From assembly GCA_016183245.1 (NCBI GenBank), contig JACPEY010000011.1, positions 5,568-69,567 on the forward strand: a stretch of DNA of 64,000 nt. Direction: 5' to 3'. How positions within the stretch are numbered: position 1 is the first letter of the stretch; every line of letters begins with the position of its first letter. This DNA comes from Candidatus Daviesbacteria bacterium (lineage in GTDB: Bacteria > Patescibacteriota > Microgenomatia > Daviesbacterales > UBA10151). Made by a program: the position numbers and the translations under genes. The notes under the pieces were generated by a model. It made no database searches and was not told the DNA's origin. It saw nothing but the letters and a program-made list of their open reading frames with translations. Below, in pieces: positions 1 to 64,000 of the stretch.

Positions 1-172
1 GTATTGTATTAACAGGCTGGGATGTCGCATCGGGAATAGCAGGGGTCGTATCTACCAGGACTATCTTCTTGTTTGCGGTAAAGCCATTTATTTTACTGCC
101 TGTAAAAACTCCCCAATAAACTACGCACAAGAAGGCTATAAAAAATGTGGTCAAGGAAGACAGATTCTTCAT
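1..172 (-). CDS. Partial CDS (N-terminus only, runs off the window): hypothetical membrane or secreted protein.
   Basis: The minus-strand ATG at 170-172 overlaps the stop of the upstream ferric-reductase-like gene in an ATGA arrangement. The translation MKNLSSLTTFFIAFLCVVYWGVF begins with a hydrophobic segment. Confidence 0.3.
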   Translation of the reverse strand, partial: MKNLSSLTTFFIAFLCVVYWGVFTGSKINGFTANKKIVLVDTTPAIPDATSQPVNTI

Positions 173-1461
173 TTATAACTAAAATCTTCATATATAATGT
201 TTTTTGCAGGAATACTCATTCTTTTAAGTTGTCCGGCAAGATCTTCCATCATCAGTTTTGGGCCGCACAGAAAATAGAGTTTATCCTTAAGTTCTCCAAG
301 AGTATTTCTTATCATTTCTACGTTTAGCCTTCCACCTTTTTCGGTATGAATTACGTTTAAAGATAAGTTTTTTTCAATATATGAAATATTCTCCAGCTCC
401 CGCTGAAACAAAGCAGTCTGCCAGTTTTTGACTGAATAGAACAGGTGCAGATTTTTTACCAGCGGGAGTTTTGCGTCTTTCAGATAATGTAACATGCCTA
501 AAAATGGTGTTATGCCAATTCCTCCAGCTACGCAAACTGCATCTTTTCTGCCGAAAAAACGCTCACAAAACCTGCCGTAGGGTCCCATTAATATTGCCTT
601 CTCCCCTATTTTTAGAGTCTTGAGTTGGGTAGTAAAATCACCGGAGGTTTTTATTGCCAGACGAATACTGTTTTCAGAAGGTGAAGAGGCAATAGAGAAA
701 GGATGGAATTCTTTTCTTACACCTATGCTGTTAAAGCGGACATACGCAAACTGTCCGGGCAGAAACGGCATCTTTTTATTGCAGGGTGCAATAGTTAAAA
801 CTACCACATCTTCAGAATAAACCTTGAGAGTTTCAACCTGATATTCAAAACGCGGACCTATGATCGGGTAAAGAAGGGCCTTATAGATCCAGGAGACATA
901 AGCTATAGCAGTATGTAATATTAAAAAGATGGTTAAAGGAAGATATCTTGAAGAGTCTGAGGAGATAAGCAGCATATGTACTACCCCCAAGCTGAAAGGG
1001 ATAATAAAAAAGCTTTGGATCCGAACAAACCATTGGTAATCAATTGCCAGATATAAAATAGCACTTAAGACAAAACACATTGACCATAGGCTTAATATGC
1101 CTAAATTATATGAAAGTGTTTTACCGGGGAATAGCAGCATAGAAAGTATTGAGGTATTTTGAATATAGTTGAAGACCAGGAAAATAAAATGGGTGATAAT
1201 TAAGATAAAACTTAACCTGCCGCTTATCTGATGGAGTTTGTAAATTTTATCCAACCCGCCGAAGATATTTTCTAAAAATGAGAACCTGCTTGAAAGAAGA
1301 AAAGCATAAGAAAAAAGTATCATCCCAAAAAGTGCAGAAATTTGGGCTACAGCTAAAACAGGCTTTCGGATTAGTACCGAAGGATCATCCTTAGCAAACA
1401 CAAAAAGGATAAAAGTAAACAGTAAAGATAGCGAGATTAAAAAGATCCCTTTTTTTTGCAT
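169..1461 (-). CDS. Ferric-reductase-like transmembrane oxidoreductase with an FAD/NAD(P)-binding domain.
   Basis: The N-terminal half is polytopic membrane. The C-terminal half carries FAD-binding (RFEYQV...HPFSIAS) and NAD-binding (VCVAGGIGITPFLGML) motifs typical of the FRE/NOX family. Confidence 0.65.
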   Translation of the reverse strand: MQKKGIFLISLSLLFTFILFVFAKDDPSVLIRKPVLAVAQISALFGMILFSYAFLLSSRFSFLENIFGGLDKIYKLHQISGRLSFILIITHFIFLVFNYIQNTSILSMLLFPGKTLSYNLGILSLWSMCFVLSAILYLAIDYQWFVRIQSFFIIPFSLGVVHMLLISSDSSRYLPLTIFLILHTAIAYVSWIYKALLYPIIGPRFEYQVETLKVYSEDVVVLTIAPCNKKMPFLPGQFAYVRFNSIGVRKEFHPFSIASSPSENSIRLAIKTSGDFTTQLKTLKIGEKAILMGPYGRFCERFFGRKDAVCVAGGIGITPFLGMLHYLKDAKLPLVKNLHLFYSVKNWQTALFQRELENISYIEKNLSLNVIHTEKGGRLNVEMIRNTLGELKDKLYFLCGPKLMMEDLAGQLKRMSIPAKNIIYEDFSYK

Positions 1462-1793
1462 TATTTTAGAGCTCCGATAACTTTATATTTGTGTTTGATA
1501 ATGGACCCGCCTACCAGATGAAGAGGCCCGCTTGAATCCTTACCAGCCAAATTATGATAGGCTCCTCCTGGCTGATAAAACTCTTTTCCTTCTGTCACAT
1601 CATAAACAAAGCCGTCCAGCGCAAGGTAAATAGGTTTGTCCGGGTTACTGCCGTCAAATTCCTTCAGCTGCTCGGCGGTAAACTGCGGTAAGATGGAGGA
1701 AGTAGTTACAGCAGGAGCAGGAGTTGTCATTCTAAGTCCAAAAATAGTGCCAAACACGGATAAAACAAACACTGCGATAAATATCCTCCTCAT
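1461..1793 (-). CDS. Cytochrome b5-like heme/steroid-binding domain protein.
   Basis: An N-terminal signal/TM is followed by FTAEQLKEFDGSNPDKPIYLALDGFVYDVTEGKEFYQPGGAYHNLAGKDSS, a cyt-b5 fold signature. The start overlaps the ferric-reductase stop. Confidence 0.65.
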   Translation of the reverse strand: MRRIFIAVFVLSVFGTIFGLRMTTPAPAVTTSSILPQFTAEQLKEFDGSNPDKPIYLALDGFVYDVTEGKEFYQPGGAYHNLAGKDSSGPLHLVGGSIIKHKYKVIGALK

Positions 1794-1867
1794 CTTTACT
1801 GATTATTTTACAAAATATAAGATTAAAAACAGATTAAGAAAAAGATCTTTATAAGAGATACATTAAT

Positions 1868-2731
1868 TTGCTCTTACGCTCTGCGAATGATATTATACGC
1901 ACTAATATGTCAAATCCAAAAAGTCCTGAGGGAGGCAAAAGAGAACCGTATAATGCAAGTCTTCCAGCTGGACACGGTAAGTGGAGAAAAGAAGTTTCAG
2001 ATGATGAATTGCCTACAGAGGAAGAATTGCAGAAGTTGATATATGGTGATCCACCACTAGCAGCTTTCACTCAAGATAATTCGGATCAAGAAGGTGGTTT
2101 GGTAACATTCCCAGGAAGTGGTTTCCTGCCTTTTGCTCCTGGAACCCGTCGCCCCACTAGTGCTCTTGGTGGACATCGTTGGTCTTGGACTGAACGTGCT
2201 ACAGAAAATCCTTCTGTAGTTCAACCTTCTAAAGAAGATACGGGATTTAGAGAACCAAGAAGAATCAATGAGATAAGGCCAGAAGAGATAGAAACATATT
2301 TGGCTGTACCAGGTTGGCGTATTTGGGTGAGACGTCATTCCGATACCCAAGAATTCTGTTTAAGTGCCCAAGAAGCTGGAGCAAGAGAATTATCCTTAAC
2401 AACTGATGTGTATGGTAAAGGTTATGATCCAATACATTCCAAACTTGAAGCTATTGATAGACAACTACATCCTAATGGTCCAAGATTGCCATTTGGGTAC
2501 AGAAGTTCTATTTGTACCACATACCTACCATGGTATATTCTAGAGCCTTTAACTGCAGATGAAGTGAAGACTATTGACGAATTAGGGGAAGCTTCAGGTC
2601 CAGCAAGTTCTATTGATAGAGCGGCAGAAATCTTGAGACCAGATGAATTAAAAAAGATCTTAGAAGAACCAGATATTCCTTCGTCTAGGAATCGGTTCCG
2701 TCCTATTCAATTTCCGCCAGCAACGATATAA
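1868..2731 (+). CDS. Hypothetical acidic protein with no recognisable domain, in a region of atypical composition.
   Basis: A long intact ORF whose GC is visibly higher than its neighbours. A REP copy lies immediately downstream. Confidence 0.4.
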   Translation: MLLRSANDIIRTNMSNPKSPEGGKREPYNASLPAGHGKWRKEVSDDELPTEEELQKLIYGDPPLAAFTQDNSDQEGGLVTFPGSGFLPFAPGTRRPTSALGGHRWSWTERATENPSVVQPSKEDTGFREPRRINEIRPEEIETYLAVPGWRIWVRRHSDTQEFCLSAQEAGARELSLTTDVYGKGYDPIHSKLEAIDRQLHPNGPRLPFGYRSSICTTYLPWYILEPLTADEVKTIDELGEASGPASSIDRAAEILRPDELKKILEEPDIPSSRNRFRPIQFPPATI

Positions 2732-2743
2732 TCCTTAAAATAT

Positions 2744-2775
2744 GTCAATACAAATCCACCCCCCCCAGGTGGAAA
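2744..2775. repeat. REP-like palindromic element (CCACCCCCCCCAGGTGGA core), copy 1, intergenic.
   Basis: The sequence tgtcaatacaaatccaccccccccaggtgga shares the CCACC-Cn-AGGTGG core with 5 other copies in the window. Confidence 0.6.
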
Positions 2776-2839
2776 ATATGAATTTGGGGTACAAATATAT
2801 GTTTCGTTTAAGGTAGTAAGAGATTGCAAAGTGAAAATT

Positions 2840-4702
2840 TTAGAATACATTATCGAATCTTTTGTGAGTCATAACTTCTTCTAAAATTACTGCTTTTGTT
2901 TTTGGGTTAATATAGTAAACTGTTCTTAGCTTCTCAGAAAATTGTTTATTTCCAAAAGGTAATCTTCTGGTGTCGCCCCGGAAACTTCGAAGCGACATTT
3001 TTTGACCGTTTTCAAAAATAGCAGATGCACTCTTTATTTTATAAGTCCCGGAACCAAAAGGATCTTCCTGCAGCGATTCAAGTATGAGTTTTATATCGCT
3101 TCTTAACCTCTGATCTCCAGGTATTAAATCGTTTGCAATTTCTTCTGCAAGAAGTCCTATATCTTGAATTTCAACTGTCTGACCGTGATAAATCAGCGCA
3201 TAATTTTCTTTTTCTTCTTGTTCGTGGGGTAAGGATTCAGTTGAAAGATCAGGCATTTCCTGACGGCCAGTAATAAGTGCAATAGACCTGAATGCTCGTC
3301 TCTTAGGAGATTTAGAAACATGCTTTATGGAATCTGATTCCTGGCTGGGAGAAGCAGGCATTGAAGGGGTATATCGTGGAAGCGGTTTGAATTCCACTAG
3401 AGGATTTCCTGTTCTGGCTTCTCTAAGAACAGGAGTTAATAAGTTCTGTATTAATAGATTGGCTGAAGCAGAATTGTCTTTCTGGAGTTGAGGAGGAACC
3501 CCAAGAAGTTGGCCATTTTGAACTAAATCTAAAGTAACAAAAACTTGTTCATCTTCAGTTATACCCACAATAGTGAGAGTTTTACCATATAGCGCTCCTA
3601 CTAAAATTTCATTAAAAAAAATATCTGTCTGGATTGGTATCCTGAGAAATCCATCTTTTGAAGCTTGAGCAGCACCTCTCAGATGTTTGTGATATAAGAC
3701 GGTAGCTTTTATTAGAGTTTCTGTTGTAGTATTTAAAGATGTCTTTTCAGCTTGACTCATTTTTGTCTGATCACGGTATGTTTGGCGTAGTATTTTAGCT
3801 AGTTTGGCTTCAGATCCTGGATTGGTATATTGGTACTTAGCGATTGCTTGGGGTATTTGTGCGGGGGACATGGTTTGCAAAAGAGATGTCATTGTGTGGA
3901 AGAAACCACTATTTCGTATGAAATGTCTAAATATTGAAGGGTTTAGGTTTTCCGTATGGGCATCGATCAGGCGGTAAGTAGATGAGGGTGTAATGTGAAG
4001 CCTAGCCGGGATAAAGCTAAGTAGCGCCCAGGGTAAATGATTTCCAGGTACCATCTTCAGCATAAAAAAGGGGGACTCATCTTTTTGATCATAGTTTAAA
4101 GCCCAGGCAGTGTAATACTCCCAATAATTTTTAAGCCTTTGTATTAATAGTCTTGCCTGATCTGAAATGGGAACTTTAGGGAAGAGCGTTGCTTGAGTAG
4201 CTGCTAAGTTAACCACACTTTGGATATAGAATGTTGGATCCCGGGGTTGACCTTCTTTTGTCTGGACTGGCTTAGTCCATTTATCAATCATTCGATCGAT
4301 TCGGGTAATATCCCTCGTACTCAAAGGAAGAGACATCTGACTTATATCTTTTAGAGAAGTGCCGTTGACCCGAAAGACTAGAGGATTGGCAGCAATATTT
4401 TTTTCTACACAAGCTTTTGTTGCACTCCATGAGCCCCCAGAAGTTACCAGAGGCATGCTATCTAGAAGTCGTTTGGTATCATCTAGGTATCCGGTATAGC
4501 CTGCCCATTGTGAGATTGTATGTAACAAAGTTGGCGGTCTGCTATAAACCCCAAGGTAATAATTGCCATCATCTTCCCTTATAGCTTGGTCCCATTGCCT
4601 AACAGTTTCTTGGATATTTCTCTCGAAAGTATTTAAACAAGTGATATATCTAATGGCTTGATGACTTTTGGCTTGATGACTTTGATTTTTAGTTCTCTCC
4701 AT
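2840..4702 (-). CDS. Hypothetical 620-aa protein. The C-terminal ~60 aa weakly resemble a RelE/ParE-fold toxin.
   Basis: A long ORF of atypical, higher GC. The C-terminus RLPFGNKQFSEKLRTVYYINPKTKAVILEEVMTHKRF resembles the RelE core YRLVYQVIDEKVVVFVISVGKRE. No signal peptide is present. Confidence 0.45.
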   Translation of the reverse strand: MERTKNQSHQAKSHQAIRYITCLNTFERNIQETVRQWDQAIREDDGNYYLGVYSRPPTLLHTISQWAGYTGYLDDTKRLLDSMPLVTSGGSWSATKACVEKNIAANPLVFRVNGTSLKDISQMSLPLSTRDITRIDRMIDKWTKPVQTKEGQPRDPTFYIQSVVNLAATQATLFPKVPISDQARLLIQRLKNYWEYYTAWALNYDQKDESPFFMLKMVPGNHLPWALLSFIPARLHITPSSTYRLIDAHTENLNPSIFRHFIRNSGFFHTMTSLLQTMSPAQIPQAIAKYQYTNPGSEAKLAKILRQTYRDQTKMSQAEKTSLNTTTETLIKATVLYHKHLRGAAQASKDGFLRIPIQTDIFFNEILVGALYGKTLTIVGITEDEQVFVTLDLVQNGQLLGVPPQLQKDNSASANLLIQNLLTPVLREARTGNPLVEFKPLPRYTPSMPASPSQESDSIKHVSKSPKRRAFRSIALITGRQEMPDLSTESLPHEQEEKENYALIYHGQTVEIQDIGLLAEEIANDLIPGDQRLRSDIKLILESLQEDPFGSGTYKIKSASAIFENGQKMSLRSFRGDTRRLPFGNKQFSEKLRTVYYINPKTKAVILEEVMTHKRFDNVF

Positions 4703-4765
4703 AGGCTAAAAATTATATCAGTTTAGACCTATAATATCAAATAATCGCATTCAGAGGCAAAAAAT

Positions 4766-5572
4766 TTAGAAAAAATTGTTCTGGTATAAAAACTTGGCGA
4801 TTTTTTCACTGATAAAATAAACTCCGGTTGGGGAAGGGTGAATAAAATCATTGGAATTTATATAATCAATATTTCCCGTGCCGTTTTTATCAAGTGACTG
4901 CTCGTAGATATTTACTAAGGGGATATTATGTATCTTTGCATATTTTATATGGTTTTTAATGTAAGAGACCCGTTCTTCTGCCCACTCCCGTCTTTTTTCA
5001 TCAGTTAAATTCGTTGTTCCTTCAGCATATCTTTCGTTGTTAGGAGCAATGGTAGCTACAAATACAATACTTGATTTAGGATGTTTTTGGGTAATTGAGG
5101 CAATAATTTTATCTAAAGCCTCTTCTTGTAATTTCAGCCCTTCTTCCAAAGGATATTCTGAAAGGGGATTGTGGCCAAAAGATTCAATTAAAATCAGGTC
5201 AAAGGGAATATTATTAATTGCCTGGAAAATTCTGCCTGCATGATCGCTGTCTCTTTCCAGCCTGTCTAAAACAGACAAGATATTTGTTGAGCCAAAACCA
5301 TAATTTAAGAGCAGGAATTTTTTATCAGGAAAAAATTTCTTTAAGTAACCTCTGAGTTCATCAAAATTTCCTAAATACTCCGTCATAGAATCCCCCACAA
5401 AAACAATAGTAGGATTGGGGTTTTTTGATTGGGTAATGCCAAGTGTTGTCTTTCGCTCAGGTATTTGTTTTTGAAAAAAATAAATAGTTGCAAAAAGGGG
5501 AATCAGGGAAATGAAGATTAAGATAAGGATAAATTTTTTTCTTTTTAGCATGAGTATTAACAATAATACCAA
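4766..5572 (-). CDS. SGNH/GDSL-family hydrolase, membrane-anchored.
   Basis: An N-terminal TM is followed by the GDS motif (IVFVGDSMTEYLGN) and a C-terminal DxxH block (DFIHPSPTG). Confidence 0.6.
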   Translation of the reverse strand: MVLLLILMLKRKKFILILIFISLIPLFATIYFFQKQIPERKTTLGITQSKNPNPTIVFVGDSMTEYLGNFDELRGYLKKFFPDKKFLLLNYGFGSTNILSVLDRLERDSDHAGRIFQAINNIPFDLILIESFGHNPLSEYPLEEGLKLQEEALDKIIASITQKHPKSSIVFVATIAPNNERYAEGTTNLTDEKRREWAEERVSYIKNHIKYAKIHNIPLVNIYEQSLDKNGTGNIDYINSNDFIHPSPTGVYFISEKIAKFLYQNNFF

Positions 5573-5575
5573 AAA

Positions 5576-7651
5576 TCATAATGGGATATTTTTCTGGGAA
5601 GCGCTGGGGGAAGGACGCGGTGAGGGATTGGGTTTTACCGGAATGCAGCCCTTTTCAGGTTCAGTGCTTTTGACATAATATTCCGTGGCAGAAGGTGTGG
5701 CTACTTTGGTAAGATCTACACCGCATGGGCCAATTTTTATTATACCCTCAGGAGGCTTAAATTCTTCTTGAGGTGTTCCTTTTGTAAATTCTTCCATTAA
5801 ATCTTTCCAGATAGGCGCTGCCCCTAAAGATCCGGCTATACCGTCCATAGGTTCGTTATAGTTATTTCCCACCCACACGCCTACAACTAAGCCGGGGGTA
5901 TAGCCAATTGTCCAGGCATCTTTAAAATCTTCAGTTGTGCCGGTTTTGACTGCAGCCGGCCGTGAGATATTTAAAGTATTGCCAAACACTTCTGCCCGGG
6001 TTTTATTATCAGACAGTATTGAAGATATTAAGAAAGCATATTTTTCGTTCACTACTTGTCTGGTATCAGGTTCATACCTGTAGATTAAATCGCCTCTTTT
6101 ATTTATAATTTCCAAAACAGCAGTCGGATTATTCCTGTATCCGTTATTTGCAAATACAGCATAAGCATTGGTAAGTTCCAAAAGTTTGACTTCACCTGCA
6201 CCTAAAACCAGTGATAAACCATAATCTGCAGGGTTTCTTAAGGTAGTGATGCCTAAATTCTTTGCCGAATCCAAAGCTTTCTCTATGCCTAATTTTTTAA
6301 GTACTGCTACAGATGGGATGTTTAAAGAATTTGCTAAAGCCCGTCTTACACTTACTGGTCCTCTGAACTTGCGGTCAAAATCTACAGGTTTATAAAAAGC
6401 ATTCGGGTCTTTTGCAAGCGAAGCTAAAGCAGCAGTCCGGGTCGGGAATGAAGCAAAAAATTTATCTTCATCAAAATTTGCAAAAGTAGTAGGTTCGTCT
6501 TTTAAGACAGTGGCCGGTGTAATAAGGCTGTCTTCAAATGCTTTGATATAGACAATAGGTTTAAAAGCAGATCCCGGCGGCCGCGGAGAGAGGGCAATAT
6601 TGACTTTACCAAAAATGTCATTATTCCAGTCTTTGCTGCCAACCATGGCTTTGATTTCAGCAGTTTTGGGATCTAAAACTACGGCTGCACCGTTTGAAGC
6701 ACGGTTTACCCGAAGTGTTTCTACATGTTTTGCGACCGCGTTTTCAGCATACTTTTGCCAATCTAAATCAATGGTAGTTTTAACTTTAAAACCAGCCCTG
6801 GCTATAACTTCTTCCCCGTATTGCCTGATAAGTTCATCCCTTACCATGATGGCAAAGTGGGGGGCAGTATTGTTTAAGTCGTTTTGATGGAGTTTGATTT
6901 CCAAATTTTCTTCCAAAGCCTCATCTTTTTGTTGAACAGTTATAAATTTTTGCTCTACCATCCTTTCCAGGACAATTCTTTGTCTGTTTTTAACTTCGTT
7001 TAGATTCCCGTTTAATAAAGAAAGGCGGGAAGGGGCAGGCAGGATTGATGCTAAAGCAGCGCTTTGGGCCAGGTTTAAATCACTTGCCTGTTTGTCAAAA
7101 TAAGTATTGGCTGCTTCTTCTATCCCAAAAGACCCTTCACCAAAATAAACTGAATTTAGATACATCTCCAGGATCTGGTTTTTGGAGTATCTTCTTTCAA
7201 GCTCCTGGGCTAAAATTATTTCCTGGTATTTCCGTAAAATTTCCTTTCTGGGATTAAGGAGGGAATTTTTAACAAGCTGCTGGGTAATGGTTGAAGCGCC
7301 GTACGAAAGGTTTTTCCCCTGAAGGTTATCAAAAAAAGCACGGGCAATGGAAAGTGGTGAAAATCCCGGGTGGGAGTAAAAATTTTTGTCTTCGGCAGCA
7401 ATGATGGCAAGCTGGGTAACTTTGGGGATATCAGATAATAAAATTTGCTTTTTAAGCTTGGCATCATAGAATGTAAAAAAGGGGCGGTTTTTAGTATCGA
7501 ATAATTTAAGTCCGGTGTCGTTATGGTTTATCAGGGTTTCTTTGGGAGCCAGTTCTGAAGCAAAATGAAGGTATGTAAAAATTGTTACGGAACACACAAA
7601 TATAGTGATGCCGAAAAAAGCTGCTAAAAGATCATGGCGTAACCACCTCAT
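5576..7651 (-). CDS. mrcA: Class A penicillin-binding protein (PBP1A, transglycosylase plus transpeptidase).
   Basis: GT51 motifs (AAEDKNFYSHPG, TITQQL) and the transpeptidase motifs SxxK (GSAFKP) and KTGTT are present. Confidence 0.85.
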   Translation of the reverse strand: MRWLRHDLLAAFFGITIFVCSVTIFTYLHFASELAPKETLINHNDTGLKLFDTKNRPFFTFYDAKLKKQILLSDIPKVTQLAIIAAEDKNFYSHPGFSPLSIARAFFDNLQGKNLSYGASTITQQLVKNSLLNPRKEILRKYQEIILAQELERRYSKNQILEMYLNSVYFGEGSFGIEEAANTYFDKQASDLNLAQSAALASILPAPSRLSLLNGNLNEVKNRQRIVLERMVEQKFITVQQKDEALEENLEIKLHQNDLNNTAPHFAIMVRDELIRQYGEEVIARAGFKVKTTIDLDWQKYAENAVAKHVETLRVNRASNGAAVVLDPKTAEIKAMVGSKDWNNDIFGKVNIALSPRPPGSAFKPIVYIKAFEDSLITPATVLKDEPTTFANFDEDKFFASFPTRTAALASLAKDPNAFYKPVDFDRKFRGPVSVRRALANSLNIPSVAVLKKLGIEKALDSAKNLGITTLRNPADYGLSLVLGAGEVKLLELTNAYAVFANNGYRNNPTAVLEIINKRGDLIYRYEPDTRQVVNEKYAFLISSILSDNKTRAEVFGNTLNISRPAAVKTGTTEDFKDAWTIGYTPGLVVGVWVGNNYNEPMDGIAGSLGAAPIWKDLMEEFTKGTPQEEFKPPEGIIKIGPCGVDLTKVATPSATEYYVKSTEPEKGCIPVKPNPSPRPSPSASQKNIPL

Positions 7652-7717
7652 GTATCAAGCTTAATCAGTTTTTGTGGAAAAAATATGAGAATATCCAGAG
7701 AAATGTGTAAGAGCTGG

Positions 7718-8746
7718 TTATTTGAAATATTTCCAGGTTTCGTATTTGCTCTGTAGTTGGTCTTCGGTGACACCTACTGGTTTGAGTCCGGCAACTTTAT
7801 TAAATCCCAAGTCCAAAAGCTCGGCTGTCCACAGGTCCCTTTCTAAAACTCCCGGGGCCCCTAACAAAACTGCTAAAATTTTGCTGCCTTCTCTTTCCGA
7901 CACCACAATTGTAGAGTGGCCTGCTTTTCCTGTATTGCCAATTTTTACTCCCGAAACATTAGGGTAAACACCTATCAGTCCGTTCCAGTTATTTAAATAA
8001 AACCTTAAATCAGTGGCATTTTTGGTTAAGTCCTCAAAGGGTTTTGATACGATTTGGGCAATTTCCGGGTATTCCTTTAATGCGTAAGCGGAGAGCGTGG
8101 TTAAGTCTTCCGTGCTGCTGAAATGATTGCTGTCATCATAACCTTCGGCATTGGTAAAATGGGTGTTTTTCAGGCCTAAAATTTGGGCCTTTAAATTCAT
8201 AGCTTTAATAAAAGTTCCTGGTTCATACTTTAAATCTATTCCTTCTTTAATTACTTCAGCGCTGTCATTGGCAGAAGATATCAGCATATGTTTTAAAAGA
8301 TCCAAAATACTAAATACCTCTCCTTCTTTCAGCATTACTTTAGTCGGAATTTGAGATGCAGCTTTTTCTGAAACGCTAAATTTCTCATCTGGTTTTGTCA
8401 GGTCAAGCGCCACAATTGCTGTCATAATTTTTGTAAGTGATGCAACAGGCAGCCTTTTTGATGGATTTTTAGCGGTAATGATTTGCCCGCTGCTCAAATC
8501 TGCCACAGTATAGGCTCGGGCCTCTTCATAATCAGACCCGGCAAAAACAGCAGAAATTAGTTGTTTTTTGATTTGAAAATAATTCTGTCTGGTTTCGAGT
8601 TTAGTTTTAACCTGTTCTAAAATACCAACAGGTTTTGGCATGGGGTTAATAAGTCTTTTACTAATCCCAAGATGAGGCATAACCACCATTAAAAAAGTCA
8701 AAAGCAGACCGGTAGAAAATATTCTGATAGATCTTGTTGTAAGCAT
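7718..8746 (-). CDS. dacA: D-alanyl-D-alanine carboxypeptidase (S11, PBP5-like).
   Basis: SxxK (ASLTKIMTA), SxN (SSAND) and KTG-like (KIGNTGKAG) motifs are present, together with an N-terminal signal. Confidence 0.8.
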   Translation of the reverse strand: MLTTRSIRIFSTGLLLTFLMVVMPHLGISKRLINPMPKPVGILEQVKTKLETRQNYFQIKKQLISAVFAGSDYEEARAYTVADLSSGQIITAKNPSKRLPVASLTKIMTAIVALDLTKPDEKFSVSEKAASQIPTKVMLKEGEVFSILDLLKHMLISSANDSAEVIKEGIDLKYEPGTFIKAMNLKAQILGLKNTHFTNAEGYDDSNHFSSTEDLTTLSAYALKEYPEIAQIVSKPFEDLTKNATDLRFYLNNWNGLIGVYPNVSGVKIGNTGKAGHSTIVVSEREGSKILAVLLGAPGVLERDLWTAELLDLGFNKVAGLKPVGVTEDQLQSKYETWKYFK

Positions 8747-10308
8747 TAGTTATCGTATTTTAACGCCATTCGGGCAATAGAATATCCGTTGTAGTCAGGA
8801 TTTACCGGTGTCCTTGCTGCTATAAAGTTACCGTTGCTTGCCAGATTTGCTACATTGTTGTCTTTGAAAAAAGCTGCCAGGATTTTGGCTGATACTTCCG
8901 GATCCAGAGCAAGATCCGGCTCTTTAACCAGCCTATCTCCCAAACCGATTCTTTCTCCAATCTCCCGGTAATTGCGAAGGTGGGTGATTTGAATAAACCC
9001 CCGGCCAAAATAGTTTGCTCCTCCTTCATAACCGAACCGTCTGGCATTTACTGTTCCCTGTATTTCTTTAATAGGTTGGAAGGTTTCATCGGTTTCGTGT
9101 TCTACAGTTGCCAGAGCATAGGCTAAAACGTTGGAATCCAAAATGCCTTCTTTTGCTAAAGCATCAGCAATTATAGGGATATTAGTTCTGGCTGCCTCTT
9201 TCCCCTTTTGGGGTACGCCGGCAACTAACTGTTCAACGGCATTTTGGTCGAGCTGGACCGGTGCCGGTTTCTTATTGTCTTCCATTTCTGGTTGACGGTT
9301 GGGGATATAAAGAGGATAGTTGTGGCCGTTGCCATACCAGGCTCTTTCCATGACCAGTTTGTTTGCAGGAACCTTAAGTTGCAGATTAGCCAGTAGATTT
9401 GAAATATTTGCAAAATACTCATGCTCGTTATAGCCGAATACCGGATTTGATGGTTTAGTGTTTTTGGCCTCGGGAACGATAAAATTTGAGGCTATCAGGA
9501 AAATCCGGTCGCTTACACGGCCTAAAGCTTCTATATTATAAAGTGATTCACGATTGGTATGGATGCTGGGAACAGCTACAGCTACCTGAGTGTGTGGTAA
9601 CTCCAAATGGAGCTTGTCAGTTAAGAGTTTAATAAAGCCGGTGAATTTTTCCTGATAATTTTTTCCTCCACTGCCGGGCAGTTCGAAATCTATAGTGATA
9701 CCGTCAATATTGGAATTCCTGATTTCTTCTGCAGCCTGGTTCGCTAAGGCCTGTTGTGCATTTGGGTTGTCCAAAAGGTTTTGAATAATATCCTGGCTTA
9801 AGGCGGATAAAGTCAGGAAAATTTTGGTTTTCTGATAACGGGCCCGGTCAAAAAGATCTGCAGACGCACCTGAAATAAAAGACTGGTAGCCCCTGGAATA
9901 ATAATTCATCTCTCCGGTATCTGATAAAGGCACATCAAAAAAAGACAGGTGGGTTAGGCCGTTAAGGTCTATAGCAGGAAATTTATTGGGTGCCAGATCC
10001 GGAATAAAAGCAAAGGTTTCCTTAGTAGTGGTAGCGGGGGCAGTAGAGTACAGAGAGTGCAATGAAGAAGCTAAAGGAGATATGAGTCTTTGGGCGGGCT
10101 GCTTTATGCTAATAAGTACCGCAATTATCAGAATCAAATCTAGGATAGTGGCCAGCTTATACTTTGCTTTTTTTGGTCCTAAAAGTCCCTTTGCCTGTCG
10201 GAAAAGTTGGAAGAAAAGGCGTATGGCTTTCTTGGTTGTTGCCGGCAGTAAATACGTCATTACCTGGAAGAAAAATTCTTCTAAAGCCTGAAGTGCGGAT
10301 ACTAACAA
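8746..10308 (-). CDS. Membrane-anchored glycoside hydrolase with a GH18-like central domain and a C-terminal GH19/COG3179 lysozyme-chitinase-like domain.
   Basis: The protein has an N-terminal TM, a DGITIDFE block resembling the GH18 DxxDxDxE motif, and a C-terminal YFGRGFIQITHLRNY block resembling the GH19 YYGRGPIQL motif. Confidence 0.45.
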   Translation of the reverse strand: MLVSALQALEEFFFQVMTYLLPATTKKAIRLFFQLFRQAKGLLGPKKAKYKLATILDLILIIAVLISIKQPAQRLISPLASSLHSLYSTAPATTTKETFAFIPDLAPNKFPAIDLNGLTHLSFFDVPLSDTGEMNYYSRGYQSFISGASADLFDRARYQKTKIFLTLSALSQDIIQNLLDNPNAQQALANQAAEEIRNSNIDGITIDFELPGSGGKNYQEKFTGFIKLLTDKLHLELPHTQVAVAVPSIHTNRESLYNIEALGRVSDRIFLIASNFIVPEAKNTKPSNPVFGYNEHEYFANISNLLANLQLKVPANKLVMERAWYGNGHNYPLYIPNRQPEMEDNKKPAPVQLDQNAVEQLVAGVPQKGKEAARTNIPIIADALAKEGILDSNVLAYALATVEHETDETFQPIKEIQGTVNARRFGYEGGANYFGRGFIQITHLRNYREIGERIGLGDRLVKEPDLALDPEVSAKILAAFFKDNNVANLASNGNFIAARTPVNPDYNGYSIARMALKYDN

Positions 10309-10323
10309 AAATGAAGAGGCTTG

Positions 10324-10533
10324 TCAAGCTTTGTTTGTGAGATTTCTCACAAATCCCAGAGGATTATCATTCTCAATTGGAAATGAGTTAGATGATTTGA
10401 TTAAATCCATAAAGAGTAAACTTGCGATTACCAGGAAAGTAATAATTATCAAAAATAATAATAATATTTTATTATCAAAATCTTCTTTTAATACATTTGA
10501 TTTTAAAAGTGGAGTATTAATTAAAATATTCAT
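10324..10533 (-). CDS. Small hypothetical membrane protein.
   Basis: The ORF overlaps the upstream glsB-like gene by ATGA and has a single hydrophobic segment. Confidence 0.25.
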   Translation of the reverse strand: MNILINTPLLKSNVLKEDFDNKILLLFLIIITFLVIASLLFMDLIKSSNSFPIENDNPLGFVRNLTNKA

Positions 10534-10781
10534 GTTTTCCCAAAAGCCCTTTCTACAAATATCAAAAGCAGTGCACCCAGAATTGCTATGGCAACAGAAG
10601 GGAAATTAAGTCCGCTTATTCCTATACCAAAAACCAAATTTCCTAAAATTCCACCTAATATTGCTCCTAAAATAGATAAAATAATAGAACCCAAAATTCC
10701 TCCTTTTGTTGAAGATGGGTCAATTATATTGGTAATAATACCAATTGTAAGTCCGAATATTATCCATAAAACAATATTCAT
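10530..10781 (-). CDS. GlsB/YeaQ/YmgE-family stress membrane protein (transglycosylase-associated).
   Basis: Gly-rich TM repeats GILGSIILSILGAILGGILGNLVFG are typical of the family. Confidence 0.7.
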   Translation of the reverse strand: MNIVLWIIFGLTIGIITNIIDPSSTKGGILGSIILSILGAILGGILGNLVFGIGISGLNFPSVAIAILGALLLIFVERAFGKT

Positions 10782-10937
10782 ACAAATTAATATTACTTTT
10801 TAAAGATTAAAACCAATTCATAGGAAGGTAAGAAGTTGGCAAGAATTTTCTTGTAATAAATCTGTAATAAAAAAATTTTCTCTTGAACAATAAAAATAAT
10901 AAATATATAATGCGATCGCCCGGTAAATATAAAAAAT

Positions 10938-11609
10938 ATGGTTAGTAAGATCATAATAGTTGAAGATGACATAGGATTGCAGAAATATTTAAAAGAACTT
11001 CTTTTAAATAACGAATATTCACCCCAGACATTTTCTGATGGTATATCTGCTTTAAATTATATTGCAAAATCTGTTCCTGATTTAGTGATCTTAGATTTGG
11101 GTTTGCCTAATATGAGTGGTGAGTCGGTTTGTCAACAGATCAGAAAAGAATATCCGGAAATTCCGGTAATAATTTTAACTGCACGTGATGGAATTGCTGA
11201 TATTGTGCAGGGATTAAGCTTAGGGGCAGATGATTATATGACTAAGCCGTTTGTGGCTGATGAATTGCTGGCCCGGATTAAAGCCAGGCTCCGCCGTAGT
11301 GGAGAGCCCGATAACAAGTTAAAAATAGCAGATCTCGAGCTTGACAGAAAAACATTTGAGGTCAAACGACAAGGTAAAGTTATCCAGCTTACCCCCCAGG
11401 AGTTTAAGCTGCTTGAGTATTTAATGCACAATAAAGGCAGGATTTTAACCCGCGAGATGATTTTAAACAGGGTCTGGCTTTATTCGCAGGATATAGAAAC
11501 AAGGGTAGTTGATGTATATATGGGGTATTTGAGGAAAAAAATTGATGGGGGACAAAAGAAAAAGCTCCTCCACTCAGTCAGGGGTTTTGGTTATATGATC
11601 AAAGAGTAA
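10938..11609 (+). CDS. OmpR/PhoB-family response regulator (REC plus winged helix).
   Basis: The receiver domain has DD...D...K. The C-terminus has the winged-HTH blocks LTPQEFKLLEYLM, VW and VDVYMGYLRKKI. Confidence 0.85.
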   Translation: MVSKIIIVEDDIGLQKYLKELLLNNEYSPQTFSDGISALNYIAKSVPDLVILDLGLPNMSGESVCQQIRKEYPEIPVIILTARDGIADIVQGLSLGADDYMTKPFVADELLARIKARLRRSGEPDNKLKIADLELDRKTFEVKRQGKVIQLTPQEFKLLEYLMHNKGRILTREMILNRVWLYSQDIETRVVDVYMGYLRKKIDGGQKKKLLHSVRGFGYMIKE

Positions 11610-12819
11610 ATCCCAGAATTTCGTAAAAGCTTTTAAAAAGTTCGGGACTTTTTTTGGTTAATCTAAGTAAAAACTCTAATGCTTTAGGTGTATCCAGATT
11701 ATTGTCAAGGATCTGTATAAATTCATTATATTCTCTGGTTTGAATCTTTGTCATTCGGGGGAGGTCGAGACTTCGACCGACTCCAGAATCTGATTCTATA
11801 ATTTTCATATTCCTTTGGGCTTTTTGTAGATCTTTTTCTTTATATTCCCAGTCTTTGCTCCAGTGGCGGGAAAGTAGCAGCCACCTTATTGCATTAGGGG
11901 AGTATTTTTTTAGTAAATCTGAAACCATTATGAGATTGTCTTTAGATTTAGACATTCTTTGGCCACGATAGAAGGCTTGTCCTGTGTGAATCCAGTATTT
12001 TGCAAAAGGTGCTTTTCCGGTAGCTCCCTCGCTTTGGGCAATCTCTGCTTCATGATGAGGAAAGATTAAATCCCTGCCTCCTCCGTGAATATCGATCTGT
12101 TGTCCTAAGGTGGACATACTCATAGCAGAACATTCAATATGCCATCCCGGCCGGCCAGGTCCAAAAGGACTATCAAACGATGGGATATGGTCTGGAACTA
12201 CATTCCCACTTGCATTCCCACTTGACGAGTGGGAAGCTAAAGATCCCCGCCATAAAGTTATGTCCAGGGGATTTTTCTTATCCGGATTTCTTAAGTCTTC
12301 ATCAAATTCTTCAGCCTTTTTAATCATCTGCTTTTTTGTAAACTTGGATAATTTTCCATATTCAGGAAATCTGGAAATGTCTAAATATACAGAAGGACCT
12401 GTCTTATATGCATACCCATTTTGTAGCAGTGTATTAATTATTCGAATAATTGATACAAGTTGTTCTGAGGCTTTTAAATAATGGTCAGGAGGAGTCCAAT
12501 TTAGTACTTGCATATCCTGCAAAAACCTTTTGGTCCAAAAATCTGCCAGATCCTGCCAAGGTGTATTTTGTTCTTTGGCCCGTTGTAAAATATCTTTGTC
12601 GCGGTCATTGATATCCGTGACATTTTGGGTATAAATAACATTAAATCCTTTAAATTTTAAGTATCTGATGAGGACATCAAAAAAGATATAAGTAAAAGCA
12701 TGGCCTAAGTGGGTAGTATCATAAGGAGTAATCCCACAGACATAGATAGTAACTTTATTTTTGTGCAGCGGTTTAAATTCTTCCAGCCGTCGGCTTAAGG
12801 AGTTATAGATTTTCATCAC
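11599..12819 (-). CDS. cysS: Cysteinyl-tRNA synthetase.
   Basis: The HIGH motif (HLGHAFTY), KMSKS-like motif (RMSKS) and GRPGWHIECSAMS block are present. Confidence 0.85.
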   Translation of the reverse strand: MMKIYNSLSRRLEEFKPLHKNKVTIYVCGITPYDTTHLGHAFTYIFFDVLIRYLKFKGFNVIYTQNVTDINDRDKDILQRAKEQNTPWQDLADFWTKRFLQDMQVLNWTPPDHYLKASEQLVSIIRIINTLLQNGYAYKTGPSVYLDISRFPEYGKLSKFTKKQMIKKAEEFDEDLRNPDKKNPLDITLWRGSLASHSSSGNASGNVVPDHIPSFDSPFGPGRPGWHIECSAMSMSTLGQQIDIHGGGRDLIFPHHEAEIAQSEGATGKAPFAKYWIHTGQAFYRGQRMSKSKDNLIMVSDLLKKYSPNAIRWLLLSRHWSKDWEYKEKDLQKAQRNMKIIESDSGVGRSLDLPRMTKIQTREYNEFIQILDNNLDTPKALEFLLRLTKKSPELFKSFYEILGFTL

Positions 12820-13436
12820 TCAACTACTTCTTCACCTTCGAAGACAATATCGCTTGAAGGAGTATTTGCAGCTGCCTGGGATGCAGCGCTCTCCGGTGCG
12901 GCAAATGAGAAGTCTGATAAAATTTTATTATAAACATTCATCCAGAAATCCTCTTCTACTCGCGGCATCTCTATATTAAAAGATATCCCCTGATCCAAAG
13001 CGCCTAAGAGAAGTCTATCGCTTAATATAATTTCTTTTGCACTAAGTGTTCCTAATTTTACATCTTTTGAGGTTGTCCCGGCGCTTATATTTTTCTTAAG
13101 CCATTCATCAAGAGTCTTAAACTTGCTGTCGGTAATTTTTAAGCTTAAACTGCCGCTTACCTCTTTTGAAAAAAGTTGTATATCTGCATATGTGTTGTTA
13201 TCTGTGATTTCGCGGCTGACAATAGACAGGTTATCGGGATAGCTGAAGCTAAAACCGGAAGGATCAGTATATTCTATTAAAGTTTCAGACGGTAAAACTT
13301 TTTTAACTTGCTTTTGTTCAAATATTGTTGAAGGATTTAACAGGGGAGTTGCCGGTTTTTTGGGAGTTAGCAGCAAGTAGGCTGAAACAACTAATGTAAC
13401 AAGTAGACACACAATCAGAATTAGATATTTTCGCAT
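12816..13436 (-). CDS. Hypothetical membrane-anchored protein.
   Basis: An N-terminal TM is present and the ORF overlaps the cysS start. Confidence 0.4.
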   Translation of the reverse strand: MRKYLILIVCLLVTLVVSAYLLLTPKKPATPLLNPSTIFEQKQVKKVLPSETLIEYTDPSGFSFSYPDNLSIVSREITDNNTYADIQLFSKEVSGSLSLKITDSKFKTLDEWLKKNISAGTTSKDVKLGTLSAKEIILSDRLLLGALDQGISFNIEMPRVEEDFWMNVYNKILSDFSFAAPESAASQAAANTPSSDIVFEGEEVVE

Positions 13437-13504
13437 TACTTTTTAGTATATCACGGGCTATTTTTGACGGCAATTAATACAATGTGCTAAGCTGGTATTA
13501 GATA

Positions 13505-13963
13505 ATGAACAGGATAACTTTTCGTCATGGTGTAAAAGCATTAATCTTCTTGTTTCTTTTTGTAGTTATTTTACCCAAAGATCTAGAAGCAAAAGTATTG
13601 CCGCAAGCTCAAAAAGGGATACAAAAATCCGGTACTGCCACAAAAGCAGTAAAGACGGCAGGTATTGTCGTATCACCTAAGCTGCGTTCAGACAGGAGGG
13701 CTTTGATTATTAATTTCTCAAACCTGCAAAATGCTACTGCTGTTTCATATCTTTTAACCTACAAAACAAGCACTCAGGATGAAGGAGCAATGGGATCTTT
13801 AAATTTGGATGGTTCTGCAACTGCCAGAAATGAACTGCTTTTCGGGACATGTTCTAAAAATGTCTGCAGATACCATACAGGCATTAAGGATGCAAAACTG
13901 GATATATCCTATACGTTAAAAAACGGTAAAAAATACCTCAAAAAATACAAAATAAAAGTTTAA
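13505..13963 (+). CDS. Hypothetical secreted protein.
   Basis: A signal-peptide-like N-terminus is present. Confidence 0.4.
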   Translation: MNRITFRHGVKALIFLFLFVVILPKDLEAKVLPQAQKGIQKSGTATKAVKTAGIVVSPKLRSDRRALIINFSNLQNATAVSYLLTYKTSTQDEGAMGSLNLDGSATARNELLFGTCSKNVCRYHTGIKDAKLDISYTLKNGKKYLKKYKIKV

Positions 13964-14069
13964 TTTCTCCTTTGGTCTAAACTCCGAATTTGCTTACGTT
14001 TTTCGTTAGAAAAAGGCAAGCTCTGCTTATACATTTGGTCTAAGAGATGCACAATAAAGTATAGCAGGA

Positions 14070-14363
14070 TTATTTGAAATTGGTAAATCTAATTTCCAGA
14101 TGAGAGTTTAAGGCTTGGGCTAATTTTTTCAGAAAGGCAATTGATGGATTTGCCCGCCCTGATTCAAGTCTGGAAATTACCGATTGCTTTGTTCCAATTT
14201 TTTGCGCTAATTCCTTTTGGGTTAATCTCTTTTCAATCCTTGCTCTTAGAATAGCAAACTGTGGTTGTATTTTGTCATATTCTGCCCTCAGTTCAGGATC
14301 TTTTAAAGCTTCTTTTTCCCATACTTCGAAATCTAAATGTTGTCTATCTTTAGGTTTAATCAT
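14070..14363 (-). CDS. higA: XRE-family HTH antitoxin (HigA-like).
   Basis: An HTH (LTQKELAQKIGTKQSVISRLESG) lies immediately downstream of a Gp49/HigB-like toxin gene. Confidence 0.65.
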   Translation of the reverse strand: MIKPKDRQHLDFEVWEKEALKDPELRAEYDKIQPQFAILRARIEKRLTQKELAQKIGTKQSVISRLESGRANPSIAFLKKLAQALNSHLEIRFTNFK

Positions 14364-14375
14364 ATAGCATATATG

Positions 14376-14705
14376 CTATACTAGTTTTCTCATTCTGTCA
14401 AGCGCCACTTTTAATTCCTTTGGAGGCGTTTTCTGGCTTTTCTTTATAAAAGCGTGGAGTAAATAATATTTTCCTGCAGCTATTGTATAGAAAATTCTTA
14501 CCGATGATTTCCCCTGAATGCGAAGTTCATATAGTTTATTCTGTAACTTTTTAATGTCTGGTGGTTTTAAAAACGGACCATAATCTATTAACAATCTTAT
14601 CGAAAGATTAATTTTTGCAACTGTGTTTCTATCCTGCTTTTCAATAAACTCTTTAACGGGGTATTCACCTCTTGCTGTTTGGAAAAACAAAACTTTCCAT
14701 GCCAT
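14376..14705 (-). CDS. higB: RelE/ParE-superfamily toxin, Gp49/HigB-like.
   Basis: The KLYELRIQGKSSVRIFYTIAAGKYYLLHAFIKKSQKTP block matches the Gp49-like killer-protein pattern and pairs with the XRE gene. Confidence 0.65.
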   Translation of the reverse strand: MAWKVLFFQTARGEYPVKEFIEKQDRNTVAKINLSIRLLIDYGPFLKPPDIKKLQNKLYELRIQGKSSVRIFYTIAAGKYYLLHAFIKKSQKTPPKELKVALDRMRKLV

Positions 14706-14768
14706 ATGCTCAATATAGCATAAAGAGAATCTTCAGATTGAGGTGAATTGGAGAGGATAAAGTTTCGA

Positions 14769-15407
14769 TCACTGTGGTTCGTCTTTGGCGGCACAAGGAT
14801 CATTCTGTATTGGTATTTTATCAGATCTAATCTTTGTAAACTTGCCTGGATTTGAAGATTGCTTAATTTGTTCTGCAAAAATTCTGACTTTTTCAGGATT
14901 AACATTTAAAAGCTGAATATCCTCTAGATCTTTTGGTCGTTTTAGATTTCCCCACAGAACATTTTGTTTGCTCCAAACTTGTGCAACCGGACTCATAACT
15001 AATACTTCCCTTCCTTCAAAACTCACTGGCTGAAATTGCTCGAATAAAAAATCTACTAGCTTTTGATCGTATGGTAACTGATGATCTTGGAGCCATCTAT
15101 CTATTGAATGCACATCTATCGGTGGGCCTTCTGGATGCGGAGGGAATTCTGCAGCCATCGCACTATTACGTGTGAGGACATCTATATCTTTGGGCTTAAT
15201 CCTTTGTTGGTTTAGAAGATGTATTGCAGCTCCACCATAAATTAGATACTGAATTTGACCTTTTTCAATTTGTGGGAAAGTATTCAGTACAAATCTAAGA
15301 TGATTTTGCCATGGTTTTCCTAAATGCTCATCAAAATACATCCGTATTCGTTCTGAATACGGGTCGGGGGGTACAACGGTGGGTTTGGATTTATCTTCTT
15401 CAGTCAT
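14769..15407 (-). CDS. Hypothetical protein, possibly a minimal nucleotidyltransferase (Pol-beta-like fold).
   Basis: The motif YGGAAIHLL...KPKDIDVLT fits the GS-x(n)-DxD pattern. Confidence 0.35.
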   Translation of the reverse strand: MTEEDKSKPTVVPPDPYSERIRMYFDEHLGKPWQNHLRFVLNTFPQIEKGQIQYLIYGGAAIHLLNQQRIKPKDIDVLTRNSAMAAEFPPHPEGPPIDVHSIDRWLQDHQLPYDQKLVDFLFEQFQPVSFEGREVLVMSPVAQVWSKQNVLWGNLKRPKDLEDIQLLNVNPEKVRIFAEQIKQSSNPGKFTKIRSDKIPIQNDPCAAKDEPQ

Positions 15408-15597
15408 GTAGATTAAGTAAAATTATCAAGTTATTGTTATCTTCTTTCTTCTATTTTTAACAATTGTTAATTTGTGAGCCGGCAGGGGATAAGAGAATCT
15501 TGCCTTCCGCCATAGGCGGAACGTCGAACAGTCTTGTCCTTCGACTCGCTACGCTCGCTCAGGACGACGCAGTTGCAATCCTTGCGGCATTTACAAA

Positions 15598-15631
15598 AAA
15601 GACAGTCACAAGGACTGCTTTTTTTGTAAAG
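15598..15631 (-). terminator. Candidate bidirectional intrinsic terminator just 3' of tRNA-Lys(UUU).
   Basis: The stem-loop gacagtcacaaggactg is flanked by A-runs and T-runs on both strands. Confidence 0.4.
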
Positions 15632-15703
15632 TGAGCCGGCAGGGGATCGAACCCTGGACCAAGAGCTTAAAAGGCTCCTGCTCTACCGCTGAGCTACCGG
15701 CCC
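15632..15703 (-). tRNA. tRNA-Lys(UUU).
   Basis: A manual cloverleaf gives acceptor GGGCCGG/CCGGCUC, D-arm GCUCAGCGGUAGAGC, anticodon loop CUUUUAA and T-arm GGGUUCGAUCCCC. No CCA is encoded. Confidence 0.8.
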
Positions 15704-15784
15704 TCGCCCGCAACGCCAGCAAGCTGGCTTGCGTGGCGGGCGGGCCTCCTTGACGCAAACCAAACTCGTTTAACTAGCATTGCA

Positions 15785-16027
15785 TTAAATTCTATCCTTC
15801 AAAAACCGTCTGCCAAATCCTGTTTTAAAATACTGTTCCCTTCTAAACGCCTTATGCTTATCTGTGCAACCTTCAAAATAAACTAACTCTAATGGCCTTC
15901 TACTTTTAGTTGATTCTACTAACCCATCATTATGATCTTTAAGTCTTTGTTTTATAACAGATGTTGCTCCAACATAGAGCTTTCCATCCTTAATGCTTTT
16001 AAGAACATAAGTATAATAGAAACTCAT
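15785..16027 (-). CDS. GIY-YIG nuclease-superfamily protein (UPF0213-like).
   Basis: The motifs YTYVLKS...KLYVGATSVIKQRLKDHN are present. Confidence 0.65.
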   Translation of the reverse strand: MSFYYTYVLKSIKDGKLYVGATSVIKQRLKDHNDGLVESTKSRRPLELVYFEGCTDKHKAFRREQYFKTGFGRRFLKDRI

Positions 16028-16088
16028 TTGAGTTTAATCCATATTGTACTAAATTTGCCTCAATTTTGCTAATATTAGCTCATGTTTT

Positions 16089-16754
16089 TTGGAGCTAAAA
16101 ATGTGGTCTAATACTAAATTATTAGTCTCAGCCAGTATATTTATCATCATCACAGGATTAGGCTTTTTATGGTTTGGACTAAAGCAGCCAAAAACAGTCC
16201 AACCTGTTCAAGTTCCACCGCCTACACTGATTAATGAAAGTTCTCCGGTTGCCACTGATTCTGCAAGACTACCTTCCCACTCGTCAGGTGTCGAGTCAAA
16301 CTCGACTAACCGAGTTAGACTCGGTGGGAATGTGTTTGGGATAGAAGGTGATAAGATTTTAGTTTCCAAAGTGGTGGATGGCGATACTATAGAGTTGGCA
16401 AACGGACAAACAGTGCGTTTGATAGGAATAGATACTCCGGAAACAGTTGATCCCCGCCGTCCTGTTGGCTGTTTTGGGAAAGAAGCATCAAACGAAGCTA
16501 AAAGTTTACTTTCAGGAAAGGAAATCATATTGCAAAAGGATGTTTCGGAAACTGATAAATACAAAAGGCTTCTCCGTTATGTTTTTCTGCCGCTTGAGAA
16601 TGGCCAGGTGCTTTTTGTGAATGATTATTTAGTAAGGGAAGGTTTTGCTAAAGTATTAACTTATCCTCCGGATGTAAAGTTTAATGAGCAGTTCAGGCAA
16701 GCTGAAAAAGAGGCCAGGGAGAATCGTAGAGGATTATGGGGTAGATGCAATTAA
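16089..16754 (+). CDS. Thermonuclease, staphylococcal-nuclease (SNase)-like, membrane-anchored.
   Basis: An N-terminal TM is followed by the SNase blocks VVDGDTIELANGQTVRLIGIDTPE and NDYLVREGFA. Confidence 0.75.
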   Translation: MELKMWSNTKLLVSASIFIIITGLGFLWFGLKQPKTVQPVQVPPPTLINESSPVATDSARLPSHSSGVESNSTNRVRLGGNVFGIEGDKILVSKVVDGDTIELANGQTVRLIGIDTPETVDPRRPVGCFGKEASNEAKSLLSGKEIILQKDVSETDKYKRLLRYVFLPLENGQVLFVNDYLVREGFAKVLTYPPDVKFNEQFRQAEKEARENRRGLWGRCN

Positions 16755-16791
16755 TTCTTTGATATGGTACGTTAGAATTGTCCAAAGATAC

Positions 16792-17277
16792 ATGAAAAAA
16801 TTTATTTTTCAAGCAATCCTTTTGCTTTTGGTTAGCGGAGTAGCAATTTTTTTATTCAGAGCAGGCCCGGATATTTCCAGCCTGCCATTTATGCCGGAAA
16901 AGCCGGTTATCCGTCAGCTTCAGATTAATACTGTGACTTTGAAAGTAGAGGTGGCAGATACCAAGGATAAAAGAAGTAAAGGGTTGGGGGGTAAGGAAAG
17001 ATTAGCAGTAGATGAGGGCATGTTGTTTATATTTCCTCAACCCGGGGAATATCCGTTTTGGATGAAAGGATTAACGTTTCCTTTAGATTTTGTCTGGATA
17101 AGAGGGGACAAGGTGGTGGATTTGACTCCAAATGTGCAACCGCCTACTTCCGGACAATCTGATCAATCTTTACCAATTTACCAGTCCAAGGAAAGTGTGG
17201 ATAAAGTTTTAGAAGTGAATGCAGGAACAATTCAAAGGTTGGATATTAAAGTGGGGAATACTATCAAGATAATTTAA
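16792..17277 (+). CDS. DUF192 (COG1430) domain protein.
   Basis: The LAVDEGMLFIFPQPGEYPFWMKGLTFPLDFVWI block is present. The start was moved to the internal MKKFIF because the 16684 start overlaps the upstream gene. Confidence 0.6.
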   Translation: MKKFIFQAILLLLVSGVAIFLFRAGPDISSLPFMPEKPVIRQLQINTVTLKVEVADTKDKRSKGLGGKERLAVDEGMLFIFPQPGEYPFWMKGLTFPLDFVWIRGDKVVDLTPNVQPPTSGQSDQSLPIYQSKESVDKVLEVNAGTIQRLDIKVGNTIKII

Positions 17278-17286
17278 AACTGCAAT

Positions 17287-17718
17287 ATGGTTGAGATACT
17301 GCCTGTTAGATTATTGACGGATGAAGATGCGCCGATTTATGGCAGCCTTAATGTGGCTCTTGCTAAGCTTCTAAGGAGTGGATTGCCGGTGGGAAATGGT
17401 ATCGTAATTACTCACCCGCAGATTAAATTAAAAACAGTGCTGGAACATTTTGATTTCAGTACAAAAGAAGTTTTTCAGCAAACACTTACTCTGGTAAAAA
17501 AAGAGATAAATACAGTTCCTGTTCCGCAGATTTTAAATAAAGAAGCAGGCAAACATAAGCAATTTCTTTTGAAGGGAGAGAAAATAAAGTCAGTCAAAAG
17601 TCTTTGGTTTAGTTTACTAAATATTTGGTTTGAGCAAATAAAAGAAAGACTTTGGAATAACGGGTTTTATAAAGACTTTGGAATAACGGGTTTTATTCAG
17701 GTATTACTGAGGGCCTAG
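17287..17718 (+). CDS. Hypothetical protein.
   Basis: An intact ORF with no recognised motif. Confidence 0.35.
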   Translation: MVEILPVRLLTDEDAPIYGSLNVALAKLLRSGLPVGNGIVITHPQIKLKTVLEHFDFSTKEVFQQTLTLVKKEINTVPVPQILNKEAGKHKQFLLKGEKIKSVKSLWFSLLNIWFEQIKERLWNNGFYKDFGITGFIQVLLRA

Positions 17719-17729
17719 AGCCGCAGATT

Positions 17730-18869
17730 GTGATATTTATTAAAAAAGTTGAGAGTTTTGGAAATGCATATTTTGATCCTTTACAGGATGATGTGGAGAT
17801 TTCTGTAAGGACAGGAAAATTACACCCAAATGACCGGGAGAAGATTTCTGAGATGGTCAAATCAGCGAATAAGAAATTGTTTATTCCCCACTACTATGAA
17901 TGGATTTTTGATGGTAGCGTTAAGTTGGTAGGAGTAAAGCTATATACTCCATCTATTATTGCTTCTGCTTCCTTTCCTGTCATTGCGAGGAGCGAAGCGA
18001 CGCGGCAATCCTCAACGAATTGGGAAGATCGCCACGCTATCGCTCGCGATGACAAAAAGGTTTCTGCAGTCAAGGTGTTTTTTGATTTATCAGTAGGGCT
18101 TACAATTGAAAAAGAGATAGACGGGGTATACATAGCTTCTGAGAAAATATTTGACCTTAACAAACCCGGAGAATCATTTGAGAATCTAGTTTTTAGACTG
18201 GTGGAATCTGCCATTACTTTTCCCCGTTCCCTGATACTTTTTAAACTGGCGGATAAATCAGAAGGCCTGCCTGACGGCAAGGCAGGCATGGGTAAAGTGC
18301 GCGGCAGTTTGCGGTTGCTTCATCAGAAAAGTTTATTTGATCCTCTTTTGGAAGTTTTAGATTTTGCCCGTCACAAAAAAGGACTGACAAATATTCATAT
18401 AGTCATACCATATGTGCGGGGTGTAAATGAGCTTCTAAAAATAAAAAGAGAACTGGCTGTCCGGAAGCTCTCCAGAAAAAATTCATTAGGGCATTGGATG
18501 GAAATAGCTTTACCGGAAAATATTATTAATTTGGAAGATTATTTGATTGCAGGGATTGACGGGGTTGTTTTAAACCTTGATGAACTGATTTCCCACTTGA
18601 ACGGATTTGATATCAAAGAAGAAGAGCTGATATTTTATAAAAATGAGGCAGAGGGGTTAATGAAGTTTTTAGAAGACGGCATTAGGCTTTTACATAAATC
18701 AAAAGTTCCTTTTATAGCATCCGGTACTTCAACTTTTAATCAAAAAATGTTGGAGTTTTTAGTGGAGAAAGGGGTAACGGGGGTGGTGGTAGAAAAATAT
18801 GAAGCTCACTCTGCTAAGGATTTATTGCATCAGACAGAAAGAAGGATAGTTTTAAGAAGGGTGGAATAG
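17730..18869 (+). CDS. PEP-utilizing-enzyme-like protein (resembles the C-terminal TIM-barrel of PEP synthase/PPDK) carrying an in-frame palindromic insertion.
   Basis: The blocks NIHIVIPYVRGVNELLKIKREL and IAGIDGVVLNLDELI resemble the PEP-utilizing barrel. The 25-aa segment VIARSEATRQSSTNWEDRHAIARDD is encoded by a 75-bp palindromic element. Confidence 0.35.
   Translation: MIFIKKVESFGNAYFDPLQDDVEISVRTGKLHPNDREKISEMVKSANKKLFIPHYYEWIFDGSVKLVGVKLYTPSIIASASFPVIARSEATRQSSTNWEDRHAIARDDKKVSAVKVFFDLSVGLTIEKEIDGVYIASEKIFDLNKPGESFENLVFRLVESAITFPRSLILFKLADKSEGLPDGKAGMGKVRGSLRLLHQKSLFDPLLEVLDFARHKKGLTNIHIVIPYVRGVNELLKIKRELAVRKLSRKNSLGHWMEIALPENIINLEDYLIAGIDGVVLNLDELISHLNGFDIKEEELIFYKNEAEGLMKFLEDGIRLLHKSKVPFIASGTSTFNQKMLEFLVEKGVTGVVVEKYEAHSAKDLLHQTERRIVLRRVE
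17979..18053. repeat. MITE-like palindromic element (GTCATTGCGAG...CTCGCGATGAC termini), 75 bp, in frame inside a CDS.
   Basis: The termini gtcattgcgag and ctcgcgatgac form a perfect 11-bp terminal inverted repeat. The 75-bp length (a multiple of 3) preserves the reading frame. Confidence 0.6.
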
Positions 18870-19535
18870 TAAAATATATTCGCCTTTGGGATTTTTGAGA
18901 GTTTCCAGCCAACTTGAAACTGGTTTTGTTTCAACGCTTTGGTGGATTTTGGTCAGTTCATGAGCCAAAGTGATATTAATGTTTCCAAAAACTTCTTTAA
19001 TGCTTTCTATAATCCTGATTAATTTATGTGGAGCTGCAAACATTATATATGTCATCTCCCCGGGTGTCCTATCTGATTCACCCCCCAGGTGGATAAACTG
19101 AGAAAGGAATTTTTTTCTATGGCCGGGCTTTTCCGGCGGGTATCCTAAAAACATGAATTTATCAGGTGGCAGGCCGGATAAAGTAAGTGCTGTGATTGCT
19201 GATGACGGCCCTGGTAAGGAATCAACTTTAACTTCCTGTTGCAAGCACTCTCTGATTAGTTTATACCCGGGATCAGAAATTAAAGGGGTGCCGGCATCAG
19301 AAACCAGGGCCAAATTTTGGCCGTTTTTTAGACGATCGACAATAGTTTGTACACTTCGGGCTTCGTTATAGTCATTTAAAATAATTAGAGGTTTATGAAT
19401 GTTATAGTGGTTCAATAGCAGGGACGTTCTTCTGGTGTCTTCACAAATAATTCCATCAACTGACTCAAGAGTCTCTAGCGCTCTTAGGGTAATGTCTTTG
19501 AGATTGCCGATAGGAGTGGCGACAATATATAGCAT
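18852..19535 (-). CDS. rsmI: 16S rRNA (cytidine1402-2'-O)-methyltransferase RsmI (tetrapyrrole-methylase family) carrying an in-frame REP insertion.
   Basis: The family motifs LYIVATPIGNLKDITLRALETL and ICEDTRRT are present. The inserted peptide HLGGESDRTPGE is encoded by REP copy 2. Confidence 0.8.
   Translation of the reverse strand: MLYIVATPIGNLKDITLRALETLESVDGIICEDTRRTSLLLNHYNIHKPLIILNDYNEARSVQTIVDRLKNGQNLALVSDAGTPLISDPGYKLIRECLQQEVKVDSLPGPSSAITALTLSGLPPDKFMFLGYPPEKPGHRKKFLSQFIHLGGESDRTPGEMTYIMFAAPHKLIRIIESIKEVFGNINITLAHELTKIHQSVETKPVSSWLETLKNPKGEYILLFHPS
19057..19094. repeat. REP-like palindromic element, copy 2, inside the rsmI coding sequence.
   Basis: The sequence ccccgggtgtcctatctgattcaccccccaggtgga matches the family consensus. 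Confidence 0.6.
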
Positions 19536-19555
19536 AAATTTGGGGCAAGAAAATA

Positions 19556-20179
19556 TTATCTTTTAAATTTCTTAATAATACTTGCTCTAATTTCAGCATC
19601 AACTAAGATATGATGCAGTACCGGAAGGATTGAGGCAAAAATGATTAGTCCGATAATAGGAAGAAGGTATTTATCAACATCAGGGATCAGGCTTCCCAGG
19701 TAAAACCCCAAAATAGGGATAGCAATGGCCCAAAGAATTCCTCCAATAAGATTAAACATCACAAACTTTTTGTACTGCATCAAGCCAACTCCGGCAACCA
19801 CAGGTGCGAAAGCACGTATAACTGGAACAAATCTTGCTAAAATTATAGTTTTACTGCCGTGCTTCTCATAAAATTTTTGAGCTCTTTCAAGATGATTCTT
19901 ATGAAACCAAATTGATTTTTCCTTATTAAAAAGTTTTCGTCCAAATTTTTGTCCAATGTAATAACCTACACTATCCCCTAAAACAGCAAAAATAAAGCTG
20001 CCGGCAACTAAAAATTTTATATCCAATACACCTTGCGAGGCTAAAAATCCAGCTGTAAACAAAAGAGAATCACCCGGGAAGAAAAAGCCTATCATCATGC
20101 CTGATTCCAGGAAGACTATGGCAAAAACCCCGAAATAACTAAAAGTTTTAATTAAGGTTATCAAATCGATTGGAAGCAT
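19556..20179 (-). CDS. DedA/SNARE-associated-family membrane protein.
   Basis: The motif FLESGMMIGFFFPGDSLLFTAGFLA is typical of DedA. Confidence 0.8.
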   Translation of the reverse strand: MLPIDLITLIKTFSYFGVFAIVFLESGMMIGFFFPGDSLLFTAGFLASQGVLDIKFLVAGSFIFAVLGDSVGYYIGQKFGRKLFNKEKSIWFHKNHLERAQKFYEKHGSKTIILARFVPVIRAFAPVVAGVGLMQYKKFVMFNLIGGILWAIAIPILGFYLGSLIPDVDKYLLPIIGLIIFASILPVLHHILVDAEIRASIIKKFKR

Positions 20180-20256
20180 ATCAAGTTATGATAGCAGAAA
20201 ATTCCAGAAGGGGGAAGAAGTAATTATGTAAGACATTAGTTTCTCCCAAAGATTTT

Positions 20257-20377
20257 GTCATCTTGACCCGCCTCTCAGCCGGAGGCAATGAGGGCGGGGA
20301 AAGATCTCTAGATTAATCTTGAGATTCCTCACTACGCCTGCCTGCCCTGCCCTGCCGGCAGGCAGGTTCGGAATGAC
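20257..20377. repeat. MITE-like palindromic element (GTCATCTTGA...TCGGAATGAC termini) with internal hairpins, intergenic.
   Basis: GTCAT/ATGAC terminal inverted repeats enclose internal palindromes cccgcctc...gagggcggg and cctgccctgccggcaggcagg. Confidence 0.5.
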
Positions 20378-20409
20378 AATTTACTGGGAAACTCTGAATA
20401 GTTACGTAA

Positions 20410-21027
20410 TTATTGGAACCTTCTGATTACCCCCACGCATTTGCCTTGAATTTTGACATCAGAAGCATAAATTGGAGACATGGAGGAATTAGCAGGTTCC
20501 AGTCTGATACGGTCTTTTTCTTTAAAAAAGCGTTTTAAAGTAGCCAGCCCGTTTTCCAAAAGCGCTACCACTATATCGCCGTCTGTAGCAGTATTTTGTT
20601 CTTCAATAATGACATAATCTCCATCTAAAATTCCGTCCTCAATCATAGAGTCGCCTTTAACCTGCAAAACATAAGATCGTTTTTTTCCTGAGACCATATT
20701 AGGGGCAACTTTAACTGTTGCATCAGGGTCTGTAAACGGCATAATAGGGGAGCCGGCTGCAATAAAGCCTAAAACCGGAAGCTCAATTCCTTTTAGAGTG
20801 GAGGAAATTTTCTGATCCAACACTTCAATTCCCCGAACAGCACCTTCGAATCTTTTGATAACCCCTTTTTGCGCCAGCGCCTGGAGGTGTTCGTGAACCG
20901 TAGCCAGGGAAGAAACTCCAATTGCTTCCGCAATTTCTCCCAAAGTAGGTGAGTAGCTGTATTTGTCGATATATTGCCTGATGAAATCCAAAATTTGTTT
21001 TTGGCGACGGTATAAAGTTATAGGCAT
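20410..21027 (-). CDS. lexA: LexA repressor (S24 peptidase).
   Basis: An N-terminal wHTH is present. The C-terminus carries the cleavage-site Ala-Gly in VLGFIAAGSP, the catalytic Ser in GDSM and the catalytic Lys in TLKRF. Confidence 0.85.
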   Translation of the reverse strand: MPITLYRRQKQILDFIRQYIDKYSYSPTLGEIAEAIGVSSLATVHEHLQALAQKGVIKRFEGAVRGIEVLDQKISSTLKGIELPVLGFIAAGSPIMPFTDPDATVKVAPNMVSGKKRSYVLQVKGDSMIEDGILDGDYVIIEEQNTATDGDIVVALLENGLATLKRFFKEKDRIRLEPANSSMSPIYASDVKIQGKCVGVIRRFQ

Positions 21028-21108
21028 GTATTTAACTTACCAAGAAAACCCGAAACTGTCAAGGGCCAAATTGTGCTCAGGTACAAGATATAGTAAAATG
21101 CTGAAGAA

Positions 21109-22710
21109 ATGATAAAAAAAGAATTTAGAGATTCGGGTATTGATATTGTTGGTAAGGTTCCCTGGGGAACGCATTTCTGTCAATTCTACAGGACCCAAAA
21201 AGATTTATCAGATGTTTTAGTCCGTTATTTTAAGGCCGGGTTGGAAAATAACGAATTTTGCGTCTGGGTTACTTCAGAATTTCTAACCAGAGAGGATGCT
21301 TTGAAAAGTTTAAAAAAGGTTATACCGAGGATTGAGCAATATCTAAAAAAGGGACAGATGGAGATTTTTCCTTATACTGATTGGTATTTAAAACAGGGTA
21401 AGTTTGAAATGAAGCGGGTTTTGAAAATGTGGGTAAATAAGCACAACGAAGGCTTAAAAAAAGGATTTGCAGGTTTGAGAGTCAGCGGCAACCCGTTTTG
21501 GATTGATAATAAAAAAGACTGGGATGATTTTGCCTCTTATGAGGCTGAAATTAATCGGGTTATCGGGCCGTATAAGCTTTTAGTGCTTTGTACTTATTCT
21601 TTGGAAAAGTGCAGTGCTGATGAAGTAATTGATGTAGTAACAAACCACCAGTTTGCCCTGATAAGAAGAAGGGGGAAACTGGAGCTTATCAAAAGTGCCG
21701 AGCAAAAAAAGGCTGAGGAAGAAATTGCTCATCTTGCATCTTTTCCCGAACTCAATATTAACCCAATTGTGGAAATAAATATACCGGGAGAGGTTATGTA
21801 CGCCAATCCTGCTTCAAAAAAACTTTTCCCCGGAATAAAGGAAGAGGGAATCAAACATACCGCACTTTTAGGGATTAACCCTGGCAGCACCAAAAAGTCC
21901 GGTCCTTTAATCCGGGAAATTCCCCTTGGTGATAAATGGTACAGGCAGGCTATAATTTATGTTCCGGAGGCAGACAGTGTCAGGATATACAACAATGACA
22001 TTACTGACAGAAAAAAGCTGGAGCAGCTAAAGGATGAATTTTTGGGGGTGGCCAGCCACGAACTTAAGACTCCGGTTACCAGTATTAAAGCCTATACTCA
22101 GATACTTCGCAAGATTTTTTATGATAAAGGAGATATACGTTCTGCTGAGATGCTTGGGAAAATGGAGGCTCAGGTAAACAGGATTATCGGTTTGATTGCC
22201 GACCTTTTGGATATTACTAAAATACAAACAGGAAAGATGCAATTTAATTATAAGTATTTTGATTTTAATGAAATGATTGATGAGGTTTCAGAAGATGTAC
22301 AACGAATCTCCCCCCAGCATGAAATTATTAAAGAACTTGCCAGGACAAAAACAATTTACGGAGACAGGGAACGTTTAGGACAGGTAATTACAAATTTTTT
22401 GACAAATGCTATTAAATATTCCCCTAAAAATGACCGGGTGATTTTAAAAACAGTAGTTGATGATAAAAAAGTTACCCTGTCGGTTAGGGATTTCGGTATG
22501 GGTATCCCTGAAGAAAAACGGCAAAAGGTATTTGAGCGTTTCTACCGCGTGGAAACAACTGGTGAACGGACGCCTACCGGTCTTGGATTGGGGCTTTATA
22601 TTTCATCAGAGATTATTAAAAGACATCAGGGGAAGATCGGCGTAAAAAGCAATACAGGCAAAGGTTCGACATTTTATTTTGTGGTACCTTTAAAACCGGT
22701 TCAGAAATAA
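21109..22710 (+). CDS. Cytoplasmic sensor histidine kinase with an N-terminal MEDS domain.
   Basis: The HxCxFY block (GTHFCQFYRTQKD) is characteristic of MEDS. The H-box ASHELKTP and HATPase G-boxes (GMGIPEE, GLGLGLYIS) are present. No TM is found. Confidence 0.75.
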   Translation: MIKKEFRDSGIDIVGKVPWGTHFCQFYRTQKDLSDVLVRYFKAGLENNEFCVWVTSEFLTREDALKSLKKVIPRIEQYLKKGQMEIFPYTDWYLKQGKFEMKRVLKMWVNKHNEGLKKGFAGLRVSGNPFWIDNKKDWDDFASYEAEINRVIGPYKLLVLCTYSLEKCSADEVIDVVTNHQFALIRRRGKLELIKSAEQKKAEEEIAHLASFPELNINPIVEINIPGEVMYANPASKKLFPGIKEEGIKHTALLGINPGSTKKSGPLIREIPLGDKWYRQAIIYVPEADSVRIYNNDITDRKKLEQLKDEFLGVASHELKTPVTSIKAYTQILRKIFYDKGDIRSAEMLGKMEAQVNRIIGLIADLLDITKIQTGKMQFNYKYFDFNEMIDEVSEDVQRISPQHEIIKELARTKTIYGDRERLGQVITNFLTNAIKYSPKNDRVILKTVVDDKKVTLSVRDFGMGIPEEKRQKVFERFYRVETTGERTPTGLGLGLYISSEIIKRHQGKIGVKSNTGKGSTFYFVVPLKPVQK

Positions 22711-22721
22711 CAGAATAATAA

Positions 22722-23078
22722 ATGACAAAGAAAAAAGTAATGATTATTGAAGATGATGAGGGCATTACAGATGTTTTGAGGACTGTTATTGAAATGTATG
22801 GGTATGAGGTTGTGGTTGCCGGCGATAATTCAATTATTGAAGATGTACAAAATAGTCTGCCTGATTTGCTTCTTATGGATGTCTGGATGAAAGAGTGCGA
22901 CGGCAGAAAAACTTGCCGGCATTTGAAAAATCAGGCTGATACAAAACATATTCCGATTATTATGGTTTCAGCAACCAGGGATTTAATTAAATCAGCCCGG
23001 GATTCTGGCGCAGATGATTTTTTGGAAAAGCCTTTTGAAATAGAAGACCTGGTTGGAAAAATACAGAAATTAATTTAG
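22722..23078 (+). CDS. Single-domain response regulator (CheY-like receiver).
   Basis: Receiver-domain motifs (the acidic pocket in IIEDDEG, the phosphoacceptor Asp in LLLMDVWM, and Lys in FLEKPF) are present with no output domain. Confidence 0.8.
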   Translation: MTKKKVMIIEDDEGITDVLRTVIEMYGYEVVVAGDNSIIEDVQNSLPDLLLMDVWMKECDGRKTCRHLKNQADTKHIPIIMVSATRDLIKSARDSGADDFLEKPFEIEDLVGKIQKLI

Positions 23079-23499
23079 GATTTGTGTCCGATAATCAGGT
23101 TGTCAACAAACCAGCCGTTGTTTTTCCTTGAAACTTTAGATACATCCATTTTTGGTTCATCGATCGGAGCGGTCCAAAGGGTGAATAACGCGCCAAAGAT
23201 TGACTCTTCAAATATTCTTTTAATTTTGGTATTGATTTTTAGCTTGCTCATTTTCATACTCAGTTGAAGGGTAGGATCAAGAATGCTTAGGTAGATATGT
23301 ATTTATTTGTCAGATCTTCCTGTTATTCTTGATAATTCTTAAATAGCTCATCCTATTTAAGTTTTTTCCTACCCCCAAACCTGAGTAATTTGCATGATAA
23401 ACTTTAAAAGTAAGAAGAGAACAAAGATAACGTAATAATTTTGTTAGAGGACTATTTGTTTCTGATATTTTCAGAATCAGTTGATTCTACTTAAAGTCA

Positions 23500-24690
23500 T
23501 CATGAATGAGATTTCCAAACCTTATCTATATTTATTTTGGGCAGACAGATTTCAACTGTAGTACCCTTATCTATTTTAGATTTGATAGAGATTCTGCCTT
23601 TATGTTCTTTGATAATTTGATGAGATAAATATAAACCCAATCCCATTCCTTCTTTTGTATTATTGGTTCCCCTGTAAAATCCTTCAAAAACTTTATTCAT
23701 ATCTTGTTGATTGATTCCCAAGCCATAATCCCTGATTTGAATTACTAATTCTTCCCCTCTTTTCTTTAAGAAAATATTAACCTTCTTAATTTTAGGAGAA
23801 AATTTTGTGGCGTTATCCAAAATATTATTTAAAACCTGGGTAATTTTATCGCGATCGCAAATTACATTTGCATCTTCTTTTGCAACTGTATTTTTGTAAT
23901 TCAGTTGATTATTAGGATAAGTTATTATAAAGTCTTCTATGGCTTTATCTAATACTTCAACTAGATTATTCTCTTGCCAATTATAATGAAAATGCCCCAA
24001 ATGGATGCGATTGACTTCTAAGAGTTCTTCTATAAGACGAGTCAGGCGAAGGGTTTCTCTATATATATCTTCAACCCACCTTTTTTCCAATCTATCCTCT
24101 CCAATTTTATTTCTGAGCAGTTGGGCATATCCACTGATGGTAGTAATGGGGGTACGGAATTCATGTGCAGCCATTGATAAAAAAAGATTACGTGCCTCTA
24201 AATTTGTTTTAGTTTCACTATATAGTTGAGTTTTATGGATCGCTAAGCTGGCCATAGATCCAAATAATTTGAGTATTGATAATTCTTTTTGAGTAAACTT
24301 CCTGAGGCGATGATGGGACATAATATTCATTACACCCATGCTTTTACCTTTATTAACTATTGGTATAAAGATTGTAGATTGGATTCCTGCTTTTACCAAC
24401 TCTGGATGAACCTCCTTAAAATCTTCCGCGTAGGTTACATAAGCCTTTTTTTGCGAAAAAGCGGTATAAGTAAAACCCCTTCTACGCATTTTTGGGGGGC
24501 CTAAAAAAGGCACATAGGCATACTTAATGCTTAGTTCGTTATTTTTAGCAAGAGCAAGGTAGCCTTCATCTGCTTGAACCAGTTTAATAGCCTCGTCGAT
24601 AATCGCCCGATAAGTTGCCTCAGGAGTTAAGGGTTGTAAAAAGCGGAGTGAGGCTTTGTTAATTTGTTCCAATACTTCTACTAAATCCAT
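23500..24690 (-). CDS. Cytoplasmic histidine kinase with an N-terminal GAF-like domain.
   Basis: The H-box AAHEFRTPITTISGYAQLL and HATPase blocks (DNATKFSP, GLGLYLSHQII) are present. Confidence 0.75.
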   Translation of the reverse strand: MDLVEVLEQINKASLRFLQPLTPEATYRAIIDEAIKLVQADEGYLALAKNNELSIKYAYVPFLGPPKMRRRGFTYTAFSQKKAYVTYAEDFKEVHPELVKAGIQSTIFIPIVNKGKSMGVMNIMSHHRLRKFTQKELSILKLFGSMASLAIHKTQLYSETKTNLEARNLFLSMAAHEFRTPITTISGYAQLLRNKIGEDRLEKRWVEDIYRETLRLTRLIEELLEVNRIHLGHFHYNWQENNLVEVLDKAIEDFIITYPNNQLNYKNTVAKEDANVICDRDKITQVLNNILDNATKFSPKIKKVNIFLKKRGEELVIQIRDYGLGINQQDMNKVFEGFYRGTNNTKEGMGLGLYLSHQIIKEHKGRISIKSKIDKGTTVEICLPKINIDKVWKSHS

Positions 24691-24699
24691 TTGAATATA

Positions 24700-26286
24700 T
24701 TACAAGATACGAACAGAGTCTTGGTTAGCTTTATAGAAATCAAGGTTTAGCCTGTTATCAGGACACATCCAATAATAACCATTAAATTCTGGGTTTGGTG
24801 CGATAGGAAATCTGTCACTGGTTAGCATATTTAAATATTTTATTAGTTTTCTTTCATTATCTATAACTGCCCATCTCAGCCAGTATTCACTAGGTGCTGA
24901 ATGTATGGGGTGTCCATCGCCAGATCTAAAGATGTCTTTTTTGTGGGCAGTATCTGAGGTTTGCTTATCGGGATAAGCATATATTGGATAATCTGTAACT
25001 CCTATAAGGGCATCATCTATATATGAGTGACCCACGCCAATAGTAATTCTTTTGTATTTTGTGCCTAGTAAATTGCGTAACCGATCCTCGTAGTTAGTAA
25101 TCGGTCTTCCTGGATTCGGATTATTCTTTGAGTAAAATACATCACCTGTTAGTTTGCCTGTAAACTGAGTGCCGCCCTCTGTTTCCCACTGTGCAGAGGT
25201 CACACTATCTATATTTAAGTGGTTTTTTAATACTTGTATTAACCAAGACGGTTCGATTCCTGCAAGAATGTTATTGAAGCCGTTGTTATTGCAGACTGCA
25301 AAAGCTGTTTCTGTTAAGGATTTAAAGCGTGGTTTTCTAGCAAAGTAATCTTTGGCATGTTGTATTACTGCTTCAATATTTTGGTCTTTTAAACCCGCAG
25401 CCCAAATAGTATTAATTGCTTCAGCTAATTTACCAGCATCATTAGGGTCGATAATACGGCGATCAATTAAAGATTCATATCTTTTGATTGTATCAATCAC
25501 TTCCGGCTCGAGAAGACCTGTTTTAACTTGATTTTTCATTAGATCGCACATAAGGTTTTCTCCTTTATAGAGTGATCCCGGTGTCCAAAATACATCTCCA
25601 AATGGATGCAACCTATCCTTACCATATGAGCCGCCTTTGTATTCTTGTTTAAATACACCCCCAACATGCCAAAACTTAGTACCATTAAAAGCTTCAACAA
25701 GATCAAAAATTTTTATATCCAATCCTTCCTGGTAAGTTATTTGCTCCAGACGCTTTCTGGGATAATAAGTGAAATCACGGGAGAATTCTTCATTTCGTTT
25801 GCTTCTTTCATGACCAAAGCCATCTAGAAAACTTGCAAAAAATGCTCTCGGACCTTGCAGTCTATCTCTACAGTCAGCCAAAAGCCTGGTAAATGCATCA
25901 GGTCTAATATGAATTAATGAAATATGGGCATAAATTGCTTCAATTCCTTCAGGAATTGAATCTTTGCTGGCATCAAAATATCCTGCTTGTAGTCCTTTTC
26001 TCCTTAAATCTTCAATAAAAGGATGTGAGATGTCTCCTGCTCGGTATTCATACTCTTTATGCAGTTCTAAAGCATCAAATCCTGGTCCAGGGCCTATCTC
26101 AAAGACTTTTTTAGTGCCCGGTGGTGCAATTAATTCCTCAAAGATCAGTACTCGTAAAGCAGGTGTGTGCCCGCCTCTAAGTCCTAATGGATTATGTTTT
26201 TTGTATAATTCGGCATGTAGATTGTATTGTGTGGAATTATAATCGGGATCTCTAGATCCAATGAAGGTTTCTTTTCTTCTATTCAT
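24700..26286 (-). CDS. Hypothetical 528-aa protein with an N-terminal class-I SAM-methyltransferase-like Gly-rich motif and a large C-terminal region of unknown function.
   Basis: The VFEIGPGPGFDALEL block resembles MTase motif I. The rest is unrecognised. Confidence 0.35.
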   Translation of the reverse strand: MNRRKETFIGSRDPDYNSTQYNLHAELYKKHNPLGLRGGHTPALRVLIFEELIAPPGTKKVFEIGPGPGFDALELHKEYEYRAGDISHPFIEDLRRKGLQAGYFDASKDSIPEGIEAIYAHISLIHIRPDAFTRLLADCRDRLQGPRAFFASFLDGFGHERSKRNEEFSRDFTYYPRKRLEQITYQEGLDIKIFDLVEAFNGTKFWHVGGVFKQEYKGGSYGKDRLHPFGDVFWTPGSLYKGENLMCDLMKNQVKTGLLEPEVIDTIKRYESLIDRRIIDPNDAGKLAEAINTIWAAGLKDQNIEAVIQHAKDYFARKPRFKSLTETAFAVCNNNGFNNILAGIEPSWLIQVLKNHLNIDSVTSAQWETEGGTQFTGKLTGDVFYSKNNPNPGRPITNYEDRLRNLLGTKYKRITIGVGHSYIDDALIGVTDYPIYAYPDKQTSDTAHKKDIFRSGDGHPIHSAPSEYWLRWAVIDNERKLIKYLNMLTSDRFPIAPNPEFNGYYWMCPDNRLNLDFYKANQDSVRIL

Positions 26287-26295
26287 AGAGTGAGT

Positions 26296-27060
26296 CTATC
26301 GAGTTAATGTATCTATAAAATTAATCACATCCTCAGGCTGTTCAGGGGATATAATTTTATAGGTCTTTCCGCAGCTCTTTAAATAATCATCAAATTCTGC
26401 AGCTGGTTGGCCACATACTATACTTACCTGCGCGGCTTCTACCAGTCCTTGATCATTTAATGAATCAACAAAGGCAAGAGATATTCTATTGTTACATCCA
26501 AATGCCGGATTCAGAAGTATCCTTGCCCATTCACCTTTTAATTTACTAGTCATAGGATTTCTGATTCCTCCAGTAATGATTGAATTCTTATCCCTTTTCC
26601 ATTCAGTGGCACAGAAGCCTGTCAAAGTATACTCCTCTTTTACAGCCTGCGCAACATAGTCCGGTTCTCCCGTACTAAGCCAGGTTTCGAATCCCTTCTT
26701 TTTTAAAAGATTAATGACAGGTTCAGTATATCGATGAAAGTTGTCTTTATTTCTGCTGACGAATTTTTTGGCGTGACTCAGCAGATTGTTATAATTTATG
26801 CCCTTACAACCGTCTGCCCATCTGGAATTAAGCTCGCATACGTTTGAAGTTTGGCCTCGTTGACGGCTTTGATATCCTTGAATTGATTCTAATATTGCAG
26901 GTACTGCTCCAAGAAATACCAGGCCTTCCTGTATTTGGTCCAATACTAATGCCTCCATGATCAGTCCGCGGTACATAGTGTCATCTAAATCAAAAAAAGC
27001 AACAGGTTTTTGTTGGCTAACATTTATTGGCTTATTTTCAACTCCGGTTCTCATAATCAT
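26296..27060 (-). CDS. HAD-superfamily hydrolase-like protein.
   Basis: Motif I DxDxT (FFDLDDTMY) and a late Asp-rich block (FVDSLNDQG) are present. Confidence 0.45.
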   Translation of the reverse strand: MIMRTGVENKPINVSQQKPVAFFDLDDTMYRGLIMEALVLDQIQEGLVFLGAVPAILESIQGYQSRQRGQTSNVCELNSRWADGCKGINYNNLLSHAKKFVSRNKDNFHRYTEPVINLLKKKGFETWLSTGEPDYVAQAVKEEYTLTGFCATEWKRDKNSIITGGIRNPMTSKLKGEWARILLNPAFGCNNRISLAFVDSLNDQGLVEAAQVSIVCGQPAAEFDDYLKSCGKTYKIISPEQPEDVINFIDTLTR

Positions 27061-27251
27061 AATATTTTTAAGTTAAAAACTATAATACTGTTTTATAACA
27101 TATTGAAACTATAATTGGGTAAGAAGATTGTAAGAATGGAGAAGTATCTACAGGCGACATCTTCTTACAAATCTCTTACCCTATAATGTATTTTTTTCTT
27201 ACTTTTTTAGGATATCTTGTAACAAATCTTACAGACGAAAGAAAGTAAGTG

Positions 27252-27279
27252 TTGACATAAGGAAATTCCATAATATAAT
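27252..27279 (+). promoter_or_regulatory. Sigma70-like promoter (TTGACA, 16-bp spacer, TATAAT) overlapping the annotated first ATG of the Pro/Thr-rich ORF.
   Basis: The sequence ttgacataaggaaattccataatataat was read directly. The true start codon is probably the downstream MQKML. Confidence 0.4.
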
Positions 27280-27775
27280 GCATACCCTTTCACATTTTAA
27301 AAAAACTATGCAAAAGATGCTGTCGTTTATAACTTTGTTCTCCCTGTTTTTAAATCTAGTATTGCCTTATGCAGCAGTTTCAGCTGTGTATGCTCAAGAA
27401 GTTAGTCTTGCTCCAGCTGCAGAAACTGTTTCAGAACCGGCTCCGGAAAATACCCCTGCACCGGATACATCTACAGAGACTGCTCCGGTTACTCCTCCTG
27501 CCTCTCCTTCAGAAACTCCTTCTACGGAACCAACTATTGCACCTACACCTACTTCTACTCCGGTACCCAGCATAAGCCCGACTCCAACTCCCGGGCAGAC
27601 TCCTCTACCTGAAGATTTGCCTGCTTCCCCTTCTGCTCTTCCTATAGATAAGCCAGTTGATCCTGTTTCTTCAGCAATCCCCACAGACAGGGTCTGGAAT
27701 GATTTAGGGGACAAGACTTTTGAGACTATAAGTAATGTAGAACTAAATAAAGACCGGAAAAAGTTACCCAGTTAA
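27278..27775 (+). CDS. Secreted Pro/Thr/Ser-rich low-complexity protein.
   Basis: A signal peptide is followed by a PxTxP-rich repeat region, directly upstream of the giant surface protein. The start is uncertain, possibly 27308. Confidence 0.45.
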   Translation: MHTLSHFKKTMQKMLSFITLFSLFLNLVLPYAAVSAVYAQEVSLAPAAETVSEPAPENTPAPDTSTETAPVTPPASPSETPSTEPTIAPTPTSTPVPSISPTPTPGQTPLPEDLPASPSALPIDKPVDPVSSAIPTDRVWNDLGDKTFETISNVELNKDRKKLPS

Positions 27776-27813
27776 ATGCTGTTTCAGATACAGCTTTTGA
27801 AATTACTTCTACC

Positions 27814-30800
27814 ATGGCTGACAACACCTTTGAATATGACTTAACTTTGCCGCTGCCTCCAGAGGTAAAGGATAAGGATGTTGAGGTAAAAGCTGCTGAA
27901 ACAGAAGCAGAATTGCCTTCTGCACCTAAATTAGATGAGCCAAAAGAAAAGTTAGCAGAAACGATTACTATTAAAGGGTTAAATCACTTTACAGTTTTTG
28001 TGATAACTTTGCCCAGTCCGGATACTGCACAAAGGGTATTAATTAATGAAATATTACCAAACCCGACAGCCGGGGCAGAATGGGTAGAGCTGTTTAATAA
28101 TGGAACACAACCTGTTAATTTAGCAGCCGGGACTGGCTGGACTATAAGAAATTCAGCCTCTGATGCTCAATCTTTGAGTGCTTTGGGGACTATTCCGGCA
28201 GCAGGCAGGGTTGTATTTGAAGCCCCTGCAAACTGGTTAAGCAATGTTGCCCCAGAGACTGTTACTTTATCAAACGAGTTGGGTACAGCAGTTGATACAG
28301 TAACCATATCTTTAGTTGCGCCCGGATTTGCAATTGATCACTATCCTCTGGCAGGCGAGTCAGTCGGCAGAAAGACAGATGGCGTGGCAGAATGGGTAAT
28401 CTTTACAGCTCCGACAAAAGGGACAGCTAATTTACTACCGGCAACCGGCGGTGCGGGAAAATTGGCTGAAGTTGGACCAATTGCCCCAGCAGGTGGATTA
28501 AGAGCAGGATTCCCGGTTTGGTATAAAGATTCCAATGGTTTGGCTCTTGATTTGATGGAAGCGGCAGATCCGAGGGGGATTTCTGATCCTGTTGACCCTG
28601 GTAATCCATTTTCTGCTCAAATAGGATTTAATGCTGAAGGATTTTGGTGGTCTGCCGAAGCAGATATGTCAACCTCAGGACCAAATGGTGCTCTCCTAGT
28701 TCAGGCTATAGAAGCTGCATTTGCCGGAGAAGCTGCAGTAGATGGTGAGCAATCAGCCTTTGCCAGAGCCAGAATCAGGATTGATGTTGCCGAACCTGGA
28801 ACTTATACTGTAACTTATCCTTATGGCACAAAAACTTACACTGTAGCTTTGGCTGATATCGGCCCGGGATACGAGATTAATGATACTGCCGATATTGGTT
28901 GTTTTGCCATTCCGGGAGTACTAAATTGTGCCAGTGCGACCCAGCCTAATTTCTCAACGGTGCTAAATGGAGGAATCGGACCATTCTTAACCTGGGATAC
29001 CTTCAATACAAATCCGGCTCTTTCGGATCCGCTTTTGACTGATCCAATTACCGGAAGAAGATATGTAGGTAGTGTTTTAGGCGGGCCTCATGTAGTCAAA
29101 GGTTCTCCAACAGGTAATAATTTCTTTAGAATTGCCGGGCCAAATATCGGAGGACCAGGAGTAAATGTAGTAGAAACAAACCTATTTACTGTTACCGGAA
29201 GATTGGCAGATGCTACAGGTCCTGTTATAACCCTGCATGGGGCAAACCCAGTCAACGTCAATCAGAATGCTGTTTATACAGATGCAGGAGCCACAGCCTT
29301 GGACGACCAGGACGGAAATATAACTGCTAACATTCAAGTAACCGGTCTTCCTGTAGACACTTCAACTTTGGGATCTAAAACTGTGACCTACACCGTTACT
29401 GATAGTGCAGGCCATACTACAACAGCAACTAGAACTGTTAATGTAGTAGCTGTTGGAGGTATAGATATTACGGCTCCTGTTATTACGGTGACTGGTGCTA
29501 ATCCAGCAACAGTTACTGCCGGAACTCCGTATAACGATGCCGGGGCAACAGCATTAGATAATGTAGACGGAGATATTACAGCCAATATTGTGACCACCGG
29601 TCTACCAATAAATACTTCTGCACCCGGTTCATTTGCTGTAACTTATACTGTCTCTGATGCAGCCGGAAATCCTGCTACAGCCGCAAGGACTGTAAATGTG
29701 GTAGCAGATATTATTCCGCCGGTAATTACTGTGCTTGGATCAAATCCGGTAAACGTGCTTGTTGGTGCGGCATATACTGATGCCGGCGCTACAGCAGTAG
29801 ATAATGTTGATGGAAATGTAACAGTAAATATCACAACTACCGGCTTACCTATTAATACTGCTGCAGCCGGTTCATTTGCTGTAACTTATAATGTTACTGA
29901 TGCTGCAGGCAATACTGCTACAGCTACCAGAACTGTAAATGTAGCTGCAACTCTTCCTGCAGGACTTGTTGAAGTCGGACCCGTAGCCCCAGCAGGTGGA
30001 TTAAGAGCAGGATTCCCGGTTTGGTATAAAGATTCTAATGGTTTGGCTTTGGAATTAATGGAGGCAGCAGATCCAAATGGTATTTCTGCTGCTGTTGACC
30101 CTGGTAATCCATTTTCAGCTCAAATTGGTTTTGGTGCTGAAGGCTTTTGGTGGTCAGCCGATGCCAGTATATCTACTTCGGGGCCAAATGGTGCAATTTT
30201 AGTACAAGCTGTTGAAGCTGCATTTGCCGGAGAAGCTGCAGTAGATGGTGAGCAATCAGCCTTTGCCAGAGTCAGAATCAGGATTGATGTTGCCGAACCA
30301 GGATCTTATACTGTAACTTTCCCCTATGGTACAAAAACATATGTGGTAGATGCTGTAGGTGCAGGGTTTGAAATTAATGACACCTCAGATATTGGCTGTT
30401 TTGCCCAAATAGGAGTTGCCAGTTGTAATCAGGCCACACCTCCTAATTTCTCTACTGTACTTGCAGGTCAAATCGGACCATTCTTGACCTGGGATACCTT
30501 CAATACAAATCCGGCTCTTTCGGATCCTATCCTGACCAATATTGCAACCGGGAGAAGATATGTAGGTATTCCGGTGCCTCATGCAGTCAAAGGTTCTCCA
30601 ACAGGTAATAATTTCTTTAGAATTGCCGGGCCAAATATCGGAGGACCAGGAGTAAATGTAGTAGAGACTAATCTGTTTGATGTTACCGGACGCATAGCTG
30701 ATGTAACTCCTCCGGTTATCACTCTAAATGGTGCCAACCCGGATACTGTTGTACAAAATGCAGTATATGTGGACCCGGGATCCATAGCTTTGGATGACTT

Positions 30801-33606
30801 TGATGGAAATGTAACAGGTAGTATTGTAACTACAGGTGTGCCTGTTGATACATCTATAGTAGGCGCAAAAACTGTTACTTATACAGTTACTGATATAGCT
30901 GGTAATACAGCCGTTGCAACTAGAACAGTCAATGTAACCGGAGTAGATAACACTGCACCTGTCATTACCTTACTAGGTACTAGCCCTGTGGATGTCACAG
31001 TTGGCACGGCTTATGTTGATGCCGGTGCTACTGCTTTAGATAATGTAGATGGTGATCTAACAGCCAGTATAGTAACTGTTAATCCTGTAAACAGCAATGT
31101 TATTGGTACCTATACAGTTACTTACAACGTCTCAGATGCTGCCGGAAACCCTGCAATAGAAGTTACCAGGACGGTTAACGTAGTGGCTACGACTGATGTT
31201 ACTCCCCCAGTTTTCAGTGCTATTTCTGCAAGTTCTAATAATGCCAATCCGGCTTTGGGCAAAAGCGGTGATGTTGTGACTGTTTCTTTTGTCACCAGCG
31301 AGCCATTATCTGCCAATCCGACAGTGACTATTGGTGGTGGAGCAATGACTTTTGTCTCTCTGGCTGGTTCAACATACACATTTAACCGCACTCTGGATGG
31401 TACAGAGATTGAAAGCGGACAAATTTCCATCACCGGTTCTGATGCAGCCGGTAATCCAGGTGCCAATAATACTGCTACTTTTGCCTTGGACTTTGCACTT
31501 CCAACAGGATCGATTGCTATAAACGGTGGCGCCCTTTATACGACCACGACTGCAGTTATTTTAAATTTTTCCGGAGTTTCAGCTGATGTGACTCAAATTC
31601 AACTTCGAAACGGCACAGTTGGAGCTTTTCAGACAGCAATTCCTTTTGAAAATCCCCACGCTTATGTTTTACCTAATACCCAAGGGGTAAGAGTTGTATC
31701 TGTCCGTTTTATTGACGCAGCCGGAAATCAAAGTACCGGAGTAATTTCAGATGATATTACTTTTGATAATGTTGCCCCGACTGATCCATTGGACGTAGTT
31801 TCTACCAGCCACACTGCTAATGTATCTACGGACAATACTATTGATATGGCCTGGTCTGCGGCTGGTGCTCCTCTAGGAGCAAATGACTTGGTTAGCGGAG
31901 TAGCCGGCTATTCTTATTCTTTCACTCAAGGGGCAACTGATTTGCCTGATACTACAGTGGATTTGCCTTCAACTGCCTTGGGTGTAACCAGTGAAGCTCT
32001 AACAAATGGTACTTGGTTTTTCCACCTTAGAACTCTGGATAATGCCGGAAGTTGGACTTCAACTGTTCATGTTGGGCCATTTAATATTGATGTTGTGGTT
32101 CCGACTACAGGTACAATTTCCGGTTTGGTATTTCAGGATACAAACGCTAACCGCACCAAAGATGCGGGTGAACCGGTTCTGCCCGGATGGACGCTGTATC
32201 TGGATGCAAATAACAACAGGGTGCTGGATGCAGGGGAGGTATTAATTGTAAGCGATGCCGCAGGTAATTATCAGTTTGCAGGACTGCTTCCAGGAACTTA
32301 TAATATTAATGAAGTTAAACAGCCAAACTGGGGTATCAGGTTACCGGGAGACAATGGTTATACACAAATATTGGCTGCAGGGGATAATATCACAGGTAAG
32401 GATTTTGGGAATATAGTTACCCGGTCGGTTAGCGGCCAGGGCCAGGGAGGATTTGCAACAACTACCGGAACAACTCTGACGCCATCGGTTGTGTCAGTTG
32501 GCGACTCTGTCATTGATGTCCCTTCAAACGGGGGTACAAGCAAAGTGACAGTCCCTGCTGATACTATAATTACCGAAAGCACCGGCGCAGTTTTTGATTC
32601 GGCAGCTTTGGCAGCCTCTGACCCGGCTGGTGCGGTGATATCAGGGTTGGGAACAGGTGTTGTAGTTCGGGGAAAACTGCAATGGGGAGTTCCCAACTTA
32701 GGGTTAGTATTCTCAAACCCGATTAATTTGGAAATCTTTGTCGGTACAGATCTTAATGGGCAGGTACTTGATATACTGCGCTCAGTTGAAGGTACAACCA
32801 ACTGGACAAGTGACGGAATTGTGCCTCCGGGCAAATGCACGGTTGCAAACGGCATATGTGCGTTTCAGGCTACAAAAGCTTCATATTATATTGCAGCTCA
32901 AACTGTCAGTCCAACCCCGACACCTACTCCGACTCCTGCATCTGCTACTACCAGCGGTGGTGGAGATAGCGGAAGCGGTGGGGGAAGCGCCAGTGCTCCG
33001 TCTTGCAATGATCCTGTTGCAGGAGGCGCACCGACTTTACTCTCGGCAACTGTATCAGGAGACAATCAAGTTACCTTAACCTGGAGCAAAGCTGCTGATC
33101 CTGTAACACACTATGTAGTAGCTTACGGGTTATCAGCAGGCAACCCGCAATTTGGAAATCCAAATGTTGGCGGGAAAGAGACAACTTCTTATACAGTAAA
33201 AGATCTTTCAGGCGGTACAACTTATTTCTTCAGAGTCAGGGCAGGAAACGGTTGTAATGCCGGTCCTTACTCAAACGAAATATCAGCAACTCCCGGCGGA
33301 AGACAGACAACAGGTCCTGCAGCTGGTTTCCAGGCTGGAGTGTTAGGTGCTTCGACCTCGCTGGGAGAAGGCACGGGTGGTGCTGATCCTAATAACCCAG
33401 ACGCTCCTGATGCAGGCAAGGGTGAAGATGCAGTTACGGAAGGGATTTCTGATATCCTGGGTGCAGATCAGAAAGTAAGCGATAAACCTAACCAGTCATT
33501 TGGAGGTTTCTTGAATACTCAAAGGGCTATTATCGGGGTGTTGCTGCTATTCGTCGCACTCTTTGCTGCTAATGCTTATCGTCTAAGGGCCCGTCGCCGC
33601 AGTTAA
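27814..33606 (+). CDS. Giant 1930-aa surface protein with a lamin-tail domain, two copies of a ~250-aa module, about 6 DUF5011 Ig-like repeats, a Cna-B/SdrD-like fold, a PT linker, FN3, and a C-terminal TM plus basic tail.
   Basis: The lamin-tail motif INEILPNPTAGAEWVELFNNG is present. The DUF5011 repeats have the form PVITLxGxNPxxVxxGxxYxDxGATAxDxxDGxxT. The FN3 domain reads LTWSKAADPVTHYVVAYGL...YFFRVRAGN. The C-terminus is IIGVLLLFVALFAANAYRLRARRRS. Confidence 0.8.
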   Translation: MADNTFEYDLTLPLPPEVKDKDVEVKAAETEAELPSAPKLDEPKEKLAETITIKGLNHFTVFVITLPSPDTAQRVLINEILPNPTAGAEWVELFNNGTQPVNLAAGTGWTIRNSASDAQSLSALGTIPAAGRVVFEAPANWLSNVAPETVTLSNELGTAVDTVTISLVAPGFAIDHYPLAGESVGRKTDGVAEWVIFTAPTKGTANLLPATGGAGKLAEVGPIAPAGGLRAGFPVWYKDSNGLALDLMEAADPRGISDPVDPGNPFSAQIGFNAEGFWWSAEADMSTSGPNGALLVQAIEAAFAGEAAVDGEQSAFARARIRIDVAEPGTYTVTYPYGTKTYTVALADIGPGYEINDTADIGCFAIPGVLNCASATQPNFSTVLNGGIGPFLTWDTFNTNPALSDPLLTDPITGRRYVGSVLGGPHVVKGSPTGNNFFRIAGPNIGGPGVNVVETNLFTVTGRLADATGPVITLHGANPVNVNQNAVYTDAGATALDDQDGNITANIQVTGLPVDTSTLGSKTVTYTVTDSAGHTTTATRTVNVVAVGGIDITAPVITVTGANPATVTAGTPYNDAGATALDNVDGDITANIVTTGLPINTSAPGSFAVTYTVSDAAGNPATAARTVNVVADIIPPVITVLGSNPVNVLVGAAYTDAGATAVDNVDGNVTVNITTTGLPINTAAAGSFAVTYNVTDAAGNTATATRTVNVAATLPAGLVEVGPVAPAGGLRAGFPVWYKDSNGLALELMEAADPNGISAAVDPGNPFSAQIGFGAEGFWWSADASISTSGPNGAILVQAVEAAFAGEAAVDGEQSAFARVRIRIDVAEPGSYTVTFPYGTKTYVVDAVGAGFEINDTSDIGCFAQIGVASCNQATPPNFSTVLAGQIGPFLTWDTFNTNPALSDPILTNIATGRRYVGIPVPHAVKGSPTGNNFFRIAGPNIGGPGVNVVETNLFDVTGRIADVTPPVITLNGANPDTVVQNAVYVDPGSIALDDFDGNVTGSIVTTGVPVDTSIVGAKTVTYTVTDIAGNTAVATRTVNVTGVDNTAPVITLLGTSPVDVTVGTAYVDAGATALDNVDGDLTASIVTVNPVNSNVIGTYTVTYNVSDAAGNPAIEVTRTVNVVATTDVTPPVFSAISASSNNANPALGKSGDVVTVSFVTSEPLSANPTVTIGGGAMTFVSLAGSTYTFNRTLDGTEIESGQISITGSDAAGNPGANNTATFALDFALPTGSIAINGGALYTTTTAVILNFSGVSADVTQIQLRNGTVGAFQTAIPFENPHAYVLPNTQGVRVVSVRFIDAAGNQSTGVISDDITFDNVAPTDPLDVVSTSHTANVSTDNTIDMAWSAAGAPLGANDLVSGVAGYSYSFTQGATDLPDTTVDLPSTALGVTSEALTNGTWFFHLRTLDNAGSWTSTVHVGPFNIDVVVPTTGTISGLVFQDTNANRTKDAGEPVLPGWTLYLDANNNRVLDAGEVLIVSDAAGNYQFAGLLPGTYNINEVKQPNWGIRLPGDNGYTQILAAGDNITGKDFGNIVTRSVSGQGQGGFATTTGTTLTPSVVSVGDSVIDVPSNGGTSKVTVPADTIITESTGAVFDSAALAASDPAGAVISGLGTGVVVRGKLQWGVPNLGLVFSNPINLEIFVGTDLNGQVLDILRSVEGTTNWTSDGIVPPGKCTVANGICAFQATKASYYIAAQTVSPTPTPTPTPASATTSGGGDSGSGGGSASAPSCNDPVAGGAPTLLSATVSGDNQVTLTWSKAADPVTHYVVAYGLSAGNPQFGNPNVGGKETTSYTVKDLSGGTTYFFRVRAGNGCNAGPYSNEISATPGGRQTTGPAAGFQAGVLGASTSLGEGTGGADPNNPDAPDAGKGEDAVTEGISDILGADQKVSDKPNQSFGGFLNTQRAIIGVLLLFVALFAANAYRLRARRRS

Positions 33607-33656
33607 TCTGCAAAAGGGGTTGACAATAGGAGGGTAAGTTGTAATAATGCATAAGA

Positions 33657-34427
33657 ATGAGTAAAACCAGATTAAAGATTCTTACGGCTGGATTTTTATT
33701 TATTGCATCAATTGTTTTTAGCATTTTTCTTTCTTCTACTGCCTTAGCTAATCATTCCTGGGGAGGTTACCATTGGGCCAGGACTGCAAATCCCTTTACT
33801 GTAAAACTAGGCAATAATGTTTCTTCTGTTTGGAATCCAATTCTTAGTACAACCTTCAATGATTGGAGTCAATCTACAGTTTTGGATACAACCATTGTCA
33901 ACGGTGGAACCAAAGCCCGCAATTGTCGGCCAACTCTAGGCCGTGTGGAAGTTTGCAATGCTAAGTATGGAAACAACGGCTGGTTGGGTATAGCCCAAAT
34001 TTGGGCCAGCGGGCTGCATATTGTGCAGGGAATCACCAAAGTCAATGATACTTATTTTAACACCGCGACTTATAACACGACTGCCTGGCGTAACCTGGTC
34101 ATGTGTCAGGAGGTAGGCCATACTTTGGGACTGGATCATCAGGATGAGAATTTTAATAATTCAAATATGGGCACCTGTATGGACTATACCAATAATCCTG
34201 ATTCAAACCAACATCCTAATCAACATGATTACGATGAGTTGGAGCTAATTTATTCTCATCTTGACTTAACTAACACCATCAGTCAAACACTTTTCCCGGT
34301 TCAAGGCAACCTTGATAACCCGACGGAGTGGGGGAAATTAGTTAAAAAACAGGGTCGTGTAGCAGTATTTGAAAGGAATTTTGGTTTGGGGAATAAATTG
34401 TTCACCTTCGTAATCTACGCCGACTAA
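33657..34427 (+). CDS. Secreted protein with a metzincin-like zinc-binding motif (putative metalloprotease).
   Basis: A signal peptide is present. QEVGHTLGLDH aligns to HExxHxxGxxH with Q at the first His position, so catalytic competence is uncertain. Confidence 0.35.
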   Translation: MSKTRLKILTAGFLFIASIVFSIFLSSTALANHSWGGYHWARTANPFTVKLGNNVSSVWNPILSTTFNDWSQSTVLDTTIVNGGTKARNCRPTLGRVEVCNAKYGNNGWLGIAQIWASGLHIVQGITKVNDTYFNTATYNTTAWRNLVMCQEVGHTLGLDHQDENFNNSNMGTCMDYTNNPDSNQHPNQHDYDELELIYSHLDLTNTISQTLFPVQGNLDNPTEWGKLVKKQGRVAVFERNFGLGNKLFTFVIYAD

Positions 34428-34514
34428 TCTTCGTCGACTTTCGGTTTACTCAGTTAATTTAGATATAAACTTTAACTTTCGTCTTTTGTTTGGAAAAGTG
34501 ATAAAATATGATTC

Positions 34515-36548
34515 ATGGCAAAATTTCAAATTGTTTCAGATTTCAAACCTACTGGGGACCAACCACAAGCCATTGAGAAGCTGGTTAACGGGATAAATAA
34601 AGGCAGACAGCACCAGGTTTTGCTTGGAGTAACAGGTAGTGGTAAGACTTTTACTATGGCTAATGTTATCCAGAAAGTGCAAAGGCCGACCCTGGTTATT
34701 TCCCATAATAAAACTTTAGCAGGACAACTGGCTCAGGAGTTTAGGTCTCTGTTTCCAAATAACGCTGTTGAGTATTTTGTTTCTTATTATGATTATTACC
34801 AGCCAGAAGCGTATATTCCCCAATCAGATACTTATATTGAAAAGGAAACCCAGATTAATGAGGAAATAGAAAAGTTAAGGCTGTCTGCAACTGCATCACT
34901 GCTTAGCAGAAAAGATGTGATAGTAGTAGCCTCAGTTTCTGCAATCTATAACTTAGGTTCTCCAATAGAGTATGGCCAGGCAATACTGGAAATCGGCCCG
35001 GGCATGAAAGCCGGTATGCAGCAGGTGATGAAGATTTTGCAGAAGATGTTTTATAAGCGCAATGATATTGATTTTAAAAGGGGGACATACCGGGTCAGGG
35101 GTGATACGGTTGATATTTTTCCTTCATATAAAGATCAAGGTTACAGGTTACAATTTTTAGGGGACAGACTGGAGAGTGTAAGCGAGTTGGAGGTTGTGAC
35201 AGGTAATGTTTTAAAAATGCAGGGAACGCAGACTATTTATCCTGCCAAGCATTACATTACTTCGGAACAAAGGATTGTGCCGGGAATTAAACAAATAGAA
35301 ATCGATTTAGAATCTAGAGTCAAGAGTCTAGAGTCAAGTGGAAAATTGATAGAAGTGCAGAGATTAGACCAAAGGACAAATTATGATTTGGAGATGATCC
35401 GGCAATTCGGGTACTGCAACGGAATTGAAAATTACTCCCGCTATTTTGACGGCCGGAACCCCGGGGACCCTCCATATACTTTGCTTCATTACTTTCCTCA
35501 AGACTTTTTGCTCGTTATTGATGAATCCCATATGACTATCCCTCAAATTCGGGGGATGTATAACGGGGACCGGTCAAGGAAGGAAACTTTAATAGATTTT
35601 GGGTTCAGGCTGCCTTCGGCTTTGGATAACAGGCCCTTAAAGTTTGATGAGTTTATGAGGATGATTAACCAGGCAGTTTATGTTTCAGCCACTCCGGATG
35701 AGTATGAATTATCCCTAGCGAATTCATCCCACCTGGGGGGTGGTCTAGATAGGACACCTAGGGGTACTGATGGGTTGTATAGCCATGATGGGATAGCGGA
35801 ACAATTGGTCAGGCCAACTGGGATTTTGGATCCGGAGGTTTCTGTAAGACCGATTAAAGGTCAAATTGAAGATTTATTAAGAGAAATAGAGACTAGAGTC
35901 AAGAGTCAGGAAAGGGTATTGATAACAACTTTAACCAAAAGAACAGCTGAAGATTTGGCAGATTATTTAAAGGAAAAAGGCATTAAGGTGCACTATCTGC
36001 ACTCTGATGTTAAAACTTTAGAAAGAGGGGATATTTTACAGGCTTTGAGGTTGGGGGAATATGATGTGATTGTGGGAATTAATTTACTTCGGGAAGGTCT
36101 GGATTTGCCGGAAGTTTCACTGGTGGCAATTTTAGATGCTGATAAGGAAGGGTTTTTAAGGTCCAGGACTTCTTTGATACAGACCATGGGCAGGGCTGCC
36201 AGGCATGTTAGAGGGCAGGTAATTATGTATGCCGACATTGTCACCAAATCCATGAAAGCAGCCATAGATGAGGTAAAAAGAAGGAGGAAATATCAGGCAG
36301 ATTACAATAAAAAACATAATATTACGCCGAGAAGCATAGAAAAAGCTTTACGGGAAAGGTTGATAGAGAAAGTAGAGGAGCTGGAAGAATCTTTGGGTAA
36401 AACAGATTTAACTGTTGATGATATTCCGGTAGAGGATCGGAAAAAAATGATTAAAAACCTGGAAGCCCAGATGAAACAGGCAGCAGAACTTTTAGACTTT
36501 GAAGAAGCTGCCAAAATTCGGGATCAGATTAAGGAGTTAAGTATTTAG
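34515..36548 (+). CDS. uvrB: Excinuclease ABC subunit B (UvrB) carrying an in-frame REP insertion.
   Basis: Walker A (GVTGSGKT), helicase motifs, the VRPTGILDP block and the C-terminal UVR motif (EEAAKIRDQI) are present. The region between YEL and QLVRPTG is about 20 aa longer than the E. coli UvrB sequence recalled from memory, and it contains HLGGGLDRTPRGT. Confidence 0.9.
   Translation: MAKFQIVSDFKPTGDQPQAIEKLVNGINKGRQHQVLLGVTGSGKTFTMANVIQKVQRPTLVISHNKTLAGQLAQEFRSLFPNNAVEYFVSYYDYYQPEAYIPQSDTYIEKETQINEEIEKLRLSATASLLSRKDVIVVASVSAIYNLGSPIEYGQAILEIGPGMKAGMQQVMKILQKMFYKRNDIDFKRGTYRVRGDTVDIFPSYKDQGYRLQFLGDRLESVSELEVVTGNVLKMQGTQTIYPAKHYITSEQRIVPGIKQIEIDLESRVKSLESSGKLIEVQRLDQRTNYDLEMIRQFGYCNGIENYSRYFDGRNPGDPPYTLLHYFPQDFLLVIDESHMTIPQIRGMYNGDRSRKETLIDFGFRLPSALDNRPLKFDEFMRMINQAVYVSATPDEYELSLANSSHLGGGLDRTPRGTDGLYSHDGIAEQLVRPTGILDPEVSVRPIKGQIEDLLREIETRVKSQERVLITTLTKRTAEDLADYLKEKGIKVHYLHSDVKTLERGDILQALRLGEYDVIVGINLLREGLDLPEVSLVAILDADKEGFLRSRTSLIQTMGRAARHVRGQVIMYADIVTKSMKAAIDEVKRRRKYQADYNKKHNITPRSIEKALRERLIEKVEELEESLGKTDLTVDDIPVEDRKKMIKNLEAQMKQAAELLDFEEAAKIRDQIKELSI
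35727..35764. repeat. REP-like palindromic element, copy 3 (reverse orientation), inside the uvrB coding sequence.
   Basis: The sequence tcccacctggggggtggtctagataggacacctagggg matches the family consensus in reverse. Confidence 0.65.
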
Positions 36549-36562
36549 ACTGTAAACTAAGA

Positions 36563-37507
36563 TTATTTCTTAACTGTAAAACTATTATCTGAGTCGTCTT
36601 CAAAAGTTCGGCCTTGACTATCAGTACAGGTAATAGAAATTTTCATTTTATCCTCAGAGAGGGCAGCGTCAATTCTGGTTGTCCAGAAGATAGATTTCCA
36701 GCTTGCGTATGCTACCTCGTTACTGATTTTATTTATACTATTACTGGAATCCTTAGCATAAACAGAACAATTACCAGGAGAATTTGTATCCCACTTGATG
36801 TTTATGCCTGAGCCAGCTATAAAAGTTTCTCCTCCATTTGGATAAATGATTTTAATAAAGGGCGTGCCGCTGATTGATGTAACTATTTTAGTATCACCTG
36901 TTCCTTTTATAGGATTATAAACGGCGATTTTTATGGGAAATTTTTTCTGGACTCCTCTGGAATTTTGGATAATTCCGGTTCCGCTGTATTCTTTTGAGTA
37001 AACTTCTGAATTTACTTTAACGCTAATCTCTTGACTGCCGCCTTTGGCAAGGTTGCCTCCAGTTGTGGACCACTCAATTCCAGCAGCTGACTCAATAGGA
37101 TTACCTACTAAAATGTAGCTTTCATCTCGAGTAGCTTGGATAGTAAATACCTTCATTGATCTATCTGCTTCAACTAAAATGTCTACCCCATCAGTGCCAT
37201 TTGGATTGCTGATAAAATCCAGCTTAAAACCTAAATCATCTGAGGCAGACGGTCTGGATGTTGGACTTAATTGAGGAGTGGGGTTTGTTTTTAAACTAAT
37301 AGATTGTTTGGGTCGCGGACTGATACTTGGTGAGGGTTGGGACGTTTGTTGGGCGCTTTCTTGTGTTTTAGTAGTAGGTTGCGAAGCTGGTTGATACTGC
37401 TTAGATTGTTGCTGGTAAATTAAATATCCGGTTAAGCTGGCTGCAATTAAGAGTATAATAAATATTGGAGCTATGCCTTTGTTATTCATTAAATTGAGTA
37501 TACTCAA
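36563..37507 (-). CDS. Hypothetical membrane-anchored extracellular protein with a Pro/Ser/Thr-rich linker.
   Basis: An N-terminal TM is followed by a PST-rich region and a beta-rich C-terminus. Confidence 0.4.
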   Translation of the reverse strand: MSILNLMNNKGIAPIFIILLIAASLTGYLIYQQQSKQYQPASQPTTKTQESAQQTSQPSPSISPRPKQSISLKTNPTPQLSPTSRPSASDDLGFKLDFISNPNGTDGVDILVEADRSMKVFTIQATRDESYILVGNPIESAAGIEWSTTGGNLAKGGSQEISVKVNSEVYSKEYSGTGIIQNSRGVQKKFPIKIAVYNPIKGTGDTKIVTSISGTPFIKIIYPNGGETFIAGSGINIKWDTNSPGNCSVYAKDSSNSINKISNEVAYASWKSIFWTTRIDAALSEDKMKISITCTDSQGRTFEDDSDNSFTVKK

Positions 37508-37536
37508 TTATTGTATAGAGATACAAGGAGTTAAGT

Positions 37537-37767
37537 ATGAATATAAATGTTACTGATCAGGATCTATTGAATTGGGGGTTGGTATTAATTTCAGTGTCAC
37601 TGGCGATGGGTTTAGGGGCATCGGCATTTGTGAGCATCTCAGATAAGAAATTAACACTAAATTCTTGGTTGGCTAAACTGATTCTGCTGTTATTAACAGC
37701 GATAGTAGTTTCGGTAGCTGGGATCCTAATCTTTTGGATTTATTCATTAATTAAGTTTGGATTTTGA
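37537..37767 (+). CDS. Small two-TM membrane protein.
   Basis: Two hydrophobic segments are present. Confidence 0.3.
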   Translation: MNINVTDQDLLNWGLVLISVSLAMGLGASAFVSISDKKLTLNSWLAKLILLLLTAIVVSVAGILIFWIYSLIKFGF

Positions 37768-37803
37768 AGAAGTAGCAAGACTAATATCATAAAAGAACTA
37801 ATC

Positions 37804-37840
37804 TTCCACCTGGGGGGTGGGCTAGGTAGGACACCTAGGG
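37804..37840. repeat. REP-like palindromic element, copy 4, at the 3' flank of the RAYT.
   Basis: The sequence tccacctggggggtgggctaggtaggacacctaggg matches the family consensus. Confidence 0.65.
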
Positions 37841-37862
37841 AAATTAGATAATTTCAAGTTTA

Positions 37863-38612
37863 CTATTCCTGTACGAGATGTTGAATTTTATGAAGTTGTC
37901 TTTGATAATCGGCATGGTCTTCGATAAATTTTTGATAAACCTTAGGATTTATGAAAAGGCTCATTATTATATCTAAATTACAAATCTCAGCCTTATTACT
38001 TAGATATTCAGAGAGGGATGACCAGGGATATGCAAATAAGGTATTTAGATCCTTTACGACGTAGGAGGTATAGGGATTGAGATGAATGTATCTTGAAATG
38101 TGTATTAACTGTTCATCAGTTATGATTAGTTTAGCTTTAAATTGATCTAAGAAGAGTGATCCATCGCGTTCTCTTTTAGTATTAGAATATCTAGTGTAGC
38201 TATTTTGAAAATTCCCCAAAAATTTAGAAATTCCCTTATCTTTAATTTGTTTTATTAAAAAATGGAAATGATTTGGCATTAAACAAAAAGCCAGAATTTC
38301 TACAAGCTTATCATCTTCTTTCCTCAAATTATCCATAATTTTTGTCCGGTCATCATTTGAAAGTGTTAGAAATTTTGATAATTTAGCGGGAAGATTGCTG
38401 AATCTATAGAAGTCGATTACAAGCCTTGCTCTTTTGTATTCCAGTTTATCTAAGAAAGTTGGTTGATGATTTATCCCACGGTTAAAAACATGATAAATTT
38501 GGTCATTAACTAAAGGTGTTAATCTACCCGGCATATTTCTTAGAATAACCCTGATATCCCTAGGTGTCAATAGAAATCCACCCCCCAGGTGGACTATACT
38601 ATTCAGATTCAA
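37863..38612 (-). CDS. REP-associated tyrosine transposase (RAYT; IS200/IS605-like Y1 HUH transposase).
   Basis: The N-terminal block YHVFNRGINHQPTF, the HUH motif NHFHFLI and the catalytic-Tyr block RYIHLNPY are present. The first ~17 codons (HLGGGFLLTPRD) are REP-encoded, so the real start may be the internal Met at ~38534. Confidence 0.75.
   Translation of the reverse strand: MNLNSIVHLGGGFLLTPRDIRVILRNMPGRLTPLVNDQIYHVFNRGINHQPTFLDKLEYKRARLVIDFYRFSNLPAKLSKFLTLSNDDRTKIMDNLRKEDDKLVEILAFCLMPNHFHFLIKQIKDKGISKFLGNFQNSYTRYSNTKRERDGSLFLDQFKAKLIITDEQLIHISRYIHLNPYTSYVVKDLNTLFAYPWSSLSEYLSNKAEICNLDIIMSLFINPKVYQKFIEDHADYQRQLHKIQHLVQE
38558..38594. repeat. REP-like palindromic element, copy 5, at the 5' end of the RAYT.
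   Basis: The sequence ccctaggtgtcaatagaaatccaccccccaggtgga matches the family consensus. Confidence 0.65.
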
Positions 38613-39294
38613 TACTGCCGGAGCCTTCCTGTTCTTTGTTGACTTGTGGGGGTTCTTCTCTTAGAAAATATTGAATTGTTGGATCATCTTCTTCCCATTT
38701 TTTTATTTTTTCGCGGGCTTCAGTGTTTAAATCGCGTCCTGCAACGGGGATTATTTCCTTTCCCAATCTGTTTAGGATTCCTAATACTTTAGGATCAGCA
38801 ATAGTTTCTCCTGTAACCGGATCCAAGTCTTCATAACTAACCGCAATTTCATCAAATGGGAGTTCTAATGCTCCTTGTAAAGGTATACTGGAAAAATGGC
38901 CTGTCTCCTTCCTTAATTTTTGTGCTTCCTCAATTGACAAAGTTCCTCTTGCTACCCCTAAAGGAATATAAGGATTTGAGGGTTTTTCTTCCTCATTAAG
39001 AGTCCCTCCCTGTAAAGTAATTTCCTGATAGGTTTTAAAGTCAAGTGCCATATACTTAGTATAATTTATTTGATCACGCTCTGCTACTTCACTCTTTAAT
39101 AATCTTGCAAAATGGGGTAAAATAATAGTTTGATTTTTCGAAGAAAAATAGTCCCACGGTTTATTTTTCGGGGAAAATATGGCTATAGACAAAATTACTA
39201 TTAAAGGTGCTAGAGAACATAATTTAAAAAATATTGACCTGGAAATTCCTAAGAACAAGTTAGTGGTTTTAACCGGGATCTCCGGTTCAGGCAA
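38599..39294 (-). CDS. Hypothetical protein with an uncertain start (the annotated 5' end overlaps the uvrA start).
   Basis: The ORF overlaps the first ~115 nt of uvrA on the opposite strand. An internal Met near 39054 is the more plausible start. Confidence 0.3.
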   Translation of the reverse strand: MPEPEIPVKTTNLFLGISRSIFFKLCSLAPLIVILSIAIFSPKNKPWDYFSSKNQTIILPHFARLLKSEVAERDQINYTKYMALDFKTYQEITLQGGTLNEEEKPSNPYIPLGVARGTLSIEEAQKLRKETGHFSSIPLQGALELPFDEIAVSYEDLDPVTGETIADPKVLGILNRLGKEIIPVAGRDLNTEAREKIKKWEEDDPTIQYFLREEPPQVNKEQEGSGSIESE

Positions 39295-42265
39295 GTCTTC
39301 CCTGGCTTTTGATACCCTTTATGCCGAAGGTCAAAGAAGGTATGTAGAATCTTTATCTTCCTATGCCCGGCAGTTTTTGGGAGTCATGGATAAGCCTGAT
39401 GTAGATTTGATTGAAGGTCTTTCTCCTGCGATTTCTATTGACCAAAAAGGTGTCTCACACAATCCTCGCTCTACAGTTGGAACCACCACGGAAATTTACG
39501 ATTATTTAAGGCTTTTATTTGCCCGGGTTGGCCATCCTCATTGTCCTGTATGCGGTAGGGAAGTTGCCAAGATGAGCGTAGAGCAAATTACTCAACTTGT
39601 CATTCTGGGGAGAAGCGGAGCGACGACTCCAGAATCTATTACTAAGGATTCTGGACAAGCCAGAATGACAAAAAGGGGCAGGAGAATAATGATTTTGGCG
39701 CCGGTGGTTAAAGACAGGAAAGGCGAGTACAGCCAGTTATTTGAAGATTTCAGGAAAAAAGGGTTTTCTAAAGTCAGGGTTGGCGGATATATAATAGACC
39801 TGGCTGATGATTTGGTATTAATTAAAACAAATAAGCATACGATTGATCTGGTTGTAGATAGGCTTGTTTTAGATAAGAGTGTCATTCTGGGAGTCCCGAC
39901 GAAGTCGCGGACGACACCAGAATCAACGAATCAGTTAGATTCTGGACGCGCCCCTTCAGGGCCTGCCAGAATGACAAAAGAAAGTAAAGATAGTACTCAA
40001 GCAGACAATATTTACTCAAGATTGTCACAAAGCATTGAGACAGCGCTTAAATTTGGTGAGGGATCAGTGATAGTTTCTGATGTGCTGGATGCTTCTTTGG
40101 AATTCCCTCAAAATCCTAAAAAAATGGAGGACCATCTTTACTCGGAAAGATTTGCCTGTCCTGTAGACAATATCTCGCTGAGCGAGATTGAACCCAGACT
40201 TTTGTCTTTTAACTCTCCTCACGGAGCCTGTCCAAAATGTTCAGGATTAGGGAATCTTTTAGAAATTGATGCAGCTACAATTTTAAATCCAATTCTCTCT
40301 ATAGCAGAGGGCGGAATTCTGCCTATGTCAAAGCTTGCCACAAGTGATACCTGGTATACAAGGCTTATTGAAGCAGTGGGTAAAAAATATGGCTTTGATA
40401 CAAATACAAGGCTGGGGAATCTGACAGCTGAAGCCAAAAAGATATTGCTTTATGGTGGCGCAGATGAAGAATTTAAAGTAGAAGGCAGGAACAGACAGGG
40501 GAAGTGGACTCATTTTTATTCTGAATTTGCCGGGCTGGTGCCTTATCTTAAGGAAAGATATACAACAACTGAGTCGGATTTTGTTAAGGCCGAAATTGAA
40601 AAATATATGGTCAAAGAAACCTGTCCGAAGTGTAAAGGAGCAAGACTTAAAGATGAAGCACTTTCAATAACTATAGATGGATTAAACATTGCAGAAGTTA
40701 CCAGCCAGTCAATTGTTCAGGCTTTGGACTGGATCAAAAGAATTTCCGCTCGTAATGATGGGAAGGTATTAAGTGAGCGTGAGGCACAGATAGCAAGTCC
40801 TATTTTAAAAGAAATTAATGCCAGGTTGCAGTTTTTGATTGATGTGGGATTGGATTATCTGACTTTAGACAGGGCTGCCATGACTCTGGCGGGAGGAGAA
40901 TCACAAAGGATCAGGCTTGCTTCCCAGATCGGTTCAGGGCTTTCCGGAGTATTGTATGTTTTAGACGAGCCTTCAATAGGGTTGCATCAAAGGGATAATA
41001 CCAGGTTGATTGAAACTTTAAAAAAACTCAGGAATCTGGGTAATACTGTGATTGTTAATGAACATGATGCTGAAACAATGGAGGCATCGGATCTTCTGAT
41101 CGAAATTGGTCCGGGAGCCGGTGAACACGGCGGGCAGATTGTAGCTATAGGAACGCCTGATGAAATTAAGAAAAATCCCGCATCGACAACCGGCCAGTAT
41201 TTATCCGGAAATAAAAAAGTCGGAGCAAATATTCTTCAAGCACAGCGAGAATCTTCCTTAAAAACTATTAATAAATATGTGCTTAAAATTTTGGGTGCTT
41301 CTGAACATAACTTAAAAAATATTGACGTTTCTTTCCCCCTGGGAAAATTTATAGTAATTACAGGTGTTTCCGGTTCAGGTAAATCAACTTTAATTCATGA
41401 TATTTTATTTAAAGCTCTAGCCCAAAAAGTTTACCGCTCCAGGGAAAAACCCGGGCTGCATAGGGGCCTGGAAGGAACAGAGAATATAGATAAGGTAGTA
41501 TTGGTAGACCAGTCGCCTATTGGCCGCACTCCCCGTTCAAATCCGGCTACATATACCGGGGCATTTACCCACATCCGGGAGCTGTTTGCCCAAAGCCCGG
41601 AAGCAAAAATCAGAGGCTATAACCCGGGCAGATTTTCCTTTAATGTCAAAGGAGGAAGGTGTGAAGTTTGTGAGGGAGAGGGTACTTTAAAGATTGAGAT
41701 GCAGTTTTTACCGGATGTGTATGTAAGTTGTGAGTCATGTAACGGAGCAAGGTATAACAGGGAAGCTTTGGAAATCTATTTTAAGGAGAAAAATATTGCC
41801 CAGGTTCTGGATATGACGGTTGAAACTGCTTTAAAGTTTTTTGAAAATATTCCTCAGGTTAAAAACAAGCTGCAGGTTTTATTTGATGTGGGGTTGGGGT
41901 ACATTAAGCTGGGACAGCCTGCACCTACTCTTTCAGGAGGAGAAGCCCAAAGGATTAAACTTTCTTCAGAATTATCAAAACGTTCTACAGGACAAACAGT
42001 ATATATTCTTGATGAACCTACAACAGGCTTGCATTTTGCCGATATCGAAAGACTTCTAATGATCCTGAGGAAGTTAGTTAATGTGGGGAATACAGTAATA
42101 ATAATAGAACATAACCTGGATGTGATAAAAAATACTGACTGGGTAATAGATTTAGGCCCTGAAGGCGGAGACAAGGGGGGGAAAATTGTCGCCCAAGGTA
42201 CTCCTGTCCAAATTGCCAAAATTAAAGATTCTTACACCGGCATGTATCTTGCAAAAATACTTTAA
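39179..42265 (+). CDS. uvrA: Excinuclease ABC subunit A (UvrA) carrying two in-frame palindromic-element insertions.
   Basis: Two ABC modules are present, each with Walker A GxSGSGKS (GISGSGKSSL, GVSGSGKSTL), signature LSGGE and Zn-finger CxxC pairs. At 1028 aa it is longer than the ~940 aa typical of UvrA. The extra segments are ...TTPESITKDSGQARMTKRG... and ...TTPESTNQLDSGRAPSGPARMTKES... Confidence 0.9.
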   Translation: MAIDKITIKGAREHNLKNIDLEIPKNKLVVLTGISGSGKSSLAFDTLYAEGQRRYVESLSSYARQFLGVMDKPDVDLIEGLSPAISIDQKGVSHNPRSTVGTTTEIYDYLRLLFARVGHPHCPVCGREVAKMSVEQITQLVILGRSGATTPESITKDSGQARMTKRGRRIMILAPVVKDRKGEYSQLFEDFRKKGFSKVRVGGYIIDLADDLVLIKTNKHTIDLVVDRLVLDKSVILGVPTKSRTTPESTNQLDSGRAPSGPARMTKESKDSTQADNIYSRLSQSIETALKFGEGSVIVSDVLDASLEFPQNPKKMEDHLYSERFACPVDNISLSEIEPRLLSFNSPHGACPKCSGLGNLLEIDAATILNPILSIAEGGILPMSKLATSDTWYTRLIEAVGKKYGFDTNTRLGNLTAEAKKILLYGGADEEFKVEGRNRQGKWTHFYSEFAGLVPYLKERYTTTESDFVKAEIEKYMVKETCPKCKGARLKDEALSITIDGLNIAEVTSQSIVQALDWIKRISARNDGKVLSEREAQIASPILKEINARLQFLIDVGLDYLTLDRAAMTLAGGESQRIRLASQIGSGLSGVLYVLDEPSIGLHQRDNTRLIETLKKLRNLGNTVIVNEHDAETMEASDLLIEIGPGAGEHGGQIVAIGTPDEIKKNPASTTGQYLSGNKKVGANILQAQRESSLKTINKYVLKILGASEHNLKNIDVSFPLGKFIVITGVSGSGKSTLIHDILFKALAQKVYRSREKPGLHRGLEGTENIDKVVLVDQSPIGRTPRSNPATYTGAFTHIRELFAQSPEAKIRGYNPGRFSFNVKGGRCEVCEGEGTLKIEMQFLPDVYVSCESCNGARYNREALEIYFKEKNIAQVLDMTVETALKFFENIPQVKNKLQVLFDVGLGYIKLGQPAPTLSGGEAQRIKLSSELSKRSTGQTVYILDEPTTGLHFADIERLLMILRKLVNVGNTVIIIEHNLDVIKNTDWVIDLGPEGGDKGGKIVAQGTPVQIAKIKDSYTGMYLAKIL
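39599..39669. repeat. MITE-like palindromic element (GTCATTCTGG...CCAGAATGAC termini), copy A, inside uvrA.
   Basis: A 10-bp perfect terminal inverted repeat and an internal palindrome ccagaatc...gattctgg are present. Confidence 0.6.
39881..39975. repeat. MITE-like palindromic element (GTCATTCTGG...CCAGAATGAC termini), copy B, inside uvrA.
   Basis: It has the same 10-bp terminal inverted repeat as copy A and is about 95 bp long. Confidence 0.6.
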
Positions 42266-42288
42266 GAAGATTTTTTGTTACAATTAGT

Positions 42289-44205
42289 TTGATGATTAAC
42301 AGAATATTTACAGCATCTATTTTTTTATTCCTCTTGATCCTGCCTCAAAGAGTATACGCTATTTCTGATCAACCTTCTGCCAAAGCCGGGTTTGCAACTT
42401 CTTATGATGTTTTGTATGACGTTAATGAAAGCGGAATAACTACGGTTACTGAAAAAGTTACTTTAAAGAATTTAACTTCAGAATACTATGCTAATCAATT
42501 TAAGTTAACTACGGGCGCTACGCAAATTTCCGACATTAAAGCCACTGATCCGGGAGGAGCGCTGGAAGTAACTCAAGAACAAAAGGACACAACAACCACC
42601 ATCGGAGTTAAATTTAATCAGCAGGTAGCAGGTTTAGGAAAAACCCTACCCTGGGTAATCTCTTTTAAATCAAAAGACTTTGCCGAAAAATCCGGTAAAG
42701 TTTGGGAAGTAAGGGTTCCAAAAGTTTCCTCGACTTCAAATCTGGAAAGCTATAATTTGACACTAGCTGTTCCGCAAAGCTTTGGCGAGCCTTCATTAAT
42801 CAGCCCGATCCCCAAAAGCCAGACTATTTCTGCGGGTAAAATATTTTTGACTTTTGAAAAAGACCAGCTGCTCAATTCCGGGATTTCAGCAAATTTCGGC
42901 AACATCCAGCTTTTTGATTTTGATCTTTCATACCACCTTGAGAATAATAACTGGATGCCGATTTTAACAAGCATTGCTTTGCCGCCTGATACATCATTTC
43001 AGGATGTAATTTATCAGCGAATAGAGCCAAGCCCTTTGAATGTGACAGTGGATAACGACGGTAATTACCTGGCCTGGTTTAAGCTTAACCGGGGACAGAA
43101 ATTAGATGTAAAAGCAATTGGTTCTGCCAAACTTTATACAAATTCCAAGGTTAAAAATCCTTTTTTGGATGAAAGCTTGAAGAAAAAATATACCGAATCC
43201 AATAAATATTGGGAGAAAGATAACCCTCAGATTATAAATAAATTAAATGAAATATTAGGTGACAGCGTTACGGCTGATGCGGAGACTAAAGCCAGGCTAA
43301 TCTTCCGCTTTGTGGTAAATTACTTAAAATATGACCCTTCAAGGTTAAAAGACAGCAATATTGAGAGATTAGGAGCTGTGACAGCGCTTGCAAACCCGGA
43401 TTCAGCTGTTTGTATGGAATTTACTGATCTATTCATAGCGCTTGCACGGACTGCTGGAATTCCGGCCCGGGAACTGGACGGTTATGCCTATACTTCAAAT
43501 ACTGCTTTGCGGCCCCTTTCGTTAACAAAAGATATTTTGCATGCCTGGCCGGAATATTGGGACGAGCGGCGGGGATGGGTGATGGTAGACCCGACCTGGG
43601 AAAATACCACCGGAGGAGTTGATTATTTCAGCAAGCTTGATCTAAACCACTTTGTTTTTGTTATAAAGGGTTTTTCTTCCTCTGAGCCTATCGCGGCAGG
43701 TTCTTATAAATACACAGGTCAGGATAGCCGTGATGTGCAGGTGGCTTTGTCAGAAATTGATTTCTTGGGCCATCCGCAAATTGATGTGCAAATTGATGTG
43801 CCAAACCCTTTTATGTCCGGCCTTCCCGGGATAGTTAAGTTAAAAATCAAAAATACCGGTAATGCTGTTTATCCGTCCGTTCCGCTTACAATTGCAGCTG
43901 AAAAATTACTTATTCTTAACTCAGAAGGCCAAAATTCCGGTTTAATTCCGCCTTTCGGAGTTTCAGAGTTTAGTTTCAATACCCGGACTAAATCTTTGCT
44001 TAATTCATATAGTGATCAGATTTACGTTTTATTAGGGTCACAAAAATTTACTAAGGATATTGTAATTGGGCCTTTCTTATTATTTCAAACAATGCCGATT
44101 ATGATCGGTGTGGTTGGAGCGCTGATGTTTTTAATTTATCTGACAGTTTTAGGAATCCATATCTACCGCAGGAAGAAAAAAAGCCATAAGCGGGCTGGAA
44201 AATAG
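42289..44205 (+). CDS. Transglutaminase-like-superfamily protein (Cys-His-Asp core) with a signal peptide and a C-terminal TM.
   Basis: The core blocks are CMEFTDLFIALARTAGIPAR (Cys), HAWPEYW (His) and VMVDPT (Asp). A C-terminal TM plus basic tail is present. Confidence 0.65.
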   Translation: MMINRIFTASIFLFLLILPQRVYAISDQPSAKAGFATSYDVLYDVNESGITTVTEKVTLKNLTSEYYANQFKLTTGATQISDIKATDPGGALEVTQEQKDTTTTIGVKFNQQVAGLGKTLPWVISFKSKDFAEKSGKVWEVRVPKVSSTSNLESYNLTLAVPQSFGEPSLISPIPKSQTISAGKIFLTFEKDQLLNSGISANFGNIQLFDFDLSYHLENNNWMPILTSIALPPDTSFQDVIYQRIEPSPLNVTVDNDGNYLAWFKLNRGQKLDVKAIGSAKLYTNSKVKNPFLDESLKKKYTESNKYWEKDNPQIINKLNEILGDSVTADAETKARLIFRFVVNYLKYDPSRLKDSNIERLGAVTALANPDSAVCMEFTDLFIALARTAGIPARELDGYAYTSNTALRPLSLTKDILHAWPEYWDERRGWVMVDPTWENTTGGVDYFSKLDLNHFVFVIKGFSSSEPIAAGSYKYTGQDSRDVQVALSEIDFLGHPQIDVQIDVPNPFMSGLPGIVKLKIKNTGNAVYPSVPLTIAAEKLLILNSEGQNSGLIPPFGVSEFSFNTRTKSLLNSYSDQIYVLLGSQKFTKDIVIGPFLLFQTMPIMIGVVGALMFLIYLTVLGIHIYRRKKKSHKRAGK

Positions 44206-44206
44206 T

Positions 44207-45478
44207 ATGCTCCCTGCTTTTATAGACCAGTCTAAAATTCCTCATAAGCCCGGAGTTTATGTTTACAAAAACAATAAGGGAGAGGTTTTATATGTTGGTA
44301 AAGCCATAGATTTATACCATCGTGTTTCTTCATATTTTCATTCATCGCGCCTGGATTTAAAAACCAGGAACCTGGTGGAAAGAATAAAAGAAGTAGAAAC
44401 AGTTATAGTGGAATCCGAAATTGAAGCATTGATTCTTGAGGCAAATCTTATCAAGAAATATCTGCCTTTATTTAATATAAAACTTATTGATGATAAGGAT
44501 TATTTGTATATTGCAGTAACTAAAGACAATTTTCCAAAAATTATTACAGCAAGAAAAAAGGACCTTGGTTTAGTAAGGAAATATTGGGGGCCGTTTCCAT
44601 CTGGTAAAACCGTGCGCGAAACCTTAAAATCCTTAAGAAGAATCTTTCCCTGGTGTGCAAATATAACGTCACCCCAGGGGCGGCAAAAGAAGCGACCGTG
44701 TTTTTACTACCATATTGGTCTATGCCCGGGGGTTTGTGCAGGAGTAATATCGCAGAAAGACTTTAATAAAATTATCAGCAACTTCTCCAAATTTATGGAT
44801 GGCAAAAAAGAACAACTGTTAGCTCAACTGAGCGAAGAGATGACAGAGGCAGCCCATAGACAGCAATTTGAAGAAGCTGCAAAGGTCAAAAAAATCATTG
44901 CAGGAATTAATTATCTGACCCAATCCAACAGGACAAAGCTTTACCTGGAAAACCCTAACTTTTTGGAGGAAGAAACAAAGCTGGCTTTAGAGGAATTGAA
45001 GGAAGATTTAGGTTTGGTAAAACTTCCGGAAAGGATTGAAGGCTATGATATTTCAAATATTTCCGGAAAAGAGGCTACAGGTTCGATGGTTGTTTTAACT
45101 TCCGGAGAGGTAGATAAATCGCAATACAGAAAGTTTAAGATAAGAATTTCGGGAAGGCCAAATGATGTAGGTATGATGTGTGAGATGGTCAGAAGAAGAT
45201 TTACCCATAAAGACTGGGCGATGCCTGATTTAATTCTTGTTGATGGTGGAAAGCCACAGGTTAATGGGACGAAATTAGAAATTAGAAATTTGAAATTAGA
45301 AATTCCTCTTTTTGGTTTAGCCAAAAAAAGGGAATGGTTGTATTCGCCTGAAGGAAAAGAGCTGAAGCTGCCTAAAAAAAGCTTGGCCTTAAAATTGCTG
45401 CAAAAGCTCAGGGATGAAGCCCACAGGTTTGCTTTAAGTTATCACAGGAAATTACGTGGTAATATATTATTTAAATGA
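44207..45478 (+). CDS. uvrC: Excinuclease ABC subunit C (UvrC), a short form lacking the C-terminal HhH domain.
   Basis: GIY-YIG (PGVYVYKNNKGEVLYVGKAIDL), the UVR motif (FEEAAKVKKII), the RNaseH-like endonuclease (EGYDISNISG) and IRDEAHRF are present. The protein ends right after RKLRG. Confidence 0.8.
   Translation: MLPAFIDQSKIPHKPGVYVYKNNKGEVLYVGKAIDLYHRVSSYFHSSRLDLKTRNLVERIKEVETVIVESEIEALILEANLIKKYLPLFNIKLIDDKDYLYIAVTKDNFPKIITARKKDLGLVRKYWGPFPSGKTVRETLKSLRRIFPWCANITSPQGRQKKRPCFYYHIGLCPGVCAGVISQKDFNKIISNFSKFMDGKKEQLLAQLSEEMTEAAHRQQFEEAAKVKKIIAGINYLTQSNRTKLYLENPNFLEEETKLALEELKEDLGLVKLPERIEGYDISNISGKEATGSMVVLTSGEVDKSQYRKFKIRISGRPNDVGMMCEMVRRRFTHKDWAMPDLILVDGGKPQVNGTKLEIRNLKLEIPLFGLAKKREWLYSPEGKELKLPKKSLALKLLQKLRDEAHRFALSYHRKLRGNILFK
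45271..45305 (+). repeat. Five tandem copies of the heptamer GAAATTA (one degenerate copy) inside the uvrC coding sequence.
   Basis: The run gaaattagaaattagaaatttgaaattagaaatt encodes ...TKLEIRNLKLEIP... Confidence 0.6.
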
Positions 45479-45876
45479 AAACCCTGCTCAGGTATTTTTT
45501 AATAAATCTTGTTTCTTTATGGATAGTAACTAAAATAATTCCAGGCCTGACTTATACAGGCGGAATAAGAAGCTTGCTTTTGGGGGGATTAGCATTCATG
45601 GCAATTAATTTCCTACTAGTTCCTATGTTAAAGATCCTGTTTTTACCGCTTAATCTTTTGACCTTGGGGCTTTTTGCCTGGATTACCAATGTTTTGGCCC
45701 TTTATGCTTTGACTACGTTAGTTTCTGATTTCCGGCTGGTACCTTATGTCTTTCCGGGCTTAAATTATAACGGCCTGATATTACCGGCACTGGATTTGTC
45801 CCCTTTTTTAGTGGCAGTGGCTGCATCATTTTTAATCGGAATGATTACCCATTTCCTCCAGTGGCTGAGCCATTAA
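45475..45876 (+). CDS. DUF360 / phage-holin-family-4-like membrane protein (YvlD-like).
   Basis: Four TM segments with the pattern LINLVSLWIVTKIIPGL are present, and the start overlaps the uvrC stop. Confidence 0.55.
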   Translation: MKTLLRYFLINLVSLWIVTKIIPGLTYTGGIRSLLLGGLAFMAINFLLVPMLKILFLPLNLLTLGLFAWITNVLALYALTTLVSDFRLVPYVFPGLNYNGLILPALDLSPFLVAVAASFLIGMITHFLQWLSH

Positions 45877-45879
45877 TAA

Positions 45880-46116
45880 TTGTGTATAATGCTTGAATAT
45901 ATGAAATCAATAGTCTCTGTGATTCAAATTGTTCTGGGGATTCTACTAATTCTGGTAATTATCATCCAGCAAAAAGGTTCAGGTTTGGGAACAAGTTTTG
46001 GCGGAGATATGTCTTTTTACCGTACTAAAAGAGGTGCCGAGAAGATGCTGTTTTACGCGACCATTGGAATTGCTGTTGCTTTTATAATCTTCTCGCTGAT
46101 TGGATTAATTTTTTAA
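45880..46116 (+). CDS. secG: Preprotein translocase subunit SecG.
   Basis: Two TMs flank the Gly-rich loop QQKGSGLGTSFGG. Confidence 0.7.
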   Translation: MCIMLEYMKSIVSVIQIVLGILLILVIIIQQKGSGLGTSFGGDMSFYRTKRGAEKMLFYATIGIAVAFIIFSLIGLIF

Positions 46117-46124
46117 TATTTTCT

Positions 46125-47507
46125 ATGAACTTAAAGTCTCTAAGACTATACCTCTTAATTATTTTAGAGTATTTAAAAAGGAAAAAGTGGCTGATTATTG
46201 GAGGAATACTGGGAATAATTGTAATAGTTGCCATTCAATTGAAATTTAACCTTTTAAATTCAGAGGAAGTTTTACGGGTCGGTTTAATAGGTACTTATCA
46301 GGAACACGATCTACCGGAAGAATTAACAAAACTTATTTCAGCTCCTTTAGTTGAGGCAAGCAGTGATGGTAGGATAAAACCTAAGTTGGTAAAAGGATGG
46401 GAGGTCAATAATGATGCTACCCAGTTTAAATTTAAATTAAAGGATGATATTAAATGGTCTGATAATAGTCCTGTTAAATCTACTGATTTAGAATTTGGTA
46501 TTCCTAATGTCAGCGTTTCCTACCCTGATGATAAAACAATCCAATTTAACCTCAAAGAATCTTATTCTCCTTTGCCATCACTTTTGACAAAACCTACTTT
46601 TAAAAAAGGTACCCTATTTGGGGTTGGGCCGTACAGGGTTGCAAAGGTTGAAAAAAGCAGGATTTTTATTACAAAAATTATCCTGCAGCCGGATAACCCC
46701 GAGTTGCCGCAAGTGCATATTCGTTTCTACCCGAGTGAAAAAGTAGCTTTGACAGGTTTTAATTTAGGAGAGGTGCAACTTCTTTTAGGATTTAGTAATC
46801 CTAAACTTATTAATGCAAACCCTTTAATTGATATTAAGCAAACAATTGATTATTCAAAAATTGTCACAATTTTTTTTCAAACTGAAGATCCTTTGCTCAA
46901 GAACCGGTCACTCCGTCAGGCTTTGTCTTATCAAACTTCTGAGGTTGGAGGAGAGCAAGTTGCCAATAATCCTTATCCGCCAAATTATTGGGTTTATGAT
47001 GCGTTTGCAAAGAAATATCTATCTAATCCTGAAGAAGCCCAGGCAGCTCTTGAGCGGGCAAAATCCCAGCTTTCGGATGACCAATTGCATTCAGAAATAG
47101 TTCTGACAGCTATCCCAAATCTGGAAGAGGTAGGAAAAGCGGTTGTGGAATCCTGGAAAAAATTGGGGTTTGATGCAAAGCTGCGCGTAGAATCCGGCAT
47201 ACCGCAAAACTTTCAGGCACTCCTGATTACACAAAGCATTCCTATTGACCCTGACCAGTATTTTTTATGGCATGCAACCCAGGCAAAAACTAATTTAACC
47301 AAATACAACTCAAAAAGAGTAGATAAAGATTTGGAGGATGGCAGAAAAATTATTACGGAGGATGAGAGAAAAGCTAAGTATTTCGATTTTCAAAAAATAC
47401 TGCTGGAAGATGCCCCTGCAGCCTTCCTTTATTTCCCAAAATACAACATAGTCTCTTTAAAAAAAGTTGAACCTGTATTGAATAAAGTCTTAAACTTGCT
47501 GAGGTAA
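46125..47507 (+). CDS. Solute-binding-protein family-5-like (peptide/nickel SBP-like) protein, membrane-anchored, not adjacent to ABC transporter components.
   Basis: The GVGPYRVAKVEKSRIFITKI and LTGFNLGEVQLL blocks resemble the SBP_bac_5 core. Confidence 0.4.
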   Translation: MNLKSLRLYLLIILEYLKRKKWLIIGGILGIIVIVAIQLKFNLLNSEEVLRVGLIGTYQEHDLPEELTKLISAPLVEASSDGRIKPKLVKGWEVNNDATQFKFKLKDDIKWSDNSPVKSTDLEFGIPNVSVSYPDDKTIQFNLKESYSPLPSLLTKPTFKKGTLFGVGPYRVAKVEKSRIFITKIILQPDNPELPQVHIRFYPSEKVALTGFNLGEVQLLLGFSNPKLINANPLIDIKQTIDYSKIVTIFFQTEDPLLKNRSLRQALSYQTSEVGGEQVANNPYPPNYWVYDAFAKKYLSNPEEAQAALERAKSQLSDDQLHSEIVLTAIPNLEEVGKAVVESWKKLGFDAKLRVESGIPQNFQALLITQSIPIDPDQYFLWHATQAKTNLTKYNSKRVDKDLEDGRKIITEDERKAKYFDFQKILLEDAPAAFLYFPKYNIVSLKKVEPVLNKVLNLLR

Positions 47508-47509
47508 GC

Positions 47510-47896
47510 TTATGCGCGGGCTTTGGGGTGATGGCCGTTGCCGTTTGACTTTAAGATGCCGCTTTTTCTTAAGGTATCAAGTTCGTGTTGGGTAGCCCTC
47601 ATCTGGTGGCCCATATAGATTAAGATTGTATGGGCTTTTTCTTCACTCTCTTTAATTTTCTCAATATGTTTTTCCATATCCGTAAAACTTTGAGCTTGCT
47701 TGTTAATTGAAGCCTGGATAGAAATTGTGATGTAAATTACTTCCAAAGAAACTGCTGCGGCCAGGATAACAAGGATTGAGCCTGTTGTAAGTCCAAACAT
47801 GCTTAGAGCAAAAATCCCGCCAAAAAACACGGCATTAATAACTAAGGATAAGAAGATCTTTGGAGGCGGAGCTAGTTTTTTCAAAATCATAGACAA
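47510..47896 (-). CDS. Small two-TM membrane protein, DUF1003-like.
   Basis: Two TM segments are followed by a charged C-terminal tail. Confidence 0.35.
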   Translation of the reverse strand: MSMILKKLAPPPKIFLSLVINAVFFGGIFALSMFGLTTGSILVILAAAVSLEVIYITISIQASINKQAQSFTDMEKHIEKIKESEEKAHTILIYMGHQMRATQHELDTLRKSGILKSNGNGHHPKARA

Positions 47897-48000
47897 ATCC
47901 TTCCTTCAAGCCAACAAAAAAATCCCTACACCTGCTCTTTCTTCGGTTTTCTAGAGATTTCAAGTTCATTGTCTCGCTATTTCTGATGGTTGTCAACCCC

Positions 48001-49095
48001 CTAAAACCAGCCTTTTTTCCTGAAATAAAGTAGCATCACTATCGCAGGAGTTGCAGAAACTGCAAGAATGATTATAAGGGTTGTATAATTACCCCAAAAT
48101 GTTAGCGGACCTGTTTCCAGGCCGCCCGGAAGCAGGATATTCATCCCGTAAAATGTTCCTATCAGCGTGGCAGGGATTGAAAGTGTGAAGATAATAGTTA
48201 AAACTGCCAATATTCTGTTTGTTTTCTCGGTACTGGAAATAAAGTCAGCATCTTTGTAAATATCCACCGTTTCCCTTGCTTCTTCCAAAGTTTCCCAGGC
48301 TCTGTCAATCCGATGGGTAATATCTACAAAATAAACTGTTAAATTCCGGCGGGTGAACTTATTTATTTTGTCCTGGATGTCTTTGAGCAATACCCTAAGA
48401 GGTCCGATTATCCTCTTTAAGCTGATGATCTTTCGCCGAAGCTGTCCTATCTGATAAACACCGGAAACTTTATCATCAAACACGATATCTTCAGCACTCT
48501 CAACCTCTATTAAGATCTTTTTCAAAAGAGGAGTAAGGTCGTCTGTTAATTGCTCAATAATTGTATATAAAAGATGTGAAGGGGAGTTGTTGATATATGC
48601 CTGGCGCTGCTGAGGGTTTTCCTTACATGAGTCGAATATATTTGAGATAATGTTGTCAGAATTTTCATGGATCGTAACCAAATAGTTTTTTCCCAAAAAG
48701 AAACAAAATTGACGTGTGCTAATATTGCCATCGCGCTCATGCAGTTGGGGGAAACGGAAAAGCAAAAATAAATATTTATCCTCATCACTTTGTTCAATTT
48801 TTGGAAACTGGCTTTTGGATATACAATCCTCAAGATGCAAAGGGTGAAATGGGTATTTCTGAGCCAGTTCTGAGATCTGTTTTCTGGTAGGGTCTCTTAC
48901 ATCTACCCAGGTAATTTTTCCTTGTTGCAGAGTCTGTATTTTTTCTGTTTTATAAGTTGTGACTACCTCTTTTTCCCCGTTTTCTGCAGGGTTTAGAAAA
49001 TATAAGTAATATTTGAAAGCCTCGGCAATTTTCTTATGCGGCTTGCCAAGTAAAATTTGAATCTCTTTTAATGTGTCTTTTAGTGTTTTGGTCAT
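48001..49095 (-). CDS. corA: Magnesium/cobalt transporter CorA.
   Basis: The GMN signature (FYGMNILLPGG) lies before the last TMs. Confidence 0.8.
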   Translation of the reverse strand: MTKTLKDTLKEIQILLGKPHKKIAEAFKYYLYFLNPAENGEKEVVTTYKTEKIQTLQQGKITWVDVRDPTRKQISELAQKYPFHPLHLEDCISKSQFPKIEQSDEDKYLFLLFRFPQLHERDGNISTRQFCFFLGKNYLVTIHENSDNIISNIFDSCKENPQQRQAYINNSPSHLLYTIIEQLTDDLTPLLKKILIEVESAEDIVFDDKVSGVYQIGQLRRKIISLKRIIGPLRVLLKDIQDKINKFTRRNLTVYFVDITHRIDRAWETLEEARETVDIYKDADFISSTEKTNRILAVLTIIFTLSIPATLIGTFYGMNILLPGGLETGPLTFWGNYTTLIIILAVSATPAIVMLLYFRKKGWF

Positions 49096-49179
49096 AATTT
49101 TCGCCTATAGTTTTCATCTGTTCTACGCTCAGAAAGTTAAGTTTAGTCCTGCTTCTAAGGTGTTGTCAATAGCGGAAAA

Positions 49180-50085
49180 ATGTGTATAAAATATTATATG
49201 AAAGCTGAAGCTTTAAACGCACCGTTTCAAGGATCTTTTGACGATTTATTTCTTCCGTCGAAATTAAGAGAAAAAGGTGGCAGGCATGATTTTATGAGGG
49301 GGAGGCTGGGTATTGTAAGGACATGTGTAGAACAGGCAGGACTAGCCGTACCTTTACGATATCGAGAGGATGAGCATTTCTGGTTTACGGTAATGAGGAA
49401 TTATCGAGTTACGTCCAGTACCCTAAGGCGTAGAATGCCTGGTAGTAATTTTAAAACAACATCACTGGAGCTTGCAGTGGAGAATGCAGGAAGGATTTTA
49501 GCAGTAGAGCAAGACGCAGCTTTAGATCCTTTAACAGGTGCCTGGTCTCGGGGTTCCTTGGACAGATTCTTAAGTAATGTATTAAATACGGCTACCAGAA
49601 GGATGTCTACTGCAGGAGTGCTGATGATAGATGTAGACTATTTTAAGAAATATAATGATCAAGAAGGACATAAAGCAGGGGATCAAATTCTTATAGATAT
49701 GGTACGTATATTACAAGGATCTGTGCGTGGAAACGACATGGTGGCAAGATATGGCGGAGAAGAATTTACAATTGTATTACCAGTTTTAACAGCTCCGCGA
49801 CTGGCTTCTGTAAGGGCTGAAGAATTCAGGAGAAGGATTGCTGAAATGACGCGGGTTACTGTTAGTATAGGAGTTACTACTGTATCTAAACAAGATGAAG
49901 ATGTTGAGTCTGTTCTTGTAAGAGCAGACGGTAATCTTTATAGGGCAAAAGAAGGAGGAAGAAATGTGGTCTTTGATGATAGAGGGAGAGTAACCGCAAG
50001 AGATAAAAAAATAATTCCAAAGCAAGCATGGCTTCGCTTGGCGAGCGAGGCAGCTGCGGGAATTCCTGGCATTATTCCTGTCTGA
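49180..50085 (+). CDS. GGDEF-domain diguanylate cyclase.
   Basis: The active-site motif RYGGEEFTIVLP and the substrate-binding blocks YNDQEGHKAGD and RADGNLYRAKEGGRN are present. The start may be the internal MKAEAL. Confidence 0.7.
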   Translation: MCIKYYMKAEALNAPFQGSFDDLFLPSKLREKGGRHDFMRGRLGIVRTCVEQAGLAVPLRYREDEHFWFTVMRNYRVTSSTLRRRMPGSNFKTTSLELAVENAGRILAVEQDAALDPLTGAWSRGSLDRFLSNVLNTATRRMSTAGVLMIDVDYFKKYNDQEGHKAGDQILIDMVRILQGSVRGNDMVARYGGEEFTIVLPVLTAPRLASVRAEEFRRRIAEMTRVTVSIGVTTVSKQDEDVESVLVRADGNLYRAKEGGRNVVFDDRGRVTARDKKIIPKQAWLRLASEAAAGIPGIIPV

Positions 50086-50147
50086 CGGCCTAAACTCAGA
50101 GTTTGCTTATTGGTTTGGCCTAAAAAATGCATAATAAAGTACAATAG

Positions 50148-51182
50148 CTATTTATTCCTCAAAATATAGTAAGTTGCTTTCCCCTTATCTTTTCTATCAA
50201 CTAGGCCTAAATCTATTAATTTTTTAAAATCTAATGCCCTGGTTGCTTTTGCACGATCAACTAATTTAGCGTAATCTCGATCAGCAATGAATCCTTTCTC
50301 CCTAATAAACTCAAGTATTTTTAGATGATAAGGTTTAAGTTGTGTTTCTGGACTAATCCCAACTCCTGGTAAGATTTTTTGGATTCTTAAAAGTTCATCA
50401 ATAATTCCCTCGGTAAAATATTCCAGCCATGGGGTGAAATCTATTTTACCTTCCAGTTCATAATAATTACCAAATTCTCCTACTGTCTGAAAATATTTAG
50501 TAACGTTTTTGCTATAGTAGTTTTCAAAGCTAAACAAGTTAAAAGTGTTCAGTCCCACTTCAGCAAGCAACACTTTTGTAGCAAGACGGGTTGATCTGCC
50601 GTTACCATCCATAAAAGGATGGATAATTACCATCTGCTTATGGAAAATACCAGCTAAAATGAGTGGGTCAATTTTATCTCTGTTATTTTTTGTGAACTCA
50701 ATAATATCCTTTAGAAGTTCCTTTACATCTTTTGCGTCAGGAGGTAAATATATAACTTTTCTCGTTCTCGGATCATTTACAACTACCGGTTTTTCTCTTA
50801 ATTTTCCAGATTCAAATTTAGGTAATAATCCTTCGGTAATTTGTTTTTGGATTTTTAGAATAAGATTAAGAGATAATCTCACTTGTGCTTTTTCAAGATT
50901 TACATTTAAATTTTGTAACGCTTGATTGTAATTTAAAACTTCCCTTTCGCTATCTCTGATATGGGCAGGCTTAGATTTAAGGATTTTTTTAACTTCTGTT
51001 AGAGGAAGGGGGTTCCCTTCAATACTAGTTGAGGCATACGCTGAAACAGCCCTTGCAGTTCTTTCAAGTTCTACTAACACAACATGAGGGAATCTCCTAT
51101 TATTTAGTTCATTTACTAAAGTATTAATTCTTTTAATATTTGCAAGAAGACGATCCGTAATAGTATATTGAGGTATAAACAT
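50148..51182 (-). CDS. Fic-family protein (AMPylator/Doc-like) with a C-terminal winged HTH.
   Basis: The Fic motif HPFMDGNGRSTR is present. Confidence 0.85.
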   Translation of the reverse strand: MFIPQYTITDRLLANIKRINTLVNELNNRRFPHVVLVELERTARAVSAYASTSIEGNPLPLTEVKKILKSKPAHIRDSEREVLNYNQALQNLNVNLEKAQVRLSLNLILKIQKQITEGLLPKFESGKLREKPVVVNDPRTRKVIYLPPDAKDVKELLKDIIEFTKNNRDKIDPLILAGIFHKQMVIIHPFMDGNGRSTRLATKVLLAEVGLNTFNLFSFENYYSKNVTKYFQTVGEFGNYYELEGKIDFTPWLEYFTEGIIDELLRIQKILPGVGISPETQLKPYHLKILEFIREKGFIADRDYAKLVDRAKATRALDFKKLIDLGLVDRKDKGKATYYILRNK

Positions 51183-51405
51183 ATAGTCTAATTATAAGCA
51201 GAGCTTGAAATACTCCATAGTCGTATTATAGACGATAATTAGACGATTGGCAAGAAGAAAAATTTCGATCCTTGTATTCTCTCGGAATAAGGTTCTGGAG
51301 GTATGACAACAGCTTTCGGTAGTTCTGCCATATTTTGTTGAATTATTAGAACGTTTTTAAATTCCTATTAACTTCTTTCATCTATAACCGCAGGTTACAC
51401 TCTTT

Positions 51406-51419
51406 TTAACAATTGTTAA
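51406..51419. promoter_or_regulatory. Perfect 14-bp palindrome TTAACAATTGTTAA (operator-like), distal copy.
   Basis: The palindrome was seen directly and lies in the intergenic region between the Fic gene and the HTH gene. Confidence 0.35.
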
Positions 51420-51626
51420 CTTGTGATCCCAACGATACTCTCCACAGACTGCAAGAATTCGTTGAAACCTTTCTTTCTATGAAGATTTTACCAGATTTAA
51501 TATGGTGGTTGCAACCAGAATTAGCCTCAAAAATGCCTGAAAGAAGAGTATAACCCCTTTTCTTATACTTTTTACTTCTTTCAAATCTTGTTTAAAAACC
51601 TATTTTTTATGCAAAATCATGTACAA

Positions 51627-51638
51627 TAACAATTGTTA
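51627..51638. promoter_or_regulatory. Palindrome TAACAATTGTTA (operator-like) about 20 bp upstream of the small HTH gene, overlapping a TACAAT -10-like hexamer.
   Basis: The sequence gtacaataacaattgttaac lies immediately upstream of the ATG at 51660. Confidence 0.4.
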
Positions 51639-51659
51639 ACTACTTTTAATTAGGATAAG

Positions 51660-51839
51660 ATGGAGCGGTCAAAACTTCTTACAATTAACCAAGTTGCGAA
51701 AATACTAGGGGTCTTACCTTCAACCCTTAGAAGATGGGATAAGTCTGGAAAACTAAAGGCAATTAGGATTGGAAATAAACGAGGAGTCGGAGAAAGACGA
51801 TATCGGAGAGAAGATATTATCAGATTAATAACACAGTAA
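51660..51839 (+). CDS. Small 59-aa HTH DNA-binding protein (excisionase/MerR-like), absent from the ORF track because it is under 60 aa.
   Basis: The translation MERSKLLTINQVAKILGVLPSTLRRWDKSGKLKAIRIGNKRGVGERRYRREDIIRLITQ carries the classic LTxxEVAxxLGVSxxTLRRW HTH. Confidence 0.55.
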   Translation: MERSKLLTINQVAKILGVLPSTLRRWDKSGKLKAIRIGNKRGVGERRYRREDIIRLITQ

Positions 51840-51896
51840 AAACTGATTACTTTCTACTTTAATAAAATTAGTGACTATAACCGTTCAAAGATATTT

Positions 51897-52652
51897 TTAA
51901 TCAGAGGTAGGTATTCCTCTTAATTGATAAGAAGCTCGTCTGTATCCATCATGTCTTTTATTAAGTAATCGAACAGCAGTTTCTAAACCTGCCACATTTG
52001 TGATATTGAGTGATTCAAAAGCTCGAGAAATAAAACTAGAAGTAGCTTCTCCAGCTCTCTGAAGTTGTGGATGCTCGTCCATTCTTGCAATAGCTTGATT
52101 TTGATGCAATAGATCAAAAAGTTCTCTGTGTCTTTGCTCGGCCGCTGAAATTGCCTTAATACCAAACTGTTCTATAAGATCATTTTCCCATTTACCTGCA
52201 TATTGCGGCCATCTACGAGCTAAATCTCTATACGTTGTAAAAAGTTCTTCTGGTTTACCTGCAGCTACTCTTACTAAATGGTAGCCAGCATGACAAGCCA
52301 AGAATTGTCCATCTAACGCTCCCTCTTCAAACATAATCCTTTTCAAATCATTTATCGCTGATCTTAAATCAGCATTATAAGCGGGTGTCTGACCGTCAGA
52401 AGTTCTGAAGGTCGTTAATAGCCGACTGCAAACATCATCCAGGTTATCTGAAGGGAATACCGTAGTCCAGGGAATATCAGTGGTTCCGCTATCTTCTTGT
52501 GTCAAAATAGCATTAGCAACTTCAATAGCCACTTGCCTAGGAAGCGGTTCAAAAACCTTTTTGGCTTTCTCCCCAATAGGAACAAGCCATTCATTTGAGG
52601 TATAACGATTCGCTCGATCTTCTGTACTCATTATTGTTGCTAATTTTACCAT
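51897..52652 (-). CDS. Hypothetical protein.
   Basis: An intact 251-aa ORF with no recognised motif. It lies between the HTH gene and tRNA-Lys(CUU). Confidence 0.4.
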   Translation of the reverse strand: MVKLATIMSTEDRANRYTSNEWLVPIGEKAKKVFEPLPRQVAIEVANAILTQEDSGTTDIPWTTVFPSDNLDDVCSRLLTTFRTSDGQTPAYNADLRSAINDLKRIMFEEGALDGQFLACHAGYHLVRVAAGKPEELFTTYRDLARRWPQYAGKWENDLIEQFGIKAISAAEQRHRELFDLLHQNQAIARMDEHPQLQRAGEATSSFISRAFESLNITNVAGLETAVRLLNKRHDGYRRASYQLRGIPTSD

Positions 52653-52996
52653 CTTCTACTACGCTTTTCAGGCTATAGGATTAGTTATAGGAGGTGATTA
52701 TCGTAAATGTTACCTTTGGATGTGATTAGAAAATATTATCCTGACTTATCAGATGAAGAATTGAAAAAAATACAGGTGTTTGTTTACCAGTTATGTTGTG
52801 GATTAATGCAATACTTTTATGGAGACAACTGGGAAGGGGATACTGGTGATCCGGACTTGAAAAATGAAGAAGGTTGATATAACAACCTAATCATGAGTTC
52901 GAATCCTAAGCGGTCTCTCGTTTATAGGATTAAATCTAAGCAATTTTTCTCGAATTGCCGAAGCTAAAATTTTGCAAAAGCACTTATATCATCCTG

Positions 52997-53068
52997 TGAG
53001 CCGGGTGGGATTCGAACCCACGGCCAATGGATTAAGAGTCCATTGCTCTACCGCTGAGCTACCGGCCC
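52997..53068 (-). tRNA. tRNA-Lys(CUU).
   Basis: A manual cloverleaf gives acceptor GGGCCGG/CCGGCUC, anticodon stem AUGGA/UCCAU, loop CUCUUAA and T-arm GUGGGUUCGAAUCCCAC. Confidence 0.8.
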
Positions 53069-53263
53069 GTTATAATCTATCTTTCAAAAACTTTCTTCCA
53101 AATCCTGTCTTAAAATATCTTTCTCTTTTCAATTCAATGAGTCCCGCCCGCAACGCCTGAGCAAGCTTCAACATCAAACTACATTGTATATTCTAACAAT
53201 TTATGCTCAAAATGTCATTTCTGGGAACAGAGGGAACAGAAAAGAGGGGTGCTGTAATAATCA

Positions 53264-53833
53264 CTAGTAAGGCGTCAGATCTTTTTTAGCCTGAGGATTA
53301 TTTCTGTCTCTATACCATATTAATGGGTTATTCAGAATATATTTGGATATTTTATTAAGGTCTTTTTCATTCCTGATGATATGTTCGTAATAATTACGTT
53401 GCCAAACCCGTTTATCAAATGGAACCCAATTTAAATTTTTAACATTATTAATATAATTATTTGTGGTCATGGTTTTAAACCATTGAATAATTGTTCCCAA
53501 TGTTGGATTTATTGTAGGGGTTGACCTGCGTGTCAACCCTGATTCATTGGGCGGACACATAGGTCCGCCCCTACAAATAAAAATAATTCCATGGATATGG
53601 TTGGGCATAATTTGAGATTGACCCAATTCAATACTAGGGAATTTGACTGGAATCTGAAACCAATAATAATTAACCATTTTTCCGATATCATTTAACACCA
53701 TTTTCCCATTGTTAATATCCCCAAATAACATTTCTCTATCTTGAGTGCAAATTGTTACAAAATATGCCCCATCAGAAGAATAATTAAATCCCTTTAATCT
53801 AATGGAACGGCGATGGTATTGCTTTGTGTTCAC
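53264..53833 (-). CDS. IS200-like Y1 (HUH) transposase, COG1943 type.
   Basis: The blocks YFVTICTQDRE, the HUH motif MPNHIHGII and RNYYEHIIRNEKDLNKISKYILNNP are present. Confidence 0.75.
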   Translation of the reverse strand: MNTKQYHRRSIRLKGFNYSSDGAYFVTICTQDREMLFGDINNGKMVLNDIGKMVNYYWFQIPVKFPSIELGQSQIMPNHIHGIIFICRGGPMCPPNESGLTRRSTPTINPTLGTIIQWFKTMTTNNYINNVKNLNWVPFDKRVWQRNYYEHIIRNEKDLNKISKYILNNPLIWYRDRNNPQAKKDLTPY

Positions 53834-53884
53834 ATTTTCTTCTATATCTACTTTACTACAATTTTTTTAGGATTAATAAAAAGT

Positions 53885-54586
53885 ATGCTAGACTTAAATT
53901 TCATGGGGTATTTTCTGCTTTTTCTTGTTGAGCTTGTTTTTCTGTTCTTCCTATCCAGAAAACTGGTTGATAGCCTGGCGCGGATTATCTATAAATTTAC
54001 CGGAAGCCACCGGGCCGTAGTGCATACTCTGGCAGTAATATTTCTACCCGGGACTATAATTCATGAGTTGGCTCATCTTTTATTTGCAGGTATTATGCTG
54101 GTGCCTGTAGGGGAGTTAAGTATAATTCCGGAGATTGAAGAGGGTGGGGTAAAGCTGGGAAGTGTGCAGATTGGAAAAACAGATCCTTTCAGAAGGATGA
54201 TTATCGGGGTTGCCCCCGTGCTTTTGGGGATGATTTTAATATTTTCTTTATTTCTTTTTGTAAAATTTGGTGTAAGCCCCTGGTGGCAGATAGTTTTAGT
54301 TTTGTATTTAATTTTTGAAATCGGCAACACCATGTTTTCTTCCAAAAAAGATATTGAAGGAAGTATTTTATTTTTAGTATTGATTATTACTCTCTTACTG
54401 GCAGCTGGAACATTTTTGTATTTTATCAACCCGGCTACTTTGCAAAATTTATGGCTATATATTTTTAAGTTAAATTTTGAATTTGCTGCAAATTTTTTCA
54501 AACAAGGTTCTATCTACCTAGCAATACCTGTTGTTTTAAATATCTTAATCATATTATTGACAAGGCCTTTCAGGAAAGGATTTTAG
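53885..54586 (+). CDS. Polytopic membrane protein with an HExxH motif (M50/site-2-protease-like metalloprotease).
   Basis: The motif TIIHELAHLLFAG sits in a TM context. The start was moved to the internal MLDLNF because 53813 overlaps the transposase. Confidence 0.4.
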   Translation: MLDLNFMGYFLLFLVELVFLFFLSRKLVDSLARIIYKFTGSHRAVVHTLAVIFLPGTIIHELAHLLFAGIMLVPVGELSIIPEIEEGGVKLGSVQIGKTDPFRRMIIGVAPVLLGMILIFSLFLFVKFGVSPWWQIVLVLYLIFEIGNTMFSSKKDIEGSILFLVLIITLLLAAGTFLYFINPATLQNLWLYIFKLNFEFAANFFKQGSIYLAIPVVLNILIILLTRPFRKGF

Positions 54587-54670
54587 CTTGTTATTTTGAG
54601 CTTGAAGTGGTAAACTACGCATACTGCTTATGTACCCCGTCATAGCGGGGTTTTTTAATGGCAGATATTT

Positions 54671-56449
54671 ATGGATATTCGTAATGTTGCAATTATTGCT
54701 CACGTTGACCACGGCAAAACTACTTTGGTAGATGCTTTGCTCCGCCAATCGAAAACAAACTTAGGAAAACAGTTTACTGAAACTTCCGAGTTAATCATGG
54801 ATTCAAATGATTTGGAGAAGGAGCGGGGGATTACAATTTTTTCCAAGAACGCCTCAGTTAATTGGAAAGATACTAAGATTAATATTATAGATACCCCGGG
54901 CCATGCTGATTTTGGCGGGGAAGTGGAAAGGGTTTTAAAAATGGCTGACGGCTGTTTGCTTTTGGTTGATGCCAAAGAAGGCCCGATGCCTCAAACCAGG
55001 TTTGTGTTGAAAAAAGCATTGGAGATGGGACATAAAATTATTGTGGTTATTAATAAGATTGACAAACAGGATGCAAGGATAACTTATGTCATCAATAAAA
55101 CCTTTGATCTTTTTTTAGAACTTGGTGCAGATGAAGAGACAGCCTATTTCCCGACTATTTATTCCTCCGGCAAACACGGCAAAGCAGGTTTGGAACCGGA
55201 TTTGTCCAAAATGGATGATATTGCCCCTGTTTTTGATGCAGTTTTAGAGCACATCCCTGCGCCCTCGACAGATACAGAAAAACCCTTGCAGCTTTTAATT
55301 ACGAATACTATCTATGACAATTTCAAAGGCAGGATTGCCACCGGCCGGGTTTACAATGGCACTATAAAAGCCGGGCAGGAAGTAGCGCATATCAGCAGGG
55401 AAGGCCAGGTTAAAAAATTCAGGCTGACATCACTTATGGGTTTTGAGGGGTTGGACAGGGTGGATATAAAGGAAGCGCGCGCAGGGGATATTGTAGCCCT
55501 TTCCGGGATTCCTGATATTACTATTGGGGAGACTATTGCAGATGCAGTTAATCCGGTTGCTTTGCCTGTTTTGGATATAGAAGAGTCAACAGTCCGGATG
55601 AATTTCGGGGTAAATTCTTCACCCTTTGCAGGGCTTGAAGGTGAGTTTAAAACTGCCAGGCAAATTAGGGAAAGATTATATAAAGCAGCTGAAGCAGATG
55701 TGGCTTTGAAAGTTGAAGACGGCCCTTCAGGAGATCTGATAGTGAGCGGTAGGGGCGAGCTTCATCTGGCAATCCTGATTGAAAGGTTACGCAGGGAAGG
55801 ATATGAATTCCAGGTTGGTAAACCGCAGGTTATAGAAAAAGTGGTCAATGGCAAGCTCGCGACACCTTATGAAAAAGTGGCAATAGAAGTTCCGGAAAGT
55901 TTTTCCGGTACAGTGATGCAGAAGATGGGGCTGCGCCACGGCGAGCTTTTGGATATGAATACTGAGAACGGAATAGTCTACCTTTTATTCATTGTGGCAA
56001 CTAAGGAATTTTTTGGATATAGAAGTCAATTTATGACTGATACTAAAGGTTTGGGGATCTTAAGCAGTTCTTTTTTGGAATACAGGCCAGACTCTGGTCA
56101 GAAATTTGAAAGATCTCAAGGTTCTCTGGTAGTGCATGAATCAGGTTCAACTAAATTATATGCTTTGGTGGGGGCACAGGATCGTGGGGCTTTGTTTATA
56201 GGACCAGGGGTGAGCGTTTATAAAGGTCAGGTTATCGGCAGCAATTCCCGGGAAGGGGATATTGTCATAAATGTCTGTAAAGAGAAAAAGCAGACTAACC
56301 ACCGTTCTTCCGGTGAAGGCACATCTGAGCATTTTAATACTCCAAAAATTATGAGTTTAGAAAACGCCATTGAATATATTGATGATACCGAGCTTGTAGA
56401 AGTCACCCCAAAAAACATCAGAATCAGGAAGACTGATTTAAGTCACTAA
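54671..56449 (+). CDS. typA: Translational GTPase TypA/BipA.
   Basis: G1 AHVDHGKTT, G3 DTPGHADF and G4 NKID are present. The EF-G-like domain architecture is about 590 aa. Confidence 0.9.
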   Translation: MDIRNVAIIAHVDHGKTTLVDALLRQSKTNLGKQFTETSELIMDSNDLEKERGITIFSKNASVNWKDTKINIIDTPGHADFGGEVERVLKMADGCLLLVDAKEGPMPQTRFVLKKALEMGHKIIVVINKIDKQDARITYVINKTFDLFLELGADEETAYFPTIYSSGKHGKAGLEPDLSKMDDIAPVFDAVLEHIPAPSTDTEKPLQLLITNTIYDNFKGRIATGRVYNGTIKAGQEVAHISREGQVKKFRLTSLMGFEGLDRVDIKEARAGDIVALSGIPDITIGETIADAVNPVALPVLDIEESTVRMNFGVNSSPFAGLEGEFKTARQIRERLYKAAEADVALKVEDGPSGDLIVSGRGELHLAILIERLRREGYEFQVGKPQVIEKVVNGKLATPYEKVAIEVPESFSGTVMQKMGLRHGELLDMNTENGIVYLLFIVATKEFFGYRSQFMTDTKGLGILSSSFLEYRPDSGQKFERSQGSLVVHESGSTKLYALVGAQDRGALFIGPGVSVYKGQVIGSNSREGDIVINVCKEKKQTNHRSSGEGTSEHFNTPKIMSLENAIEYIDDTELVEVTPKNIRIRKTDLSH

Positions 56450-56539
56450 CTCACTGATTTCTGATTAATTTCACACATTATTCTTATATTTTATTGTTAG
56501 GATTCCTTTGGAGCAAATATAGAAGGGGGGTGAGTTTAA

Positions 56540-56758
56540 GTGCAAGATACTAAAGGAGCTATTGATCATTTAAGACAACACCAGACATACCCGGCTACGA
56601 AAGATGAATTAGTCAAAGAGTGTAATGAATTGTCGGATTTTTCAAAAGAGGATAAGGAATGGTTTGAAAAAAACCTTCCGGAAGGGAATTACAAGTCTGC
56701 TGATGATGTCATAGCAGCATTGGGGCTGGAACCTTCATATGGTGGGGTGTCAATGTAA
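56540..56758 (+). CDS. DUF2795-family small protein.
   Basis: The blocks IDHLRQHQTYPATKDELV and DVIAALG match the DUF2795 pattern. Confidence 0.5.
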   Translation: MQDTKGAIDHLRQHQTYPATKDELVKECNELSDFSKEDKEWFEKNLPEGNYKSADDVIAALGLEPSYGGVSM

Positions 56759-56953
56759 GTAATTTACTACGTTGGAGTAAAGTATGCACACTCCAGCGTA
56801 GTAAAATTTAATCTTTCTTCGTGCGCGCAGACAGTAATTTGCTATAATGATCCACCATTATGCAAGTAATTGAAATTCAAGAAAATTGTGTTCGAAATTG
56901 GTAAGAAATATCTGTTTAAAATATTTGCTTCTCTAATCTATGTGGAATAAAAT

Positions 56954-57562
56954 ATGGCTATGAAATCAGGCAAAGAAGGATTACAGGCACCGCGCGGTTC
57001 ATTAAAAGTTATTCGTAAATTTTCAGATCCAGACAATATACCACCGCCATTGATAGATGGAGGAATTTTTCGCGATTTAATCCCTCCAAGACTTTCTGAT
57101 TTAATATCTCATCCATTAGCTATTTGTGTTATTACTGTCAATGCCAAAGCGCTTGGCGTACGCTTGTCAGTAATTGATACCAGTAATAATGAAGAATCTC
57201 TAAAACTTCACTTATCTACGTTTCCTGATACTCCCCAAAGTCTGCATATATGGAATATTCAAGTTGCGGAAGCATTACGGCAGCAAGGAGTTGCAAGAAG
57301 TTTTTATCAAAACCTTGCTCCTCTTGCGCGGGCAGAAAACTTCCGATATATCACAGGAGAACAACGCCCACAAAATCGAAGCATTTTCCAAAAATTGGGC
57401 AGAATACCTTATGGTGAATTGTCAGAAGAATCCAAACGGAAAGTTTTTAGCAAATGGTTAACAAGTATTGATGACCCTGATTCCTATATGGAAACCGTCT
57501 CTGGCTTATCTGTGGAATTTTTATATGAAGAGGATAAAGATATAATGTTGAAGAACACTTGA
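56954..57562 (+). CDS. Hypothetical protein (possible GNAT-like fold, weak).
   Basis: An intact ORF with a weak QGVARSFYQNL block. Confidence 0.3.
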   Translation: MAMKSGKEGLQAPRGSLKVIRKFSDPDNIPPPLIDGGIFRDLIPPRLSDLISHPLAICVITVNAKALGVRLSVIDTSNNEESLKLHLSTFPDTPQSLHIWNIQVAEALRQQGVARSFYQNLAPLARAENFRYITGEQRPQNRSIFQKLGRIPYGELSEESKRKVFSKWLTSIDDPDSYMETVSGLSVEFLYEEDKDIMLKNT

Positions 57563-57578
57563 GATGAATCGGAATTTG

Positions 57579-57755
57579 CGCGCCTGGAGGGAGTCGAACC
57601 CCCAACCGCCTCGTCCGACCCGCTCGCCAAAGTATTGCGCCTTCGGGGAGAATCGAACTCCCATCACTGGTTCCGAAGACCAGTACTCTATCCGTTAAGC
57701 TACGAAGGCTTTAGCGGGCGAGAGCGAGGTGCTCTATCCATTAAGCTACAGGCGC
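57579..57755 (-). other. Split or disrupted tRNA-like gene (outer tRNA) whose anticodon region is interrupted by ~111 nt that contain a complete tRNA-Arg(UCG).
   Basis: The 5' acceptor GCGCCUG plus D-arm UAGCUUAAUGGAUAGAGC lie at the high-coordinate end. The T-arm GGGGGUUCGACUCCCUC plus 3' acceptor CAGGCGC lie at the low end. The anticodon stem CCUCG/CGAGG brackets the inserted block. Confidence 0.4.
57638..57709 (-). tRNA. tRNA-Arg(UCG).
   Basis: A manual cloverleaf gives acceptor GCCUUCG/CGAAGGC, D-arm GCUUAACGGAUAGAGU, anticodon stem CUGGU/ACCAG, loop CUUCGGA and T-arm GGGAGUUCGAUUCUCCC. Confidence 0.7.
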
Positions 57756-57769
57756 ACCTTTATATTTTA

Positions 57770-58588
57770 TCACTTCAGGAGTTCCAGTGCCCCATATAGG
57801 CCGGCATCATCGTGTAAAGTACCTAAAACAACCTGTGGAGCAGCAGGGTAGATTGTTAAAAATTCCTTAAGATATGTATTAACTTTTTCCAAAGGAATGC
57901 TTTTTGAAACACTGCCGCCTAAAACTATAATATCCGGTGACCAATGAACTGTTGTATTAACTAAACCGATTGCCAGAAACCTTGAGATTTCACTCCAGAT
58001 TTCCGGATCGTTTATTTTTTCTCCTTTTTGCCCGTAAATTTTTTCAAAATATGATCCTCCAATATAAGCTTCCAAGTGTCCTTTGCCGCCGCAATTACAT
58101 AAATTTCCATCCGGTACGATAATTTGATGTCCCGGTTCAAAATTGAAACTGTCTTCAGGGATTGTTCCATCAATTACTCTTTTTCCGCCCACCCCTGTCC
58201 CCAAAGCAATATAAGCAACCACCTGCATACCTTTCCCTGCCCCTTTTACAGCTTCACCGATGCCTCCTGTGGCAGTATCGTTTTCCAAAAATACTTTGCA
58301 GCCAAAGATTCTCTCCAGTTCTGTTTTCAAAGGTTTATTAATCCATCCGGAAATGTGAGGACTTTTGGCTAAACAGGTTTTTTCTTTATCAATAGGTCCG
58401 GCAATTCCGCCTGCTGTTCCTGTTATCTTTTCTCCATTTGATAACTCATTAGCTGTTTGTTTGATTGTCTGGATTCCCTGTTCAAAATTTTTTGGTGTGG
58501 GTACTGTTTTAGTTTCTTTAAGGGTTTGGCCGTCTGCAGAAACAGCAATCCGCATATTTGTCCCGCCAATGTCAAAAAGAAGAAACAT
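57770..58588 (-). CDS. glk: ROK-family glucokinase.
   Basis: The N-terminal DIGGTNMR block and the ROK zinc motif CNCGGKGHLEAY are present. Confidence 0.8.
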   Translation of the reverse strand: MFLLFDIGGTNMRIAVSADGQTLKETKTVPTPKNFEQGIQTIKQTANELSNGEKITGTAGGIAGPIDKEKTCLAKSPHISGWINKPLKTELERIFGCKVFLENDTATGGIGEAVKGAGKGMQVVAYIALGTGVGGKRVIDGTIPEDSFNFEPGHQIIVPDGNLCNCGGKGHLEAYIGGSYFEKIYGQKGEKINDPEIWSEISRFLAIGLVNTTVHWSPDIIVLGGSVSKSIPLEKVNTYLKEFLTIYPAAPQVVLGTLHDDAGLYGALELLK

Positions 58589-58745
58589 GATAATTAGATT
58601 CTAGTCGCTAGAGTCCAGGACTGCAAGTATTATACCAGCATTTAATTATCACCTTTCTCTTACACAAAACTGACCTATTCCTAAAACAGCCTGCATATAA
58701 TCTATCAATATCTTAACAATAAGATAGTCAGGAGGTGATTAAAGA

Positions 58746-58922
58746 ATGCTAAAAAAAGTTATAGTTGGAGCAAGTAGTTTAGTGGCTGCATTTGTATTAA
58801 CCGTTGGTTTAGTAATGGCTCAAACGCCTACAGCATCACCAACATCCAGTCCGACATCATCTCCGGCAGCATCACCAAGAGTACCTGCAGCAGCACCTGC
58901 AACAGGTATGGGTGTGTATTGA
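58746..58922 (+). CDS. Small 58-aa secreted Pro/Ser/Thr-rich peptide upstream of the sortase, absent from the ORF track.
   Basis: A signal-peptide-like N-terminus is followed by TPTASPTSSPTSSPAASP. Confidence 0.25.
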   Translation: MLKKVIVGASSLVAAFVLTVGLVMAQTPTASPTSSPTSSPAASPRVPAAAPATGMGVY

Positions 58923-58940
58923 GCCTGGAGGGTTTAAGAG

Positions 58941-59627
58941 TTGAGAAATAAAGGGCCTGCCACGTTCAGTTTGATGAACGTGGCGTGGTCGCATATGATG
59001 AAAAAGTTATCTGTTGTGCTTATTGTATTAATATTTGGAGGTTTAGGAGTTTTACTTGCATTAGGGCTTCTTTCTCAGAAGGAAATCTTATCTGAAAATA
59101 GTATCTCCGGAAGTCCGGATATTGTAAATGAAGATCAGCTCGAGCAGGAGCAAAGCAACAGTGTCGCCGAACAAGTGCAGGTTCTTGAGCCGCAAAGTAT
59201 CAGTATTCCCAAAATTAATGTTAGTGCTGCAGTTGAGTCCGTAGGTGAGGATAACAGCGGCAAAATGGATGTGCCGAAAGGCGTTTTTAACGCGGGCTGG
59301 TATAACTTAGGATATAAACCAGGGGAAAAAGGCAGTGCTGTTATGGCAGGGCATTTAGATACAATAACAGGCGCGCCTGCCGTATTTTACAATATTGGTA
59401 AGCTGCAAGCAGGTGACCAGGTGATTGTTACGGATAAAGACGGGAAAAATCTGATATTTGAAGTAACGGATGTTGAGACATATTCATTTGATAAAGTTCC
59501 TTTGCAGGAAGTGTTTGGAAGTGATGGTAAGCCGCGTTTGAACTTAATCACTTGTACCGGAACCTGGAATACAGGCAGCAGAAATTATTCAAACAGATTA
59601 GTAGTTTATACGGAACTCAAAAGCTAA
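58941..59627 (+). CDS. Sortase-family transpeptidase.
   Basis: An N-terminal TM, the catalytic-His region AGHLD, the Cys motif LITCTG and an Arg near the C-terminus are present. The start is possibly the internal MMKK. Confidence 0.7.
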   Translation: MRNKGPATFSLMNVAWSHMMKKLSVVLIVLIFGGLGVLLALGLLSQKEILSENSISGSPDIVNEDQLEQEQSNSVAEQVQVLEPQSISIPKINVSAAVESVGEDNSGKMDVPKGVFNAGWYNLGYKPGEKGSAVMAGHLDTITGAPAVFYNIGKLQAGDQVIVTDKDGKNLIFEVTDVETYSFDKVPLQEVFGSDGKPRLNLITCTGTWNTGSRNYSNRLVVYTELKS

Positions 59628-60499
59628 CCTAATTTAATCAGTAAAACCCCTAAAACCATAACTGTTGTTGCAATCCAGGATTGTTTTGTTGGTTTGTCTT
59701 TTAAGAAAATATAACCCAATATCAGAATAAAGAAAATCTGTAACCTTTTCACCCCTAAAACTAAAGCCACAGGCCCTCCGTTTATATATGCATAAAAAAT
59801 TAGTAAAGAAACCAGCAGAAAGATCAGGCTCATTAGAAACAGAAGATTAAAGTTTTGCCTTAGTGCAGGTAGCCATGTTTTTCTTTCGCTTCTGAATAAA
59901 TACATCGTCATCAAAGCCGACTGGAGGAGCTGTTCTGAAAATACCGTAAAAGTCGGGTTTTGAGGAAAAGTATTTTGAACGCCGATTTTATCAAGTATGG
60001 CAGTGATGCTTCCGAAAAAGATGGCGAGAAGAAATAACAAAGATCCTTTTGTTTTAAACAATAACTTAAAAGGCTTGAAAATATCTTCTTTAGCCTGGTC
60101 AACATTTAAGATATATGATCCTATTATGACGGTGAAAAGCCCAACAACAGGAATAAGCCTTAAGGTCTCGGAAAGCATAGCTATCCCGAAAATATAGGTA
60201 AAAATTCCGGAAAAAGCGGTCAAAGGCAGAATTTGGGATATCAGATTATTTTTTATGGCATCGTTAAATATTGTTCTTGCTACGACAAAAAACAGGGAAG
60301 AACCCGCTACCCCCAGAACAAATGTTAAATTGAATGAAGGTATTCCCTGTAAAAGGGTAAGTGATATAAGGATTGGAAGAGTTAATGCGAAAAAAGACCA
60401 GGAAAGAAGGGCAGGGCTAACTTTCTCTAAAGCCTTTTTGCTTAAAATCACTTCTATTGCACCCAATATTGCTGATCCCAAAGCCAACCAAAACCACAT
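59624..60499 (-). CDS. EamA/DMT-superfamily transporter.
   Basis: About 10 TM segments with the 2x EamA repeat architecture are present. Confidence 0.7.
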   Translation of the reverse strand: MWFWLALGSAILGAIEVILSKKALEKVSPALLSWSFFALTLPILISLTLLQGIPSFNLTFVLGVAGSSLFFVVARTIFNDAIKNNLISQILPLTAFSGIFTYIFGIAMLSETLRLIPVVGLFTVIIGSYILNVDQAKEDIFKPFKLLFKTKGSLLFLLAIFFGSITAILDKIGVQNTFPQNPTFTVFSEQLLQSALMTMYLFRSERKTWLPALRQNFNLLFLMSLIFLLVSLLIFYAYINGGPVALVLGVKRLQIFFILILGYIFLKDKPTKQSWIATTVMVLGVLLIKLG

Positions 60500-60570
60500 T
60501 CCTTCATTATAGTCTAAATAGAACTAAAATTTTTAGCTTCGTAAGGCGTCCCCTTTTGAAGCTATTATGA

Positions 60571-61449
60571 TTAAAGAAAGTAATTAAAAATATTTATGAT
60601 GCCGTTTTGGTCTACTGATGGAGCTATTAGATATTTTCCTTCTCCTTTTGTTTTGACTAAGCTTTTTAGATCTTCTGATGCATCCTCCATGGTGGCAACA
60701 TAGCCGCACAGATTCATAAATTCCCAATCCCCCAAAGTATCTCCAACTCCTAAAGCATCATCTAAAGATATACCCAAATTCTTGGCTGTTTTTATTAAAG
60801 AAGTTGCTTTGGAGGCATTTAAGGCAGTCATTAAAAAATATTCCCATGGATTGGTATACGGATGCAGGGTCCAGACGGATTTTATTAAACCATTATAATT
60901 TTTAAGTCCTTTTTCAATTTTTTGTCTGTCCGCTTTATTGAAGGCTATTGCTGTTAAACGGAAGATTTTATGTTTTTTTGCTTCATCAACTAAAGAATCA
61001 ACAATTATTGGCTCGCTTTGATTGATTCTGGAGCGTTTTAATATATACTCGTTTGAAGATCCTTTTTGAATTATTATGCCTTTTTCCGAAAATGCTTCTA
61101 TATGAATATTGTTTTTAATGCAGGTATCTATTATGTTTGAAACAAGGTTGTTATCAAGATAAAAAGTCTCAACAATTCCCTCTTCCAAAGGATTAATAAT
61201 TAAGGATCCTGAATTGGTAATATGAGGGTTATTTAGCCCGGCTTTTTTGATTAAAGGTTCTATGGCATGATGGAATTTGCCTGAGCAAAGTACTACAGGA
61301 ATACCCTTCTGCCTTACCTGTTTTAAAGCATCAATTACTTTTTTGGGAGGATAAGGAAAATTTACTCCAATTTTGTGCCCCACAATCACACCGTCTACAT
61401 CCAAAACAATAAGCTTAACCATAAATAAATTATAACTGCTATAATCCAA
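60571..61449 (-). CDS. Cof-type HAD-IIB phosphatase.
   Basis: Motif I LDVDGV and motif IV GVGDTLGDWEFM are present. Confidence 0.75.
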   Translation of the reverse strand: MDYSSYNLFMVKLIVLDVDGVIVGHKIGVNFPYPPKKVIDALKQVRQKGIPVVLCSGKFHHAIEPLIKKAGLNNPHITNSGSLIINPLEEGIVETFYLDNNLVSNIIDTCIKNNIHIEAFSEKGIIIQKGSSNEYILKRSRINQSEPIIVDSLVDEAKKHKIFRLTAIAFNKADRQKIEKGLKNYNGLIKSVWTLHPYTNPWEYFLMTALNASKATSLIKTAKNLGISLDDALGVGDTLGDWEFMNLCGYVATMEDASEDLKSLVKTKGEGKYLIAPSVDQNGIINIFNYFL

Positions 61450-61451
61450 AT

Positions 61452-62480
61452 ATGACAGAATCTGTTTTTGGAGAACTTAGAAGAGTTGCAAAACAAAGGA
61501 AGGATTTGCAAAGAGAAGCGCTACCCTTCTCTCCACTGGAAATAGAAAAGCCTATTAACCCCGGTTTATATAAATATTTCTTTGATACTCAGGTGGCAGC
61601 AGAGAAGCAGGGGGCAATGGATTATCGTAAGTATGCAGCCAGGGTCTGGCAGGATCTGGTAGTTGCGGTAGAGGAGCAACCACAAACTTTTGAGAATGAC
61701 CCAGCTTTTAGAAGATTTGAAGCCAACCTAATCCTAGGGCTGCAGGATATAGATATGAGGCAACACAGATATAGTGAATTAGTAGATATTTTAGGCGAAT
61801 TGGTTGCAAAATATGGTGAGTCTGTAAGAAAGGTAGCGATCTGGTCTACAGGTGATGATTCGGCAACAGGTTATCAGCCGGCGAAAATAGCACGATCAGC
61901 TATAATTGGAAGTTTTTCAAAAGCGATTAAAACTTATGATGGCGAGGAATCTAAGCGATTTATCGCAGAAAAAACAGCTTACATAATAGCGGATGACAAA
62001 TTTAAACAGCTTGAGGAACACCTAAAATCTTCCGGGGTGGCCAAAATAGTGGTAATTGAAGATAACAGAGGCAATTTAAGAAAAGTTGCTAAAATAATAG
62101 ATAGTCTTAATGTTAACAGGCCCGAAGCTGATAAATTGGAATTTATGCCTGTTTGGGCCACTTATAGCAGAGAAGGAATAGAAGCCAGGGAAAAGGCAGA
62201 AGCGGAAGAAACTATGGCGCAGTATGAAGATGAAAGAAATAATCTGAATGCAATTGATTCTCCTGTTGACTTACTGGATGATAAATTTGTTAAAGTATTT
62301 AATGGAGCTGATGTTTTCATAGATTTTGACGGGGTAATTGCAGATAATCTTACAATGCGTCCAGAACAGGCCAGAATAAAATACAGCAATCTAATTGGTG
62401 CTATTATGGAACGGGAAAAGGTAAATGCAAGCGAGGCTGAGAAAATAATTCTGGATAATTTAGCAAGAATTCGGATCTGA
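61452..62480 (+). CDS. Hypothetical protein with a C-terminal HAD-like DxDGV motif.
   Basis: The FIDFDGVIADNL block lies near the C-terminus. The rest is unrecognised. Confidence 0.35.
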   Translation: MTESVFGELRRVAKQRKDLQREALPFSPLEIEKPINPGLYKYFFDTQVAAEKQGAMDYRKYAARVWQDLVVAVEEQPQTFENDPAFRRFEANLILGLQDIDMRQHRYSELVDILGELVAKYGESVRKVAIWSTGDDSATGYQPAKIARSAIIGSFSKAIKTYDGEESKRFIAEKTAYIIADDKFKQLEEHLKSSGVAKIVVIEDNRGNLRKVAKIIDSLNVNRPEADKLEFMPVWATYSREGIEAREKAEAEETMAQYEDERNNLNAIDSPVDLLDDKFVKVFNGADVFIDFDGVIADNLTMRPEQARIKYSNLIGAIMEREKVNASEAEKIILDNLARIRI

Positions 62481-62520
62481 TTATTGAAAATAGCAGGCTT
62501 AACAATATATACTTTAAAAA

Positions 62521-62787
62521 ATGAATGATACTAATAAAATGCTTCAGGCTATACTCAACGGCCAAAATGCCCTTAAACAGGAGTTAATAAGCAGAATAGA
62601 TAAAGTTGATCTTAAAGTGGATAAGGTGGGGAAGAAACTGGATAGAGTTGAAAAAAACTTAACCAAAAGGATAGACAGACTTGGTAAACAACTTGCCTAT
62701 TTAGATGATGATACACCAACCAGAGAAGAATTTGATGATCTAGAAAAGAGAGTAGATGAAATAGAAAGGGGTCACTCAGCTTTGTAA
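62521..62787 (+). CDS. Small coiled-coil protein.
   Basis: Heptad-like KxDxVxKKLDRVEKNL repeats are present. Confidence 0.35.
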   Translation: MNDTNKMLQAILNGQNALKQELISRIDKVDLKVDKVGKKLDRVEKNLTKRIDRLGKQLAYLDDDTPTREEFDDLEKRVDEIERGHSAL

Positions 62788-62792
62788 ATTAT

Positions 62793-63803
62793 ATGAAAAT
62801 TGGTTATATCGGTCTTGGCAGGATGGGGAAGAATATGGTCCTCAACCTTTTGGAAAAAGGGATTGAGGTGGTGGCATATAACCGGTCCCCTGAGCCCAGG
62901 GAAGAGCTGCAAAAAGAAGCCAGCCAGTTAAAAAGCGGATCAGAGAATTTAAAGGTAGCAGATAATCTGGGAGAGTTGGTGACAGAGTTAAGGAATAATA
63001 AAGAAGATCCTGGACAAGCCAGGATGACAGAAGGGGAGGACGGAATTGTGATCTGGTTAATGATCTCTGCCGGTGCAGCCATTGACGCTGTTTTGGAGGA
63101 ATTAAGCGATAAATTAACTTCCGGAGATCTGGTAATTGATGGCGGAAATTCCCTTTATACAGATACTTTAAGGCGGGGTAAGATGCTTTCCCAAAAAGGA
63201 ATCCATTACATGGATGCCGGCACTTCCGGCGGAATTGAGGGAGCAAGGAATGGGGCTTGTATCATGGCAGGCGGTTCTGAGGAGGATTTTAAGAAAGTGG
63301 AGCCTGTATTAAAAGCTGCTGCACAACCGGGCGCTTATGCTTATCTGGGTCCTCTGGGTGCAGGTCACTTTGCCAAAACAATTCATAACGGAATTGAGTA
63401 TGGCATGATGCAGGCAATCGGGGAAGGTGCGGCAATTTTGAAAAATTCCGGGTTTCCTTATGATTTGCGGGAAGTTTTCCGTATTTACAATACCGGCTCA
63501 ATTATTGAATCAAGGCTGGTGGGATGGACTTTGGCAGAACTTAAAAATGACCCTGAACTTGCCAATATTACCTCTGTTATCGGTTCAGGAGGTGGTGCAG
63601 GTAAAACAAAAGGAGAAGCTCACTGGACAGTGGAACTGGCTAAAAAATTAGGGGTAGGTGTGCCGGTTATAGAAGCATCGGTAGCAGTCCGGGACAACTC
63701 TGATCAGGATAAGGAAGATTCTCCCAATGGTTTCCGTAATAAAATAGTTGCTGCCATGCGCTGGCAATTCGGCAGACATCCGGTTAAGAAACAAATTCCC
63801 TAG
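62793..63803 (+). CDS. gnd: 6-phosphogluconate dehydrogenase (decarboxylating), short YqeC/Gnd-like form. It carries a probable partial palindromic-element insertion, and its stop codon is supplied by a REP.
   Basis: NAD-binding IGYIGLGRMGKNM and the catalytic blocks GTSGGIEGARNG and KTIHNGIEYGMMQAIGEG are present. The extra segment NNKEDPGQARMTEGEDG at 63001-63030 resembles the right end of the uvrA elements. The TAG stop lies inside REP copy 6. Confidence 0.8.
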   Translation: MKIGYIGLGRMGKNMVLNLLEKGIEVVAYNRSPEPREELQKEASQLKSGSENLKVADNLGELVTELRNNKEDPGQARMTEGEDGIVIWLMISAGAAIDAVLEELSDKLTSGDLVIDGGNSLYTDTLRRGKMLSQKGIHYMDAGTSGGIEGARNGACIMAGGSEEDFKKVEPVLKAAAQPGAYAYLGPLGAGHFAKTIHNGIEYGMMQAIGEGAAILKNSGFPYDLREVFRIYNTGSIIESRLVGWTLAELKNDPELANITSVIGSGGGAGKTKGEAHWTVELAKKLGVGVPVIEASVAVRDNSDQDKEDSPNGFRNKIVAAMRWQFGRHPVKKQIP

Positions 63804-63833
63804 GTGTTCTATCTAGACCACCCCCCAGGTGGA
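63798..63833. repeat. REP-like palindromic element, copy 6, overlapping the gnd stop codon.
   Basis: The sequence ccctaggtgttctatctagaccaccccccaggtgga matches the family consensus. Confidence 0.65.
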
Positions 63834-63846
63834 TAAAAATAAAGTT

Positions 63847-64000
63847 ATGAAAAGCAAAAAATCTGCCTCTGAAATCCTGGTTAATATTCCTGCAGTTGTG
63901 CCGCTTTGGCAGCTTGAGATAAAAGAGATTACTGGGCATAATATTGAATCTGCCGGTAGAGAAGTGGTAAATGGACTGCTTAAAAAAGGATGGGTGCTTT
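63847..64000 (+). CDS. Partial CDS (N-terminus only) of a hypothetical protein.
   Basis: The ORF MKSKKSASEILVNIPAVVPLWQLEIK... runs off the window. Confidence 0.3.
   Translation, partial: MKSKKSASEILVNIPAVVPLWQLEIKEITGHNIESAGREVVNGLLKKGWVL

Follow-up and report, generated by a model that had tools for sequence, protein, structure and literature searches.

The stretch of DNA analyzed here (the window) is 64 kb of Candidatus Daviesbacteria sequence, and its relevant features are collected in Table 1. It contains a gene for RsmI, the 16S rRNA C1402 2′-O-methyltransferase. The predicted protein matches Pfam TP_methylase and passes the equivalog cutoff of TIGR00096 (217.9 bits against 167.9), with the match spanning positions 1-218 of the 275 of the model. 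It aligned to the E. coli RsmI structures 5HW4 and 9PZG at E=2e-52, and its top structural and sequence matches were RsmI 5HW4, 9PZG, and 3KWP. It retains the family residue at each of the 51 columns invariant among 120 orthologues and lacks the C-terminal domain present in E. coli RsmI. Across the window and the 120 Daviesbacteria orthologues the length of RsmI is 214-265 aa, and all of these proteins match only positions 1-218 of the model. The initial annotation had considered that rsmI might be an interrupted pseudogene; its reading frame runs without interruption over 227 aa. Because the identical RsmI protein is recorded on five contigs across the NCBI and Logan collections, named Candidatus Daviesbacteria, an assembly artefact is unlikely, and this explanation was rejected. 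The 3′ end of rsmI overlaps the convergent PEP-utilizer-like gene (17730..18869, plus strand) by 18 nt (18852-18869), and the same convergent overlap occurs in locus L007.

Table 1. Genes and repeat copies discussed in the text (positions in the window).
Feature	Position	Strand	Remarks
rsmI (16S rRNA C1402 2′-O-methyltransferase)	18852..19535	-	intact ORF, 227 aa
diverged REP copy in rsmI	19056..19092	-	translated as residues 149-160, HLGGESDRTPGE
uvrB, second gene with an in-frame REP copy	34515..36548	+	UvrB Pfam domains
REP copy in uvrB	35729-35765	+	2/37 mismatches to consensus; translated as HLGGGLDRTPRG
REP copy 21 nt downstream of RAYT stop	37806-37842	+	inverted relative to upstream copy; best-folding
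RAYT-like Y1 (HUH) transposase gene	37863..38534	-	~223 aa from ATG at 38534-38532
REP copy upstream of RAYT start	38556-38592	-	in 64-nt spacer, untranslated; 9 mismatches to consensus
second repeat family in uvrA (39179..42265, +)	39597-39677 and 39880-39977		gives ...DSGQARMTK... and ...SGPARMTKE...; each site like an inverted pair
second repeat family in gnd-like gene (62793..63803, +)	63006-63036		gives ...DPGQARMTE...
REP copy over 3′ end of 6-phosphogluconate-dehydrogenase-like (gnd-like) gene	63796-63832	-	gene 62793..63803 (+)

A short palindromic repeat (REP) is dispersed in the window. Five full copies of the ~37-nt element, CCACCTGGGGGGTGGTCTAGATAGGACACCTAGGGAA, were found, where essentially none would be expected by chance, and the 12-mer CACCTGGGGGGT occurs seven times at no more than one mismatch (0.18 expected; none of 100 shuffles reached seven). 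The core is CCACC-N5-GGTGG (CCACC-TGGGG-GGTGG), and a second stem, CTAGGT/ACCTAG, is present in the best copy. Mismatches to the consensus number 1-2 in three of the copies, seven in the one within rsmI, and nine in the one preceding the transposase gene. For most copies, the folded hairpins are not more stable than those of shuffled sequence; only the copy at 37806, which folds as two adjacent hairpins (-9.0 kcal/mol, z=-2.9), is clearly better. Two of the five copies are located mid-gene, one overlaps a stop codon, and two are intergenic; even so, the genic copies (two or three of five, depending on how the overlap is counted) are still below random placement at a coding density of ~0.90. 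In the overlapping copy, the CCCTAGG motif supplies the TAG stop (63801-63803) of the gnd-like gene, and this copy may have reset the C-terminus of the encoded protein.

Neither of the end tags GTAG and CGTC belongs to the REP consensus, and the copy at 37806 is the only one that contains GTAG (within GGTAGG); in the related copies of L001-L003, CTAC lies 8 nt from the stem. The flanks of all five copies, read by eye, revealed no target-site duplication. The element differs from a MITE, with its terminal inverted repeats around a core, in that it is a pair of internal hairpins with no duplication in the flanks. A scan of GTDB representatives, a set that does not include the source genome, found the exact REP pattern at 6 loci.

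Other repeated sequences were also observed. A second, unrelated palindromic family, GATTCTGGACAAGCCAGAATGACA, with the stems TTCTGG/CCAGAA, is likewise translated in frame, in uvrA and in the gnd-like gene. The regions 15631-15847 and 52996-53132 each contain a tRNA-Lys gene on the minus strand (anticodons TTT and CTT). Following each gene on the plus-strand map is a stretch of 63 nt; the two stretches share 79% identity and may be a common promoter or leader. Large diverged direct repeats at 28467-30875 (units of 243-300 nt, 63-86% identical, ~1.5 kb apart) resemble domain repeats inside one long gene or two.

Two inverted REP copies flank the gene of a RAYT-like transposase. The ORF scored 35 bits against Pfam Y1_Tnp (cutoff 23) and 50.2 bits against NCBIfam REP_Tyr_transpos, below the cutoff of 80; the HUH motif (HFH in NHFHF) and the Tyr motif (RYIHLNP) are visible in its translation, and a PDB sequence search with the protein matched no solved structure. 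The longest form of the ORF (37863..38612, minus strand) begins at a TTG that overlaps the end of the upstream gene, and its first 26 residues contain HLGGGFLLTPRD. The earlier claim of a REP translated at the RAYT N-terminus holds for this TTG form only. In a BLASTP alignment to the RAYT of L007, Met27 (MPG...) is paired with Met1 (MPG...) of that protein, which sets the actual start at the ATG of 38534-38532. The repeat is thus a flanking element located before the gene, in the spacer of 64 nt that separates this ATG from the stop codon of the upstream gene (38599-38601). Other bacteria offer parallels in which a REP assigned by annotation to an N-terminus actually precedes the true start (PMC3733652). 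Three independent translated occurrences had been proposed; with the RAYT copy removed, those in rsmI and uvrB remain. The arrangement in the window is the standard REP-RAYT-REP, and the unit is 76-77% identical in DNA in the syntenic relatives L005 and L024. The L005 contig (CAYQAW010000014.1) carries the label “uncultured Gammaproteobacteria bacterium” but shares synteny (uvrB, REP-RAYT-REP, lexA) and 75-79% DNA identity with the Daviesbacteria window and is probably mis-binned.

The presence of a REP in frame inside rsmI, as put forward in the initial annotation, was confirmed to within 3 nt: the ORF is intact, and positions 19056-19091 of a diverged repeat copy encode residues 149-160 of the protein. 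Thirty of the 37 bases of this copy match the consensus. It is 83% identical over 41 nt to the copy at 63797-63837 and 81-83% identical to the dispersed copies of its own genome, the second module included. Both CTAG motifs and the second hairpin are gone, and the fold energy of the copy (-4.6 kcal/mol, z=+0.26) is no better than that of shuffled sequence. At the protein level the changes are G to E, L to S, and R to G.

No Rfam match was obtained for the region 18700-19600 at E up to 1. A role of the hairpin as terminator of the convergent neighbour gene was considered and dropped, because a terminator scan of the rsmI region found none at the repeat; only 19308-19322 resembles a terminator. 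Inside rsmI, in the sense direction, a sigma-70-like sequence (AGGACA-17 nt-TATAAT, 10/12) was noted at 19070..19042 (minus strand), with its -35 hexamer within the REP copy; it is probably a chance match, the region having three such matches versus 2.2 expected.

Comparison with relatives shows that the segment is extra. Locus L024 is syntenic with the window (uvrA, RAYT, uvrB, lexA, rsmI) and possesses the REP-RAYT-REP unit, and its rsmI site is empty, with a clean 10-codon gap (HRIKLLEKLTE----------KVTYIIF in L024 vs HRKKFLSQFIHLGGESDRTPGEMTYIMF in the window). In the alignment with the window protein, the E. coli sequence is interrupted by a gap of nine residues precisely at the insert. 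The peptide could have been an ordinary part of RsmI, conserved in relatives free of the repeat; it is missing from the relatives. The stretch from GY(P/L)PEK to PHKL is the only hypervariable one among the 120 Daviesbacteria orthologues. It measures 32-44 aa in the 78 orthologue loci with DNA (32-34 aa in many of them). The window protein has 42 aa here; for E. coli, our own count on the printed alignment gave 33 aa. A canonical length of 32-33 aa is suggested by this comparison.

The nearest RsmI, P0002, is 84% identical to that of the window outside the segment and carries a different insert; identity to the window protein drops to 73-74% for those orthologues whose peptide is REP-like. Since the L024 site is empty and P0002 has another insert, the rsmI copy appears to be lineage-specific, with the age and polarity of the event loosely bounded by the closest available relative at ~79% protein identity. 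A neighbour-joining tree of the 120 RsmI proteins (206 columns) was too star-like for counting insertion events. The conserved span of the repeat, 35-41 nt, exceeds the net gain of 30 nt, so that either flanking codons would have been lost or part of an older insert would have been replaced. The left junction ATCCAC is common to the window copy and to the different palindrome of the nearest orthologue locus, L010, which hints at replacement or conversion rather than clean insertion.

An AlphaFold2 model of RsmI built on the 120-sequence alignment (mean pLDDT 85.6) puts the insert in a low-confidence loop between helix 139-145 and strand 162-167, with a mean pLDDT of 51 for residues 151-160 and values below 50 for 151-154; the insert is predicted to occupy a disordered surface loop. 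The fold of the model is right, its domain arrangement is unlike that of the crystal structures (TM 0.46, rmsd 13 Å), and it was left unused for distances; that the loop points away from the surface contacting h24a and h45 is our guess.

The inserted peptide might have been exapted, for example as a new 30S contact in an enzyme that is devoid of the C-terminal domain. In E. coli this domain is essential for RsmI activity via its contact with h23b, the last 42 residues being needed, and K148, K150, and H173, which are sequence neighbours of the insert loop, contact h24a and h45 (PMC13037946). The restriction of the 227-aa enzyme to positions 1-218 of the model, the amino acid changes in the copy, and the high frequency of inserts at this position in the clade could also be taken to favor exaptation. 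However, the inserts are wholly different in sequence and length between orthologues, many of which have none, so no common function is required; furthermore, the loop is predicted to be disordered, and REP inserts are found in unrelated proteins (PMC3733652). We consider exaptation very unlikely and infer that RsmI activity has been retained and that the inserted peptide is neutral.

The frame in which the repeat is read had been interpreted as a sign either of selection against disrupting insertions or of an insertion mechanism that tolerates this frame. The consensus REP contains TAG stops in four of six frames (two of three sense and two of three antisense), and the open ones are HLGGGLDRTPRE (sense, HLGG) and SLGVLSRPPPRW (antisense). 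Because the other sense frames hold TAG, a sense-oriented copy surviving in a gene must read HLGG, and no special mechanism is needed for the common frame. HLGG is indeed the frame of all the mid-gene copies found: those in rsmI and uvrB of the window, for which the same relative frame had been correctly reported, and those in rsmI of the L007/L008/L012 clade and of L009.

An insertion mechanism that is itself frame-aware or site-specific would account for the sense HLGG reading of all four or five mid-gene copies, none of which uses the open antisense frame, and for the repeated hits on the rsmI and uvrB sites in different genomes. Yet the information on the reading frame is inaccessible to a DNA transposase, and the pattern is already expected from the stops in four of six frames. 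If two frames are open, agreement among four cases has p ~0.06 at best, the rsmI cases being possibly non-independent. In addition, most copies in the relatives are extragenic, the rsmI site being the exception. Such a mechanism seems to us extremely unlikely. Judged from the frame content of the repeat, selection against disrupting insertions fits, and the common frame is weak evidence for anything special, in line with selective filtering.

The REP copy in uvrB is part of a 21-codon insertion. The segment of UvrB from VSATP to RPTG comprises 47 aa in the window versus 26-27 aa in L005, L025, L030, L078, and L085. The blastn alignments to the window break around the repeat (L005 at 35708-35787, L024 at 35711-35799), and UvrB of L005 reads SLAGDAIAEQL at the insert site. 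Unrelated inserts are present in the same segment of other UvrB orthologues. This segment (window 35690-35800; L007, L009, L016, L063, and L090) is a recurrent insertion site, with lengths from 26-27 aa when insert-free up to 74 aa; the long insert in uvrB of L009, with the peptides VILNEAKRSEES and FADAQDDK, is repeat-derived in look.

Several unrelated families of hairpin inserts were observed at the RsmI loop in loci L010-L093 (e.g., L015:744-854, L056:6457-6567, L069:6391-6507, L092:8001-8747). The extra codons of the RsmI segments of 37-44 aa usually encode perfect palindromes (CGTTTACACCCttgGGGTGTAAACG, TTACTCTAATACacgagaGTATTAGAGTAA, TTCCCACATcgaATGTGGGAA, TTCTCgaccGAGAA). Stems of at least 7 bp, reaching 11-12 bp, occur in 16.7% of these segments; control windows taken from those genes have them in 3.4%, and segments lacking an insert in 0%. 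In two of the insert families pairing is preserved by compensatory changes while the codon register stays fixed: in the first, 96.9% is paired versus 80.4% in shuffles (none of 500 as high), and in the second, 82.7% versus 71.3% (1 of 500 as high), where the structures tested came from these same few insert sequences. The covariation includes a synonymous third position of Arg that varies together with a non-synonymous second position.

Such palindromes, with their compensatory pair changes, could mean that an old hairpin has been resident at rsmI since early Daviesbacteria, maintained because its structure in DNA or RNA is under selection or because quasi-palindromes are corrected by template switching, and perhaps refreshed by conversion with a REP. 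The palindromes of the orthologous rsmI genes were not found elsewhere in the 718 kb of compared loci, and the ATCCAC junction common to the window and L010 also agrees with an old resident. On the other hand, the site is canonical and devoid of a hairpin in L024, as it is in many other orthologues, and the identity of 81-83% to the dispersed copies of its own genome would be hard to keep over the time implied by 73% protein identity. There are also indications of repeated new arrivals. In rsmI of L091 and L093 a second REP-like insert lies beside an older one, and rsmI of L092 bears an in-frame inverted doublet, CACCTggaAGGTG then CACCTtccAGGTG, made of CACCT-N3-AGGTG hairpins; the CACCTtccAGGTG hairpin is found as well in the uvrB hot spot of L063. 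Because these hairpins are dispersed and the inserts come serially and as doublets, the covariation can be explained by independent insertions of REP variants. An old resident hairpin is, in our opinion, unlikely. The assumption that the orthologue palindromes are non-mobile local structures was likewise dropped, given the CACCTtccAGGTGA hairpin in uvrB of another genome and the serial and doublet inserts.

In our reading, most of the RsmI-loop inserts therefore go back to REP variants that arrived again and again at a permissive loop, perhaps with some target preference. The RsmI loop and the uvrB site are hot spots of recurrent insertion across Daviesbacteria, receiving single, serial, and inverted-doublet hairpin inserts. 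We tentatively suggest a broader scenario, which is possible but on balance doubtful, in which REPs with the H-(L/P)-x-G-G frame repeatedly enter the same few permissive loops (the RsmI helix-strand loop, UvrB between VSATP and RPTG, and UvrA), a resident hairpin serves as landing pad or conversion partner, and some inserts are kept for their nucleic-acid structure. If this is true, serial and doublet inserts and compensatory stem pairing in coding sequence would follow from the resident-hairpin landing pad, and REPs would routinely, and with a bias for certain sites, expand the loops of CPR proteins.

Taken on its own, the rsmI segment of the window is very probably a copy of the RAYT-associated REP of the same genome, which landed after the split from the relatives that have the REP-RAYT unit and is now a tolerated passenger. 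The ~37-nt, two-hairpin REP would have entered rsmI in the lineage of this organism after its divergence from the relatives with the same REP-RAYT unit, presumably mobilized by the neighboring RAYT through a single-strand hairpin intermediate. Its persistence may be ascribed to three properties: it is read in the sole stop-free sense frame of the REP, the net gain of 30 nt (10 codons) keeps the downstream frame of rsmI, and the peptide, composed of Gly, Pro, and charged residues, would be accommodated in a disordered surface loop. The copy has later decayed, with changes at 7 of its 37 positions and the loss of the CTAG motifs and the second hairpin, and the most fitting view is of a passenger that the gene tolerates, not of an active element.

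Intragenic in-frame REPs are already known in kind, and the Rickettsia RPEs are the classic precedent (PMC3733652, PMC10969869). Di Nocera et al. (2013, BMC Genomics 14:522; PMC3733652) described REPs located in frame within genes, often in uvrA, uvrB, and other repair genes. The system in Daviesbacteria resembles the REPtrons of that study in its short dispersed palindromes, in the Y1/HUH transposase gene between two inverted copies, in the minority of copies inside known genes in frame, and in the mis-called N-terminal copies. It differs in that the host belongs to the CPR and the decorated gene is rsmI, in that the consensus is without a GTAG/CGTC end tag and consists of two hairpin modules, in that the RAYT scores below the NCBIfam cutoff, and in that one loop has been struck repeatedly across the clade.

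The comparison with RPEs made in the initial annotation is appropriate as regards the outcome, a dispersed palindromic repeat inserted in frame in a housekeeping gene. RPEs (Ogata et al. 2000, summarized in PMC10969869 and PMC3733652) are likewise in-frame palindromes in intact housekeeping ORFs that give family-specific peptides, and the insertions are thought to sit where the fold tolerates them. RPEs were first described at ~150 bp (PMC10969869), which would give peptides of up to ~50 aa, whereas the Daviesbacteria element has ~37 nt and 12 aa; moreover, no relationship in sequence between the two is apparent by eye, and in Daviesbacteria a candidate transposase, the RAYT, adjoins the repeats. 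REPINs (PMC8049555) are comparable in their association with RAYTs and in the inverted in-frame doublet of L092 rsmI, but the rsmI copy of the window is a singlet, and classical REPINs are extragenic. Our search of the literature on RAYT/REPIN and on palindromic repeats or MITEs in CPR found no report of REPs in CPR among the results listed, which is not meant to imply that they are unpublished.

According to these results, an apparently active REP/RAYT system is present in a reduced CPR genome with a coding density of ~90%, and a part of the REP copies persists in essential-type genes as extra surface loops. For the annotation of CPR genomes it follows that unexplained insertions and over-long N-termini can be repeat-derived. 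The inserts in RsmI, UvrB, and UvrA provide a natural data set of permissive loop positions, and the repeated use of one loop across many species would allow target preference to be tested against selective filtering.

Follow-up and report, generated by a model that had tools for sequence, protein, structure and literature searches.

In REPIN-RAYT systems, as reportedly described by Bertels and Rainey (2011, PLoS Genet 7:e1002132), a Y1 transposase gene lies between inverted copies of a genome-wide dispersed repeat. Classical REPINs are extragenic doublets, and their hairpin is conserved over long divergence. The gene considered here, uvrB, is a conserved repair gene that is not essential in general.

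Repeats of the REP type also occur within genes. Di Nocera, De Gregorio & Rocco (2013, BMC Genomics 14:522; PMC3733652) reported GTAG and CGTC REPs that lie in frame inside ORFs and encode 7-30 amino acids, the GTAG class being RAYT-associated and the CGTC-type repeats, which include RPE-4 and RPE-6, having no known dedicated transposase. Excinuclease ABC subunits A, B, and C are prominent among the REP-bearing ORFs of that survey, with REPs in uvrA of Opitutus and Thioalkalivibrio and in both uvrB and uvrC of R. conorii; recB in two Xanthomonas species excepted, the REPs of functionally related genes lie at different sites (PMC3733652). RPEs (Ogata et al. 2000 Science 290:347; 2002 Genome Res 12:808), in the accounts of them given in PMC10969869 and PMC3733652, are selfish palindromic in-frame inserts of about 150 bp that encode a conserved peptide. 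The same accounts describe a small, reduced genome whose conserved genes carry them; the host proteins are presumed to function, and the inserts to lie at places that the fold tolerates.

We analyzed a 64-kb stretch of Candidatus Daviesbacteria DNA (hereafter the window) in which uvrB contains a REP insert of this general kind (Table 1). An earlier note on this DNA had proposed a REP lying in frame within uvrB and adding about 20 amino acids, and both proposals were borne out. Two codons (usually GK) of empty-site orthologs are replaced by the insert, and the YEL-to-QLVRPTG spacing is 30 residues, which is also the approximate figure given in the note. The common short form in Daviesbacteria (SLAGKDGIAE) has 10 residues in this position and B. 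caldotenax has 8, while the linker measured from Y[EQ] is 9-10 residues long in 134 of 139 diverse bacterial UvrBs among the matches listed, a background drawn from distant UvrB loci in genome and metagenome scans. Set against these lengths, the insert represents a net gain of 20 amino acids. An example of the junction peptide of an insert-bearing UvrB is GTDGLYSHDGIAEQLVR.

Table 1. Features of the uvrB insert, its repeat family, and the neighboring transposase gene, in window coordinates.
Feature	Position	Strand	Details
uvrB CDS	34515..36548	+	677 aa, intact; from ORF list
In-frame insert in uvrB	35721..35786	+	66 nt, residues 403-424, NSSHLGGGLDRTPRGTDGLYSH; aligned at protein and codon level with orthologs of both empty and occupied sites
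REP core in uvrB	35729..35764	+	CCACCTGGGGGGTGGTCTAGATAGGACACCTAGGG(G), 36 nt; encodes HLGGGLDRTPRG
RAYT-like Y1 (HUH) transposase gene	37863..38531	-	222 aa from MPGR; Pfam Y1_Tnp
REP copy downstream of RAYT-like gene	37806..37840	+	22 nt past the stop codon; in opposite orientation to the 5' copy
REP copy upstream of RAYT-like gene	38557..38597	-	25 nt before the start (ATG)
REP copy in rsmI-like gene	19058..19092	-	gene 18852..19535 (-); encodes HLGGESDRTPGE; reading frame same as in uvrB
REP copy at ORF end	63798..63832	-	overlaps 3' end of ORF 62793..63803; CCCTAGG end gives TAG stop codon
Degenerate REP copy	2758..2772	-	hairpin only; intergenic

The REP core of uvrB is made up of a first hairpin, CCACC-TGGGG-GGTGG, and a second unit, CTAGAT-AGGAC-ACCTAG(GG), and by inspection of the sequence it occupies the sole stop-free forward frame. 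The REP match covers 36 of the 66 inserted nucleotides, and a REP origin can be demonstrated for only about 12 of the 22 inserted codons (HLGGGLDRTPRG). What remains is an 8-nt 5' part and a 22-nt 3' part, both without a REP match. The DGIA codons may have been duplicated locally to give the 3' part; an 11-nt duplication (GATGGG..ATAGC) was considered as the source of this tail and not established. The palindrome is weak, with two hairpins of 5-6 bp, and shuffled sequences fold just as well as this copy (z = +0.67 for DNA, +0.53 for RNA). The idea that the extra peptide was read from the palindrome thus held insofar as the peptide is repeat-derived, but only for about 36 of 66 nt and with a poor palindrome. 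An Rfam scan of positions 34000-40500, introns included, returned nothing credible.

The uvrB product is 100% identical to an NCBI protein of Candidatus Daviesbacteria named UvrB, and a Pfam search recovered all of the UvrB domains (ResIII, UvrB_inter, Helicase_C, UvrB, and UVR). The solved UvrB structure 2FDC matches it with E = 7e-252, pairing query 3-400 with residues 4-402 and resuming past the insert with query 425-675 on residues 405-654. Both 2FDC and 9GY7 align over the full length of UvrB, insert excepted, with the domain set and helicase motifs complete, as expected from the claim that the frame is held on both sides and the downstream motifs are intact. The insert site falls between 2FDC residues 402 and 405, in the loop joining helicase domain 1a to domain 3. 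A mediocre AlphaFold2 model built on 65 close orthologs (mean pLDDT 67.7; TM ~0.55 and rmsd ~18 Å to solved UvrB) ranks UvrB structures first in a fold search and was used for the local disorder call only. It predicts a disordered insert, with pLDDT below 50 for residues 405-423, which form a coil between helix 396-403 and strand 427-430. Compared with the ortholog at locus L002 (GCA_016183265.1), the window UvrB shows 84% amino acid identity and only 43% identity at 4-fold sites. This indicates that the insert-bearing uvrB has probably been under purifying selection since the insertion and is no pseudogene, in line with the tolerated insertion that had been suggested.

The insert belongs to a repeat family within the window. 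Allowing up to 2 mismatches, the 15-mer CCACCTGGGGGGTGG occurs 6 times in the 64 kb versus 0.05 expected, and the CCACC/GGTGG hairpin of 5-6 bp is invariant among the REP copies. Compared with the uvrB copy, the one at 63798-63832 has 97% identity and the one at 37806-37840 has 94%; the latter has a two-hairpin fold with z = -2.95. Two of the six copies are translated within genes. The second of these accounts for 10-12 extra residues in the rsmI-like product in an alignment with 5 orthologs, and is missing from L002 and from L168. The terminal GTAG of the GTAG REP superfamily is absent from all 6 window copies; GTAG is found internally in the copy at 37806-37840 (1/6), and the remaining copies have ATAG or none. 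In the window this family occurs only as singlets, with no REPIN-type inverted doublets among them, while such doublets are present in the uvrB inserts of other genomes, for example L086 and L003.

A RAYT-like gene sits 1.3 kb downstream of uvrB, and its mechanical ORF runs on to 38612, through the upstream REP. Its product scores 35 bits against Pfam Y1_Tnp, for which the cut-off is 23, and 50.7 bits (E = 1.7e-13) against NCBIfam REP_Tyr_transpos, which is under the cut-off of 80. No variation in the HUH (NHFHF) and YIHLNP motifs is seen among 5 RAYT-like homologues. A profile of five sequences gave weak, marginal matches to TnpA-REP 4ER8 and ISDra2 TnpA (E ~0.05), and a phmmer search of the protein against the PDB gave nothing relevant. 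RAYT homologues were found within the uvr cluster of 5 genomes (20-kb loci). Inverted REP copies adjoin both ends of the Y1_Tnp gene at 22-25 nt, an arrangement that supports the proposed RAYT linkage of the uvrB REP, and we infer that the REP is mobilized by its neighboring RAYT.

How does this locus compare with the systems described above? Like the GTAG and CGTC REPs of PMC3733652, the window REP can lie wholly inside ORFs of known proteins and be read in frame, and like those REPs, whose ends can give TAG stop codons, it provides one in the copy at 63798-63832. Some Daviesbacteria UvrB inserts (SVIPANAGIQ...DSRLRGND) even encode peptides of the CGTC-1 class. An in-frame REP in uvr genes is therefore not unprecedented, and the earlier note's description of a RAYT-linked REP behaving in this way as unusual does not stand against the in-frame REPs that Di Nocera et al. 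(2013; PMC3733652) had found in excinuclease genes. Their list contains no RAYT-linked REP in uvrB. The window REP also differs from theirs in its occurrence in CPR/Patescibacteria, in the lack of a terminal GTAG, and in its weak palindrome; the CPR lineage as a setting appears to be new, extending in-frame repeat behavior to another group with small, gene-dense genomes. Unlike the RPEs, the REP is about 36 nt rather than about 150 bp and is RAYT-flanked, with no evident likeness to the RPE-type peptides of PMC3733652. The difference in length and host makes membership in the RPE families (RPE-1 to RPE-10) implausible, and the likeness is to RPE behavior only.

The resemblance to REPIN-RAYT lies in a Y1 gene flanked by inverted copies of a dispersed repeat whose hairpin has long been conserved, whereas the window family consists of singlets, has 2 of 6 copies within genes, and is accompanied by a transposase under the NCBIfam RAYT cut-off. 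IS200/IS605 elements (IS608, ISDra2) share with it an HUH/Y1 transposase, on the strength of the weak profile matches, as well as hairpin ends and insertion without target-site duplication, and precise loss is plausible here too. In contrast to these elements, the REP is without a transposase of its own, and its activity, target, and excision would have to be deduced.

Orthologs show that the linker is repeatedly occupied in this lineage. Among 120 Daviesbacteria UvrB orthologs, 73 have the short linker and 47 (39%) have 4-51 extra residues at exactly this linker, which inspection sorts into about 10 clearly distinct sequence types. All 47 keep the frame and are free of stop codons. The other internal UvrB insert sites number three and are used in only 11 sequences. 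Parsimony with an 'empty' root gives at least 31 gain/loss events on a neighbor-joining ortholog tree, a rough one made with our own implementation. Such recurrent occupation of one linker by unrelated palindromic inserts appears to be new, and it differs from the pattern in PMC3733652, where the sites are different. The REP is absent from the DNA of 10 empty sites, and the sole ortholog with the same extra residues (P0002, at L002) has the same REP DNA, so the extra residues go with the repeat, as the proposed ortholog comparison had anticipated. Elsewhere, uvrB inserts match dispersed repeats of their own genome; the L003 uvrB hairpin is found again within uvrC at 94% identity, and the L085/L086 hairpins again within uvrA. 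The genome and metagenome scans added at least 5 Daviesbacteria-like loci (L088-L092).

We consider it probable that the uvrB insert is a tolerated selfish insertion filtered by selection, at a linker with ongoing turnover. A copy of the genome's RAYT-associated REP, a single-strand hairpin element of about 36 nt presumably moved on single-stranded DNA by the neighboring Y1 transposase, would have become fixed in the codons of the short loop between UvrB domains 1a and 3. Its survival there would have depended on the only stop-free forward frame, a frame-preserving length, and a loop tolerant of extra residues. Translation of the insert would give a disordered loop of about 20 amino acids in a UvrB still under purifying selection. 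Most likely the insert is selfish DNA, either neutral or slightly deleterious, and no adaptation of UvrB; translation, surface exposure, and neutrality are what we infer. The Daviesbacteria UvrB loop would then be the site at which insertions of several palindromic repeat families are chiefly tolerated, with a few loops of UvrA, UvrC, and RsmI likewise permissive, and its occupancy would change by repeated gain, loss, or replacement.

An unlikely explanation is that the RAYT has a preferred DNA target in the uvrB linker and in the corresponding loops of uvrA and uvrC, so that the hot spot reflects transposase specificity together with a local RAYT in the uvr cluster and not only selection for permissive loops. 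REPs would then insert and excise precisely, as in IS200/IS605 peel-and-paste, without target duplication or footprint. In all seven occupied alleles with DNA, the insert begins directly after the Ala codon of S-L-A (7/7), and the number of gain/loss events from an 'empty' root also points this way, although the tree is rough and the sample small. The same can be said of inserts that match the repeat variant of their own genome, compensatory stem changes included, and of a REP core kept despite saturated synonymous divergence. In a comparison of 14 hand-chosen, non-independent loci, 5/7 occupied and 0/7 empty loci have a RAYT gene no more than 10 kb from uvrB (one-sided Fisher p = 0.0105), and the RAYT genes of the uvr clusters take 2-3 positions and belong to two RAYT lineages. 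Hairpins of the form CACC[TC]N1-7[AG]GGTG number 27 in the 7 occupied loci and are missing from 6 of the 7 empty ones. Both comparisons also support tolerated selfish insertion. Against targeting, the insert-site codons vary between genomes with no conserved DNA target evident, CGTC-type repeats with no known dedicated transposase occupy the same site, and the rsmI copy of the same REP has another 5' flank. Mimicry of a TTAGCT-like target by the S-L-A codons was considered and not established. The fuller version, in which the linker and a few UvrA/UvrC loops are specific, reversible docking sites for RAYT-mobilized hairpins and the RAYT genes lie inside a LexA-adjacent uvr cluster, seems to us somewhat more doubtful still.

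Tolerated selfish insertion must also account for how the insert has been conserved. Between the window and L002, the REP core is identical at 31/35 nt, its hairpin at 15/15, and its 4-fold sites at 6/6 versus 43% in the remainder of the gene, while the insert peptide is identical at only 11/22 residues. The insert thus appears to be conserved at the DNA level and not at the peptide level, which appears new. Compensatory differences separate the hairpins of L003/L084 and of L085/L087, and those of L003, L084, L085, and L086 are very stable (z -3.1 to -5.2). Conservation of the core together with compensatory changes would not be expected of a purely neutral relic and calls for concerted evolution, for re-insertion, or for some role of the DNA or RNA itself. 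Host selection could have kept the hairpin for such a role, or the loop for modulating UvrB; the hairpin might, for example, make translation pause between the two RecA-like domains, affect the stability of the mRNA, or bind a protein, and the insert is placed exactly at a domain boundary. We regard exaptation of this kind as improbable, since 73/120 orthologs are insert-free, the inserted sequences are mutually unrelated, the window insert is not significantly structured (z about +0.5), and its peptide is poorly conserved. Intergenic copies are equally hairpin-conserved, as seen in the second L002 copy compared with the window RAYT 5' copy, and concerted evolution of the repeat family suffices with no host function required. 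It is still harder to credit that the insert is not translated at all, being cut from the transcript, skipped during translation in the manner of phage T4 gene 60 or the mitochondrial 'byp' elements, part of a pseudogene, or an assembly artefact. Repeats can misassemble in metagenome-assembled genomes, but the homologous insert is retained in the independently assembled L002, and the strong purifying selection on uvrB speaks against a pseudogene. Splicing or bypassing would need no frame constraint, so the open frames in 47/47 occupied orthologs and the REP's use of the sole open forward frame in both uvrB and rsmI count against these, as does the lack of an Rfam family, introns included, in the scanned region. 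An ancestral lineage-specific loop, a pseudogene, an assembly artefact, an intron, and translational bypass were all considered and rejected.

If the linker were a true docking site, REP insertion and precise excision could be read from the alignment of one conserved gene, and REP-RAYT activity might be functionally coupled to nucleotide excision repair or the SOS response. Such coupling, if real, would account for the unexplained enrichment of REPs in NER genes of other phyla. Under tolerated selfish insertion, too, a linker of near-invariant length across Bacteria (134/139, among the matches listed) that is occupied in 39% of Daviesbacteria orthologs provides a comparative data set for REP/RAYT target choice, precise loss, and concerted evolution, and it identifies a UvrB loop that can accommodate as many as about 50 additional residues. 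The inserts inflate apparent protein divergence and can mislead the annotation and alignment of CPR proteins.

The conserved genes hit by repeats within the 64 kb are uvrB, rsmI, uvrA (twice), a gnd-like gene, and a gene for a PEP-utilising enzyme.

The earlier note had placed a REP copy in frame inside uvrB, adding about 20 residues, and the coordinates, the intact ORF and an alignment of orthologs bear this out; the interpretation given there is supported in part. The contig belongs to Candidatus Daviesbacteria (CPR/Microgenomates), and NCBI lists a protein named UvrB that matches the one encoded here at 100% identity. Its linker reads YELSLA-NSSHLGGGLDRTPRGTDGLYSH-DGIAEQLVRPTG. The 120 closest UvrBs are 73-100% identical, and most bear either the label Daviesbacteria or none. 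In 73 of them the linker is short, typically YELSLA-GK-DGIAEQLVRPTG, and the protein is 656-657 aa long. Compared with these empty-site orthologs, the window linker is longer by 60 nt (20 aa). Of the 66 nt of the insert, only 36 can be shown to come from the REP; its 3' tail, GATGGG-ttgt-ATAGC, is similar to the native codons that directly follow it and may have arisen by a short duplication. Contrary to the outcome that the earlier note named as a refutation, orthologs without the REP also lack the extra residues, and the sole ortholog with similar ones is P0002 (locus L002, GCA_016183265.1), whose DNA contains this REP and a second copy nearby.

Alignment of UvrB to solved structures places the insert at the junction of helicase domains, with the last helix of domain 1a before it and the first strand of domain 3 after it, since the match runs to residue 400 (402 in 2FDC) and resumes at 425 (405 in 2FDC). 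AlphaFold2 predicts a helix at 396-403, coil with pLDDT below 50 at 405-423, and a strand at 427-430; because this model is only moderately accurate overall, surface exposure of the insert is treated as an inference. The linker spans 9-10 residues in 134 of 139 unrelated bacterial UvrBs, so its length is normally rigid. The sole such insert among these distant proteins is a 62-aa low-complexity segment in L108 (metagenome contig JAABUT010015289.1).

Within the close orthologs, 47 of 120 carry 4-51 extra residues at exactly the position of the window insert. By inspection they represent about ten sequence types that differ clearly from one another; among them are the window type (HLGGG..DRTPR), xPG[VL]S...TG hairpins, HLRG...HLGG doublets, CPSHLPG...HLEGEC, and SVILNEAK... 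and SVIPANAGIQ...DSRLRGND, this last type encoding peptides that Di Nocera et al. 2013 (PMC3733652) list for their CGTC-1 REPs. Where DNA was available, the uvrB inserts match each genome's own dispersed repeats. Occupied and empty states are intermixed on a rough neighbour-joining tree, and parsimony gives at least 31 changes from an empty root. Three other internal UvrB sites hold inserts that look hairpin-encoded, in only 11 of the 120 sequences. Minor secondary sites lie after residue 327 (P0021, P0034, P0048, P0111, P0118), 487 (P0017, P0075, P0110) and 166 (P0078). Peptides at these sites are short and hairpin-like (PASPAGGP, DPPVGRAGK, TCLPAGRPA). In L090, the uvrB match at 9595-9743 shifts frame between residues 52 and 64, which may reflect a frameshift, a small insertion or a sequencing error.

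In a comparison of the window with L002, uvrB outside the insert retains 84% amino acid identity versus 43% identity at 4-fold sites, a sign that purifying selection has acted strongly on a gene that diverged long ago; this supports the earlier reading of a protein that tolerates the insertion rather than a pseudogene. The whole insert is identical at 11/22 residues and 48/66 nt, with 31/35 nt in the REP core (15/15 in the hairpin), 17/31 nt outside the core, and 6/6 comparable 4-fold sites. Either the core is under constraint as DNA, or it has been homogenised with other copies in the genome. The insert thus behaves as DNA rather than as protein, and other genomes agree: the uvrB inserts of L003 and L084 are hairpins of 12-13 bp set apart by two compensatory double changes, and those of L085 and L087 read CCTCCGAGG/CCTCGGAGG versus CCTCCCAGG/CCTGGGAGG.

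The transposase downstream of uvrB passes Pfam Y1_Tnp and matches the NCBIfam 'REP-associated tyrosine transposase' model at E = 1.7e-13, under the curated cut-off. Its NHFHF and YIHLNP motifs are invariant, and a five-homologue profile weakly matches TnpA-REP (4ER8) and ISDra2 TnpA. REP copies bracket the gene, one 25 nt upstream of the ATG and an inverted one 22 nt past the stop codon; a transposase gene between inverted REP copies is the hallmark RAYT layout. Because the upstream REP shares the reading frame of the RAYT, a mechanical call yields 249 aa starting ...HLGGGFLLTPRD, an extension that is probably non-coding because orthologs begin at MPGR. The window REP, however, lacks the terminal GTAG of the classical RAYT-linked class. 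It is a weak palindrome made of two hairpins of 5-6 bp, and the fold of the uvrB copy is no more stable than that of shuffled sequence. A Y1_Tnp gene lies within the uvrB-uvrA-uvrC cluster at 5/7 occupied-linker loci versus 0/7 empty ones (one-sided Fisher p = 0.0105, from few, author-chosen and phylogenetically non-independent loci). The hairpin CACC[TC]N1-7[AG]GGTG occurs 27 times in the seven occupied loci, 16 of them in uvrA, uvrB or uvrC; six of the seven empty loci have none.

We consider it likely that a selfish, RAYT-linked hairpin element inserted into a permissive interdomain loop of UvrB, where its open frame, kept in phase with the gene and without stop codons, would explain its retention and where it would be translated as a disordered loop, with turnover of repeat families at this site still ongoing. 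The chief alternative, which we regard as rather improbable, is genuine target specificity, in which the resident RAYT would insert the element precisely and reversibly at the UvrB linker.

In-frame palindromic repeats are the classic feature of Rickettsia RPEs (PMC3733652, PMC10969869). The suggestion that a RAYT-linked REP in frame is unusual was overstated, because Di Nocera et al. reported REPs inside ORFs of many bacteria, of the RAYT-associated GTAG class as well as the CGTC class; DNA-repair genes are strikingly often the hosts, among them those for excinuclease subunits A, B and C (PMC3733652). The literature searched held no paper tying CPR bacteria to REPs or MITEs within coding genes. 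What appears new is that this occurs in a CPR lineage, that one site is the hot spot, how much turnover there is, that DNA rather than peptide is conserved, and that RAYT genes reside within the uvr cluster.

In-frame repeat insertion is general within the window, affecting uvrB, uvrA, the rsmI-like and gnd-like genes and probably the PEP-utilising enzyme gene (table). The uvrB REP belongs to a real repeat family: its hairpin-core 15-mer occurs six times in 64 kb versus 0.05 expected, and in the six aligned copies similarity ends at the limits of the ~36-nt unit. RsmI-like orthologs in L002 and L168 lack the HLGGESDRTPGE residues.

Repeats, host genes and RAYT-like genes (window coordinates unless a comparison locus is named)
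Feature	Coordinates	Strand	Details
PEP-utilising-enzyme-like ORF	17730..18869		in-frame palindrome at 17976-18059, GTCATTGCGAGGAGCGAAGCG...CGCTCGCGATGAC, read as VIARSEATRQSS...RHAIARDDK
RsmI-like methyltransferase (TP_methylase/RsmI-like)	18852..19535	minus	REP at 19058-19092, same frame as uvrB copy, adds HLGGESDRTPGE
uvrB	34515..36548		677 codons, uninterrupted; all UvrB Pfam domains
Whole uvrB insert	35721-35786		in frame; 22 codons vs usual two
REP core in uvrB	35729-35764		CCACCTGGGGGGTGGTCTAGATAGGACACCTAGGG(G), read as HLGGGLDRTPRG
REP copy	37806-37840		94% identical to uvrB copy
Y1 (HUH) transposase (RAYT-like)	37863..38531	minus	222 aa; 1.3 kb downstream of uvrB
Upstream extension of the RAYT ORF, through the REP	38532-38612
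uvrA	39179..42265		1028 aa vs 963-981 in most relatives (two others 1014 and 1029)
uvrA inserts	39599-39679; 39878-39988		in-frame palindromes, different family from uvrB REP: GTCATTCTGG...CCAGAATGAC, read as VILGRSGATTPES...ARMTKRG
gnd-like dehydrogenase ORF	62793..63803		63000-63041 holds DPGQARMTEG, half-unit of uvrA-type repeat
REP copy	63798-63832		97% identical to uvrB copy; its end supplies TAG stop of gnd-like ORF
RAYT-like gene, L003	16662-17309		in uvr cluster
RAYT-like gene, L085	12087-12761		in uvr cluster
RAYT-like gene, L086	15798-16448		in uvr cluster
RAYT-like gene, L087	12482-13168		in uvr cluster
uvrC repeat, L003	19830-19879		50-nt hairpin element of L003 uvrB again, 94% identical

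Repeats also recur across the uvr cluster of other genomes. The hairpin motifs of the L085 and L086 uvrB inserts are found again inside uvrA, and UvrA has its own insertion sites common to several genomes; the site of the second window uvrA insert holds other repeat types in L084 and L085. Another hairpin-encoded insert site, in uvrC near 'SYGVNLTHPxGG', is common to L003, L084 and L086. The RAYT-like genes of these clusters belong to two lineages, one sharing 43-46% identity with the window RAYT and the other about 35%, and occupy two or three different positions within uvrB-uvrA-uvrC. At several loci, lexA lies directly upstream of uvrB.

Follow-up and report, generated by a model that had tools for sequence, protein, structure and literature searches.

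Is the gene for a Y1 HUH tyrosine transposase in a Candidatus Daviesbacteria contig, bracketed by two copies of a short repeat, part of a RAYT/REP system? Among bacterial mobile DNA, these systems best exemplify vertical inheritance and "domestication", and to our knowledge almost all work on them has been done in Proteobacteria and Cyanobacteria. The locus was analysed within a window of 64 kb, the whole stretch of DNA under study. An earlier note on this DNA had read the locus as a classic RAYT-REP architecture, not well described in this lineage. The latter point appears to be right, as a literature search found no paper on RAYT or REP in the Candidate Phyla Radiation (CPR).

The Y1 gene and its flanking repeats

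The RAYT-class Y1 HUH transposase gene occupies positions 37863..38534 of the reverse strand (223 aa, stop codon included). The start codon is the ATG at 38534 and the protein begins with MPGRLTPL..., a start that is common to 35/35 aligned homologues and to the gene calls on identical contigs. A mechanical ORF list had given a longer, TTG-started frame (37863..38612), the first ~17 codons of which had been taken as REP-encoded, with the end of the element overlapping the start of the gene. Because the homologues and the identical contigs start at MPGR, this extended N-terminus is an artefact of ORF calling, present in the TTG-started frame only. With the start at ATG 38534, the upstream REP therefore ends 22 nt before the gene, outside the coding sequence. 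The three motifs on which the earlier note had relied (YHVFNRGINHQ, HFHFLI and YIHLNPY) are all present in 37863..38612 (-): the HUH motif is H89-F-H91 and the catalytic tyrosine is Y149 within YIHLNP, and H89, H91 and Y149 are invariant across 35 homologues.

A 100% identical 223-aa protein carries the annotation 'transposase [Ca. Daviesbacteria]', and 4254 homologues were retrieved at E<=1e-5. The gene was found on four other contigs from independent assemblies; these contigs are short and match the window at 100% identity, and they showed no insertion polymorphism. Within the 64-kb window the gene is present in one copy, with no further fragment. No tnpB-like neighbour was called, and the genes adjoining the Y1 gene have no Pfam family.

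The upstream (5') repeat lies at 38557..38593 (+) and the downstream (3') repeat at 37805..37840 (-), starting 22 nt past the stop codon. The two copies are mutually inverted, as had been described. On the gene strand, the upstream copy reads TCCACC-TGGGG-GGTGGA-TTTCTATTG-ACACCTAGGG.

Structure and copies of the repeat

The repeat unit, about 36 nt long, has three parts: a 6-bp, G+C-rich hairpin (TCCACC-N5-GGTGGA), a spacer of 9 nt and a conserved arm, ACACCTAGGG, in which the 5' half of the hairpin and the loop are repeated. The repeat is not the 36-bp palindrome that had been proposed: the palindromic part is the hairpin, 15-17 nt long, and the rest is spacer and non-palindromic arm. Pairing in the hairpin is 92% over 26 distinct copies, with compensatory changes at 3/6 pairs and a covariation score that was reached by 0/500 shuffles. 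At locus L036, where CACC of the stem has become AACC, the 3' stem and the arm carry the matching change; at L035, the arm (CACCTCGGG) follows the loop sequence TCGGA. Like a canonical REP, the repeat is an imperfect palindrome with a hairpin supported by covariation. The GT[AG]G tetranucleotide is not present at the foot of the hairpin, where the 5' bases are unconserved on one strand and are CTAGA or AAAT on the other, and the GGGGWSAS motif of terminal inverted repeats (TIRs) is absent from the CPR repeat. A second hairpin (CTAGGT..ACCTAG), obtained by folding of the 37805 copy, was rejected (53% of cells paired across the 26 copies, no compensatory support). An Rfam scan of the window returned three tRNAs and nothing else.

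Searching the window for the core CCACCCCCCAGGTGG with up to two mismatches gave six matches (2758, 19078, 35729, 37806, 38578 and 63818), which bears out the count and positions given earlier; 0.02 matches were expected from shuffles, and 0/100 shuffles reached six. Apart from the two flanking copies, the repeat occurs in frame inside uvrB (35729..35763, -) and inside rsmI (19057..19093, +), and at 63798..63833 (+), at the 3' end of a 6-phosphogluconate-dehydrogenase-like ORF (62793..63803) whose TAG stop is supplied by CCCTAGG of the repeat. A degenerate copy at 2744..2780 (+), between the convergent ORFs 1868..2731 (+) and 2840..4702 (-), has a decayed arm and two extra C in the loop. Two spacer variants were distinguished: 'A' (..GTGTCCTATCTAGACC..) at 19057, 35729, 37805 and 63798, and 'B' (..GTGTCAATAGAAATCC..) at 38557 and, in degenerate form, at 2744.

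The suggestion that REPs might far outnumber the RAYT held in part: the ratio is 6:1 in the window, which is modest, and at most four exact copies were found per species-representative MAG, and many of the loci are the very copies that flank the gene. Exact-pattern scans gave 11 loci in 185,579 species genomes, the representatives of which do not include the source genome, and 11 loci in JGI metagenomes. All six window copies are singlets, so the REPIN doublets also raised by the note are absent from the window. Doublets of 55 nt with one shared central hairpin occur on contigs of a related MAG (JBGOVI), and tandem repeat clusters were seen besides.

Class, fold and subclass of the enzyme

The ORF matches the Y1 transposase profile, as had been anticipated (Pfam PF01797, Y1_Tnp; 35 bits, cut-off 23), and scores 50.7 bits on the NCBIfam REP_Tyr_transpos equivalog NF047646, below its cut-off of 80 bits. 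The tyrosine motif is Y...NP (YIHLNP), as in RAYTs and class 2 TnpAY1 (defined in PMC6006769), IS200 having Y...Q. When the PDB was searched by sequence, with either the protein or a profile of 35 sequences as query, no TnpA_REP was found and ISDra2 TnpA alone came up, weakly (E about 0.01), so a search by fold was needed. In the AF2 model (pLDDT 89) the catalytic Tyr is placed on a C-terminal helix (140-156). The top Foldseek match was 4er8_A, the complex of E. coli TnpA_REP with a REP hairpin (E=1.7e-7, target TM 0.74), behind which the IS608 and ISDra2 TnpA structures ranked. The protein belongs to the RAYT class of Y1 HUH enzymes, and its predicted fold is closest to TnpA_REP.

The motifs NHFH, FQ (NFQNSY), YIHLNP and WSS (YPWSSL) correspond to the subclass 2.1 row in Table 1 of PMC6006769. 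Judged by this comparison of motifs, which is the basis of the subclass assignment, the enzyme appears closest to TnpAY1 subclass 2.1 / Bertels Group 1 ("TIRYT"-like) and not to the classical REPIN-associated groups. Residues 147-223 gave no match to any Pfam family at a threshold as loose as E<=5, and so none to a distal C-terminal HTH (Bac_DnaA_C, HTH_23 or HTH_28-like); Bac_DnaA_C is matched by the Sporomusa homologue.

Conservation of the gene-plus-repeat unit

The gene-plus-repeat unit is kept in at least 10 independent loci in three CPR classes (Davies-, Roizman- and Levybacteria). The upstream element stands at equal distance from the gene (about 22 nt) in L016/17, L018, L019, L021, L027, L030, L035, L036 and L037, and the arrangement of the downstream copy is also found in L016/17, L018, L027, L029 and L030. 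This arrangement is not universal: in Levybacteria the gene lies between two direct copies rather than inverted ones. The resident Y1 gene sits between uvrB and uvrA, and this uvrB/uvrA neighbourhood recurs in at least six lineages (the window, L016/17, L018, L027, L029 and L030); the location of the gene differs between CPR classes.

The Y1 gene is under strong purifying selection (dN/dS 0.05-0.09, about 0.07, with dS >1.5), and the flanking repeats are >90% identical despite this divergence at synonymous sites. A solo repeat remains in L011, where the Y1 gene is missing, and in L027 a C-terminal gene fragment adjoins a repeat doublet. Each of the Y1 paralogues (35-43% identity) has different flanking hairpins of its own, and three paralogous Y1 types occupy the uvrB-uvrA-uvrC neighbourhood. 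As with RAYTs, the flanking repeat is also dispersed and is specific to the enzyme lineage, and the one copy in the window, the uvrB/uvrA synteny and the low dN/dS indicate low copy number and vertical inheritance.

In-frame copies in uvrB, rsmI and other genes

The insertions in uvrB and rsmI had been missed in the first reading of the window. In uvrB (34515..36548, +), a 66-nt segment (35721-35786) that contains the repeat, encoding HLGGGLDRTPRG, replaces one codon of the orthologues (net +21 aa). This insertion is absent in UvrB of L017 and L018 and is present, diverged, in L011; UvrB with the insertion still scores 1028 bits on NF003673. In rsmI (18852..19535, -), the repeat encodes (I)HLGGESDRTPGE and adds net 9-10 aa, which are absent in RsmI of L018 and L032, and RsmI with the insertion scores 218 bits on TIGR00096 (cut-off 168). 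Both copies are in frame in an intact gene and absent from orthologues, as is the case for intragenic REPs and Rickettsia palindromic elements (RPEs). Lineage-specific in-frame copies were also found in uvrA and uvrC.

Two further observations on these copies were set aside. The frame HLGGG.DRTPR shared by the intragenic copies was rejected as independent evidence, because only one stop-free frame exists per repeat orientation (checked by hand). The 63-nt uvrB insertion was considered as a decayed doublet, and this was rejected as well: the apparent left arm (TCCCTAGCG) consists of native S-L-A codons that are also present in orthologues.

Interpretation

The locus is probably a RAYT-class system, in which a single-copy, vertically inherited Y1 HUH enzyme is bracketed by its cognate repeat and mobilises it. 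If it works as E. coli TnpA_REP and IS200/IS605 TnpA do, the enzyme would bind the hairpin on single-stranded DNA, and would cut and rejoin nearby. The short repeat would occasionally be copied or moved to new sites, the gene itself would not, and such movement could account for the small dispersed family (six singlets in the window, 55-nt doublets in the related MAG). Copies that arrive in tolerant protein linkers, where each orientation has a sole open frame, would survive in frame, as in uvrB and rsmI. The pattern of presence and absence among orthologues (the rsmI copy absent in two; the uvrB copy absent in two and shared with one), together with the solo repeat of L011, suggests that the repeat has been mobile.

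The classic architecture proposed by the earlier note stands as regards the RAYT-class Y1 protein, its 4ER8-like fold, its single copy in the window and its own dispersed hairpin repeat. It does not stand as regards the NCBIfam score (50.7 vs 80 bits), the subclass 2.1 motifs, the lack of a GT[AG]G tag and the lack of doublets in the window. Against a RAYT-class system we counted the absence of insertion polymorphism among the identical contigs, the low copy number, the sub-cut-off NCBIfam score, the PDB sequence searches with their weak match to ISDra2 TnpA, the missing GT[AG]G and the direct copies in Levybacteria, and also the report that subclass 2.1 is without REP-like sequences.

Alternatively, the repeats could be host motifs in DNA or RNA under selection, regulatory or structural (promoter, operator, terminator or protein-binding site), and dispersed by other routes. 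The Y1 enzyme would then have another role, for example single-strand DNA processing tied to the neighbouring nucleotide-excision-repair genes, and might bind hairpins without dispersing them. We judge this quite unlikely. Conservation of the gene-adjacent repeats far exceeds that of synonymous sites, as would suit a site for binding or regulation, and the low repeat copy number and the occupation of the uvr neighbourhood by three Y1 types speak for the same reading; non-transposition roles have been suggested for several subclasses (PMC6006769). The upstream copy, moreover, contains the -35 hexamer of a promoter-like site, TTGACA-17-TATTCT (38542..38570, -; 10/12 matches, the best of the region), and five homologous loci, read by eye, show TTGACA followed after 17 nt by a -10-like hexamer. 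Promoter-like sites are not enriched in the region (7 found, 6.2 expected from shuffles), and in a paralogue no more than 12 nt separate TTGAC from the ATG, which weakens the promoter reading; the upstream repeat might conceivably act as promoter of the Y1 gene. The lineage-specific in-frame copies in rsmI, uvrB, uvrA and uvrC look like insertions and hardly like regulatory sites, doublets and tandem clusters exist, and the fold is nearest to that of a REP-cleaving enzyme, all of which argues against host motifs.

It is very unlikely that the locus is an autonomous insertion sequence (IS) of the IS200/IS605 type, whose REP-gene-REP unit moves as a whole and whose short copies are remnants left by deletion. 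Such an element would explain the Y1_Tnp domain, the hairpin-bearing ends around the gene, the gene fragment beside a repeat doublet in L027 and the differing gene location between CPR classes, and Group 1 has the highest duplication rate of the RAYT groups of Bertels (6.3%). It is difficult to reconcile with a gene present once in 64 kb with no other fragment, and with synteny that is kept across lineages with saturated synonymous sites. Furthermore, IS200 transposases have Y...Q in place of the Y...NP seen here, the gene calls include no tnpB-like neighbour, and the window holds no second, near-identical copy. IS200/IS605 elements have left and right ends that differ and lie on the same strand, whereas here the ends are inverted copies; the short copies, for their part, are whole units whose hairpins are intact, and they do not form a nested series of deletion products. 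Chance resemblance or an assembly artefact (a low-complexity repeat and a spurious ORF), for which only the mechanical nature of the ORF list speaks, has a negligible probability and is refuted by the shuffles (0/100 reaching six matches), the 4254 homologues, the identical sequence in four independent assemblies and the confident fold.

There is a small but real chance that the Daviesbacteria Y1/hairpin system is coupled to the nucleotide-excision-repair locus beyond mere adjacency, with the upstream repeat perhaps serving as a portable promoter or operator. This idea arises because three Y1 types with their own hairpins are found at uvrB-uvrA-uvrC, and because hairpin repeats of this superfamily have many times been inserted in frame into uvrA, uvrB and uvrC, at one linker in 45/120 UvrB orthologues, and are kept there as coding sequence. 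If true, the RPE phenomenon of Rickettsia would have its CPR counterpart here, with a HUH enzyme that is resident and vertically inherited as the driving force and with a possible functional link to repair.

Comparison with known systems

What the locus adds to the known RAYT/REP kind of system is an example from a new lineage; it does not represent a new kind. TnpAY1 subclass 2.1 (Quentin et al., 2018; PMC6006769) equals RAYT Group 1 (Bertels et al., 2017; PMC5581495) and the 'TIRYT/TIRtron' of Di Nocera et al. (2013; PMC3733652). No REP-like sequence was found for this subclass by Quentin et al. (PMC6006769), it is otherwise described as TIR-flanked (PMC3733652), and the 16-mers flanking Group 1 genes have about 12 occurrences per replicon (PMC5581495). 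The CPR system shares with the subclass the motifs NH[YF]H, FQ, Y[IV]HLNP and SS in the proximal tail, a length of about 220-240 aa, low copy number, and a gene placed between inverted repeats, some of them self-complementary, that form small dispersed families. The nearest non-CPR homologues retrieved (28-30% identical), from Sporomusa and from Pseudoalteromonas plasmids, are typical TIRYT members with GGGGTCAG-type TIRs, and the GGGGWSAS motif is present around both. By contrast, the CPR protein has no detectable distal HTH/Bac_DnaA_C, and its repeat does not fit GGGGWSAS, consisting instead of a covarying hairpin and an arm, with direct copies in Levybacteria; the CPR and Microgenomates were outside those surveys. 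If the assignment by motifs holds, the least understood branch of the family, reported as REP-less, has a cognate covarying hairpin repeat in a large, well-conserved clade of 4254 homologues (E<=1e-5). The repeat occurs in the reduced genomes of the CPR, is kept across several candidate classes, and offers with its enzyme a compact, sequence-defined enzyme-substrate pair for biochemistry.

E. coli TnpA_REP/REPtron and Pseudomonas REPIN-RAYT belong to subclasses 2.2 and 2.5 (RAYT Groups 2 and 3). The CPR system resembles them in its single-copy, vertically inherited Y1 HUH gene with its own dispersed hairpin repeat, in having 4ER8 as best structural match, in the possession of an own repeat by each paralogue and in the doublets of the JBGOVI relative. 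It differs in sequence (about 14% identity), in its score below the NCBIfam RAYT cut-off and in the absence of the GT[AG]G tag. Copies number tens at most and not hundreds, singlets predominate in the window, and the CPR doublets share one central hairpin instead of being made of two REPs and a spacer. With IS200/IS605 TnpA (IS608, ISDra2) the system has in common the HUH/Y1 fold, the hairpin-bearing flanks and the single-strand chemistry that would be expected. Unlike these, the CPR enzyme has Y...NP, is longer with a C-terminal tail, and is single-copy, syntenic and without tnpB, and the ends of the unit are two copies of one element.

Intragenic REPs are enriched in nucleotide-excision-repair genes (uvrA, excinuclease ABC) and REPs donate TAG stops (Di Nocera et al., PMC3733652); RPEs were described by Ogata et al. 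(2000, as cited in PMC3733652). The CPR copies are alike in being short palindromic repeats in frame in intact housekeeping genes, in hitting excision-repair genes and in donating a TAG stop. UvrA, UvrB, UvrC and RsmI of CPR bacteria have been lengthened in frame repeatedly by palindromic repeats, which matters for annotation, for alignment-based CPR phylogeny and for the old observation that intragenic REPs prefer excision-repair genes. The CPR case differs from intragenic REPs and RPEs in repeat sequence, in host lineage and in the Y1 gene that lies between uvrB and uvrA; it differs also in that insertions from several repeat families are found at one and the same UvrB linker in 45/120 closest orthologues.

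Structure of the repeat

The 15-nt core of the repeat (CCACCCCCCAGGTGG) was matched six times in the window at ≤2 mismatches (in copies at 2744, 19057, 35729, 37805, 38557 and 63798), where 0.02 matches were expected from shuffled sequence; the window has a G+C content of 39%. Database entries identical to the window proteins carry the annotation Candidatus Daviesbacteria, a member of the Microgenomates within the Candidate Phyla Radiation (CPR). Alignment of the six copies and a repeat finder (D6, D19, I1-I5) gave a unit of ~36 nt. Two copies flank, one per side and in inverted orientation, the ORF at 37863..38612 (-), which contains the three transposase motifs reported in the earlier note and passes the Pfam Y1_Tnp model (35 bits, cut-off 23). 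Given the six copies against 0.02 expected, the Y1_Tnp match and the inverted flanking copies, the observation is real and far above chance, and the copies were confirmed at the positions first reported.

The unit had been described as a 36-bp palindrome, but self-complementarity is limited to the hairpin TCCACC-N5-GGTGGA. Across 17 loci, 26 distinct copies show 92% pairing in this hairpin, compensatory changes in three of its six pairs (TC/GA, TA/TA, TT/AA and CC/GG; AACC/GGTT in comparison locus L036) and a covariation score that none of 500 shuffles reached. A second hairpin, obtained by folding one copy, was rejected because it was not conserved across copies.

A conserved arm (ACACCTAGGG), 9 nt away from the hairpin, repeats the 5' stem and loop (CACCTGGGG) and covaries with them in the alignment of repeat copies (A5): the stem AACC of L036 is accompanied by the arm AAACC, and the loop TCGGA of L035 by the arm CACCTCGGG. 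This three-way covariation suggests a double reading of one motif or a 3' stem able to pair with either partner; the relation between arm and hairpin might be that of guide and cleavage site, or one of alternative pairing. Two spacer variants were distinguished: 'B' (..CTATTGACACC..), always in the copy upstream of the gene, and 'A' (..CTAGATAGGACACC..), in the downstream copy and most dispersed copies.

Start and classification of the Y1 protein

The first codons of the transposase had been read as repeat-encoded, which was not borne out: VHLGGGFLLTPRD falls in 26 spurious codons of a TTG-started ORF. The close homologues are all 221-227 aa long with the N-terminus MPGR (M1, P2 and R4 invariant in 35 sequences), and the length is 223 aa both in a database entry of 100% identity and for the genes called on four identical contigs; the start was therefore placed at the ATG at 38534 (gene 37863..38534 (-)), 22 nt from the end of the upstream repeat. 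The spurious extension arises because the repeat has one open frame in that orientation.

On the NCBIfam REP-associated tyrosine transposase (RAYT) model, the protein scored 50.7 bits, under the 80-bit cut-off, and PDB sequence searches returned a weak match to ISDra2 TnpA and nothing else. An AlphaFold2 model (35 homologues; pLDDT 89, pTM 0.86) had as its best PDB match 4ER8, E. coli TnpA_REP with a REP hairpin (E=1.7e-7, TM 0.74, target), which outranked the IS608, ISDra2 and IS200 transposases. The motifs NHFH, FQ, YIHLNP and WSS and the length of 223 aa fit the row of TnpAY1 subclass 2.1 (Quentin et al., 2018; PMC6006769), which equals Bertels' Group 1 (PMC5581495) and most of Di Nocera's "TIRYTs" (PMC3733652). 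The nearest homologues retrieved from outside the CPR, on Sporomusa and Pseudoalteromonas plasmids (28-30% identical), are typical of this subclass: inverted repeats of the GGGGTCAG type border both genes and one protein has a Bac_DnaA_C-like tail, whereas no HTH tail was detected in the CPR protein and the CPR repeat falls outside the GGGGTCAG-type consensus. On the sub-cut-off score, the fold match, the motifs and the plasmid homologues, the protein is treated here as an enzyme of the RAYT class that comes closest to subclass 2.1 and stands outside the classical REPIN-associated groups. The original assignment to the classical RAYTs was overstated, with motifs pointing to subclass 2.1 and an NCBIfam score below the cut-off. 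The covarying hairpin repeat is a useful addition for a subclass reported as REP-less.

Pairing of gene and repeat

Homologous genes are preceded at ~22 nt by the hairpin and arm and closely followed by a second copy in Daviesbacteria (L016/L017, L018, L027, L029, L030, L010), a Roizmanbacteria MAG (L019), Levybacteria-type contigs (L021/L023, L035), where the downstream copy is direct and not inverted, and two further lineages (L036, L037). Homologues with the same hairpin and arm are 58-83% identical to the window protein, and paralogous Y1 genes (35-43% identical) carry other hairpins: ACACC-TTAAA-GGTGT + AAAGCTA in L019, GACGCACCTT-GACG-AAGGTGCGTC in L040/L041 and ACACC-TCGAA-GGTGT + AAAGCTAAA in L042. 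RAYT/REP pairs are described as having a single repeat type per enzyme lineage, and the CPR Y1 genes follow the same pattern. The core reading of the earlier note, a RAYT-type gene with its cognate repeat in a lineage that appears to lack a prior description of such a system, is right in kind, and wrong or overstated on subtype, repeat shape, population size and gene start.

Paralogous Y1_Tnp genes were located in L040 (10087-10761), L041 (10482-11168), L042 (16662-17309) and L019 (14353-15003); those of other Daviesbacteria lie in the same uvrB-uvrA-uvrC neighbourhood, each flanked by its own hairpin, and one Roizmanbacteria contig has two Y1 types 4 kb apart. The Levybacteria-type gene (L021/L023 and L035, 9361-13442) sits between ppa-gyrA and gyrB and is kept there in two lineages. 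REPs of E. coli are gyrase targets, which makes this location a curiosity.

Size of the repeat family

Scans for GGTGT-N11-CACCCCCCAGGTGG, a pattern that covers five of the six window copies, gave only 11 loci each from a set of 185,579 species-representative genomes and from the JGI metagenome collection. Several of these loci are gene-flanking copies, and the scanned MAGs had ≤4 matches each; the window is comparatively rich (six copies, three of them ≤3 kb from the gene). Group 1 has about 12 flanking 16-mers per replicon (PMC5581495), and the CPR numbers fit this figure and not the hundreds of Pseudomonas. Other loop variants were seen in related genomes: in L002, for instance, CCACCCTTCGGGTGG occurs in four of the five copies that lie within 8 kb. 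A JBGOVI MAG has 55-nt doublets (CCCTAGGTGT-N10-hairpin-N10-ACACCTAGGG), in which two units share a central hairpin and which resemble the "double-foot" REPs of subclass 2.4.

Three tandem units with differing loops lie in one orientation, ~80 nt apart, in L024 (6614-6807). The contigs of L008/L017 (CAYQAW010000014.1) and L002 (CAZDEH010000010.1) are titled 'uncultured Gammaproteobacteria' (36% G+C); these MAGs have a Daviesbacteria-type Y1 gene, UvrB and repeats, and the L017 protein P0015 is that of a Daviesbacteria MAG. Their label is probably wrong.

In-frame copies in uvrB, rsmI and other genes

The copy at 35729 lies inside uvrB, where 22 codons replace one between YELSLA and DGIAEQLVRPTG (compared with the L017 and L018 orthologues); the insertion is also present, diverged, in a second Daviesbacteria MAG (L011). 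The copy at 19057 adds 9-10 residues to rsmI and has no counterpart in the L018 and L032 orthologues. Both genes stay intact and score well over the NCBIfam cut-offs. The common reading frame HLGGG.DRTPR is forced, since each repeat orientation has one stop-free frame. The copy at 63798 donates the TAG stop of the ORF at 62793..63803.

Among the 120 closest UvrB orthologues (P0121-P0240; baseline 656-657 aa), 45 are lengthened by 5-54 aa at the domain linker that corresponds to window 35721-35786, and the inserts come from no fewer than two repeat families. HLGGG-, HLPGV-, HLRGV- or STPGV-like peptides, the translations of CACC-N5-GGTG hairpins, are encoded in ~33 of these 45 on a loose count of motifs, and six inserts derive from a second family. 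In the DNA of this linker, the CACC-N5-GGTG hairpin was seen in the window, L011, L040 and L041, and a related 13-bp inverted repeat in L042. Such a linker may be permissive to insertion or, alternatively, a hot spot for it. A doublet of the same hairpin superfamily lies in frame in uvrA of L040 (13769-13830), and a full hairpin and arm unit in uvrC of L042 (19485-19530; 17-aa insertion relative to the window UvrC). Enrichment of intragenic REPs in excision-repair genes and REPs donating TAG stops have been described (Di Nocera et al., PMC3733652); intragenic insertion is thus already known, and its extent in CPR appears undescribed. The recurrent in-frame insertions in excision-repair genes around the Y1 locus are a second useful addition.

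Short inserts of the type PASPAGG, PPAGRAG, CLPAGRP and NPPAGG recur at other UvrB/UvrC sites (UvrB P0137, P0141, P0154, P0168, P0195, P0198, P0231 and P0238; L018 uvrB; L042 uvrC). Read from the peptides alone, they look like a translated third small G+C-rich palindrome.

Loss and probable domestication of the Y1 gene

The Y1 gene appears to be domesticated and not an active IS. It stays beside uvrB/uvrA in Daviesbacteria (window, L016/17, L018, L027, L029, L030), with pairwise dN/dS of 0.05-0.09 and dS > 1.5; the window holds a single copy and no further copies or fragments. The non-coding flanking repeats are > 90% identical despite this dS, which argues that they are also under selection. 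In the uvrA-uvrB spacer of L011 (JACPEX Daviesbacteria MAG), the gene was lost and a solo 'B'-type repeat is present (3498-3533; hairpin intact, arm decayed).

The uvrB intragenic copy is retained in L011. A 23-codon Y1 C-terminal fragment lies beside a repeat doublet in L027 (3497-3637; = L032 5738-5878), 1.2 kb from the intact gene, and may be a remnant of duplication or rearrangement.

Proposed activity and regulation

By homology with TnpA_REP and the IS200/IS605 TnpA, the enzyme would recognise the hairpin on single-stranded DNA; cleavage and rejoining via Y149, with an HUH-bound metal, would mobilise the short repeat unit. No insertion polymorphism was found among four contigs identical to the window.

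In five loci, TTGACA in the upstream repeat is followed after 17 nt by a -10-like hexamer that stops ~7 nt short of the ATG. These elements weakly suggest a promoter that includes the repeat, which would then be a plausible site of autoregulation. A promoter scan of the region gave no enrichment over shuffles, and a paralogue offers a counter-example, with TTGAC just 12 nt from the start codon.

Other features of the window

A second, unrelated palindromic family (ends TGTCATTCTGG...CCAGAATGACA, ~75-97 nt) forms in-frame insertions at 39597-39670 and 39880-39976, inside uvrA (39179..42265 +), and at 63006-63036, inside the ORF at 62793..63803; its peptides are of the type ..VILGRSGATTPES..DSGQARMT... 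At 1028 aa, the window UvrA is longer than orthologues without these segments, which have 974-987 aa. An ORF of 1930 aa (27814-33606), probably a repetitive surface protein, is internally repetitive, with 243-nt repeat units (29208-29948) and a ~1.5-kb duplication (28467-29384 vs 29970-30875). The window also has a pair of tRNA-Lys genes, with the anticodons TTT and CTT (15631-15847 and 52996-53132), that are 79% identical over the gene and ~60 nt of flank.
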